Of a stretch of 32,000 bases of DNA, positions 1 through 32,000 are shown one piece after another. Where the stretch lies: positions 180,001 through 212,000 of the forward strand of contig NC_014033.1 in assembly GCF_000025925.1 (NCBI RefSeq), written 5' to 3'. The translations under genes and the position numbers were made by a program. Within the stretch, counting starts at the first letter, position 1, and each line of letters opens with the position of its first letter. Origin of the DNA: Xylanibacter ruminicola 23. GTDB taxonomy: Bacteria; Bacteroidota; Bacteroidia; Bacteroidales; Bacteroidaceae. The notes beneath the pieces are model-generated. The model had not been told where the DNA came from and did no database searches. It worked only from the letters and a program-made list of their open reading frames with translations.

Positions 1-8
1 ATTGGGAA

Positions 9-494
9 TTGTCGCAGGAGTGCATCAAAGCCATGTGGAACTCGGATTATTCGGATGCACATATTCTTGCTAAGAGAAAACATCCTGAAGCGCCCGTACT
101 TAGGAGTGGCTATGAAAAAATTAAACCCATGATGGAGAAGGTGAGGCTACGGGAGAAACTGAAACACCAAAAGCACACTACTATGAAAAGAACACGAAAA
201 GCATATATCGACTATATTGAGGCCAGTGATAAGGAGATGGTGTTGTATATTCTGCACGAATATGCTGATAAAACAGATAAGCCCAAGCGGGCCATTATAG
301 GGCAACGTGTACTGATGGATTTGAAAATGAGAAACGATGCCATACCGCATCCGGTATTTACTGACGAGTTTGGTAGCGGGAAAGGTCGTGATAGTAGCTC
401 GTACAGTACTTACCTTAATGTAACAACCGACTATAGCGACGATCCTTTATATAAGAAAATATACAAGAGTTTACTGCCTTATAGGCTAAAATAA
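9..494 (+). CDS. Hypothetical element protein, probably 5'-truncated by the window edge
   Basis: The reading frame stays open back to nt 3. Lys/Arg-rich, no motif recognised. Same strand as the downstream element genes. Confidence 0.5.
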   Translation: MSQECIKAMWNSDYSDAHILAKRKHPEAPVLRSGYEKIKPMMEKVRLREKLKHQKHTTMKRTRKAYIDYIEASDKEMVLYILHEYADKTDKPKRAIIGQRVLMDLKMRNDAIPHPVFTDEFGSGKGRDSSSYSTYLNVTTDYSDDPLYKKIYKSLLPYRLK

Positions 495-496
495 AA

Positions 497-567
497 TCGG
501 AATTTTCGGAACATTCGGATTTGCCGAAAGTCTCGGAAATGTATGCGAGGCCATGTTCGTATTCCGA
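497..567. repeat. Array of TCGGA(A) motifs: four direct copies with 9-nt phasing plus two inverted copies
   Basis: TCGGA at 497, 506, 515 and 533 (spacing 9, 9, 18). Inverted copies CCGAAA at 524-529 and TCCGA at 563-567. The array lies 30-100 nt upstream of the -7 box at 599-606. Confidence 0.7.
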
Positions 568-598
568 GCTTGGCTTCGTTTATTTCTGTAGAACTCTG

Positions 599-606
599 TA
601 TATTTG
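599..606 (+). promoter_or_regulatory. Bacteroidota -7 promoter box TATATTTG upstream of ORF 690-1358
   Basis: Exact match to TAnnTTTG. The -33 element is weak (TTTA at 579-582). Confidence 0.45.
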
Positions 607-689
607 TCCCCGCTGAAGCAAGAACCTAAAAGTATAACCCCGAGGGAGGGATTAGGCCTAAGACTGAACTCATAATTCTTATAAAGGAT

Positions 690-1358
690 ATGAGAAATGA
701 AGAAAAGGAGTATGTATGGCACGATGGTATCAGAATCAACGATGCTCAACTTGTAACTTTAGCCATGAATGCTGGTAGCTATCATGTGGCAGAACATTAT
801 CTGTTGTCGCTGTTGGCCCATGGCGTGATGCACCATTTACCTGACTATATAAATAAGGTAAACCAGGTGCGCGAGTTCTATGGTGTGGCTCCCATACCTG
901 CCCCCAAAAACAACTTTACTGAGGATGCTAAACCTAAAAAGTGTGACATGGGCACCAAGGTGCGCAGGCTGTACCTGAAGATGACGGCTAGCGAACACGA
1001 GGAGTTGCTAAGCCAGTGCCTGCTGGTAATGATGGCAAACTATCCCAAACTGTTTAAGTTTAAGAACCAGTGGCAGGGCATTTATCTGGTGATGAGAGAC
1101 AGATTGGATTACGGATTATCGCAAATGGATTTTCTGGTGATGGCGATTAAGGCCACACCTTCAGGATGGCCTAAACGGCTGCAGATAAGCGAGAGTGTGA
1201 TAAAGAACTTCAGTCATGGCATCAAGATAATGGATGCCGATGATGCTTATTACGAGATGACCGACAATCCGCAACGTGAGCTCTGTGATATATTCTGGGA
1301 GGTGCTGATGCAGCAATTATTGACGGTAAAATACGGAGCCGATACGGAGTTAATCTAA
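690..1358 (+). CDS. Hypothetical element protein (222 aa)
   Basis: Long ORF with an ATG start and an A-rich leader. No recognisable domain. Flanked on both sides by CGGA repeat arrays. Confidence 0.7.
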   Translation: MRNEEKEYVWHDGIRINDAQLVTLAMNAGSYHVAEHYLLSLLAHGVMHHLPDYINKVNQVREFYGVAPIPAPKNNFTEDAKPKKCDMGTKVRRLYLKMTASEHEELLSQCLLVMMANYPKLFKFKNQWQGIYLVMRDRLDYGLSQMDFLVMAIKATPSGWPKRLQISESVIKNFSHGIKIMDADDAYYEMTDNPQRELCDIFWEVLMQQLLTVKYGADTELI

Positions 1359-1399
1359 AAAATACGGAGAAAAATACGGAGTTGATACGGAAATACGGA
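1331..1399. repeat. Iteron-like array: six direct copies of ATACGGA
   Basis: Copies start at 1331, 1342, 1362, 1374, 1385 and 1393 (spacings 11, 20, 12, 11, 8). The array spans the stop codon (1356-1358) of ORF 690-1358 and ends about 30 nt upstream of the -7 box at 1428. Confidence 0.75.
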
Positions 1400-1424
1400 A
1401 TCAACCCGAGAGTAATGCTTAATG

Positions 1425-1462
1425 ATCTACCTTTGCATCGTCGATAAGCGACAAAGGTAGAT
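1425..1462. promoter_or_regulatory. 11-bp-stem palindrome whose two arms each carry a TACCTTTG -7 box. Possible terminator, promoter, or both.
   Basis: ATCTACCTTTG (1425-1435) pairs with CAAAGGTAGAT (1452-1462) across a 16-nt loop and is followed by TTTTT. TACCTTTG at 1428-1435 lies 55 nt before the ATG at 1490. Confidence 0.5.
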
Positions 1463-1489
1463 TTTTAAGTATTAAAATAATAAGAAAAA

Positions 1490-1858
1490 ATGAAGAAAGT
1501 GAAAACAGTATTGAACCCTTGTGGTTTGCGAGTAAAGAAGTGTTGTGCCAGTTGTATCAACAAGTTAGTAGATAACGATGGCATGAGATTGTGCCCCATC
1601 CATAACCTGTTTGTGGAGTCTGGCCATGTGTGCAAAAAGTGGCAGATGGACTACAATACATCGCAGGCAGGCGTGTGCCGAGGTCGCGTTCACAAAAAGG
1701 AATATCTGATGTTTGCACTGGCCATCCGATTAGGTGAGAGTGTTGAGGCATTGAAAGCCAAAAAGCAAGGCAAACCTGAGCCTGAGTCAAGAACGATCGA
1801 GAGCATCAGACGTGAGTATGAAACGGATTATGGTACCACAATTTTACTGGATATATAA
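1490..1858 (+). CDS. Small Cys-rich hypothetical protein (122 aa), possibly zinc-binding
   Basis: ATG start after an A-rich leader. The N-terminal half has clustered Cys/His (C-x7-CC-x2-C ... C-x-H-x8-H-x-C). Confidence 0.65.
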   Translation: MKKVKTVLNPCGLRVKKCCASCINKLVDNDGMRLCPIHNLFVESGHVCKKWQMDYNTSQAGVCRGRVHKKEYLMFALAIRLGESVEALKAKKQGKPEPESRTIESIRREYETDYGTTILLDI

Positions 1859-1862
1859 TATA

Positions 1863-2120
1863 ATGGCAGAGGAATACTTACTTTACGATGTAGATGGTAC
1901 AGCTGCAAAAGTAATGCGCTATGTAAAGCATAGAATAAGTAGTGGCTTGTATGAATACTTGTTGCAAATTCTGTTGCCTTATTCAAGCAGGGTTCAGCAG
2001 GATATGGCAGAAAACATAGTAGATTATGTGAATGATGTGCCAGTGCAGGATATTGGCTATCAGAGCGCAGACGAGGCGCTGGCATACTGCTACCGACTGA
2101 TTGATGAAGAGATTTATTAA
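1863..2120 (+). CDS. Hypothetical element protein (85 aa)
   Basis: First ATG after the stop of the previous gene (1858). The track ORF from 1812 overlaps the upstream CDS and begins with GTG. Confidence 0.55.
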   Translation: MAEEYLLYDVDGTAAKVMRYVKHRISSGLYEYLLQILLPYSSRVQQDMAENIVDYVNDVPVQDIGYQSADEALAYCYRLIDEEIY

Positions 2121-2177
2121 ACAATAGTAACTAACCGAGTCAAATGGGCCCAACGACTCACTAAAAACAAATTGATT

Positions 2178-2492
2178 ATGCGAAAATACATTGAAATCGA
2201 CGAAGAGGTGCTTAAAAGCATCATGGAAGGAACGTATGTGCAGGGCTCGTTGCACTATAATAAGCAGGCCAAGCGTATCGACTTTAACCACTATAAGCGT
2301 AAGAAACGCTTGAAGGATAAGGTAATTGCTATCCTGGAGCACGGCTGGCTGAAAGAGAGCCCTAAGAGAGTGAAGTACTACATCTCACTAAAGAAATCCA
2401 TCGGAACAGCGCGTATGATTGCTGCCATGGAACGTGAAAACCGCGTGGCCAGCAGCCACCTGATGGATCGAGAGATTGTAGATAGAGTTTAA
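2178..2492 (+). CDS. Hypothetical basic element protein (104 aa)
   Basis: ATG at 2178; the track start at 2172 is a TTG. Lys/Arg-rich. Confidence 0.55.
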   Translation: MRKYIEIDEEVLKSIMEGTYVQGSLHYNKQAKRIDFNHYKRKKRLKDKVIAILEHGWLKESPKRVKYYISLKKSIGTARMIAAMERENRVASSHLMDREIVDRV

Positions 2493-2509
2493 CTTAAAAA
2501 TTGGAATAT

Positions 2510-2953
2510 ATGGAAAAGAAACTGTATAAAGAAGTAAAGAAACTTGGATACAAGGTAATTGACTTTTATTGTCATTGGAGTTTCTATCGTCGTAAGAAAG
2601 ATAAGTCGATTATGCTGACTGCCCGTAAAGGTGACCTGTTGGCACGCGACATCTTTAGACTGATAATTGACAATGTTGAGCCAGATGCTGAAGGCCTGGT
2701 AATAGCCATGATTGGCATTATGCAGAGCTATAATTACCTGAAACTTGCGTTGCCTATGACTACTGGCAAGGAGGCACAGAAGCTGATAGAAGATTTTGAT
2801 AAATTATTCTATGGTGATTCATGGCGATGGGTAAAGCACGACCACATGCAGATAGGTTATGATTTCTTTTTTGGTGGTCACAAAGTTGATGGCGACAGAT
2901 TTAAAGAAACAATCGACAATATGCTTGCCCACGAAGATAGTAATAACGAATAA
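2510..2953 (+). CDS. Hypothetical element protein (147 aa)
   Basis: ATG at 2510; the track start at 2501 is a TTG. Ends 13 nt before the primase gene. Confidence 0.6.
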   Translation: MEKKLYKEVKKLGYKVIDFYCHWSFYRRKKDKSIMLTARKGDLLARDIFRLIIDNVEPDAEGLVIAMIGIMQSYNYLKLALPMTTGKEAQKLIEDFDKLFYGDSWRWVKHDHMQIGYDFFFGGHKVDGDRFKETIDNMLAHEDSNNE

Positions 2954-2966
2954 AAAAGGAGGTTGA

Positions 2967-5444
2967 ATGAGTTTTTGTTATCAGAAGAATTTCAGTAATC
3001 CTACTTTGCCCGTTGACGAAGCGCAGTTTTATGCGCTCGTCAGGGCAGGGAAATGGAACGAAAACATTGATAAGTTCAGAGAAACGGGCGATGCCAGTCT
3101 AAAGCGTAAACTGCCTGCGTTTATCTTCCAGGCTACGTTTGATGCAACAACATCGAAGGCTGGTAAAACAGGTGCCTGGCGCAAACAGGCTGCCACCCTG
3201 TTAACGGGACTTGTGGTAATGGATATCGATCACGTGGAAGACCCCAAAGGGGTGTTCGACAAATGGGGATTAGGCACGGATGAACACGGCTTTATAAATA
3301 AAGACGCGGCTAGGAGAATACTTTTGGTGTATATCACACCCAGCGGTAAGGGATTGAAAGTTGTGTTTAAGGCTGATGCTGCGGTAGGTAATCTCATCGA
3401 CAACCAGCACCGGATGGCTGAAATCCTGGGTGTTGAGGTTGACGAAAGTTGCAAGGACGCATCACGCATGTCGTTCATCTGCAAGGAATCGGATATATTA
3501 TACATTGATAAAGAACTGTTTACGTATGAGAACAAAGAATTTGCCGAGAAATACAATGCTGAGTATAGGGCTGGTCACAGTGGTGTTACTCAAACTGATA
3601 CTGTGGCCCACCAAGATGGCCAGCAAGCAGCTGAGCAGAGTGGGGACGTGGATAATCATGAAGTGGAAATAAAGTGGAGGGATTATGATATACAGTGTAT
3701 TATTGATAAGCGCTATAGCGCAAAGCTGCCCTGTGCAGCCGACAGCAACCGACACAACGAAAGTCTTAAACTGGCAAGCGACCTGCTGGTGCTGTTTGAT
3801 GGCGACCGAAAGCTGGTGCAGCGGATACTTGAACGACAATCGTGGGTGCAGGAGATTATCGAGGAGCGCGACGAGAATGTGGCACAGACGGTGGCATCGG
3901 CAGCAGAACGCATGGCGGATCGCGAAAAGAAGTACCTTACCCAATGCCCTTCAAAGGCTATGCAAGAGGCAATTAGCCAAGCGTGCGGCCAAACATGGAA
4001 ACAGATTACGCAGGGCGAAACGACAGACACCGCCACCATAGGTGAGGAAGAGATTGAGCAGTGGCTGTGGGATTGGGGTGAGAAGATAGAGGCGCTGTTC
4101 CCTTATTATCCTGCGCTGCAGGATGCCTGCAAGGGTCTTAAGCGCAATCAGTACCCTGCGGCCTTGATAGTATCTGGAGCCCTGATGATGACGTTGATGA
4201 CACGCTGCACGTATCGCTTTTATCATCGCCCCTCGAAGCTGCGCCGCCTGAATGCCTCGGCATTGATTATCGGCGATCCTGCCAGTGGTAAGAGTTTCGC
4301 TACCCGCCTGTACGAGTTCCTGGCAGCCCCCATCGTGGCAGCTGATAAAGCAGGTAAGGACACCATCAACCGCTATCGCGAGGAGATGAAAACCAAGGGG
4401 GCTAACAAGGAGAAGCCTAAGAAACCTAAGGTAGTGGTACGTGTTCACCCCTCGCGAACCAGTAACGCCCAGTTTATCCAAGACATGGTGAATGCTGTGG
4501 AGAATGTTGATGGCACGGATATGCAGCTGCACATGTTGACGTTTGATACCGAGCTGGATAATACCCTGAGTGTACAGAAGGGTGGCAGCTGGATTGACAA
4601 GCAGAACCTGGAGCTGAAAGCTTTCCACAACGAGGAGGATGGTCAGGCGTACTCGAACATGGATTCTATCATGCAGGATTTTAACGTGACGTGGAACTAC
4701 GTTTATACCGGCACGCCCATCGCCTTGAAAAAGAAGGTGAACGAACAGAACTTCGGTTCTGGATTGGCAACCCGATTAACCTGCATCCCTCTGCCCAGCA
4801 CGCACTTTGAAATGATGGACCTTGATGAAGAAGTGGATGAGGACAGCGACAACCGCCTACTGGAATGGGCCAAGAAGTTGGATAAGACCAAGGGCGAACT
4901 ATCCATTAAACGCATTGTTCGAACGATGTACGACTGGACGGCACGTCGCATGGCCGATGCCAAGGACAATGAGAGCAAGGCCGATGAGATGCTGTTGAAA
5001 CGTTGTGCCTACCATGGCATTAACTACTCGGCACCCTTTATCGTGATGCGCCACTGGGGCGACTTGCACCAAGAGGGTGACTACTGGTGCGGTGAGTTTG
5101 AGACAGACGAGATTGACGACCAGTTGGCTGAGTTAATCGTAAACATCCAGTTTGCCTGTCAGCGCCACTACTTCGGATCATTAGCTGAGAAGTATTTCGA
5201 CGACAAGTTGCGTGATGCATCAACCAATCGTCGCCATCATCAGCGAACCATCGAGGAGTACAATCGACTGGCTGAAGAGTTTACGATTGATGATGTAGCG
5301 AACAATTTCCACATAAATATCAATGCAGCTCGTATGCGCGTTAAGCGCTTACTGAAAGATGGTGCTGTAGAGAAGTGTGGTGAATATACTGAGAATGGCA
5401 CATGCAAACATCGTTATAGAAAAAAGGCCGTGCTGGTATTCTAA
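2967..5444 (+). CDS. Primase-helicase-type replication protein: VirE/BT4734-like (AEP superfamily) N-terminal domain fused to a P-loop NTPase
   Basis: N-terminal motifs LVVMDIDH (nt ~3213-3236), ITPSGKGLKVVF and ASRMSFIC resemble the primase/VirE_N family. Walker A GDPASGKS is encoded at 4272-4295, with a Walker-B-like LHMLTFDTELD downstream. Confidence 0.8.
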   Translation: MSFCYQKNFSNPTLPVDEAQFYALVRAGKWNENIDKFRETGDASLKRKLPAFIFQATFDATTSKAGKTGAWRKQAATLLTGLVVMDIDHVEDPKGVFDKWGLGTDEHGFINKDAARRILLVYITPSGKGLKVVFKADAAVGNLIDNQHRMAEILGVEVDESCKDASRMSFICKESDILYIDKELFTYENKEFAEKYNAEYRAGHSGVTQTDTVAHQDGQQAAEQSGDVDNHEVEIKWRDYDIQCIIDKRYSAKLPCAADSNRHNESLKLASDLLVLFDGDRKLVQRILERQSWVQEIIEERDENVAQTVASAAERMADREKKYLTQCPSKAMQEAISQACGQTWKQITQGETTDTATIGEEEIEQWLWDWGEKIEALFPYYPALQDACKGLKRNQYPAALIVSGALMMTLMTRCTYRFYHRPSKLRRLNASALIIGDPASGKSFATRLYEFLAAPIVAADKAGKDTINRYREEMKTKGANKEKPKKPKVVVRVHPSRTSNAQFIQDMVNAVENVDGTDMQLHMLTFDTELDNTLSVQKGGSWIDKQNLELKAFHNEEDGQAYSNMDSIMQDFNVTWNYVYTGTPIALKKKVNEQNFGSGLATRLTCIPLPSTHFEMMDLDEEVDEDSDNRLLEWAKKLDKTKGELSIKRIVRTMYDWTARRMADAKDNESKADEMLLKRCAYHGINYSAPFIVMRHWGDLHQEGDYWCGEFETDEIDDQLAELIVNIQFACQRHYFGSLAEKYFDDKLRDASTNRRHHQRTIEEYNRLAEEFTIDDVANNFHININAARMRVKRLLKDGAVEKCGEYTENGTCKHRYRKKAVLVF

Positions 5445-5446
5445 GA

Positions 5447-5506
5447 TTGGTACATTGGTACAATGGTACATTTTAAACATTAAACATTGAACATTAAACA
5501 TTAAAG
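5447..5506. repeat. Composite tandem array: 3 x (T/A)TGGTACA octads followed by 4-5 x TTRAACA heptads (AACATT family)
   Basis: Read directly from the sequence. It fills the whole spacer between the primase stop (5444) and the peptidase ATG (5510). Confidence 0.85.
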
Positions 5507-5509
5507 AGT

Positions 5510-5962
5510 ATGGAACAGATAGTACAGTTAAACAGTAAAGCAAACCTCTCCCAGCACTTCACGCTGGGGGAGTTCACCAGGAGCAAGTATCCTGAGGTGT
5601 ATAACATCCCTAGCCATGAGGCTATCGCTAACCTTAAGCGATTGTGTGAGTGGTTGGAAGTATTGAGGGAGAAAGCCTCACATCCTATTATCATCAACTC
5701 AGGTTATCGATCACCGCAGTTCAATCGTAAGGTTGGTGGAGCTCCCACCAGTAATCACATAACAGGCTGTGCGGTAGATATTCGCACATCTGGGTATGAA
5801 CAGGCCATCTGCTATGCGGCCATCATTATCGATTATGCTAAAGAGAGTAATCAGGACTATGATGAGCTGCTAATAGAGAAGAACCGTTATGGTGCCGTGT
5901 GGTTGCACTTTGCAGTGAGACCGAAAGATAATCGACGTAAGGTTGCATTTATTATTGTTTAA
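5510..5962 (+). CDS. Peptidase M15A family (zinc D-Ala-D-Ala carboxypeptidase-like) cell-wall hydrolase, phage-lysin type
   Basis: SGYRSPQFNRKVGGAPTSNHITGCAVDI contains the H-x6-D metal motif. The distal His lies in WLHFAV. Size (150 aa) is typical of the family. Confidence 0.85.
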   Translation: MEQIVQLNSKANLSQHFTLGEFTRSKYPEVYNIPSHEAIANLKRLCEWLEVLREKASHPIIINSGYRSPQFNRKVGGAPTSNHITGCAVDIRTSGYEQAICYAAIIIDYAKESNQDYDELLIEKNRYGAVWLHFAVRPKDNRRKVAFIIV

Positions 5963-5968
5963 AACAAT

Positions 5969-5996
5969 AATCCCCGCTCAGTGATGGGCGGGGATT
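5969..5996. terminator. Bidirectional intrinsic terminator between the convergent M15 peptidase and GH94 genes
   Basis: AATCCCCGC (5969-5977) pairs with GCGGGGATT (5988-5996) across a 10-nt loop. It is preceded by the 10+1+10 palindrome ATTATTGTTT-A-AAACAATAAT (5951-5971) that includes the stop codon. Confidence 0.7.
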
Positions 5997-6023
5997 GGTT
6001 TGGATAGATGTATGTAATCCTGA

Positions 6024-8465
6024 TTACATAGTAACCTCGACTACGTGCTTGCCAGCAGAGTAGGGGATAACGGTGCCATCAACGGGCTGGCCATCGAGGG
6101 TGATGGCTTTAACACCCTTCTGGGCGCCGTTTGGATGGATGGTAATCTCGTACTCGGCATCGCGGAACTTACGCTGTACGGTGTAGTCGGTTGCTGTCTG
6201 TGGCAGACAGGGATCGATGCGGATACCATCGTAGTCGGGCTTGATACCCAGGATGAACTCTGATACGGTGTACCACATCCAAGCTGCAGTACCTGTGAGC
6301 CATGAGTTCTTACCCTCGCCTGGCTTAAAGGCATCCTTACCGGCTACCATCTGGCAGTTAACGTATGGCTCAACCTTGTGCAGGGTCTGGTACTTCTCCT
6401 CGACGTATGAGGGGAGAATCTTTGCGTAGTGGCTCCAGGCATCGTTACCGCGGCCTGCCAAGCACTCGCCGATGATGACCCAAGGATTGTTGTGGCAGAA
6501 GATACCAGCATTCTCCTTGTAGCCCTCGGGGTATGATGAGATTTCGCCGTACTCGTAGATATACTTGGTGAAGGCGGGGTTGTTAAGCACCATACCGTGC
6601 TCGCACTCGAGGTATTTCTTACAAGAGTCGAGACTCTTGGCAACCATACCTTCCTGAGCGCCAATCTCGGCCATGGTACACCAGCCCTGGCTCTCGATGA
6701 AGATCTTAGCCTCGTCGCACTCGTTGCTACCAATCTTGTTACCATAGAAATCGTAAGCACGCAGATACCACTCGCCATCCCAGCCGTGCTTCTTCACAGC
6801 CTCGATCATAGCGTCGATAGCCTTCTGCATGCGCTCGGCCTCCTGGGTCTTACCCAGTTTCTGGCACAGGGCAACGTAATCCTTACCTGTTACTACGAAC
6901 AGGCCGGCAATCATGAGGCTCTCGGCCTTGGTGCCCTCGGATACGTTCTCGGTGGTCTGGAAGCTCTCGTTTGGATCCCATGAGAAGCAGTTGAGGTTCA
7001 AGCAGTCGTTCCAATCGGCACGGCCGATGAGTGGCAGCATGTGAGGACCGAGGTTGTTGATAACGTGATCCATCGAAATCTTGAGGTGCTCGAAGAGGGT
7101 TACCTCAGAGCCTGGCTGATTGTCGAATGGTACCATCTCGTCGAGGATTGAGAAGTCGCCTGTTTCCTTGATGTAAGCCACGGTACCGAAGATGAGCCAG
7201 CAGGGATCGTCGTTGAATCCACCGCCGATATCGTTGTTACCGCGCTTGGTGAGGGGCTGATACTGGTGATAGCAGCCGCCATCGGGGAACTGGGTTGAGG
7301 CAATATCGATGATGCGCTGACGGGCGCGTGATGGAATCTGGTGTACAAAGCCTACGAGGTCCTGGTTAGAATCGCGGAAGCCCATGCCACGGCCGATACC
7401 ACTCTCGAAGAACGAAGCCGAACGAGAGAAGTTGAAGGTTACCATGCACTGGTACTGGTTCCAGATGTTAACCATGCGGTCGAGCTTATCGTTGCCTGTA
7501 CGTACATTATATATATTAAGGAGGGCATCCCAATACTCGCACAACTCGGCGAAGGCCTTATCCACCTTCTCGGTGGTGTCGAGCTCGGCAATGAGCGCAT
7601 GCGCCTTGTCCTTGTTGATGACCTGAGGGGCAGAAAATTTCTTGTCCTGTTCGTTCTCGATGTAACCCAGCAGGAACACGAAATCCTTGCTTTCGCCTGG
7701 CTGCAGGGTTACCTCGATGTAATGCGAGGCGATGGGGCTCCAACCATGGGCGTGGCTGTTGCGGGGCTTGCCCTCGATCACTACCTGGGGATCGGCAAAC
7801 TCGTTATAGAGACCTACGAAGGTTTCACGATCGGTATCAAAGCCCTGGATAGGGGTGTTTACATGGTAGAACGCATAATGGTTGCGACGCTCACGGTACT
7901 CGGTCTTGTGATAGATGGTGCTACCCTCGATCTCGACTTCGCCAGTAGAGAAGTTGCGCTGGAAATTCTCCATATCGGTAGCAGCATTCCACAGGCACCA
8001 CTCCTCGAACGAGAATAATTTGAGGTTCTTAACCTCGTTGCTCTGGTTGGTGAGTGTGAGCTTCTGTACCTCGGCCCATTTTTTGAGGGGAACGAAGAAC
8101 AGCACGCTGGCCTCGACGCCGTTTTTACGACCAGTGACACGGGTGTAGCTCATACCATGACGGCACTCGTAGAAATCGAGTGGAGTTTTGCAGGGCTTCC
8201 ATCCTGGGTTCCAAACGGTGTCGCCATCCTTGATATAAAAGTATCGGCCACCATTGTCCATTGGTACATTATTGTAACGATAACGAGTGATACGGCGGAA
8301 CTTGGCATCCTTGTAGAATGAGTAACCACCGGCGGTATTAGAAATTAAAGAGAAAAAATCCTCGTTGCCCAGATAGTTAATCCAGGGCCAAGGAGTCTGC
8401 GGGTCGGTAATCACGTACTCGCGGTGCTGGTCGTCGAAATGACCGTAGCGTTTCTGTTGTTCCAT
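6024..8465 (-). CDS. GH94 family disaccharide phosphorylase (cellobiose/chitobiose/laminaribiose phosphorylase-like), 813 aa
   Basis: Full-length resemblance to cellobiose phosphorylases in N-terminus ([23 protein letters not shown]), length and the absence of a signal peptide. Substrate cannot be assigned from sequence alone. Confidence 0.9.
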
Positions 8466-8512
8466 GATGCGAAAAATATTTTATTAACGATAGTAATCAA
8501 TAATTGCGGATG

Positions 8513-8520
8513 CAAAGTTA
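8513..8520 (-). promoter_or_regulatory. -7 box TAACTTTG (minus strand) for the GH94 gene
   Basis: The reverse complement of CAAAGTTA matches TAnnTTTG. ATTG lies 19 nt upstream on the same strand. The box is about 48 nt before the ATG. Confidence 0.5.
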
Positions 8521-8600
8521 CGAAATTTGCACAAACGTACAATAGTTGGAGCAACTTAGCGCAAGAATTGAGCATAAAATACCATATATTTTGAAAAAAA

Positions 8601-8632
8601 CTTGTGAGTATTAAAAAAAATTCTTAACTTTG
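8601..8632 (+). promoter_or_regulatory. Promoter CTTG-N20-TAACTTTG for the SusC/SusD pair
   Basis: -7 box at 8625-8632 and a -33-like CTTG at 8601-8604, about 120 nt upstream of the SusC ATG. Confidence 0.5.
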
Positions 8633-8751
8633 CGCCCTCATTCCAGTGATATTGATTAAAATTTTAGAAAAAAGAAGAAGATTAGGTCGATAATTTTGGT
8701 TTATTAAGTTGAATAGTAATTACTAATATATTTTTTATACTTTTAAATTAA

Positions 8752-11700
8752 ATGAAAAGACTCAGTATGATGTTGGCTGGGCTGTTCCTAAGTGTGGGGA
8801 TGGCGCTGGCACAAACAACGGTTACTGGTACAGTGGTAAGTTATGAGGATAACGAGCCTATTATTGGTGCCACCATTCAGGTGGTTGGCAATGCAGGCAT
8901 TGGTACCATTACCGATTATGATGGTAACTTCACACTCGAAGTACCAGAGGGTATGAAAACACTGCGTATTACCTATGTGGGCATGGAACCACTTGAGGTG
9001 GCAGTAAGCACAAAAACTTTAAAGATTCAGTTAAGAAATGATGTACACACCCTGGACGAGGTAGTGGTTGTGGCCTACGGTACACAGAAGAAGACATCGC
9101 TTACCGGATCTATTCAGGAGGTAAAGAGCGACGCCATCGAGCTGCGTCCTACCACTTCGGTAGCATCGGCTCTGGAAGGTTCGGTAACTGGTGTTCAGGT
9201 GAACAGCACCGTTGGCGCACCTGGTGAAGACCCACAGATTCGTATTCGTGGCGTGGGAACCGTCAATGGTTCTTCGTCACCACTCTATATTCTTGATGGC
9301 GTGCCTTATAGCGGTAGCATCAGCGACCTGAACCCACAGGACATCGAGTCGATGTCGGTACTGAAGGATGCTGCTTCGGCTGCTTTGTATGGTAACCGTG
9401 CCTCTAACGGTGTCATCCTGATTACCACCAAGAAGGGTAAGCAGGGTAAGATGAACATCACCTTCGATGTGAAGCAGGGTACCTATTCACGCGGTATTGC
9501 CGAGTACGACCGTCTGGGCGCCCGCGAGTGGATGGAGGCTCAGTGGCTCAACATGAAGAACAACCGCATGGCTGCTGGCGACGATGCTGCTACAGCTGGT
9601 GCATACGCCTCGAAGCACCTGATTGCCGACCGACTTCAGCTGAATATCTTCGACAAGGCCGACGAGGCACTCTTTACTGCCGACGGCAAGCTGGTGAGCG
9701 ACGCCCGCATAAAGGGTACCTATGGCGAGGATCTGGACTGGTATAAGCAGGCCATTGGTCACGGCTATCGTCAGGAGTACAACTTCAACGCCAACGGCGC
9801 TACCGAGAAGTCAGACTATCTGGTTTCATTAGGCTATCTCGACGAGCAGGGCTACCTGAAGACCTCTGGTTTCGACCGTCTGTCGGCTCGTCTCTCGGCT
9901 AACATCCAGCCAGCTGAGTGGCTCAAGGTGGGTGTTAGTCTTAACGCTACCCACCAGAACTTCAATGCCGGCTATGGTACTGGTAATGCCAATACCAACC
10001 CATTCAACTTCTGTCGCAAGATTTCGCCCATTTATCCTGTTCATGCCCACAACCTGACTACAGGTGAGTACTATCTCGACGGTATGGGCAACCTGATGTA
10101 CGATGGCGGATCATATATCGATCCCGATGGTCAGGTGGTTCACACCCGCAATCAGTATCCCGATCGTCACATCATCTGGGAGAACCAGTTGAACACCGAT
10201 AAGATTATCCGCAATACCGTTAACAGTATTGCCTACGCCAATATCATTCTGCCTTACAACTTCACACTCTCGCTGAAGGGTAGTCTGAACCTGAGCAACG
10301 ACTCAGAGAACAAGTACTACTCGGCTGTGATTGGCGACGGTAAGGCCAACAACGGCCGTTTGCGCCGTACCGATGTTCGCCAGAAGAACTACACCTTCCA
10401 GCAGCAGCTGCATTGGCGCCAGGAGTTTGGCGTACATTCTGTCGACGCTCTGCTGGGTCACGAGAGCTACAAGCTCACCCGCAACTACATGGCTTCGGGT
10501 AAGGATTCAGAGATTGTGCCCAATCTCACCAATCTGCTCAACTTCACTCAGTTTGCTCAGCTCTACGACTACAACGACAATTACGCCCTCGAGTCATACC
10601 TGGGTCGTGTGCGCTATGGCTACGACAGCCGTTACAACATCGAGTTCTCGTTCCGTCGCGATGGTTCGTCGCGCTTTGCCAAGAATGCCCGTTGGGGTAA
10701 CTTCTGGAGCACAGGTGCCAGCTGGGTCATCTCTAACGAGAAGTTTATGAAGCAGTATGACTGGGTGAACTACCTGAAGTTGCGTGCCGACTATGGTGAG
10801 GTAGGTAACGACTCTGGTTCTGGTCTCTATGGCTATATGGCCCTCTATCAGCAGGATGTTCATGCCGGCAAGGGTGCCTACTATATCTCTCAGCTGCCTA
10901 ACGAGGATTTGAAGTGGGAGACAGGTCAGTCATGGGGTGTTGCCATCGAGGGTCGCCTCTTCAACAAGCTCAACTTCAATGTCGAGTACTTCGACCGTCG
11001 CAACAAGGACCTTATCTTCAACGTCTACAACCCACTCTCTGCGGGTGCTACTGATACCACCACACCTCAGTCGGTAACCACCATGAATCTGGGTACCATC
11101 TCAAACCACGGTGTCGAGATTTCTGGCGATATGGACGTTTACAAGTCGAAGAACTGGAGCGTGAACGTAGGTGCTAGCATCACCTTCGAGAAGAACAAGG
11201 TGGTGAAGCTGCCCGAGCAGAACCGCGATGGTATCATCGATGGTACCAAGAAGATTGTTGAGGGTATGGACCGCTATCAGTTCTATACCTACACCTGGGA
11301 GGGCGTGAACACCAAGAACGGACTCTCGCTCTATAAGTTCAACGGCGATGAGTACTTCTTTACCGATGGCGGCACTACCTACGGTAACCCTGCCGGTGCA
11401 GAGATTACCGGTTCGCAGAAGAACGCTGTGGTTGTGATTGATGGCACACCTTACAGCTATCTCACCACCTATGGCAAGCGCGAGTTCCACGGTTCGGCCA
11501 TGCCTACCGCCTATGGTAGCTTCAACTTCAGCGTGAGCTACAAGGCCTTCTCGCTCTACACCCTGTTCACCTATCAGCTGGGTGGTAAGGTGATGGACAG
11601 CAACTATCAGCTGCTGATGAACTCACAGAGCACCCCAACCGCCCTGCATAAGGACGTGCTGAAGGGCTGGACCGCCGAACAGGCTACTGCTACCGATGCT

Positions 11701-12024
11701 ATCGACCGCAACGGTGTGCCTATGCTGAGCGACGTTCCTGTCATCGTGAGTGGTCTTGAGGCCGACCTCAACTCTACCTCTTCACGTTGGCTCACCAGTG
11801 CCAGCTATCTCATTCTGAAGAACATCAACCTTAGCTACCAGCTGCCTAAGGAACTGGTGCGCAAGGCTGGTATCGAGAACGTGATGCTCACACTGACCTG
11901 CGAAAACCTCTTCACACTGACTGCACGCAAGGGTATGAACCCACAGCAGAACTTTGCTGGCACTCAGAGTGCTACCTTCGTTACACCACGCATCTTCTCT
12001 GCAGGGGTGAACATCAAGTTTTAA
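8752..12024 (+). CDS. SusC/RagA-family TonB-dependent outer-membrane transporter
   Basis: Signal peptide, a carboxypeptidase-regulatory-like domain (TVTGTVV..GATIQVVG), the plug signature DEVVVVAYGTQKKTSLTGS, a C-terminal beta-barrel ending in F, and a SusD gene immediately downstream. Confidence 0.95.
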   Translation: MKRLSMMLAGLFLSVGMALAQTTVTGTVVSYEDNEPIIGATIQVVGNAGIGTITDYDGNFTLEVPEGMKTLRITYVGMEPLEVAVSTKTLKIQLRNDVHTLDEVVVVAYGTQKKTSLTGSIQEVKSDAIELRPTTSVASALEGSVTGVQVNSTVGAPGEDPQIRIRGVGTVNGSSSPLYILDGVPYSGSISDLNPQDIESMSVLKDAASAALYGNRASNGVILITTKKGKQGKMNITFDVKQGTYSRGIAEYDRLGAREWMEAQWLNMKNNRMAAGDDAATAGAYASKHLIADRLQLNIFDKADEALFTADGKLVSDARIKGTYGEDLDWYKQAIGHGYRQEYNFNANGATEKSDYLVSLGYLDEQGYLKTSGFDRLSARLSANIQPAEWLKVGVSLNATHQNFNAGYGTGNANTNPFNFCRKISPIYPVHAHNLTTGEYYLDGMGNLMYDGGSYIDPDGQVVHTRNQYPDRHIIWENQLNTDKIIRNTVNSIAYANIILPYNFTLSLKGSLNLSNDSENKYYSAVIGDGKANNGRLRRTDVRQKNYTFQQQLHWRQEFGVHSVDALLGHESYKLTRNYMASGKDSEIVPNLTNLLNFTQFAQLYDYNDNYALESYLGRVRYGYDSRYNIEFSFRRDGSSRFAKNARWGNFWSTGASWVISNEKFMKQYDWVNYLKLRADYGEVGNDSGSGLYGYMALYQQDVHAGKGAYYISQLPNEDLKWETGQSWGVAIEGRLFNKLNFNVEYFDRRNKDLIFNVYNPLSAGATDTTTPQSVTTMNLGTISNHGVEISGDMDVYKSKNWSVNVGASITFEKNKVVKLPEQNRDGIIDGTKKIVEGMDRYQFYTYTWEGVNTKNGLSLYKFNGDEYFFTDGGTTYGNPAGAEITGSQKNAVVVIDGTPYSYLTTYGKREFHGSAMPTAYGSFNFSVSYKAFSLYTLFTYQLGGKVMDSNYQLLMNSQSTPTALHKDVLKGWTAEQATATDAIDRNGVPMLSDVPVIVSGLEADLNSTSSRWLTSASYLILKNINLSYQLPKELVRKAGIENVMLTLTCENLFTLTARKGMNPQQNFAGTQSATFVTPRIFSAGVNIKF

Positions 12025-12027
12025 GAG

Positions 12028-12056
12028 TGAATAGTTAATAGTTAATAGTGAATAGT
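12028..12056. repeat. 4 x (G/T)(G/T)AATAG heptad array filling the SusC-SusD spacer
   Basis: GTGAATAG TTAATAG TTAATAG TGAATAG lies between the stop at 12024 and the ATG at 12060. A related GAATAGT AATTACT AATATAT occurs at 8711-8731 upstream of SusC. Confidence 0.85.
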
Positions 12057-12059
12057 TTT

Positions 12060-13604
12060 ATGAAAAAGTATATATATATAGGTATCGCAACGCTGGCACT
12101 CAGCGCTTGTAGCAAGGATTTCCTGGATACCGCTCCCGAGTCGGAGATGGGTACTCCCACCGTGCTCAGCAACACCCAGAATGCCGAGATGGCACTCAAT
12201 GGTATCTGCAAGGCCATGACTACTCAGTATATGAGCAAGCAGGGCTGTAATGGCGAGGGCACCATCCTGAACTGGTATGGCACCTTTACAGGTAACGATG
12301 CTCAGAAGAGCAATAACTCTGGTTGGCAGGGTGTGTGGAACTCAACCTACCACCTGCGTCCAACTTCTGATTATACCGTTTATCCTTGGTTCTATTATTA
12401 CAAGTTGGTGAGCAATGCCAATGCCATCATCAACAATATCGATGCTGCCGAGGGTGAGGAGAACGATAAGAAGTTTATCAAGGCTCAGGCCCTTACTTTC
12501 CGTGCTTACTCGTTCTTCCGTCTGGCTCAGCTCTACACCAACCGTTGGAGCGATCATCAGGGTAATACCGATGGTATCGTGCTGCGTGTCGACGAGAGTC
12601 TGGGCGAGCAGGCCATCGCTACTCAGGCCGAGACCTATCAGCAGATTTACAACGACCTCGACGAGGCCATTGCCCTCTATCAGCAGAGCGATCGCAAGCG
12701 CGAGGAGTTCTTCCAGCCCGGTCTCGATGTGGCCTATGCCGTTTATGCCAAGGCAGCTCTCAACCGCGAGGATTGGCAGAATGCTGCCAAGTATGCAGCT
12801 CTGGCTCGCGAGGGCCACAAGCTGATGACGGTTGAGCAGTATCAGGACGGTTTCCACACACCTAACAACGAGTGGATATGGGGTGTGTATGAGGATGAAC
12901 AGCAGAACATCTCTTACTATAGCTTCTTTGCTTACATCGGTGCCAACTCAAGTGCCAGCAACTGCCGCACTTATCCTGTAGCCATCAGCAAGGAGCTCAT
13001 CGATCAGATTCCTGCCAGCGACGTGCGCCGCTCGCTCTATCTGGTACCAACCGAAGAGGAGTATGCCGAGTGTAATGCAGCTGGTCGTAGCACTGGTATG
13101 CTCTACAACCGCGCAAAGGCTGAGTACAAGGATCGTTTGTATTTCGACCAGAGTGGCAAGCTTACCTCGCTTGTCTATGCTTATATGCAGTTTAAGTTCT
13201 TGGTTGACTTCTATCCTGGTGGTGGTTCGTTCCCCATCATCCGTGCAGCCGAGATGCTCTACACCGAGGCTGAGGCTGATATGCACCTGGGTAAGGAGAC
13301 TGAGGCACAGCAGCTGTTGTTCGACGCTGTGAAGCAGTACGATGCTGCCTATGCCAAGAGCACCAAGACTGGCGACGACCTGATGACTGAGATTAAGTTG
13401 TATCGTCGTTTCGACCTCTTTGCCGAGGGTAACGACTGGTTCGACTACAAGCGTTGGGGACAGCCCATCGTTCGTAAGAACCGCAAGCAGGGTGGTAGCT
13501 TCTACGAGGGTGTGTTCGACATCACCATCCAGCCTGAGGAGACCAATGCATGGACATGGGTTATCCCTCAGAAGGAGACTGACTACAACGGGCTTGTTGA
13601 CTAA
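12060..13604 (+). CDS. SusD/RagB-family nutrient-binding outer-membrane lipoprotein
   Basis: Lipoprotein signal MKKYIYIGIATLALSAC. SusD-like TPR core (FRAYSFFRLAQLY, RAAEMLYTEAEA). ATG at 12060 is preferred over the GTG at 12048 used by the track. Confidence 0.93.
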   Translation: MKKYIYIGIATLALSACSKDFLDTAPESEMGTPTVLSNTQNAEMALNGICKAMTTQYMSKQGCNGEGTILNWYGTFTGNDAQKSNNSGWQGVWNSTYHLRPTSDYTVYPWFYYYKLVSNANAIINNIDAAEGEENDKKFIKAQALTFRAYSFFRLAQLYTNRWSDHQGNTDGIVLRVDESLGEQAIATQAETYQQIYNDLDEAIALYQQSDRKREEFFQPGLDVAYAVYAKAALNREDWQNAAKYAALAREGHKLMTVEQYQDGFHTPNNEWIWGVYEDEQQNISYYSFFAYIGANSSASNCRTYPVAISKELIDQIPASDVRRSLYLVPTEEEYAECNAAGRSTGMLYNRAKAEYKDRLYFDQSGKLTSLVYAYMQFKFLVDFYPGGGSFPIIRAAEMLYTEAEADMHLGKETEAQQLLFDAVKQYDAAYAKSTKTGDDLMTEIKLYRRFDLFAEGNDWFDYKRWGQPIVRKNRKQGGSFYEGVFDITIQPEETNAWTWVIPQKETDYNGLVD

Positions 13605-14748
13605 TGGCGCAAGCTACGGTATAAGCGGTGGTCCAAGCGGCTTGGAAATTAAAGCCACCTGTGACACCATCGATATCGAGAACCTCTCCAGCGAAATAAA
13701 CGCTGGGGAGGTTTTTGCTTTCTAAGGTGTTGGGATTCACACTCGCCAAGTCGACACCGCCACAGGTCACAAACTCGTCCTTAAAGGCCGAACGACCTGC
13801 TATCTGGTACTGATCGTTGCACAGGGCATTGGTCAGTCGGTTCAGCTCCTTCTGGTTCAGATTCTGCCAACGGTTCTGGGCACGTTCGCCAAGGGTCTTG
13901 GCTACGAGGTAATCCCACAAACGGCTGGGCAATCCAAAGGGACGGATGGTGGCAATCTGTTTTTGCGGATGCTGGGCGATGATGGTGCGCAACTCCTGCT
14001 GGATGTCGGGCTCCTTGAGCGAGGTCCAGTTCACAGCCAAAGGCATCTGGTAGTTATGCTCGTGCAAATCGCGAGCGGCATGACTACTGAGCTTCAGAAT
14101 GGCTGGTCCGCTCATGCCCCAGTGGGTGATGAGCAACGGACCGTTACTGCGGAACTTGGTGCCTGGGATCGAGGCGGTGGCATCTTCTACCACCGTGCCC
14201 ATCAAGGCACGCAAGGCCTCGTCGGCAATGCTGAAGGTGAACAATGACGGAACGGGTTCGATGGTGGGTACGCCAGCCATCGATGCAGTACCACCACCTG
14301 TGGTGATGACCTTGAAATCAAAGTCGTTCAGCTCGTCGAGACTCTCGATTTTATGCTGGATGCATATCTCGATGTTCTTTCGGCGGGCTTCGGCCAAGAA
14401 GAGATTAATGATGGTATGCGAATCCTGTGAGGCGGGAAATACGCAGTTGTCGTCCTGGGTGGTAAGCTTTACCCCATGGTTCTCGAACCACGCATAGGCA
14501 TCGCGGTAATCGAAGGTTTTAAACAGTCGTTTCAGCAAACGGTGCCCACGTGGATATACCTGTTGCAAATCGCTTACAGCCTCGAACGAGTTGGTGCAGT
14601 TACATCTGCCACCACCAGATACCTCGACCTTGGCCAGCACCTTCTTGGATTTCTCAAAAATGGTGATGTCCATATCGGGACACATTTCCTTGAGGTTAAC
14701 GGCCAGGAAGAATCCAGCCGCACCTCCACCTACTATCGCAGTCTTCAT
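13561..14748 (-). CDS. HI0933/YhiN(BaiN)-family NAD(P)/FAD-dependent oxidoreductase
   Basis: N-terminal Rossmann motif VGGGAAG and the family-typical SGGGRCNCTN. 395 aa. Its 3' end overlaps the SusD 3' end by 44 nt. Confidence 0.88.
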   Translation of the reverse strand: MKTAIVGGGAAGFFLAVNLKEMCPDMDITIFEKSKKVLAKVEVSGGGRCNCTNSFEAVSDLQQVYPRGHRLLKRLFKTFDYRDAYAWFENHGVKLTTQDDNCVFPASQDSHTIINLFLAEARRKNIEICIQHKIESLDELNDFDFKVITTGGGTASMAGVPTIEPVPSLFTFSIADEALRALMGTVVEDATASIPGTKFRSNGPLLITHWGMSGPAILKLSSHAARDLHEHNYQMPLAVNWTSLKEPDIQQELRTIIAQHPQKQIATIRPFGLPSRLWDYLVAKTLGERAQNRWQNLNQKELNRLTNALCNDQYQIAGRSAFKDEFVTCGGVDLASVNPNTLESKNLPSVYFAGEVLDIDGVTGGFNFQAAWTTAYTVACAISQQARCSQSPSEG

Positions 14749-14790
14749 TTTTACATTCTTACATTTTTACATTTTCTCATTTCTCAATGA
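14749..14790. repeat. Octad array TTACATTY x3 then TCTCATTT / CTCAATGA (minus strand: GAAATGAG AAAATGTA AAAATGTA AGAATGTA)
   Basis: Occupies the spacer between the acetate--CoA ligase stop (14777-14779) and the flavoprotein start (14748), and runs into the ligase 3' end. Confidence 0.8.
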
Positions 14791-16837
14791 GAATGCGAGC
14801 GTCAACGGCTACTACGTCGTTCTCGTCGGCCAGGAGCGGGTTAATGTCCATCTCCTTAATCTCTGTGGCGAAACGCAGCAGGGTTGACAGGCGCACGATA
14901 ATCTCGGCAAACTTCTGCTCGTTGATGCCCTTCTGTCCGCGTGTACCTTTTAATATCTTGTAGCCCTTTAGCGAGTGAATCATCGAGTAGGCCTCGCCAT
15001 AGCTCAATGGGGCCAAACCGCTTGATACATCCTTCAGCACCTCGACAAAGATGCCGCCCAAGCCGCACAGGATAACGTGGCCGAAACGCGTCTCGTACTT
15101 GGCACCGATAAACAGCTCGGTACCCTTCATCATCTTCTGTACCATCACGCCTGTGGCATCCTTAATCTTCATCATGCGGTCGAACTCCAACTCTAAGTGC
15201 TCGGGGGTGCGGATGTTCAGCGTTACACCACCCACATCGCTCTTGTGGATAGGACCAACTACCTTAGCCACTACGGGGAATCCCACACGTTCGGCAAAGG
15301 CACGTAGCTCTTCCTTGCTGGTGCTTACCATCTCGGGAACCTGGGGGATGCCTGCGCACGAGAGGATGTCGCGTACCACCTCGGGCGATACGTATCCATT
15401 GTTCTCGATACCCTTAATAATAATGTGTAAGCGGGGCAGGTCGATGCCATAAAGCTGCACCTCGGGTGGTGCAGGGCGTGGGGTGCGCATAATCTGACTG
15501 AGTGCTGTGGCCAGCGTCACCTCGTCGCTGAAGTTAACATGACCACGCTTCAGGAATTCCTCAACCTCGGGACCTGCTGTGTGCAGACTGGGTAGGATGG
15601 GGAAGATAGGCTTTTTGCACTCCTTGATTTTCTTGTCGAGCACATCGTAGGCCTCGTACAGATGGGTGAGGCCAGGGGTGCCGTAGATTACGGCGATGGC
15701 ATCGATATGATCAAACTTGTTTTCGCAATAATCAATCACGGTACCCAACTGCTCGGCGGTACCTGTGGCTAAGAAATCGATAGGGTTGGCTACTGATGAA
15801 CCTGGGAAGAGTTGTGCTTTCAGTTCGTCGGCCTCAGGACCTTCGATCTTGGGCACGTTCAGTCCGCCTTTCGACAGGGCATCGGTCAGCATCACGCCAG
15901 GACCGCCTGCATGGGTTACAATCGCAAAGTTCTTACCCTTCAGTTCGGGCAATGTGAAAATGCAACCCACGGTGGTGAGCTCCTCGCGTGAGAAACAGCG
16001 CACGATACCGGCCTTACGGAACAGCGCCTCTACAGCCGAATCGCTCGAGGCAATGGCACCTGTGTGCGATGAGGCAGCACGACTGCCACTCTCGCTCGAA
16101 CCAGCCTTGATAGCTGCAATCCTACAACCCTTACGTATCAGGTTGCTGGCATGATACAACAACTTATCGGGGTTAGAGATATTCTCGATATAAAGCAGTT
16201 TTACCTTCGAATCGGTCTCGGGGTTAAAGCGCTCGTCCATATACTGTAGCACATCCTCGATACCAATCTGTTTACCGTTACCAATGCTCCATACGCTGTT
16301 AAACTGCAAGCCCTTGATAACCGCACTCTCAAGAATAAATACCGCTGTGGCACCCGATCCCGATACGAAATCAACACCCTGTGGATTCAGGTTGGGGATG
16401 GGCAGCGTAAACACACTATGGTGGTTGCGGTTCAGCAGTCCGATACAGTTAGGTCCGATGAGTGCTGCTCCGAACTTTTTGCACGTATCCAGGATGCGCT
16501 GTTCCAGTTCGGCACCCGCCTTGGTCTCCTCGCCAAATCCGGCTGAGATAATCACAAAGGCGCGCACCCCTTTCTCGGCACAAAGATAGTCCACATAATC
16601 GGGACAGAACTTGGCGGCCACCACGAGCACGGCCAAATCCGTGTTGGGGATATCCTTTACGTCATGATAGGCTTTGATTCCCTGCACTTCGTCTTCCTTG
16701 GGGTTTACGATGTGCAGCGGACCATCGAAACCACCATTCTTAATGTTACGTACTATAGCGCCACCGGGCTTATGCACGTTGTTAGAGCCGCCGATAACGA
16801 CGATGCTCTTGGGATTCAATAATTGTTGGTTAATCAT
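14777..16837 (-). CDS. Acetate--CoA ligase family protein (ADP-forming acyl-CoA synthetase, fused alpha/beta domains)
   Basis: N-terminal CoA-binding domain (PKSIVVIGGSNN), succinyl-CoA-synthetase-like ligase domains and a C-terminal ATP-grasp. 686 aa. Confidence 0.9.
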   Translation of the reverse strand: MINQQLLNPKSIVVIGGSNNVHKPGGAIVRNIKNGGFDGPLHIVNPKEDEVQGIKAYHDVKDIPNTDLAVLVVAAKFCPDYVDYLCAEKGVRAFVIISAGFGEETKAGAELEQRILDTCKKFGAALIGPNCIGLLNRNHHSVFTLPIPNLNPQGVDFVSGSGATAVFILESAVIKGLQFNSVWSIGNGKQIGIEDVLQYMDERFNPETDSKVKLLYIENISNPDKLLYHASNLIRKGCRIAAIKAGSSESGSRAASSHTGAIASSDSAVEALFRKAGIVRCFSREELTTVGCIFTLPELKGKNFAIVTHAGGPGVMLTDALSKGGLNVPKIEGPEADELKAQLFPGSSVANPIDFLATGTAEQLGTVIDYCENKFDHIDAIAVIYGTPGLTHLYEAYDVLDKKIKECKKPIFPILPSLHTAGPEVEEFLKRGHVNFSDEVTLATALSQIMRTPRPAPPEVQLYGIDLPRLHIIIKGIENNGYVSPEVVRDILSCAGIPQVPEMVSTSKEELRAFAERVGFPVVAKVVGPIHKSDVGGVTLNIRTPEHLELEFDRMMKIKDATGVMVQKMMKGTELFIGAKYETRFGHVILCGLGGIFVEVLKDVSSGLAPLSYGEAYSMIHSLKGYKILKGTRGQKGINEQKFAEIIVRLSTLLRFATEIKEMDINPLLADENDVVAVDARILIEK

Positions 16838-16842
16838 AGGTG

Positions 16843-16873
16843 CAAAGATAGTGCAAATCGAACAAAATACAAA
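16843..16873 (-). promoter_or_regulatory. Promoter TTTG-N19-TATCTTTG (minus strand) for the acetate--CoA ligase gene, ending 5 nt before its ATG
   Basis: The minus strand reads TTTG(16873-16870)-N19-TATCTTTG(16850-16843)-CACCT-ATG(16837-16835). Confidence 0.55.
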
Positions 16874-16892
16874 ATAAAAAACGTTATTTTTC

Positions 16893-16923
16893 TTTGTATT
16901 TGGGAAATAAATAGCTACCTTTG
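16893..16923 (+). promoter_or_regulatory. Promoter TTTG-N19-TACCTTTG for the alpha-2-macroglobulin gene
   Basis: TTTG at 16893-16896 and TACCTTTG at 16916-16923, 28 nt before the ATG at 16952. Confidence 0.6.
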
Positions 16924-16951
16924 CATAGTTAAACCAATTAAAGTGGGCTTT

Positions 16952-19900
16952 ATGAAGAAATTTCTCATCATAACTATAGCTTTGATCATGCCAATGTTCC
17001 TATTCGGACAATCCTATTCGGCACTCTGGAAACAGGTTTCAGAGGCTGAAGAGAAAGATCTGCCCAAGACCCAGTACGAGGTGCTGCAGAAGATTGTGAA
17101 GAAGGCCGAGAAGGAACAACAATACGGACAGCTGCTCAAGGCCGAACTCTATGCCGCCCAAACGATGGTGGATATCGCCCCTGATTCGCTGAAACCTGAG
17201 GTGGACCGCATTGTGGCACGCTATCAGAAGGCTACCGATAAGGTGCAGCGATTGGTTTACCAAACGGTGCTTTGGCAGATTGATAACGAGAACTATAGCA
17301 TTGATTTAGGCATCAAGAAACCCCAGCTTACCCCCGAACTGTGCCAGTTGTTGGCTGCAACCAAGGAGCGCTCGTATCAGCCTTTTGTGGTGATGGGTGC
17401 CGATGCTTCGGTGTTTGGCAACGATATGCTGAGTGTGATAGGTGCCGAGTTGGGTGAGTATCAGCAGTTGCGCGATTATTATCAGAAGACAGGCAACCAG
17501 AAGGCCGTGAGCATTATCGATGCCCATCTGGCTATCGACAGATATAATGCACTGCCTTATAACACCCCCGCTGTGGATCGTATCGCTTTTATTGATGATG
17601 CCATTGCCAAGTGGGGTAGATGGCCTGAGATTAACTATCTGCGTAATGCCAAAAAAGAGCTCACCAATCCCCAGTTCCACCTGTCGTATCCCCTCTCTGT
17701 GGTTCGTCCCATGCAGGCCCAGCAGGTGATGCTGAATGATTTACGCCATCTGTCGCAACTCACTATGACGGTGTATCCCGTACGTTGCGAAGGTGATATC
17801 GAACACTCGCCATCAAGCGAAAAGGGCTGGACTAAGATCCGCCCGTTGTTAGGAGCCCCTGTGGTTACAGAAACGAAACATTTTGCCGCTCGCCCCGATT
17901 ACGAGATTTTCGAAGATAGTATGACGCTGAAGGGTCTGCCTATAGGCATGTACCTGGTGGAGTTTAAGAGCAATCCCACTACCGAGGTGATTCGCACGCT
18001 GTATCATGTCACCAACGTCTTTACGATTGCCGAGGCCCAGCCCGATGGCAAAACACGTTACGAGGTGGTGAATGCTACGACTGGTCAGCCTATCGCCGAT
18101 GCCCATCTGCGTATCAAGGAACGTCCATATTCGGTATTTGCCTATACCGATACCGACAAGGCGGGTGCAGTGCTGTATGGTAATGGTCGTTACGAATTCT
18201 ACGGGGCTGATCGTACGGTGAATCAGACCGCTATTTTTACCGATCGCAGCATTTATCGTCCAGGTCAGACGGTACATGCTTCGGCATTGGTGTATCAGGT
18301 GGAGAAGGGCATCAAACAAACCGTTCGTGCCCATCAGACTTTAAAATTTGTGCTGCGCGATGCCAACCATAAGGTGGTGGCCGAGAAGCAGACCGAGAGC
18401 GATGCCTATGGTGTGGGGGCAGTAGATTTTACCCTACCTGCCAAGGGACTTACAGGCTTGTTTACCATCCAGGTTGAGAATGCCTCGCGGCCCATTCGTG
18501 TTGAGGAGTACAAGCGTCCCACATTCCATGTGGATTTTGCAGAATATAAGGATGCCTATAAGGCTGGCGATGTGCTTGATATCAAAGGTACAGCACTCAG
18601 CTATGCGGGTGTGCCTGTTCAGGATGCCAAGGTAGCGTATAAGGTATTGCGCCGTACCGCCCTTTGGTGGTGGTCGTACAATCGCTATTACGACGAGGGT
18701 GCTCTGGGCTACAGCAATCACGGTACCGAGATTTGTTCGGGCGAAGCTACCACCGATGCCGATGGTAACTTTGTGATAAAAATGCCACTGGAGATGCCCG
18801 AAACCAAGTACACTATGTTCTACAACTTTGTGTTGCAGGCCGATGTAACTGATATGGCTGGCGAAACGCACCAGGGACAGTTTACGTTGCCTTTGGGCAA
18901 TCGTCCAACCGCACTCAGCATCGATCTCGACGAAAAAGTGCTGGTTGAAGATAACCCCCAAGCCACATTCCATCTGCGCAATGCCGCAGGTAAGGATATC
19001 GATGCCGAAGTACGTTATCGCATTGATGGAGGCGAGTGGCAGATGGCCAGAACAAATCAGCAGATAGCATTGGCTAAGTTGGCTTCTGGTAAGCATCGTG
19101 TAGAGGCTGCGTATGAGGATCAGACCATCGATCGAACCTTCGTGGTATTCTCGCTCGATGATGAGAAACCTGCTACTGATACAGATGATTGGTTCTACCA
19201 GTCGGCTACCCAGTTTCCTAACGACGGCACGCCTGTTACCATCCAGGTGGGTAGCTCGGATCAGAATGTGCATATCTTCTATAGCATCTTCTCGGGGCAT
19301 AAGCTGATAGAGCAGGGGAGTGTGGATAAGAGTAACGAGCTGATAAACCGTAAGTTTACCTATCAGGATGAGTACGAAAACGGCTTGCTGCTTACCTTTG
19401 CTTGGGTAAAGAATGGCAAGTGTTATACCCATACCGCCCAGATACAGCGCCCTATGCCCAATAAGAAATTGACGCTGGAGTGGGCCACCTTCCGCGATCG
19501 TCTGACACCAGGACAGAAGGAAGAGTGGACACTGACCATCAAGGATTGTGAAGGCAACCCTGTTGACGCTAACTTGATGGCTACACTCTACGATCAGAGT
19601 CTGGATCAGTTGGCTAAGCATCAGTGGAATTTCCGTCCTTATCAGTGGATAGCAATGCCTTCGGTAAATTGGCAGTATGTTTCGCCCCGTAGCTTTGGCC
19701 GATTTGCATCGCACGATTGGAAGGGCTTTAGCTTTGACGGGATAGGTTTCAGCTTGTTTGATCACAATGTTTATCCCCAGGCATTCTATCGCCACTCGTT
19801 CCGCGGTGTTAAGACTTTGAGTCGTGGCCATGTGGGTGATGATATGATATTAGAAGTGGCCGAAGCCGCTCCTATGGCTGCCGATATGAAGATGATGAAG

Positions 19901-22252
19901 CAGAGCACCGATTCGGGGATCGCTTATGCCGCTAATGGTGCCGAAGAGGCTGCTAATGAAGAGCAGACTGCAGCATCAGATGTGCAGGTACGCGAAAATC
20001 TCAATGAAACCGCTTTCTTCTATCCCCAGCTTACTACCGATGCCAATGGTCGCGTGGCTATCAAGTTTACTTTGCCAGAGAGTTTGACTACCTGGCAGAT
20101 GTTAGGCTTTGCGCACACGCGCGATTTACATTATGGTAACATTGCGGGTGAGGCTGTGGCTAAGAAGGATGTGATGATACAGCCTAACGTGCCTCGCTTT
20201 ATCCGCGAGGGCGATAAGGCCACCATCTCTGCCCGTATCTTTAGCGAGAAACAGGCACAAGGCAAGGTAACCCTGCAGCTCATCAATGCCGAGACTAACG
20301 CCATCGTCTACGAAAAGTCGCAGCAAGTATCGCTCGCCGCAGGTTCTACAACCCCCGTCGAGTTTGAATGGTCAATGGTCCATGGTCCGCTCGGCTTTGC
20401 CGCTTGGCACGTCCAAGAATGTTCAATGTTGATCGTCAAAATGACGATCAGCGGTAAAGGCTTCAGCGATGGTGAGCAGCATTATCTGCCTGTATTGCCA
20501 GCTACCGAGCGAGTTACTGTTTCGCTGCCTATCACCCAGCACCAGCCTGGTACTGCTACCATCGATTTGAACAAGTTGGTTCCTGCTGATGCTAAGAACA
20601 CCAAACTTACACTCGAATATACCAACAATCCCGTTTGGCTCATGGTGCAGGCTCTGCCAGCAGTAGGCTCGCCCAGCGACGATAACGCCATCTCACTGGC
20701 CGCCTCGTTCTATGCCAACGGACTGGGACGATATATCATCAATCAGAATCCACAGATCAAGAACGTGTTCGAGCTCTGGAAGCAGGAGCCTAACGAGGCC
20801 TCGCTCACCTCTCAACTGGAAAAGAATGAGGATTTGAAGAATCTTGTTCTGAACGAAACTCCTTGGGTGCTGGATGCCGACAACGAGACTGAACAGAAGC
20901 ATCGCTTGGTTGACTTCTTCGACGAGAATCTGATGAACAACCGTCTTTCTACCACCGTCGAGAAGTTGCAGAAACTGCAGAACGCTGAGGGTGCGTGGAC
21001 CTGGTTCCCGGGCATGCCAAGCTCGTTCTATACCACTGTAGCTGTAAGCGAAATGCTGGTACGCCTGAATTCCCTCACCCAGAAGCAGAGTTCTACCAGC
21101 ACCATGCTGAATAAGGCCTTTGGCTATATGGGCAACGAGATAAAAGATCTGGTAAAGGAACTGAAGAAAGCCGAGAAGAAGGGCGAGGTTTACTTCCCAA
21201 GTTATAAGGCGCTACAGTGGCTGTATCTGGTAACCCTTGATGATCGCCAGTTGCCAGCCGATGTTCAGCAGGCCAACAGCTATCTCATCGAGCTACTTAA
21301 AAAAGATATCAAGCGTCAGAGCATTTACGATAAGGCCCTTGCAGCAGTCATCTTTGCCAAGGTTGATGCCAAGCGTGCTCAGGAATATGCCCAGTCGCTC
21401 AAGGAGTACACCGTTTACCGCGAGGATATGGGACGCTATTACGATACCCCACGTGCAGGTTACTCTTGGTTTGATTATAAGATTCCAACCCAGAGTATCG
21501 CCATCGAGGCCCTGCAGCAGTTAACTCCTGATGATGTGCAGACTATCGATGAGATGCAGCGCTGGTTGCTGCAGCAAAAGCGCACCCAGGCTTGGGATAC
21601 ACCTATCAACAGCGTGAATGCCGTTTATGCCTTCCTGAAAGGTCAGGAGAGCCGTTTGGCACAAAGCTCAAACATGCCTGCTGTCCGTATCGATGCCCGC
21701 ACCGTTGCGCTGCCCAAGGCAACAGCAGCTATCGGCTATGTAAAGACCGAATTGCCAAAGGGTAAGCAACTCACCATCCGCAAAATCACCGATGGAACCT
21801 CATGGGGTGCCGTTTATGCCCAGTATTTCCAGCCCGCCAAGCAGGTTGAGAATAGCGGCAGTGGTCTCACCATCAAGCGCGAGTTCTTGAAAAATAATTG
21901 TCAATTGTCAACTGTCAATTATCAATTCACGGTCGGAGACCGTATCCGCGTCCGCCTTACCATCACTGCCGATCGCGATTACGATTTTGTGCAGGTGGTT
22001 GATAAGCGTGCGGCTTGCATGGAGCCCGTTAAGCCGTTGAGTGGTTATCATGCGGGTGCTTATATCACACCTCGCGATAATGCCACATGCTACTTCTTCG
22101 GCATGCTGTCGAAGGGTACCCATGTGATCGAAACCGAGTATTATATCGATCGAGCCGGAACCTACGAAACAGGTACCGCCACCGTAGAGTGTGCCTATGC
22201 ACCCGAGTTCCGCGCCGTTACTCACTCGGAAACATTAAAGATTAAACATTAA
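16952..22252 (+). CDS. Bacterial alpha-2-macroglobulin family protein (MG-domain rich, 1766 aa), thioester-less type
   Basis: Signal peptide MKKFLIITIALIMPMFLFGQ at the internal ATG 16952; the track ORF from 16823 overlaps the divergent promoter region. Size and conserved blocks (GFSDGEQHYLPVLP, DYDFVQVVDKRAACMEP) fit the family. No C-x-E-Q thioester motif occurs anywhere in the translation. Confidence 0.88.
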   Translation: MKKFLIITIALIMPMFLFGQSYSALWKQVSEAEEKDLPKTQYEVLQKIVKKAEKEQQYGQLLKAELYAAQTMVDIAPDSLKPEVDRIVARYQKATDKVQRLVYQTVLWQIDNENYSIDLGIKKPQLTPELCQLLAATKERSYQPFVVMGADASVFGNDMLSVIGAELGEYQQLRDYYQKTGNQKAVSIIDAHLAIDRYNALPYNTPAVDRIAFIDDAIAKWGRWPEINYLRNAKKELTNPQFHLSYPLSVVRPMQAQQVMLNDLRHLSQLTMTVYPVRCEGDIEHSPSSEKGWTKIRPLLGAPVVTETKHFAARPDYEIFEDSMTLKGLPIGMYLVEFKSNPTTEVIRTLYHVTNVFTIAEAQPDGKTRYEVVNATTGQPIADAHLRIKERPYSVFAYTDTDKAGAVLYGNGRYEFYGADRTVNQTAIFTDRSIYRPGQTVHASALVYQVEKGIKQTVRAHQTLKFVLRDANHKVVAEKQTESDAYGVGAVDFTLPAKGLTGLFTIQVENASRPIRVEEYKRPTFHVDFAEYKDAYKAGDVLDIKGTALSYAGVPVQDAKVAYKVLRRTALWWWSYNRYYDEGALGYSNHGTEICSGEATTDADGNFVIKMPLEMPETKYTMFYNFVLQADVTDMAGETHQGQFTLPLGNRPTALSIDLDEKVLVEDNPQATFHLRNAAGKDIDAEVRYRIDGGEWQMARTNQQIALAKLASGKHRVEAAYEDQTIDRTFVVFSLDDEKPATDTDDWFYQSATQFPNDGTPVTIQVGSSDQNVHIFYSIFSGHKLIEQGSVDKSNELINRKFTYQDEYENGLLLTFAWVKNGKCYTHTAQIQRPMPNKKLTLEWATFRDRLTPGQKEEWTLTIKDCEGNPVDANLMATLYDQSLDQLAKHQWNFRPYQWIAMPSVNWQYVSPRSFGRFASHDWKGFSFDGIGFSLFDHNVYPQAFYRHSFRGVKTLSRGHVGDDMILEVAEAAPMAADMKMMKQSTDSGIAYAANGAEEAANEEQTAASDVQVRENLNETAFFYPQLTTDANGRVAIKFTLPESLTTWQMLGFAHTRDLHYGNIAGEAVAKKDVMIQPNVPRFIREGDKATISARIFSEKQAQGKVTLQLINAETNAIVYEKSQQVSLAAGSTTPVEFEWSMVHGPLGFAAWHVQECSMLIVKMTISGKGFSDGEQHYLPVLPATERVTVSLPITQHQPGTATIDLNKLVPADAKNTKLTLEYTNNPVWLMVQALPAVGSPSDDNAISLAASFYANGLGRYIINQNPQIKNVFELWKQEPNEASLTSQLEKNEDLKNLVLNETPWVLDADNETEQKHRLVDFFDENLMNNRLSTTVEKLQKLQNAEGAWTWFPGMPSSFYTTVAVSEMLVRLNSLTQKQSSTSTMLNKAFGYMGNEIKDLVKELKKAEKKGEVYFPSYKALQWLYLVTLDDRQLPADVQQANSYLIELLKKDIKRQSIYDKALAAVIFAKVDAKRAQEYAQSLKEYTVYREDMGRYYDTPRAGYSWFDYKIPTQSIAIEALQQLTPDDVQTIDEMQRWLLQQKRTQAWDTPINSVNAVYAFLKGQESRLAQSSNMPAVRIDARTVALPKATAAIGYVKTELPKGKQLTIRKITDGTSWGAVYAQYFQPAKQVENSGSGLTIKREFLKNNCQLSTVNYQFTVGDRIRVRLTITADRDYDFVQVVDKRAACMEPVKPLSGYHAGAYITPRDNATCYFFGMLSKGTHVIETEYYIDRAGTYETGTATVECAYAPEFRAVTHSETLKIKH

Positions 22253-22265
22253 ATATTATAATATT
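22230..22265. repeat. Heptad array AAACATT AAAGATT AAACATT AAATATT ATAATATT
   Basis: Overlaps the last codons and the stop (22250-22252) of the A2M gene and fills the spacer up to the DUF1573 ATG at 22267. Confidence 0.85.
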
Positions 22266-22266
22266 G

Positions 22267-23337
22267 ATGAAGAAATTAACAGTAATACTACTCTCAATTC
22301 TCGCTTCTCAGCTTTCGCCTCTCCAGGTGAATGCACAGCGTCTTACCGTAAAAACAACCACCATCGATGTGGGTGCTACGGGCTACGAACAGCCTGTTAC
22401 AGCCACCTTCGAGATGCGTAACAAGGGTTTGCGCCGATTGGTTATTCAGAGTGTGAAACCCGATTGTGGTTGCACCAAAATAGAATATCCCAAAGAGGTG
22501 GGTATTGGCGAGCGATTCACTATTAAGATGACTTACGATGCCCGTATGTTAGGTCACTTCCAGAAGATGTGTCTGGTAAAGAGTAATGCTTCAAAAAAGC
22601 CGTTCTACCTTACCATGACGGGTGTGGTTAAGAGTGATTTCAGAGATTACTCGGGTGAGTATCCTATCGAGATGGGCGACCTGCTGTTGGATAAGGCCGT
22701 GCTTGAGTTCGATGATGTGAACAAGGGCGATGTGCCTGAGCAGGAGATTCACATCCTGAATAACGGAAAGAAGGCCATGCGTCCTAACCTGATGCACCTG
22801 CCTCCTTATCTCACCGCTATCACCAGTCCCGACCATCTGTTACCTGGTCGTGCGGCTACCATCAGCGTGAAGTTGCTCTCAGAGAAACTGCGTGATTATG
22901 GCTTGACCAAGACCACTCTTTATATGGCCCATAACCCAGGCGATAAGGTTCGTCAGGATTTCGCCATCGATGTGGCTACCGTACTGTTGCCCGATATGAA
23001 GCAGTTCGAGAAAGAGAATAAGGAACTGGCACCACAGTTGCAGATGTCGGCTACCGATGTGGATTTTACCGACTTTGGCGGCAAGACCAAGAAAACGGCT
23101 ACTGTTACGTTGCAGAATACAGGTGTTTCGCCCTTGAAGATTACCTCGCTCCAGCTCTTTACGGCTGGCTTGAAGGTTACCCTCTCGAAGAGTGAGATTG
23201 CCCCAGGTCAGAGTGCTAACTTAAAGATTACGGGTATTGCCGAAGAGCTCCAGAAGCTTCGTACACGTCCCCGTATCCTGATGATTACCAACGATCCCGA
23301 CCACGCCAAAGTGGTGGTCAACATCAAGTTGCAGTAA
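22267..23337 (+). CDS. DUF1573 domain-containing secreted protein (tandem Ig-like/PapD-like repeats)
   Basis: Signal peptide, and the DUF1573 hallmark VKPDCGCTKIEYPKE near the N-terminus. ATG at 22267 (TTG at 22264 in the track). Confidence 0.8.
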   Translation: MKKLTVILLSILASQLSPLQVNAQRLTVKTTTIDVGATGYEQPVTATFEMRNKGLRRLVIQSVKPDCGCTKIEYPKEVGIGERFTIKMTYDARMLGHFQKMCLVKSNASKKPFYLTMTGVVKSDFRDYSGEYPIEMGDLLLDKAVLEFDDVNKGDVPEQEIHILNNGKKAMRPNLMHLPPYLTAITSPDHLLPGRAATISVKLLSEKLRDYGLTKTTLYMAHNPGDKVRQDFAIDVATVLLPDMKQFEKENKELAPQLQMSATDVDFTDFGGKTKKTATVTLQNTGVSPLKITSLQLFTAGLKVTLSKSEIAPGQSANLKITGIAEELQKLRTRPRILMITNDPDHAKVVVNIKLQ

Positions 23338-23340
23338 AAA

Positions 23341-23368
23341 GAATGTTCAATCTTCAATGTTCAATGTC
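23341..23368. repeat. Heptad array GAATGTTC AATCTTC AATGTTC AATGTC
   Basis: Fills the spacer between the DUF1573 stop (23337) and the meaB ATG (23371). Confidence 0.85.
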
Positions 23369-23370
23369 AT

Positions 23371-24471
23371 ATGGAACATCCCGAAAATAGCTCAGAATAT
23401 GCAGGCTTGCAGGTAAACAGTGGGGTAGAGCAACCCTCTATCGTTAACCCCTACCTCAAGCGTGGTCGTTTCCGTCGTCACGAACTCTCTGTAGGTGAGA
23501 TGGTAGAAGGCATCCTCAAGGGCGATGTCACCATCCTCTCGCAGGCTGTTACGCTGATTGAGAGTGTGAATCCCGACCATCAGGCCCGTGCTCAGGAGGT
23601 GATCAACAAGTGCTTGCCTTATAGTGGCAATTCCATCCGCATTGGTATCAGTGGTGTACCAGGTGCAGGTAAAAGTACCTCGATCGACGAGTTCGGTATG
23701 CACGTACTCAAGGAGAAGGGTGGAAAGCTGGCTGTGCTGGCCATCGACCCTAGTAGTGAGCGCACCAAGGGCTCGATTCTGGGCGATAAAACACGTATGG
23801 AAAAGTTGGCACAACATCCGTCGTCGTTCATACGTCCTAGCCCATCAGCTGGCTCGTTGGGAGGTGTGGCCCGCAAGACTCGCGAGACGATTATTCTGTG
23901 CGAGGCCGCTGGTTTCGATAAGATATTTGTTGAGACCGTGGGTGTTGGTCAGAGCGAAACAGCCTGCCACTCGATGGTAGATTTCTTCCTGCTCATTCAG
24001 GTGGCTGGTACCGGCGACGAGTTGCAGGGTATTAAGCGCGGCATTATGGAGATAAGCGATGGCATCGTGATTAATAAGTGCGATGGCGATAATGTGGATC
24101 GTTGCCAGATGGCGGCTACCAATTTCCGTAATGCCCTCCACTTCTTCCCCATGCCCGATAGCGGTTGGAGTCCTAAGGTGCTATGCTACAGTGGATTCTA
24201 CGGTACAGGCGTAAAAGAGATATTCGACATGATTTACGAGTATATCGATTTTGTAAAGGCCAACGGCTATTTTGCCTATCGTCGCAATGAGCAGGCTAAA
24301 TACTGGATGTACGAGAGCATCAACGAGCATCTGCGACTCAACTTCTACAACAATCCCGCCATCCAGGCTCAGTTGGGCACCGCCGAAACTGCTGTTCTCG
24401 CAGGTCAGAAAACATCGTTCGTAGCTGCTCAGGATCTTCTCGACGAATATTTCTCTTTGCTCAAAAAATAA
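23371..24471 (+). CDS. meaB: Methylmalonyl-CoA mutase-associated GTPase MeaB (ArgK family)
   Basis: P-loop GISGVPGAGKST, LAIDPSS, GDKTRM and the NKCD specificity motif. 366 aa. Confidence 0.92.
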   Translation: MEHPENSSEYAGLQVNSGVEQPSIVNPYLKRGRFRRHELSVGEMVEGILKGDVTILSQAVTLIESVNPDHQARAQEVINKCLPYSGNSIRIGISGVPGAGKSTSIDEFGMHVLKEKGGKLAVLAIDPSSERTKGSILGDKTRMEKLAQHPSSFIRPSPSAGSLGGVARKTRETIILCEAAGFDKIFVETVGVGQSETACHSMVDFFLLIQVAGTGDELQGIKRGIMEISDGIVINKCDGDNVDRCQMAATNFRNALHFFPMPDSGWSPKVLCYSGFYGTGVKEIFDMIYEYIDFVKANGYFAYRRNEQAKYWMYESINEHLRLNFYNNPAIQAQLGTAETAVLAGQKTSFVAAQDLLDEYFSLLKK

Positions 24472-24511
24472 TGTTTAATCTTTAATGTTTAATGTTTAAT
24501 ATTTAATCATT
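24470..24511. repeat. Six-unit heptad array AATGTTT AATCTTT AATGTTT AATGTTT AATATTT AATCATT
   Basis: Begins inside the meaB stop codon (24469-24471) and ends 1 nt before the ispH ATG (24513). Confidence 0.9.
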
Positions 24512-24512
24512 C

Positions 24513-25388
24513 ATGATTATCGAAATAGATAACGGCAGTGGTTTCTGCTTCGGAGTTACCACCGCTATCAAAAAAGCCGAAGAAGAGCTCGCTCAGGGCG
24601 AAACACTCTATTGTTTAGGTGATATTGTACACAACGGTATGGAGTGCGAACGCCTGCGCGAGATGGGACTCATTACCATTAATCACGACCAGATGCGCGA
24701 ACTGCACAACGCCAAAGTGTTGCTGCGTGCCCATGGCGAGCCTCCCGAAACCTACGAACTGGCCCGCAAAAACAATATCGAGATTATCGATGCTACCTGC
24801 CCTGTGGTGCTGAAACTGCAGAAGCGTATCAAGGAGCAGTACGAAACCTCGCCCAATCTTCCCGAAGGTGAGGAGGCACAGATTGTGATTTTTGGTAAGA
24901 AAGGTCATGCCGAAGTGCTTGGTCTGGTGGGTCAGACTCATAGTAGTGCGATTGTGATTGAGAGTAGCGACGAGGTGACTAAGCTTGATTTTACCCGCGA
25001 TATCTACCTGTATTCGCAGACCACGAAATCGCTCGACGAGTTCCGTCGCATCATCGATTATATCCAGACGCATATCTCGCCCAACGCCACGTTTAAGAGT
25101 TTCGATACCATCTGTCGTTCGGTAGCCAACCGCATGCCCAATATCTCGCAGTTTGCCACCAAGCACGATCTGGTACTCTTTGTGTGTGGCCGAAAGAGTT
25201 CAAACGGCAAGGTGCTTTACAACGAGTGCCTGCGTGTAAACCCCAATACCCACCTGATTGAGGACCCACAGGAGATTGAGCCCGAGTGGTTGAAGGGTAT
25301 CGAGAGTGTAGGTATTTGTGGTGCCACCAGCACGCCCCGTTGGTTGATGGAGCAGTGCCGCGACGCCATTCAGAATATGCAGCAATGA
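24513..25388 (+). CDS. ispH: 4-hydroxy-3-methylbut-2-enyl diphosphate reductase
   Basis: GFCFGV (first Fe-S Cys), ATCPVV (second Cys), a third Cys in DTIC, and the SSNG motif. 291 aa. Confidence 0.93.
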   Translation: MIIEIDNGSGFCFGVTTAIKKAEEELAQGETLYCLGDIVHNGMECERLREMGLITINHDQMRELHNAKVLLRAHGEPPETYELARKNNIEIIDATCPVVLKLQKRIKEQYETSPNLPEGEEAQIVIFGKKGHAEVLGLVGQTHSSAIVIESSDEVTKLDFTRDIYLYSQTTKSLDEFRRIIDYIQTHISPNATFKSFDTICRSVANRMPNISQFATKHDLVLFVCGRKSSNGKVLYNECLRVNPNTHLIEDPQEIEPEWLKGIESVGICGATSTPRWLMEQCRDAIQNMQQ

Positions 25389-26053
25389 TACAGGTAAGTG
25401 TGTCTTCCGAAATATCCAGCGTGTGCCCCAATTTTGTGGGGGCATGCGTTGAGGCTCAGGTGGTAAATACGCCTTATAGCGACCGTTTGTGGCATGCTAT
25501 CCACGAGGTTGAGGAACGTTTGCGCCAAGAGCTTACTACCGAAAGCGTAAAGTCGTTGCCATCTATCGCCGCCACACGTGCGGTATATAAGTTATGTGGC
25601 AAGGATCCCTCACGCTATCGTCCTGCCTCTGAGCAGCTTATCCGTCGAATGCTACAGGGAAAGGAGCTTTACCAGATTGATACGTTGGTAGATCTGGTAA
25701 ACCTGGCTTCGATTGCCTATGGTTACAGCATTGGTGGATTTGATGCCGATAAGTTTGTGGGGCCCGAACTGGTGCTAGGTGTTGGTAAAGAGGGTGAGCC
25801 CTACGAGGGTATCGGTCGCGGTCCGTTAAACATTGCCGGACTGCCCGTTTATCGAGATGCCCAAGGTGGTGTAGGTACGCCTACTAGCGACCATGAGCGC
25901 ACCAAAATGACGCTCGGGACTACCCATCTCGTTGTGCTCATCAACGGCTACGATGGTAACGAAGAACGTGTTCGTGCCAATGCCGAATACATTCAGAAAC
26001 TCCTTATCGATTACGCCCAGAGCGATGGCGGAACTATTACGCTATATAGATAA
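25385..26053 (+). CDS. B3/B4 domain-containing protein (Phe-tRNA synthetase beta B3/B4-like)
   Basis: ATGA start/stop overlap with ispH (ATG 25385-25387, TGA 25386-25388). 222 aa with family-like blocks (RPASEQLIRR, DTLVDLVNL, GGFDADK). The track ORF from 25286 lies inside ispH. Confidence 0.75.
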   Translation: MIQVSVSSEISSVCPNFVGACVEAQVVNTPYSDRLWHAIHEVEERLRQELTTESVKSLPSIAATRAVYKLCGKDPSRYRPASEQLIRRMLQGKELYQIDTLVDLVNLASIAYGYSIGGFDADKFVGPELVLGVGKEGEPYEGIGRGPLNIAGLPVYRDAQGGVGTPTSDHERTKMTLGTTHLVVLINGYDGNEERVRANAEYIQKLLIDYAQSDGGTITLYR

Positions 26054-26247
26054 TTTAGGTTCAGGTGGTTTTATTTCTTGCCGAAATTACCAAATTTTTT
26101 CATAAAAATATGGCATTAGCATATTTCTTGGCATTTTTGCTCCCACACGTGGGAAATATTTTTTCCACACGAGAGCGCTATTTTTTATGCTTGTAAAGGT
26201 TATACTGTATACGATTTGTGTAACGAATAATGTAAAATATTATGAAC

Positions 26248-26255
26248 TATCTTTG
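26248..26255 (+). promoter_or_regulatory. -7 box TATCTTTG positioned to start transcription at about 26261-26263, the edge of inverted-repeat arm A
   Basis: Exact TAnnTTTG match. There is no good -33 TTTG at 19-21 nt (the nearest is at 26215-26218, 29 nt away). No CDS follows for about 500 nt. Confidence 0.4.
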
Positions 26256-26421
26256 TATTTGTGCGGATACAGAAATACAGAATACAGTTTTGTTGTGAGC
26301 ATTGTCAATCCAAAAATTCAGTAATTCAGAATTCAGTTTTCTCATGAGCACAAAGATGACTCAGATATCAGATATCAGTTTATTTGGCTAAGCATTTGTA
26401 ACTTTAAATATACTCTATTAG

Positions 26422-26473
26422 AATATTATATATTATTATATATATTATAATATATATAATAATATATAATATT
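26422..26473. repeat. Perfect 52-bp palindrome composed only of A and T
   Basis: Position i pairs with position 26895-i for every base from 26422 to 26473, with the symmetry centre between 26447 and 26448. It breaks at 26421 (G) versus 26474 (T). Confidence 0.95.
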
Positions 26474-26593
26474 TATAAGATTGATAATTAGAGAGTGAAG
26501 CGATAGTTGTATTAGCTCACAAGAAAACTGATATCTGATATCTGAGTCACACACAGATTATCCCTCTCCAAATAACCTGTATTCTGTATTCTG

Positions 26594-26623
26594 TATCCAC
26601 TGATGTTTCTTTATCAGTGGATA
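26594..26623. other. Hairpin with an 11-bp stem and 8-nt loop, overlapping the end of arm A'
   Basis: TATCCACTGAT (26594-26604) pairs with ATCAGTGGATA (26613-26623) across the loop GTTTCTTT. Confidence 0.8.
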
Positions 26624-26720
26624 TATAGCTTCCTAAAAAACTGAATTACTGAATTCTGAATTTTCTCGCTCAGTTTAGATAAGTTGGTGGTATGGTGTTG
26701 CTAATAAAAAAACGAAAAAA

Positions 26721-26752
26721 TTTGTTTTTTCGCTTACTTATTCGTACCTTTG
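26721..26752 (+). promoter_or_regulatory. Promoter TTTG-N20-TACCTTTG for trmB
   Basis: TTTG at 26721-26724 and TACCTTTG at 26745-26752, 16 nt before the ATG at 26769. Confidence 0.6.
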
Positions 26753-26768
26753 CAGCACAATTTTGATT

Positions 26769-27539
26769 ATGGGAAAAGGAAAGTTAGCTAAATTTGCGGA
26801 CATGGAAACGTACGAGAACGTATTCCAGTATCCGTTTTCGGTGATTGAGAATGTGCCATTCGAGATGAAGGGGCACTGGCACGAGCAGTACTTCCACAAT
26901 AATAACCCGATAGTGCTGGAACTTGGTTGCGGTAAGGGAGAATACACAGTGGAACTGGCCAAACTGTATCCCGACATGAACTTTATTGGCGTGGATATCA
27001 AAGGTGCACGTATGTGGACTGGTGCTACACAGGCCCTGAACGAGGGACTGAAGAATGTGGCTTTTCTGCGTACGAATATTGAAATAATTGAACGTTTTTT
27101 TGCAGAGGACGAGGTGCAGGAAATCTGGCTCACATTCAGCGATCCGCAGATGAAGAATCCTCGTAAGCGATTGACATCCACCTATTTTATGAACCGCTAT
27201 CGTAAATTTCTGGTGGATGGCGGCGTGATACACCTGAAGACTGATTCGAACTTCCTCTTTACTTATAGTACCTATATGGTAGAGAAGAATGCGCTGCCCG
27301 TAATTTTCCGTACAGAGGATTTGTATCACGATGAGCGTATCGACGAGGGTACGAAGAAGATTCTGGCTATTCAGACTTATTACGAGGGTATGTGGATTGC
27401 CCGCGGACTGAATATTAAATATATGAAGTGGAATCTGCCTCGCAACGGCGAGCTGGTTGAACCCGAGGTGGAGATTGAACTGGACGACTATCGCTCGTAT
27501 CACAGATCAAAAAGAAGTTCATTAGATAAGGCGAAATAA
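26769..27539 (+). CDS. trmB: tRNA (guanine(46)-N7)-methyltransferase
   Basis: SAM-binding [15 protein letters not shown] and the FIGVDIKG and SDPQ motifs. ATG at 26769 (TTG at 26763 in the track). Confidence 0.9.
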
Positions 27540-28666
27540 TGGAAAATGTAATATACCCCAAGATGGTGATGGATGCCTTGGCTACGGTAACGTATGCAGG
27601 CACCAAGAAGAATGTGGTGGAGAGTGGTATGGTGGCTGATACACCTGCTGTGGCTGCTCCACAGAAGGATGGTGAGAACTGGAAAGTAAAGGTGGTGCTG
27701 GAGTTTCCACGCGATACCGATCCTTTCCTGAAATCAACTGTAAAAGCTGCCGAGGCGGCTATCAAATACCACTGCGGCAAGGAGGTGGAGGTAGAGATTG
27801 AAACAGAATTCAAGTCGAAACCACGTCCAGAGGTAGGCGAGATGCTGCCTGGCGTCAAGAATATTATTGCCGTTAGCTCGGGTAAGGGTGGTGTAGGTAA
27901 AAGCACCGTATCGGCTAACCTGGCTATCGCTTTGGCCCGTTTGGGTTACAAGGTGGGATTGCTTGATACCGATATCTTCGGTCCGTCAATGCCTAAGATG
28001 TTTAATGTTGAGGATGAACAGCCTTACGCTGTAAAGAAAGACGGTCGCGATTTGATTTGTCCCATCGAGAAGTACGGTGTTAAACTGCTGTCGATTGGTT
28101 TCTTTGTATCGCCAAACACTGCTACTCTGTGGCGTGGCGGTATGGCTACAAGTGCGCTGAAGCAGCTGATTGCTGATGCCGATTGGGGCGAACTCGACTA
28201 TTTTATCCTGGATACACCTCCAGGCACCAGCGATATCCATCTTACATTGCTGCAAACACTGCCTATTACAGGCGCGGTGATTGTGTCAACCCCACAGCAG
28301 GTGGCTTTGGCTGATGCACGTAAGGGTATCGATATGTACCGCAACGAGAAGGTGAACGTGCCCATTCTCGGTTTGATTGAGAATATGGCCTGGTTTACAC
28401 CCGCAGAGCTGCCCGAGAACAAGTATTATATATTTGGTAAGGAGGGTTGCAAGCAGTTGGCCGAGGAGATGCAGGTGCCTTTGCTGGCACAGATACCACT
28501 AGTACAGAGCATCTGCGACAATGGTGACAAGGGTACGCCCGCTGCTCTCACCAGCGAAACGGCTACCGGTCTGGCATTCATCAATCTGGCACAATCGGTT
28601 GTTACCGTTGTGAACAGGAGAAACAAAGAAAAGCCTGCCACGAAAATTGTAGGTATGCATAAATAA
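27539..28666 (+). CDS. apbC: Mrp/NBP35 (ApbC) family Fe-S cluster carrier ATPase
   Basis: N-terminal DUF59-like domain, deviant Walker A SGKGGVGKST and an MinD-like fold. Its start shares 1 nt with the trmB stop (TAATG). Confidence 0.92.
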   Translation: MENVIYPKMVMDALATVTYAGTKKNVVESGMVADTPAVAAPQKDGENWKVKVVLEFPRDTDPFLKSTVKAAEAAIKYHCGKEVEVEIETEFKSKPRPEVGEMLPGVKNIIAVSSGKGGVGKSTVSANLAIALARLGYKVGLLDTDIFGPSMPKMFNVEDEQPYAVKKDGRDLICPIEKYGVKLLSIGFFVSPNTATLWRGGMATSALKQLIADADWGELDYFILDTPPGTSDIHLTLLQTLPITGAVIVSTPQQVALADARKGIDMYRNEKVNVPILGLIENMAWFTPAELPENKYYIFGKEGCKQLAEEMQVPLLAQIPLVQSICDNGDKGTPAALTSETATGLAFINLAQSVVTVVNRRNKEKPATKIVGMHK

Positions 28667-28670
28667 AAAT

Positions 28671-28698
28671 AAAGCCCACTCGATGTTGAGTGGGCTTT
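28671..28698. terminator. Bidirectional intrinsic terminator between the convergent apbC and DUF805 genes
   Basis: AAAGCCCACTC (28671-28681) pairs with GAGTGGGCTTT (28688-28698) across a 6-nt loop, with A/T runs on both sides. Confidence 0.8.
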
Positions 28699-28703
28699 AT
28701 TAT

Positions 28704-29237
28704 TTAAGCTTCTGTCTCGCTGATATATTTGGGCGAATCGCCGTACTGGTTGGCGGTTGGCTTGCTATCGAACAGACACATGATGATTACAATGAGTGCC
28801 GCAATGCCATGGATGGTGGACAGAAAACCAACGGAGGCAATCTCGCCTAAGTTGTTTTCTACAATCTTCTCTATGGCATGCTGGCTGGAAGAAATGTAGC
28901 TTGATTCTTCTATCAGCATGTTCATGCTTTTGGATGTGGCCACATGGAGATTGGCTACACAGCCTAAAGCATAGCTGACATAAACCCATAGTGCGCTCTT
29001 GCCTGAATCGTGCAGTCGACGAGCAGTTACTGCCAGACCGAAGAACATGGTGATAATCTCGATAATCACGCTAACCAGAATGTTGGAGGTGAGCAGCGTA
29101 ATCAGCCATCCCACCACGATAATTACCAGCATCCACCACCAGAATTCTGAGCGACGGCTGCGGCCTTTGAAATCCAGAATACGACTAGAGGCCAGTTTGA
29201 TTGCCTCTGCAAATCCGAGCGTAGGTAACTCTCTCAT
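28704..29237 (-). CDS. DUF805 domain-containing inner-membrane protein
   Basis: Hallmark FKGRSRRSEFWWW ... ARRLHDSGKS with 3-4 predicted TM helices. The start is placed at the internal ATG 29237 (MRELPTLGF...), because the longer track ORF to 29435 runs into ilvE. Confidence 0.8.
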   Translation of the reverse strand: MRELPTLGFAEAIKLASSRILDFKGRSRRSEFWWWMLVIIVVGWLITLLTSNILVSVIIEIITMFFGLAVTARRLHDSGKSALWVYVSYALGCVANLHVATSKSMNMLIEESSYISSSQHAIEKIVENNLGEIASVGFLSTIHGIAALIVIIMCLFDSKPTANQYGDSPKYISETEA

Positions 29238-29254
29238 ACTTTTCAAAGATCCGA

Positions 29255-30271
29255 TTAGTCGATTACTACCGTAGTCCAACCGTGCTTGTCCTCGAGTTCG
29301 CCGTACTGAATACCACGGAGCGTATCGAAGAGTTTCTTTGACTGTGGACCTGGCTTGTCGCCGAATGAGTAGCGCTTGCCGGTATCGAGGTCGTCGATAT
29401 AAGAAATAGGGCTGATAACAGCGGCTGTTCCGCAAGCGCCAGCCTCCTCAAAGGTCTCGAGCTCCTCCTCGGGGATAGGGCGGCGCTCAACCTTCATGCC
29501 CAGATCCTCAGCAACCTGCATCAAGCTCTTGTTGGTGATAGAGGGCAGGATAGAGGTCGACTCTGGTGTGATATAGGTGTTGTTCTTGATACCAAAGAAG
29601 TTGGCTGCACCGCACTCGTCGATGTACTTCTTCTCCTTTGCGTCGAGATAGAACTCGCAAGCATAGCCCTTTTCGTGAGCCAGGTTGTTGGCAAACAGGC
29701 TGGCAGCGTAGTTACCACCTACCTTATACTTACCTGTGCCGAGAGGGGCTGAACGGTCGTAATCGCGAACAATCACATAAGGATTGCTTGAGAAACCACC
29801 CTTGAAGTATGGGCCTACTGGTGTAACAAAGATGAGGAAACAGTACTCCTTAGAGGGGTGAACACCTACCTGAGCGCTGGTACCAATAAGCAGCGGACGA
29901 ATATAGAGTGTTGCGCCACTCTCATAAGTAGGAATCCACTCCTGATTCAGGCGAACCACCTTCTTAACCATCTCGGTAAACAACTCGGTTGAAACCTCTG
30001 GCATCAAAATGCCGCGACAGGTGCTCTGCAGGCGCTTGGCATTCTCGTCAACGCGGAACACACGAACCTTGCCATCGGGGCAACGATAAGCCTTAAGACC
30101 CTCGAAAGCCTCCTGACCGTAGTGCAGACAGGTTGCAGCCATGTGCAGATTCAAATACTCGTCGGAGCAAACCTCGATTTCGCCCCACTTTCCATCGCGA
30201 TAATAGCAACGTACGTTGTAGTCGGTCTTCATGTAGCCGAATGACAGACTACCCCAATCCAAATTCTTCAT
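29255..30271 (-). CDS. ilvE: Branched-chain amino acid aminotransferase (fold type IV PLP enzyme)
   Basis: 338 aa, similar across its whole length to IlvE-type transaminases (YGQEAFEGLKAYR, GTGKYKVGGNYAAS, GACGTAAV). Confidence 0.92.
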   Translation of the reverse strand: MKNLDWGSLSFGYMKTDYNVRCYYRDGKWGEIEVCSDEYLNLHMAATCLHYGQEAFEGLKAYRCPDGKVRVFRVDENAKRLQSTCRGILMPEVSTELFTEMVKKVVRLNQEWIPTYESGATLYIRPLLIGTSAQVGVHPSKEYCFLIFVTPVGPYFKGGFSSNPYVIVRDYDRSAPLGTGKYKVGGNYAASLFANNLAHEKGYACEFYLDAKEKKYIDECGAANFFGIKNNTYITPESTSILPSITNKSLMQVAEDLGMKVERRPIPEEELETFEEAGACGTAAVISPISYIDDLDTGKRYSFGDKPGPQSKKLFDTLRGIQYGELEDKHGWTTVVID

Positions 30272-30309
30272 ATTACTTTTTTCTATGTTTGAAATTTCAA
30301 ATTTGCATG

Positions 30310-30317
30310 CAAAAGTA
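30310..30317 (-). promoter_or_regulatory. -7 box TACTTTTG (minus strand) upstream of ilvE
   Basis: The reverse complement of CAAAAGTA matches TAnnTTTG, about 39 nt before the ilvE ATG at 30271. Confidence 0.45.
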
Positions 30318-30360
30318 TATAATTAATATCAAATTAGCAAAACTTTTAGCCTAAAATCTT

Positions 30361-30549
30361 TTATTCTGTAAGTATTTTCTTGATTTCGGCGTCGGTTTTG
30401 GTAAGTTTGTCCTTGCAGAGCTTGATTAACTGCTGGGCACGTTTAAGCTGCTCGGCCATCTGGTCGATGTCGAGTTCGTCGTTCTCCATCTTGTGTACGA
30501 TGGACTGTAATTCGGCTATAGCAGCCTCGTATTTCAGTTCTTTTTCCAT
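30361..30549 (-). CDS. xseB: Exodeoxyribonuclease VII small subunit
   Basis: 62-aa helical protein with the XseB pattern (YEAAIAELQSIV..ME..ELDIDQ). Lies 6 nt downstream of xseA. Confidence 0.9.
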   Translation of the reverse strand: MEKELKYEAAIAELQSIVHKMENDELDIDQMAEQLKRAQQLIKLCKDKLTKTDAEIKKILTE

Positions 30550-30555
30550 TGTATT

Positions 30556-31791
30556 TTATACGGATTTAATTACTGAGTGAATGGTACCCTTGGCTAGGCG
30601 GGTCTCGATTTCGGCGCCGGGGGGCAGCTGCGATGCGTCTTTTACGGCCCGGCCGTTATGCATAGTGATGCTGTAGCCGCGAGCCAGCAACAGGGTTGGG
30701 TCGAGGGCTTTGAGTTTCTCGTCCATCAGTTGCAGACGATGTCTCTCTGATGTGAATCGGCGCTCTATCAACATTGGCAGGCGGGTATAGAGGGCATCAA
30801 TCTTAGCCTCCTGTCGGGTTTTTACAATCGAGAACAATCGGGGGATAGCCTCGGATATAATTGACAATTGAGAATTGGCAATTGAAAATTTTTGCTGAAC
30901 GTAGTGCGTAATCATGCTCTGGGCTCCTTCGATGGTTTCGAGTACGCCCTTCAGGTGGTCGATGAGCAAGGCGGCTGCAGCTGTGGGTGTTTTTACGCGG
31001 GTGTGCGATATCATATCGAGTATGCTCTCGTCGCGCTCATGGCCGATACCTGTTATGATAGGTATTGGGAAGTTGGCCACATTTTCGGCCAAAGCCAAGG
31101 TGTCGAAACCGCTCATATCGCTGGTAGCACCACCACCACGGATAATCACTACGCAATCAAATGGCATATCGTAAATCTGCTCCAGAGCACTGATGATGCT
31201 CTGTTCAACGCCCTCGCCCTGCATGATAGCAGGAAAGAGCTGTGTCTCGAATTTAAAGCCGTAAGGGTTATCAGCCAGTTGGTTGCAGAAATCGCCGTAG
31301 CCAGCGGCTGTTTGCGATGAGATAACGGCAATACGCTGGCAGAAAACGGGTAACTGTAGTTCCTTTTGCAGGTCGAACACGCCCTCGGCCTTAAGCTTCT
31401 GGATGATTTCCTGACGCTTGCGGGCCATATCGCCTAAGGTGTAGGTGGGGTCGATGTCGGTCACGATCCACGAGAAACCGTAAGCCTCGTGAAACTGCGG
31501 GTAAACCTGTAGCAGCACTTTCATACCGGCATGCAGTTGTTGACCGGTAGTGCGCTCGAAGTAAGGACGGATGGTGAGCCACTTGTTGGCCCAGCATTTG
31601 GCTGAGGCTTTGGCGATAGGTGTGGCGGTTTGTTCATCCTTCTGAATAAGCTCCATATAACAATGACCACGTGATTCGCGGCACTCGCTGAGTTCGGCTT
31701 CTACCCAGTATTCCATGGGCAAAGCATCCTCGATAGCCTCGCGTACCAAGCGGTTAAGCTCGAATAATGTGATATGGCGCTCTGTATTCAA
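30556..31791 (-). CDS. xseA: Exodeoxyribonuclease VII large subunit (apparent TTG start)
   Basis: OB-fold N-terminus (ITLFELNRLV...YWVEAELSE), catalytic core (VISSQTAAGYGDF, IIRGGGATSDM) and a C-terminal coiled coil. The only in-frame ATG would remove 25 conserved N-terminal residues. Confidence 0.88.
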   Translation of the reverse strand: MNTERHITLFELNRLVREAIEDALPMEYWVEAELSECRESRGHCYMELIQKDEQTATPIAKASAKCWANKWLTIRPYFERTTGQQLHAGMKVLLQVYPQFHEAYGFSWIVTDIDPTYTLGDMARKRQEIIQKLKAEGVFDLQKELQLPVFCQRIAVISSQTAAGYGDFCNQLADNPYGFKFETQLFPAIMQGEGVEQSIISALEQIYDMPFDCVVIIRGGGATSDMSGFDTLALAENVANFPIPIITGIGHERDESILDMISHTRVKTPTAAAALLIDHLKGVLETIEGAQSMITHYVQQKFSIANSQLSIISEAIPRLFSIVKTRQEAKIDALYTRLPMLIERRFTSERHRLQLMDEKLKALDPTLLLARGYSITMHNGRAVKDASQLPPGAEIETRLAKGTIHSVIKSV

Positions 31792-31809
31792 CTTTTTAAT
31801 TCTTCGGTT

Positions 31810-32000
31810 TTACTTTATCTTTCCAATCATGTACGCCCGCCAGAAATTAGGGGTACCGTAGCCGTAGATATTATCGGGCTTCTGATAACTATCGCTGTTC
31901 TGGCGTACCAGATTAATGATTTCGAGAGCTGTTTTCTCGGGTAAGGCCTGCCACAAGCAAGCAACCAGTCCGGCTACGATGGGGGTTGAGAACGAGGTTC
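31810..32000 (-). CDS. S8 (subtilisin-like) serine peptidase, C-terminal 63 codons only (5' part outside the window)
   Basis: My minus-strand translation gives ..TSFSTPIVAGLVACLWQALPEKTALEIINLVRQNSDSYQKPDNIYGYGTPNFWRAYMIGKIK*. It contains the catalytic-Ser motif (G)TS-x-S-x-P and the YGYG tail. This ORF is not in the supplied track. Confidence 0.75.
   Translation of the reverse strand, partial: TSFSTPIVAGLVACLWQALPEKTALEIINLVRQNSDSYQKPDNIYGYGTPNFWRAYMIGKIK

Follow-up and report, generated by a model that had tools for sequence, protein, structure and literature searches.

Three consecutive gene junctions of Xylanibacter ruminicola 23 carry tandem 7-nt repeats, and 22 nt at the first junction are the reverse complement of 22 nt at the third. 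Does this arrangement constitute a conserved RNA or DNA switch around DUF1573 and meaB, or does it belong to a more general class of repeats? The stretch of DNA analysed (the window, 32,000 nt) contains the following genes and junction arrays:

16952..22252, plus strand: alpha-2-macroglobulin (A2M)-family gene with MG2, A2M and bMG10 domains (Pfam, database gene call)
22267..23337, plus strand: DUF1573 gene (Pfam, database gene call)
23371..24471, plus strand: meaB, methylmalonyl-CoA mutase-associated GTPase (Pfam)
24513..25388, plus strand: ispH/lytB (Pfam, LytB/IspH)
22230..22258, unstranded: J1 array, AAACATT AAAGATT AAACATT AAATATT, in RAACATT orientation on the plus strand (TRF, period 7, 4.1 copies; period 14, 93% matches)
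23341..23368, unstranded: J2 array, GAATGTTC AATCTTC AATGTTC AATGTC (sequence and TRF)
24469..24511, unstranded: J3 array, T AATGTTT AATCTTT AATGTTT AATGTTT AATATTT AATCATT (TRF, 5.6 copies; heptads from 24470)

The sequence and TRF bear out the heptad arrays predicted at the A2M/DUF1573, DUF1573/meaB and meaB/ispH junctions: TRF reports all three at period 7 with 3.7–5.6 copies, and also gives a period-14 reading for J1 and J3. The original prediction had the arrays filling their junctions, which holds for J2, occupying the 33-nt spacer between the DUF1573 stop and the meaB ATG, and for J3, which extends from the meaB TAA up to 1 nt short of the ispH ATG. J1, in contrast, falls largely within the 3′ end of the A2M coding sequence (codons E-T-L-K-I-K-H-stop), its units 1–3 forming the final codons and the TAA stop at 22250–22252; the A2M/DUF1573 spacer proper measures just 14 nt, given that the DUF1573 ATG is at 22267 in the database gene call.

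Assignment of J1–J3 to one repeat family is supported, and the opposite orientation of J1 relative to J2 and J3 is seen directly in the sequence (RAACATT vs. AATGTTY). The pattern AATGTTYAATSTTYAATGTTY, with up to two mismatches allowed, gave nine overlapping matches in the window, spread over four arrays, and no match in any of 100 dinucleotide shuffles, placing the AATGTTY/RAACATT arrays far beyond chance.

The fourth of these arrays, absent from the original prediction, lies immediately before the start codon (ATG at 5510) of an M15-peptidase gene. The window also holds 7–8-nt arrays of other units, three intergenic and two in coding sequence:

5473..5509, unstranded: fourth AATGTTY/RAACATT-family array, TTAAACA, 4.7 copies, RAACATT orientation (TRF, repeat finder, pattern search)
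5446..5472, unstranded: 8-nt array of ATTGGTAC, 3.4 copies, next to the array at 5473, whose spacer it shares (TRF)
12021..12057, unstranded: heptad array of TTAATAG, 5.3 copies, an unrelated unit of the same element class, filling a susC/susD-like junction
14742..14782, unstranded: 8-nt array (CATTTTTA) of the same element class, filling the 28-nt spacer of two minus-strand genes
21896..21927, plus strand: heptad array of AATTGTC, 4.6 copies, within the A2M coding sequence, the encoded segment being a hypervariable bMG10 loop (TRF)
30859..30890, minus strand: heptad array within xseA, codons 301–311, with sense-strand TTNNCAA units

A survey of 1.47 Mb from 80 related loci showed how common such arrays are. 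Counting arrays of at least 2.5 copies, TRF found 95 intergenic and 64 coding arrays of period 7, 41 and 13 of period 8, and 1 and 5 of period 6; a lag scan gave 135, 9 and 5 arrays at periods 7, 6 and 5, respectively. Tandem arrays of 7 nt thus outnumber those of 6 nt by more than 15:1. Shuffled intergenic DNA yielded 0–3 period-7 arrays per replicate vs. 82 in the real sequence, an approximately 80-fold excess. About a third of the arrays reside in coding sequence. Variation within arrays is limited to single unit positions (45 variable positions vs. 74.5 ± 2.5 expected), and G+C-rich units, such as GCGTTCC and CCCCATTCG, exist too.

Across the 80 loci the arrays are non-randomly placed relative to gene boundaries, as anticipated, with 0.98 arrays per kb in co-directional spacers vs. 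0.14–0.18 per kb in convergent or divergent ones, a 5–7-fold enrichment. They often fill the entire span from stop codon to start codon, and of 130 co-directional arrays, 57 reach to within 12 nt of the next gene's start. There is no strand rule: the bias relative to transcription is not significant (34 vs. 23 near-start arrays, p = 0.18), and metagenome matches to the pattern show no orientation bias (17 vs. 15). Of the 15–80-nt co-directional spacers, 24% contain an array in the close rumen Prevotella group and 3% in the distant group; no arrays occur in the loci from Bacteroides and Phocaeicola.

In related species the orthologous junctions often have arrays as well, though of different units (e.g. 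TTCAATC, TTGTCAA, CTTAACTT, CTCATCT and GACTATG), and many orthologous junctions have no array, with 0–12-nt or overlapping stop/start arrangements. Turnover is visible between strains. In L084 and L085, whose meaB is 97.5% identical in nucleotides and whose MeaB protein is identical, J3 is shorter by exactly 7 nt (one unit) and a TTTCAAT/TATCAAT/TGTCAAT array stands in place of J2. The closest other species (L001, MeaB 98% identical in amino acids) has two units fewer in J3, and strains of a second species sharing one MeaB protein carry J2 variants of 36, 35 and 28 nt. In one species without arrays the spacers are nearly invariant. Clonal copies of strain 23 from six or more assemblies all have arrays of equal length, so hypermutability is not apparent over short times.

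The STRR elements of cyanobacteria, like the arrays described here, form families of tandem heptamers scattered through non-coding DNA; they belong to a different phylum, with other unit sequences and longer arrays. The Calothrix PCC 7601 STRR are among the heptanucleotide repeats cited in PMC4692102. Comparable repeats are already known in Xanthomonas, Nostoc and Beggiatoaceae, and our literature search found no report of heptad repeats in Prevotella or rumen Bacteroidota. As relayed in PMC4679880 and PMC4692102, Mrazek, Guo & Shah (2007) found heptamers to be the commonest prokaryotic long simple-sequence repeat (SSR) class, dominating over 5–6- and 8–11-nt units and mostly intergenic, and proposed polymerase slippage as the cause. 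The Prevotella arrays resemble long SSRs, so described, in their tandem 7-nt units, strong excess, heptamer dominance, mostly intergenic location and length variation between relatives, but many of them reach from the closing codons of one gene to the start codon of the next. Xanthomonas genomes each hold about 180 intergenic GGGAATC arrays, most of about four units (Rehm et al. 2015, PMC4692102). Arrays of this kind likewise occupy corresponding intergenic positions in related species, vary widely in length and sequence, and in some cases form inverted pairs. Unlike the AT-rich Prevotella units, which form several families per genome that differ between species, the Xanthomonas units and the GGGGAYT units of Nostoc are G-rich, able to form quadruplexes and dominated by one motif per genome (PMC4692102).

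The long-range match between J1 and J3 involves two arms:

22230..22251, unstranded: left arm of the perfect 22-nt inverted match (repeat finder; RNA duplex −23.3 kcal/mol)
24469..24490, unstranded: right arm (repeat finder), paired with the left arm in the minimum-free-energy fold

The repeat finder confirmed that the arms are exact reverse complements. Both had been described as including a TAA stop codon; the right arm holds the whole meaB TAA, the left arm only the TA of the A2M stop. As a conserved feature the match fails: of 46 syntenic genomes, only 2 have J1–J3 complementarity of 10 nt or longer. It shrinks to 13 nt in L001, while L006 has a 20-nt J1–J3 inverted match made up of another unit (TTGAAGA/TCTTCAA). 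The G-C-G unit order is not conserved either, J3 of L001 being without the C unit.

Sharing of 10-mers within loci reaches 4.2% in direct and 5.3% in inverted orientation vs. 0.8% and 0.56% between loci, and six AATGTTY arrays, in both orientations, lie within 51 kb of this chromosome. Same-family pairs 350–3000 nt apart are direct in 16 cases and inverted in 10 across all loci, so the opposite orientation of J1 looks like a coin flip. Among same-family pairs separated by less than 350 nt, inverted ones prevail (18 vs. 4, p = 0.004). The presence of one repeat family in both orientations most likely explains the 22-nt match, as a side effect rather than as a conserved RNA or DNA switch.

J1–J3 are probably heptanucleotide SSRs of the prokaryotic long-SSR class, generated by slippage and tolerated, nearly neutrally, as AT-rich spacers. 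Slipped-strand mispairing in replication, in a 7-nt and sometimes a 14-nt register, would create and resize arrays; a point change in one unit could be copied by further slippage, giving arrays of two unit variants that differ at one position, like the G and C units. Arrays would persist where harmless, and they are found in short gaps between co-transcribed genes and, in orientations free of stop codons, in tolerant protein loops. A few favoured unit families recur per genome in either orientation, here AATGTTY/RAACATT, presumably through occasional inter-array templating by gene conversion or template switching. The J1–J3 match would then be two copies of one 14-nt-period family, facing opposite directions by chance. 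The constant length among clonal assemblies weighs against this reading, and slippage by itself explains neither the mostly inverted close pairs nor the spread of one family to sites kilobases apart.

The enrichment in stop-to-start spacers, and the fact that many species keep arrays at the same junctions, may be due to selection and not to mere tolerance. It is possible, if rather unlikely, that the arrays are selected as A/U-rich unstructured leaders upstream of operon-internal starts, slippage only supplying raw material; such leaders would offer a landing or standby platform to ribosomes that initiate without Shine-Dalgarno sequences, to protein S1 or to cold-shock proteins (an OB fold spans about 7 nt). 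The landing-pad idea is compatible with the co-directional enrichment, the proximity of array ends to starts, and the higher A+T content (77% vs. 66% in other leaders) and weaker folding (mean −3.3 vs. −5.5 kcal/mol, p = 3 × 10^−4) of array leaders; the missing strand rule does not speak against it because an A/U-rich array is A/U-rich either way round. An equal role, via S1, Csp or Csr, has been proposed but is unproven for TAACTGA repeats, which occur in 2–6 copies, mostly a few nucleotides upstream of start codons (PMC4679880). The Prevotella arrays share this position, but TAACTGA is a single fixed motif, "forward" relative to the start codon, whereas their motif differs and their orientation is mixed. 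However, arrays do not fold less than their own shuffles (median z = 0), so the low folding reflects composition, not the repeat. The array-less orthologous junctions, the third of arrays in coding sequence, the G+C-rich units and the out-of-frame ATGs that J2 places just 5′ of the meaB start also weigh against selected leaders.

Contingency "rheostats", in which unit gain or loss would alter stop-to-start spacing or frame and tune or switch downstream or host genes, are improbable. Expression-modulating heptanucleotide SSRs are known in Haemophilus influenzae, where they consist of many perfect copies, lie in the promoters or ORFs of genes for surface proteins and vary in number by slippage, with demonstrated switching. 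The Prevotella arrays, too, have 7-nt units whose number varies among strains (J3, and J2 of the second species), and a single-unit change in a coding array would shift the frame; but they are few imperfect copies between housekeeping genes. Slippage should be slow because there are only 3–6 imperfect units, clonal assemblies are identical, in-coding arrays keep frame in every genome seen, and the genes involved include meaB, ispH and xseA, not surface or restriction genes only.

Pairing of the 22-nt arms over 2.2 kb of polycistronic RNA, as an RNase III-type site or a loop coordinating DUF1573-meaB expression or decay, is very improbable and the predicted processing duplex is not supported. 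The perfect duplex matches the minimal RNase III substrate of about 22 bp, pairs in the minimum-free-energy structure of the naked 2,341-nt RNA (22200–24540) and has counterparts in L006 and L001. It has only 3 G-C pairs, however, and lies where ribosomes are expected, the left arm in translated A2M codons and both at stop codons; the window contains no Rfam family match, and neither the 46 syntenic genomes nor the pairs 350–3000 nt apart favour inverted complementarity. Inversion of 22252–24468 as a switch or rearrangement hotspot flipping DUF1573-meaB is scarcely credible: the repeat reaches both stop codons and would therefore keep coding ends intact, meaB of L012 is inverted relative to A2M-DUF1573 and synteny on contig L087 breaks right after J3, but all seven assemblies of the species and the 46 syntenic species keep the same orientation, the Pfam-annotated neighbours include no recombinase, the L012 meaB/DUF1573 boundary has no array, L087 may be an assembly chimera, and an AT-rich homology of 22 bp is close to the minimum that RecA-dependent recombination requires.

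J1–J3 are typical of a class of rapidly changing 7-nt tandem repeats that is found throughout the rumen Prevotella lineage. Their effect on the operon is most likely passive, that of an AT-rich, weakly folded spacer, which would be compatible with Shine-Dalgarno-independent initiation in Bacteroidota.

The three heptad arrays of the original prediction were recovered between 22100 and 24700 exactly as described, both on reading the sequence and by TRF, which assigned a period of 7 with 4.1, 3.7 and 5.6 copies to J1, J2 and J3 (the arrays at the A2M/DUF1573, DUF1573/meaB and meaB/ispH junctions, respectively) and also read J1 and J3 at period 14. Pfam identifies the junction genes as A2M (MG2, A2M, bMG10), DUF1573, MeaB and LytB/IspH. 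With at most two mismatches, AATGTTYAATSTTYAATGTTY gives nine overlapping matches in four arrays of the window, against 0 across 100 dinucleotide shuffles, an excess over the composition-matched expectation. The arrays are real and far from randomly arranged, and they are one case of a lineage-wide, slippage-type heptanucleotide repeat load that fills operon-internal spacers.

A contingency-locus SSR, as in phase variation, would sit in a promoter or ORF, where unit changes switch expression; of the three arrays, J2 and J3 occupy stop-to-start gaps, and J1 overlaps the end of A2M, consisting mostly of its final seven codons (E-T-L-K-I-K-H) followed by TAA at 22250-22252. The A2M/DUF1573 spacer is 14 nt, since the database gene calls begin DUF1573 at 22267; TAA-bearing units terminate every frame. 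At 24469-24499 the meaB stop overlaps an ATG (TAATG), and in this frame J3 holds two mini-ORFs of four codons each, MFNL and MFNI, with another TAATG at the stop of the former; across arrays, sense-strand ATGs are not enriched (22 sense, 25 antisense). The Bacteroidota -7 promoter motif (TAnnTTTG) was not seen when J1-J3 were read through.

When all intergenic stretches were printed, most short spacers between co-oriented genes of the window proved to be 7-8-nt tandem units of various sequences. The AATGTTY/RAACATT family, to which the three junction arrays belong, accounts for six arrays in 51 kb of this chromosome, beside several other unit families. Placed against the gene calls, all six are at co-directional junctions, the sense strand being A-rich in four and T-rich in two.

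Tandem arrays in the window
5446-5472, ATTGGTAC array, intergenic stretch
5473-5509, TTAAACA array, fourth of the AATGTTY/RAACATT family, RAACATT orientation, abutting the ATG at 5510
12021-12057, TTAATAG array, susC/susD-like junction
14742-14782, CATTTTTA array, intergenic stretch
21896-21927, coding heptad array in A2M
22230-22258, J1, A2M/DUF1573 junction
23341-23368, J2, DUF1573/meaB junction
24469-24511, J3, meaB/ispH junction
26267-26287, 26315-26337, 26361-26378, 26528-45, 26577-96 and 26640-62, arrays of the 26054-26762 spacer
30859-30890, coding heptad array in xseA, codons 301-311

The window sequence lies in contig BPTT01000001.1 of GCA_019973335.1 (3.58 Mb), and the homologues of its MeaB come from rumen Prevotella. 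A scan of species-representative genomes yielded 80 loci around meaB; the order A2M-DUF1573-meaB-ispH is kept in 46 of the 80. In these loci plus the window (1.47 Mb), TRF arrays of at least 2.5 copies numbered 95 intergenic and 64 coding at period 7, 41 and 13 at period 8, and 1 and 5 at period 6, and the period-7 density was 53.7 per 100 kb in intergenic DNA vs. 4.95 in coding DNA. Dinucleotide-shuffled intergenic DNA gave 0-3 period-7 arrays per replicate, compared with 82 in the real sequence. A threshold-neutral lag scan found 135 arrays at lag 7, 48 at lag 8, 9 at lag 6 and 5 at lag 5, so that heptamers are the predominant unit length in the lineage by both methods. Array density per kb was 0.98 in co-directional stop-to-start spacers, 0.14 in convergent and 0.18 in divergent ones, a five- to sevenfold difference. 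Among co-directional spacers of 15-80 nt, 24% carry an array in the close group (L001-L034 and the window) vs. 3% in the remaining loci (L035-L080), and loci labelled Bacteroides or Phocaeicola have no or almost no arrays.

Two simple accounts of the arrays were rejected: the array-length histogram has merely a weak bump at 31-33 nt, speaking against a discrete insertion size, and three-frame stops occur in 57 sense and 49 antisense cases, speaking against three-frame stop barriers. The survey also contains 27 intergenic tandem arrays whose period is exactly 22 nt, in some 3-4 copies each, spread over 21 of the fetched loci and none of them coding (for example L056 1735-1820; three consecutive arrays at L060 19395-19781; L022 2322-2405 and 20015-20105). 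Their units are mostly unrelated and their contexts mixed; they are reminiscent of the 23-nt BrickBuilt minisatellite of Porphyromonas gingivalis, without matching it.

Arrays are frequent at the same three junctions in other species (under a strict criterion, 11/32 close relatives at DUF1573/meaB, 11/32 at meaB/ispH and 4/32 at A2M/DUF1573), but their units differ, including TTCAATC, TTGTCAA, TGTTTAAT, CTTAACTT, CTTACAT, CTCATCT, CGTRATAA, GACTATG, CCTAAAA and more, and some species have a tight or overlapping stop/start instead. Numerous arrays start in the final codons of the preceding gene and take in its stop codon; they resemble duplicated 3' ends of that gene, as in the repeated AGGTGAAAAAGTAA of one relative (L018).

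Turnover is also visible between close strains, as in LSSRs. Contigs with the identical MeaB protein are of two kinds: clonal copies without a difference anywhere, and a second strain type (L084, L085) whose meaB is 97.5% identical at the nucleotide level. In this strain type J1 is the same as in the window, J3 has exactly one AATGTTT unit fewer, and J2 is a different array, TCTTAATTTTCAATTATCAATTGTCAATTTTCAATTTGAATC, similar to that of the closest other species (L001). In a second species (MeaB P0097), J2 measures 36, 35 or 28 nt among strains sharing one MeaB protein, and spacers are almost invariant in a species without arrays (P0014). Arrays of clonal assemblies are identical in length, consensus assemblies being unable to show minority alleles; contigs retrieved through other window genes were all clonal and thus uninformative about strain variation. 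Within arrays, variation is limited to single unit positions (45 variable vs. 74.5 ± 2.5 expected) and unit variants are usually laid out as XXYY or XYXY, the outcome expected from mutation followed by unit duplication. The proposed common descent of the three arrays is reasonable when applied to a genome-specific family. In another contig of the window's species (L087 1739-1800), synteny is lost directly after the J3 array, perhaps through rearrangement or chimeric assembly at the repeat.

The xseA array of the window (30859-30890) and that of L001 (17015-17049) encode peptides of equal length and position, KFSIANSQLSI and KLSAINYQLST, from heptads of TTNNCAA and CTATCAR, respectively; the peptides are similar, all units have changed in parallel, and this parallel change is concerted evolution. 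The A2M array at 21896-21927 encodes a hypervariable bMG10 loop; L001 is without this array, and the loop holds other low-complexity inserts in other species. Translated heptad arrays give low-complexity inserts in this same loop in the window, L003, L006, L008, L020 and L023, and A2M arrays recur at relative positions of ~0.41, 0.66, 0.73 and 0.93 in different species, with different units.

Comparison with known repeats places the arrays in an established class. Heptanucleotides are the commonest class of prokaryotic long SSRs, with polymerase slippage given as the cause, according to the account of Mrazek et al. 2007 in PMC4679880 and PMC4692102. The Prevotella arrays have all the defining features of the general heptanucleotide LSSR class: head-to-tail units of 5-11 nt in at least three copies occur at all three junctions (3.7-5.6 copies of 7-nt units), and close strains vary at the same locus (L084/L085 and the second species). 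Xanthomonas carries ~180 intergenic GGGAATC arrays per genome, mostly of about four units, which occupy the same gene pairs in relatives, vary in length and sequence and include some inverted pairs; Nostoc has GGGGAYT arrays (PMC4692102). Marine Beggiatoaceae have 169 TAACTGA sets, mostly just 5' of starts, with S1, Csp or Csr put forward as binders (PMC4679880). The window units AATGTTY/AATCTTY equal none of these motifs. In the stretches covered, Prevotella genomes appear to have several unit families each, unlike the single-motif families, and their arrays lack an orientation rule, in contrast to TAACTGA with its fixed forward orientation before starts. No description of such repeats in Prevotella was found in the literature searched.

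Among functional readings, the suggestion that the arrays serve as A/U-rich landing pads for the ribosome or S1 fares best. Leaders with arrays are richer in A+T than those without (77% vs. 66%) and fold more weakly (-3.3 vs. -5.5 kcal/mol, p=3e-4), and this A/U-rich, unstructured leader is a genuine property of the arrays, derived from composition. Selection is not apparent, however, in either the repeat arrangement or the strand: selection for low structure beyond composition was rejected, the z-score against the arrays' own shuffles being ~0, and arrays ending near start codons had no significant orientation bias (A>T 34, T>A 23, p=0.18; G>C 24, C>G 28). More than 120 metagenome contigs bear the pattern, from DNA of 17-63% G+C, and their co-directional cases are 17 T-rich vs. 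15 A-rich on the sense strand. With ratios of 34:23 near starts, 17:15 in the metagenomes and 4:2 in the 51 kb, no rule tying strand to transcription was found. At most, the evidence allows the arrays a passive or weakly selected role as A/U-rich spacers.

A repeat finder recovered the 22-nt inverted match as perfect, with 22230-22251 in J1 (arm 1) facing 24469-24490 in J3 (arm 2). Exact 10-mers are shared five to nine times more often within a locus than between loci (direct, 4.2% vs. 0.8%; inverted, 5.3% vs. 0.56%), so that each genome favours certain families, in either orientation. Same-family pairs less than 350 nt apart are predominantly inverted (18 inverted vs. 4 direct, p=0.004), those 350-3000 nt apart, the class of the 22-nt match, number 10 inverted vs. 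16 direct, and those beyond 3000 nt 13 vs. 11. The match had been read as a long-range RNA duplex and possible RNase III processing site. A naked-RNA duplex of the arms is predicted at -23.3 kcal/mol and appears in the in silico minimum-free-energy fold of 22200-24540; arm 1 lies in translated codons and both arms span stop codons. A duplex of at least 20 bp is thus predicted, yet complementarity is kept in just 2 of 46 syntenic genomes: only L001 (13 nt) and L006 (20 nt, of a different unit) reach at least 10 nt between J1 and J3, which makes the 22-nt match specific to the strain or species.

The other reading of the pair, DNA inversion of 22252-24468, fares worst: the 22-bp perfect pair provides the flanking inverted repeat of an inverton, but all assemblies of the species and the 46 syntenic species have one orientation, and no site-specific recombinase domain was found among 19 scanned proteins, the products of every large gene from 5.5 to 31.8 kb included. 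On these genome comparisons, neither the duplex nor the inversion is supported. In L012 (3522-6949), meaB alone runs opposite to DUF1573-A2M and the two stop codons abut; an array-mediated origin was rejected, as there is no array at its meaB/DUF1573 boundary.

A closer inverted pairing occurs in six species (L005, L006, L007, L009, L020 and L024), where the array at the 3' end of A2M has its reverse complement 63-91 nt downstream, in codons ~10-25 of the DUF1573 signal peptide (for example L006 8839-8869 and 8960-8986). The match reaches 24 perfect nt in L006, and the units vary by species (TTGAAGA, AAAAGGTA and AAGTGATA among them); the window is without this pair. Such pairs would fold as a hairpin around the DUF1573 start codon.

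Inverted partners are also present in the 709-nt spacer at 26054-26762, in which three heptad arrays (ATACAGA, AATTCAG and TCAGATA) are each paired across a 28+28-nt pure A/T palindrome (26422-26473), giving the un-nested order A B C ... C' A' B'. DnaA boxes show no enrichment here (13 vs. 8 ± 3 expected) and the GC skew does not turn, so that an oriC was rejected. A known RNA family was likewise rejected, Rfam at gathering thresholds giving no match anywhere in the window, this spacer included. The spacer is not conserved in relatives except for its last ~50 nt, where a TAccTTTG motif occurs. The architecture is found a second time 2.3-2.5 kb left of the window start on the same chromosome (L223 ~6811-7041), with (TGGTACA)3, ~55 nt of pure A/T palindromic sequence and an inverted (TGTACCA)3, in a divergent spacer adjoining an HU-HIG gene in a region resembling a mobile element. 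By its genes, the region formed by window 1-5962 and the preceding 9 kb (L223) resembles an integrated mobile element or the remnant of a prophage: it encodes a BT4734-like primase domain, an M15 peptidase, an HU-HIG protein and DUF6486, many of its other genes have no Pfam match, and it has short arrays of its own (TCGGAA, 497-519; ATACGGA, 1358-1400).

A far-reaching functional alternative, which we consider improbable, is that the genome-specific heptad families are cis-elements in rumen Prevotella, acting as tunable A/U-rich spacers that set operon translational coupling without Shine-Dalgarno sequences. The reader would be a putative OB-fold protein, S1 or a cold-shock protein, whose footprint is 7 nt; hairpins of inverted copies would gate downstream starts, as at the A2M-end/DUF1573 signal-peptide pairs of six species with different units, and the homogenisation of whole families would stem from co-evolution with this binder and not from neutral conversion.

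If slippage-type repeat load is the correct reading, the junction arrays exemplify a general property and are not a new regulatory device. The 7-nt repeats of rumen Prevotella are dense and fast-evolving: the sampled loci have ~16 arrays per 100 kb, and about a quarter of short co-directional spacers contain one. Such repeats affect the annotation of gene starts and operons, are possible strain-typing markers, mark likely breakpoints in metagenome assemblies and supply low-complexity inserts to surface proteins, the A2M homologue among them. By these data, some process spreads one unit family genome-wide in both orientations, and some process makes neighbouring copies predominantly inverted. 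Should the arrays turn out to be selected leaders in this Shine-Dalgarno-less lineage, they would provide a natural, titratable means of studying how its ribosomes reach internal starts.

Follow-up and report, generated by a model that had tools for sequence, protein, structure and literature searches.

What occupies the 715-nt intergenic gap between a B3/4-domain gene (stop at 26053) and trmB (ATG at 26769) in Xylanibacter ruminicola 23? We analyzed this locus within a 32,000-nt stretch of contig NC_014033.1 (positions 180,001 to 212,000), referred to here as the window and numbered from its first letter. A preliminary description had singled out the gap as free of ORFs and had reported in it three long inverted-repeat pairs in the order A B C..C′ A′ B′, to be read as a structured RNA of about 400 nt or as recombination or cruciform sites. 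The gap indeed lacks plausible genes: its ORFs are all short and nonconserved, and three small ones (45, 34, and 42 amino acids) were rejected because they lie inside the repeats and are not kept in other allele types. The three pairs are present, in the order given and far beyond chance. We favor, at a probability of about 45%, the view that the locus belongs to a lineage-restricted family of noncoding DNA palindromes with few copies per genome, which acts or persists as DNA and not as RNA. Among the earlier proposals, recombination or cruciform sites come nearest to the comparative data.

Two of the three pairs have the lengths originally given. C/C′ (26357-26381/26525-26549) is exact over 25 nt and matches at 93% over 30 nt, and A/A′ (26265-26287/26577-26598) forms 22 pairs with one bulged A, which arises because the A units are 8 plus 7 nt long and the A′ units 7 plus 7. 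B/B′ (26313-26340/26637-26664), by contrast, is not a continuous helix of about 27 bp; it is 79% complementary when ungapped and contains two exact 15-nt blocks in shifted registers, since its 8-nt and 7-nt units stand in swapped order. Each arm consists, as described, of three tandem 7- to 8-nt units that have CAG at their end; an oligo-T run comes next. The pattern CAG-N4-5-CAG-N4-5-CAG in an A+T-rich context occurs at six sites in the 32 kb, all of them the arms, and TRF detects all six. Each arm is also followed by a conserved tail (TTTT-N4-6-GAGCW) that had been overlooked, and the six arms are therefore copies of one 38- to 49-nt unit (Table 1). Folded as a single strand, positions 26258 to 26670 yield a z score of −12 against dinucleotide shuffles, with DNA and RNA parameters alike.

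The midpoint of the arms is occupied by a second feature that had been missed, a 52-nt palindrome at 26422-26473 whose two 26-nt halves are 100% complementary and loopless. A DNA hairpin formed by this core is predicted at −15.6 kcal/mol (z = −5.9). Copies share 60 to 63 nt at 100% identity, with two single-base variants seen, one of them beside the symmetry center; neighboring homologous DNA, in comparison, is 89 to 93% identical or unrelated. Related DNA totaling 405 kb contains no other long perfect palindrome, ordinary terminators aside. On its right, the core is separated from the innermost arm by 46 to 49 nt in all four arrangements known, with unrelated sequences, a constancy without sequence conservation that hints at a structural or protein constraint. 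A local 11-bp hairpin (−9.3 kcal/mol, z = −7.3) likewise went unnoticed earlier; because the outer end of A′ serves as its left arm, this hairpin and A/A′ pairing compete. It shows loop and stem variants among strains and is lost together with A′ in one allele (L020).

Table 1. Features of the palindromic locus and its flanks (window coordinates).
Feature	Positions	Strand	Composition
Conserved left flank (left module)	26088-26255		89 to 90% identity to other trmB-linked allele types
Unit A	26265-26301	+	arm GGATACAG-AAATACAG-AATACAG (26265-26287), tail TTTTGTTGTGAGCA
Unit B	26312-26351	+	A5 run, arm TTCAGTAA-TTCAGAA-TTCAG (26317-26336), T4 run, tail CTCATGAGCAC
Unit C	26357-26394	+	arm TGACTCAG-ATATCAG-ATATCAG (26357-26378), tail TTTATTTGGCTAAGCA
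Left spacer, innermost unit to core	26395-26417		not complementary to right spacer; unrelated in other allele types
Invariant core	26418-26478		TTAG, perfect 52-nt A+T-only palindrome (26422-26473), TATAA
Right spacer	26479-26512		follows core
Unit C′ (inverted)	26513-26549	−	tail TAGCTCACAAG, arm AAAACTGATATCTGATATCTGAGTCA
Unit A′ (inverted)	26562-26598	−	tail CCCTCTCCAAATAAC, arm CTGTATT-CTGTATT-CTGTATCC (26577-26598)
Local 11-bp hairpin	26594-26623		TATCCACTGAT / ATCAGTGGATA
Unit B′ (inverted)	26624-26664	−	tail TATAGCTTCCT, A6 run, arm CTGAATTA-CTGAATT-CTGAA, T4 run
trmB promoter and ATG	26721-26771	+	−33 TTTG 26721-26724, −7 TACCTTTG 26745-26752, ATG 26769

The flanks of the gap are separable from the palindromic element proper. 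The left module, with its twin CCACACGTGG-type motifs and the TATCTTTG box at its end, is context outside the element; it also carries, outside the arms, the sole terminator-like hairpin with a T-run in the gap (26141-26163). The trmB promoter is kept in all alleles, element-less ones included, and is independent of the element. Variable DNA adjoins the locus, and the trmB-mrp block at the element site is inverted relative to that of relatives whose TrmB is 86 to 92% identical. No element was found upstream of trmB in those relatives, because trmB there directly follows other genes. Look-ups with the B3/4 and Mrp proteins produced almost no further alleles, and a tRNA/tmRNA scan gave no match.

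Wider searches did not bear out the claim that the locus is an orphan, as the core lies at two to three loci per genome and in four species-level genomes. The ~60-nt core was recovered at 100% identity in about 35 contigs, with one to three copies per genome (three in strain D31d, two in Ga6B6), and the named genome records all belong to the X. ruminicola complex. Exact matches were found in 17 metagenome contigs, at seven loci in four species-representative genome records (three X. ruminicola and one uncultured Prevotellaceae MAG), and in trmB- or lytB-anchored contigs. The known contexts are upstream of trmB and beside an HU-like gene, where the element sits between divergent genes. Eight arm heptads (A, ATACAGA; B, TTCAGWA; C, TCAGATA; D, TTGACAG; E, TTACAGA; F, TTTCAGT; G, GTGACAG; H, CCGCACG) occur in four arrangements that vary by locus and strain. 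In intact copies, every left arm has an exact 17- to 32-nt inverted twin on the right, and pairing is confined to the arms; spacers and tails show no left-right complementarity. Three arrangements are multi-arm, and each has exactly one crossing pair, a different one in different allele types; the twin order is never fully mirrored. Units B and B′ recur in the L006 allele type at 93% and 97.5% identity, respectively, and the C′-A′ stretch recurs in the L034 type at 91%; in the latter, the orientation of the core toward trmB, as judged from its asymmetric flanks of 4 nt, is opposite to that in the window type.

A plasmid BLAST search with the whole gap gave no match, and the corresponding phage search gave one 64-nt A+T-rich match that we judged to be chance. 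Scanning viral contigs with the core returned only A+T-rich giant-virus-like contigs, all armless. Arm scans of viral contigs (C, 0 matches; H, 2; A, 36) were at chance level or hit unrelated G+C-rich contexts, and the arms are therefore not phage-derived “spacers.” Literature searches on palindromes and inverted repeats in P. ruminicola gave nothing specific. The architecture is new and the distribution narrow; most likely this is a small family of noncoding DNA palindromes of rumen Xylanibacter (Prevotella) ruminicola that has not been described before.

Close strains lacking the locus, which the preliminary description had named as counting against its reading, do exist: at least seven contigs with identical TrmB or LytB have a gap of 170 to 193 nt, and among strains with identical TrmB the locus is absent or partly deleted. 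The alleles that retain it decay on one side at a time. Changes in heptad copy number affect a single arm (A′ in L009, C′ in L010, H in L033, H′ in L036, and F in L111), and these losses, like one unit deletion, leave the partner unchanged. The junctions bear the signature of a DNA hairpin: the L008 deletion brings TGTATT direct repeats together at the A/A′ stem base, in L020 A′ and the local hairpin were deleted between similar unit tails, and L001 has its junction at the inner C′ edge. Flanking DNA switches within 0 to 3 nt of the outer end of H′ in L025, L028, and L036.

These alleles bear on the proposal that the arms are long-range helices of a structured ncRNA of about 400 nt, folding as a pseudoknot or in alternative conformations, or else RNase III processing stems inside a read-through transcript; we consider this very unlikely. 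A predicted fold of −139.9 kcal/mol with the extreme z score given above would suit such an RNA, and twin arms of arbitrary sequence are what selection for pairing, and not for recognition by a protein, would produce. The window allele also has a TAnnTTTG box just upstream. That TATCTTTG box does sit at 26248-26255 as described, but a promoter role for it is unsupported: it lacks a −33 TTTG at consensus spacing, about 29 such −7 boxes are found in the window from composition alone, and it is missing from the other trmB-linked types (L006 and L034) and from the HU-linked family, whose position between divergent genes is itself awkward for a transcript. The B/B′ “terminator” fares no better, since only four T's follow B′ and the arms do not have the G+C-rich stem directly followed by a T run that marks an intrinsic terminator. 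Compensatory changes, proposed as a check on the three stems, did not appear; across seven distinct window-type alleles, five of five stem substitutions break a pair and none is compensated. Within each type all changes are uncompensated, topology varies among alleles, and the locus is dispensable; perfect 22- to 30-bp helices together with a 26-bp A-U-only hairpin are moreover atypical of functional RNAs. The statement that no named RNA family is recognizable holds for the whole window, which has no Rfam match at gathering thresholds, and a permissive search of 25900-26900 gave chance-level hits (E ≥ 1.3, far below gathering scores). With no conserved promoter or terminator and no topology kept by compensatory changes in the allele set, a pseudoknotted or switching RNA finds no support. 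Recognition by a protein accounts for other features and is somewhat less improbable, if still unlikely. Here the core would be bound by a dimeric or multimeric protein of replication, partition, recombination, or nucleoid organization, and the heptads would be iteron-like accessory sites at a fixed distance, on the pattern of viral or plasmid origins with inverted iterons around an A+T-rich palindrome, or would be read as in ribbon-helix-helix heptad operators. The herpes simplex virus oriS and oriL and the simian virus 40 core origin combine an A+T palindrome with flanking inverted iterons, and the omega protein of pSM19035 is a ribbon-helix-helix protein with heptad operators; the central A+T-rich symmetry, inverted short tandem repeats, and 7- to 8-bp period are shared with our element. 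A core invariant in sequence beyond what symmetry demands, a steady core-arm distance across unrelated spacers, arms of three tandem units in inverted symmetry, and the HU-like DNA-binding protein gene adjoining the second family all fit. In those systems, however, one conserved repeat is read by one protein, whereas here the repeats are free in sequence and keep nothing but left-right complementarity. The eight arm types are arbitrary, one of them G+C-rich and without CAG, so no single protein could read them, and eight specific proteins are implausible. Strains with identical neighboring genes do without the element, and no candidate gene is linked to both families. A chromosomal origin was rejected, as cumulative GC skew climbs steadily through the locus with no switch and the element is dispensable; the only two DnaA-box-like sequences, each a 7/9 match, both lie in the local hairpin.

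Mobility and inversion are the remaining alternatives. A nonautonomous foldback or MITE-type element, with the arms as terminal inverted repeats and a transposase encoded elsewhere, is a weaker candidate than a protein-bound site. It would explain several identical-core copies per genome, presence/absence polymorphism, and, in the HU-linked family, a switch of flanking DNA precisely where the right arm ends on its outer side, in a small, A+T-rich, intergenic element. MITEs with tandem repeats exist in Bacteroidota, as in BrickBuilt of Porphyromonas gingivalis, which is present 19 times per genome and whose tandem repeats, 23 nt long, all point the same way (PMC4596501). Our element resembles MITEs of this kind in being species-restricted, small, intergenic, and A+T-rich, with tandem repeats, inverted ends, and strain-dependent presence, but differs in its very few copies, variable ends, and conserved center. 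Terminal repeats of eight types around a conserved middle are the reverse of what a MITE shows; no target-site duplication surrounds A/A′, B/B′, C/C′, or H/H′; the copies occupy only two or three genomic contexts with one flank constant (the trmB or HU-like gene region); phage, plasmid, and viral collections lack a match; and the window holds no transposase gene. The earlier conclusion that simple nested MITEs do not explain the locus stands, there being no classical nested-MITE stack. REP, BIME, and REPIN elements are imperfect palindromes of ~35 nt with conserved sequence, present in tens to hundreds of copies and moved by RAYT transposases; they too are noncoding intergenic mosaics of short, hairpin-capable units in both orientations that are associated with genome plasticity, but units of our element are nonpalindromic and sequence-variable, with one to three copies per genome, and the conserved part is the central A+T palindrome. 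Drosophila foldback (FB) transposons, which are eukaryotic and kilobase-sized, likewise have long inverted arms built of short tandem subrepeats around a central segment, with one subrepeat family per element's arms, and are unrelated to our element in sequence and host. Site-specific or homologous inversion, in which heterospecific repeat pairs would invert the core-containing segment, strikes us as improbable. Invertons occur in Bacteroidales (bioRxiv 10.1101/2023.03.11.532203). Invertons, shufflons, and the engineered FLEx (DIO) layout resemble the element in having distinct inverted-repeat pairs around a short segment, and the crossed order A B..A′ B′ is that of FLEx, a layout expected to yield a one-way flip and then a deletion. 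Distinct 22- to 30-bp pairs, the occurrence of exactly one crossed pair wherever an arrangement has several arms (three arrangements), and the opposite orientation of the core toward trmB in L034 are in its favor. About 30 consensus assemblies, however, contain no orientation variants within any allele type, the predicted FLEx-type products (A-inverted core-B′) were not seen, and L034 is not a simple flip, because the “inverted” core has unrelated spacers in different types. The inner segment lacks a consensus promoter, and no long ORF of the 32-kb window encodes a recombinase domain; a recombinase encoded elsewhere may still act.

The arms themselves belong to a wider pattern. Outside the locus, the window contains nine arrays of period 7 or 14, compared to about 0.85 expected from local shuffles, and the whole window has 11 nonredundant period-7 arrays versus 0.75 per local shuffle. 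Most occupy spacers before start codons, with a strain-dependent copy number, and the MeaB-LytB spacer differs in length by one or two heptads at a time; tandem heptads are a general feature of intergenic spacers in the X. ruminicola genome, and CAG-type units are restricted to the element. A resemblance of arm A to ATACGGAA repeats at 1385-1400 (16/18) was not significant given the arrays, rotations, and strands counted. Heptanucleotide simple-sequence repeats (SSRs) are a known prokaryotic class (PMC4679880, summarizing Mrazek et al. 2007); intergenic TAACTGA repeats occur in Beggiatoaceae, Cyanobacteria, and some Bacteroidetes, for which “assemblages” of different heptamers within one spacer have been reported (PMC4679880). 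The arms qualify as such long SSRs, having head-to-tail 7- to 8-nt units above chance and a copy number polymorphic in close strains. Long SSRs are similarly intergenic, often right before start codons, with tandem 7-nt units in two to six strain-variable copies inside which assemblies break, and the F arm contains TCAGTTA, the complement of the TAACTGA unit. Those in PMC4679880 are direct repeats with one inverted case only; the arrays here, unlike them, are reverse-complement twins placed symmetrically about an invariant palindrome.

Our preferred reading, that of a palindrome family acting or persisting as DNA, would combine these parts as follows. The element comprises a hairpin- or cruciform-capable, A+T-only palindrome of ~60 nt with one to four units of 38 to 49 nt per side, about 30 to 50 nt from the core, each unit being a heptanucleotide microsatellite of two to four copies whose core-facing edge is an oligo-T run in left units and an oligo-A run in right ones. 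As ordinary heptanucleotide SSRs, the arms would expand, contract, and change through replication slippage. Template switching between the palindrome's two halves (quasi-palindrome conversion), with the A/T runs as probable priming sites, may then place an inverted copy of a changed or new arm on the opposite side of the core, so that arms would be “born” as perfect twins and decay later. When single stranded, core and twins may fold back and promote slippage deletion and breakage at stem bases, and the element would therefore come to lie at junctions of variable or rearranged DNA. Quasi-palindrome mutagenesis by template switching perfects imperfect inverted repeats in bacteria, and palindrome-stimulated deletion removes the DNA that separates short direct repeats at the foot of a hairpin. 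Among the alleles, both outcomes are present. Such mutagenesis is a process and not an element family, and it is described for short hairpins, whereas the twins here are 130 to 300 nt apart and straddle a conserved core. Lovett 2004 on such mutagenesis is cited in PMC4679880. That template switching makes the twins, that the element folds in vivo, and that it causes the rearrangements around it are steps we infer.

Parts of the evidence sit uneasily with this mechanism. Template switching should copy the spacers too, yet complementarity ends sharply at the arm ends, and a single crossing pair per multi-arm arrangement is not predicted. A neutral or selfish mutational model also fails to account for a pure A+T stretch of 60 nt being the same at every position in different loci and species-level clusters. 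Such strict invariance implies an additional constraint, for example, a binding protein or frequent conversion between copies; the pattern suggests sequence-specific recognition or very recent spread. A more speculative idea, to which we give little weight, is a novel DNA device in which the A+T palindrome is a recognition or extrusion site for a DNA-processing activity and the heterospecific, freely evolving twin arms are pairing or synapsing “addresses” across it. If true, it would mean programmed strain-specific inversion or deletion, or local control of topology, at the edge of variable DNA, and the always-crossed pair would be a natural counterpart of the FLEx layout.

If our description holds, the element is a natural case in which left-right complementarity is kept while sequence is free. 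That combination is usually taken as proof of RNA structure; here it is found in DNA, very probably with no RNA product, and it is a warning for covariation-based searches for ncRNAs. In practical terms, short-read assemblies break at the element, which also marks a breakpoint of rearrangement beside trmB. With alleles that display births, decay, and deletions, the locus would offer a tractable system in an anaerobe for the interplay of palindromes and microsatellites, including template switching, slippage, and fragility. The invariance of a 52- to 60-nt A+T palindrome across loci and species-level lineages suggests a binding factor or a conversion process in rumen Prevotellaceae.

The 715-nt gap between the stop codon of the B3/4-domain gene (26053) and the trmB start codon (26769) has 28 to 33% G+C and, as the preliminary description held, is free of ORFs apart from short, nonconserved ones. 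It contains three inverted arm pairs in the order A B C..C' A' B', with C/C' nested and A/A' and B/B' crossed, which agrees with that description. C/C' and A/A' pair as claimed, but B/B' is less regular: two exact 15-nt blocks lie in different registers because an 8-nt and a 7-nt unit are swapped in order. Each arm is bounded on its core-facing side by an oligo-T (left) or oligo-A (right) run, followed by a loosely conserved tail (TTTT-N4-6-GAGCW); the sharing of run and tail by all six arms indicates that they are copies of one 38- to 49-nt unit. CAG-N4-5-CAG-N4-5-CAG in an A+T-rich context occurs only at these six sites in the 32 kb. Single-strand folding of 26258-26670 gave a z of -12 for DNA and RNA alike.

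Coordinates of repeat features and associated genes in the window
Feature	Position	Description
A/A'	26265-26287 / 26577-26598	22 pairs, one bulged A
B/B'	26313-26340 / 26637-26664	79% complementary ungapped
C/C'	26357-26381 / 26525-26549	exact over 25 nt
A+T-only palindrome	26422-26473	perfect, 52 nt, enclosed by arms; DNA hairpin -15.6 kcal/mol
Local hairpin	26594-26623	11 bp; left arm common to outer end of A'
Heptad spacer array	5473-5505	TTAAACA x4.7
Heptad spacer array	12021-12057	TTAATAG x5.3
Heptad spacer array	22230-22265	
Heptad spacer array	23342-23367	
Heptad spacer array	24469-24519	
Further heptad/8-mer spacers	5446-5505 (includes 5473-5505), 14742-14782, 16862-16881	
BT4734-like (primase-like) gene	2967-5444	825 aa; small-ORF cluster
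Peptidase M15 gene	5510-5962	small-ORF cluster

Among contigs encoding exactly identical TrmB, the gap upstream of trmB is highly polymorphic. L005 (GCA_019973335.1) has a 715-nt gap identical to that of the window, and L007, L009, and L010 have the same arm arrangement. L008 carries a 331-nt deletion from just outside A into A', L001 lacks all sequence left of C', and L020 lacks A' and the local hairpin. Other strains lack the locus altogether: the gaps of L002, L003, and L004 measure 170 to 193 nt and hold no remnant of arms or core, and L107, L110, L113, and L115 are likewise empty. L006 and L111 share the left flank, B, B', and an identical core with the window, but the other arms differ: to the left of the core the order is D(TTGACAG) B E(TTACAGA) F(TTTCAGT), and to its right F' E' D' B'. 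A third trmB-linked arrangement, in six metagenome contigs, reads A C G(GTGACAG), core, C' G' A'.

The B3/4-trmB interval is also a hot spot of gene content among strains with identical LytB or TrmB (L006, L010, L109, L111, L112, L114, and L116; L001; L007). Depending on the strain, it is empty (170 nt) or carries a 419-aa His_Phos_2-like gene on the opposite strand, either alone or with a SusD-containing locus, or else has an ECF sigma/FecR/SusC set or a CotH/ricin-lectin gene. In the left flank of the element (26141-26172), two CCACACGTGG-like motifs 22 nt apart (TCCCACACGTGGGA ... TTCCACACGAGAG) are conserved across all trmB-linked allele types, and both are full CCACACGTGG in the L034 type; they could be a terminator or operator.

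The core recurs in other strains, in metagenome contigs, and at a second locus, so the "orphan" label given earlier does not hold; genomes have one to three core copies. Scanning metagenomes for the core and its TTAG flank returned 17 contigs, some of the window type, six of the third arrangement, and the rest of a second family. Next to an HU-like gene and variable, restriction-modification-like DNA, this second family carries only one pair of arms, which is G+C-rich: H = (CCGCACG)x3-CAAC-TTTT. In a scan of one genome per species, the core was found in four records only, three titled Xylanibacter ruminicola and one uncultured Prevotellaceae MAG; phage, plasmid, and viral collections yielded nothing related. 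An apparent H-arm match at ~3700-3840 of L039 (IMG/VR 3300006803_002416), an unrelated G+C-rich viral contig, was rejected as chance; its (GTTGCGGC)n arrays and 20-nt direct repeats TATGCC[TG]CT[TA]ACGTCAACGC lie in an apparent origin region. On one contig of strain D31d (NZ_FNRF01000002.1), two HU-linked copies (L031 and L037, at about 375 kb and 671 kb) are inverted relative to each other, are separated by 296 kb, and have ~600 nt of flanks in common; a large chromosomal inversion could use them as its substrate. In the HU-linked right spacer (+30 to +80 from the core; e.g., L037 and L018) lies a direct H-arm copy, CCACACCGCAA, that has not expanded and makes a small local hairpin with H'; heptad expansion is seen only in the distant partner across the core. 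A' and its local hairpin are the parallel in the window.

Across copies, 60 to 63 nt of the core are identical, with two single-base variants, one beside the symmetry center; homologous neighboring DNA is 89 to 93% identical. The four arrangements have unrelated spacers between core and innermost arms, yet the innermost right arm always lies 46 to 49 nt from the core. Eight arm types are known, and in intact copies every left arm has an exact 17- to 32-nt inverted twin on the right; the complementarity breaks off abruptly where the arms end. In every multi-arm arrangement a single pair is crossed, but which one varies (A with B, D with B, or C with G). Among seven distinct window-type sequences (96% mean identity), all five stem substitutions break a pair and none is compensated. 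Heptads have been lost from one side only, in A' (L009) and C' (L010) of the window type and in H, H', and F elsewhere. From these sequences, the twins look perfect at origin and decaying later, unlike helices under compensatory evolution.

The structured ~400-nt RNA first proposed is highly improbable: stem changes are uncompensated, pairing topology differs among allele types, the locus is dispensable, and the fold would consist of long, perfect helices around a central hairpin of A-U pairs only. Rfam returned no match to the locus, in line with the view that it belongs to no named RNA family. Nor did its supposed promoter survive: the TTTG closest to the TATCTTTG box at 26248 is 29 nt upstream of it (consensus spacing, 19 to 21 nt), boxes of this kind number ~29 across the window, and this one is not present in the L006, L034, or HU-linked types. 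The trmB promoter (26721/26745) is canonical and kept even in empty alleles.

Several allele junctions coincide with arm ends. The two ends joined in the L008 deletion are TGTATT direct repeats at the base of the A/A' stem, a footprint classically left when slippage crosses a DNA hairpin. In L020 a unit has dropped out between two tails that resemble each other, the L001 break falls on the inner edge of C', flank changes in L025, L028, and L036 lie 0 to 3 nt from the outer end of H', and short-read contigs often terminate at the palindrome. Variable DNA beside the element comprises a His_Phos_2 gene, a polysaccharide-utilization locus, or an ECF sigma/FecR/SusC set. In relatives (L076-L103; TrmB 86 to 92% identical) compared with 26769-31791 of the window, xseA-xseB-aminotransferase-(DUF975)-trmB-mrp lie on one strand, which indicates that trmB-mrp is inverted in the window lineage relative to the other genes, with the element at one breakpoint.

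The tandem heptads of the arms are real, but they are not a design special to the locus, since heptads occur genome-wide and have been described before. Using Tandem Repeats Finder, we found period 7 to be dominant in the window, with 11 nonredundant arrays versus ~0.75 per local shuffle (period 14, 3 versus ~0.1). Arrays outside the locus occupy short spacers ahead of start codons. The idiom extends across 405 kb of related loci; CAG-type units occur there only within the element. Published work already describes heptanucleotide simple-sequence repeats, among them assemblages placed ahead of start codons in some Bacteroidetes, and attributes them to polymerase slippage (PMC4679880, summarizing Mrazek et al. 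2007). In the MeaB-LytB spacer, strains differ by whole heptads: L002/L003 have ~4, the window has 6, and L004 has 8. What is specific to the locus is the twin arrangement around a palindrome.

Prestart spacers of codirectional genes contain 3 to 6 tandem heptads or 8-mers (e.g., TAATGTT x5.6). One heptad family, with variant units AAAGATT and AAATATT, precedes successive genes in opposite orientations (5473-5505 and 22230-22258 versus 23342-23367 and 24469-24519). (AAACATT)n ahead of the DUF1573 gene and its complement (AATGTTT)n ahead of meaB and lytB, 1.1 to 2.2 kb apart on the same strand, would be complementary within a polycistronic RNA. Two arrays around the palindromic hexamer CAATTG, AATTGTC x4.6 (21896-21927) and AATTGAC x4.6 (30859-30890), are near reverse complements. 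Both fall within long ORFs, one in the bMG10 region of an alpha-2-macroglobulin-like gene and the other in xseA; L001-L004 conserve the array in xseA. Near the window start, iteron-like repeats (1358-1400; AAAAATACGGAG x2, then ATACGGAA x2), with a promoter-like TACCTTTG box downstream (near 1429-1436), sit among small ORFs; together with the BT4734-like and peptidase M15 genes, the cluster looks like an integrated element. An 8-mer there resembles arm A (16/18), probably by chance.

We favor, at a probability of roughly 45%, a DNA-level palindromic repeat shaped by template switching. The arms would be slippage-prone heptad microsatellites. Template switching (quasi-palindrome conversion) would transfer a new or changed arm, inverted, to the other side of the core, with priming probably at the A/T runs bounding every arm on the core side. 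Core and twins may fold back in single-stranded DNA, giving deletions and breakage at stem bases. The sequences directly show the anatomy, the family, the twinning, the one-sided decay, the deletion alleles, and where the junctions fall, whereas template switching, in vivo folding, and a causal role in the rearrangements are inferences.

Four features fall outside this mechanism: a core invariant at each base, complementarity with abrupt limits, the presence of just one crossed pair, and a constant spacer length. They keep three other explanations alive. Recognition of the site by a protein is unlikely. A foldback or MITE-like mobile element is quite unlikely, as the window encodes no transposase domain and target-site duplications flank none of the arm pairs. 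For an inversion switch with a FLEx-like layout, the window has no recombinase domain, and we regard the switch as very unlikely.

The pieces of the element are of known kinds: heptanucleotide simple-sequence repeats, extragenic palindromic repeats or MITEs such as BrickBuilt (PMC4596501), and palindrome-driven mutagenesis. By the tests that define them, it does not qualify as a MITE, a REP/BIME, or a member of any Rfam family; for an inverton, no recombinase domain is encoded in the window, and ~30 consensus assemblies showed no flipped variant within an allele type. We found no description in the literature of an element with its combination of features. That combination, an invariant A+T palindrome, always-twinned arms of free sequence, modular 38- to 49-nt units, and a single crossed pair, is restricted to one species complex.
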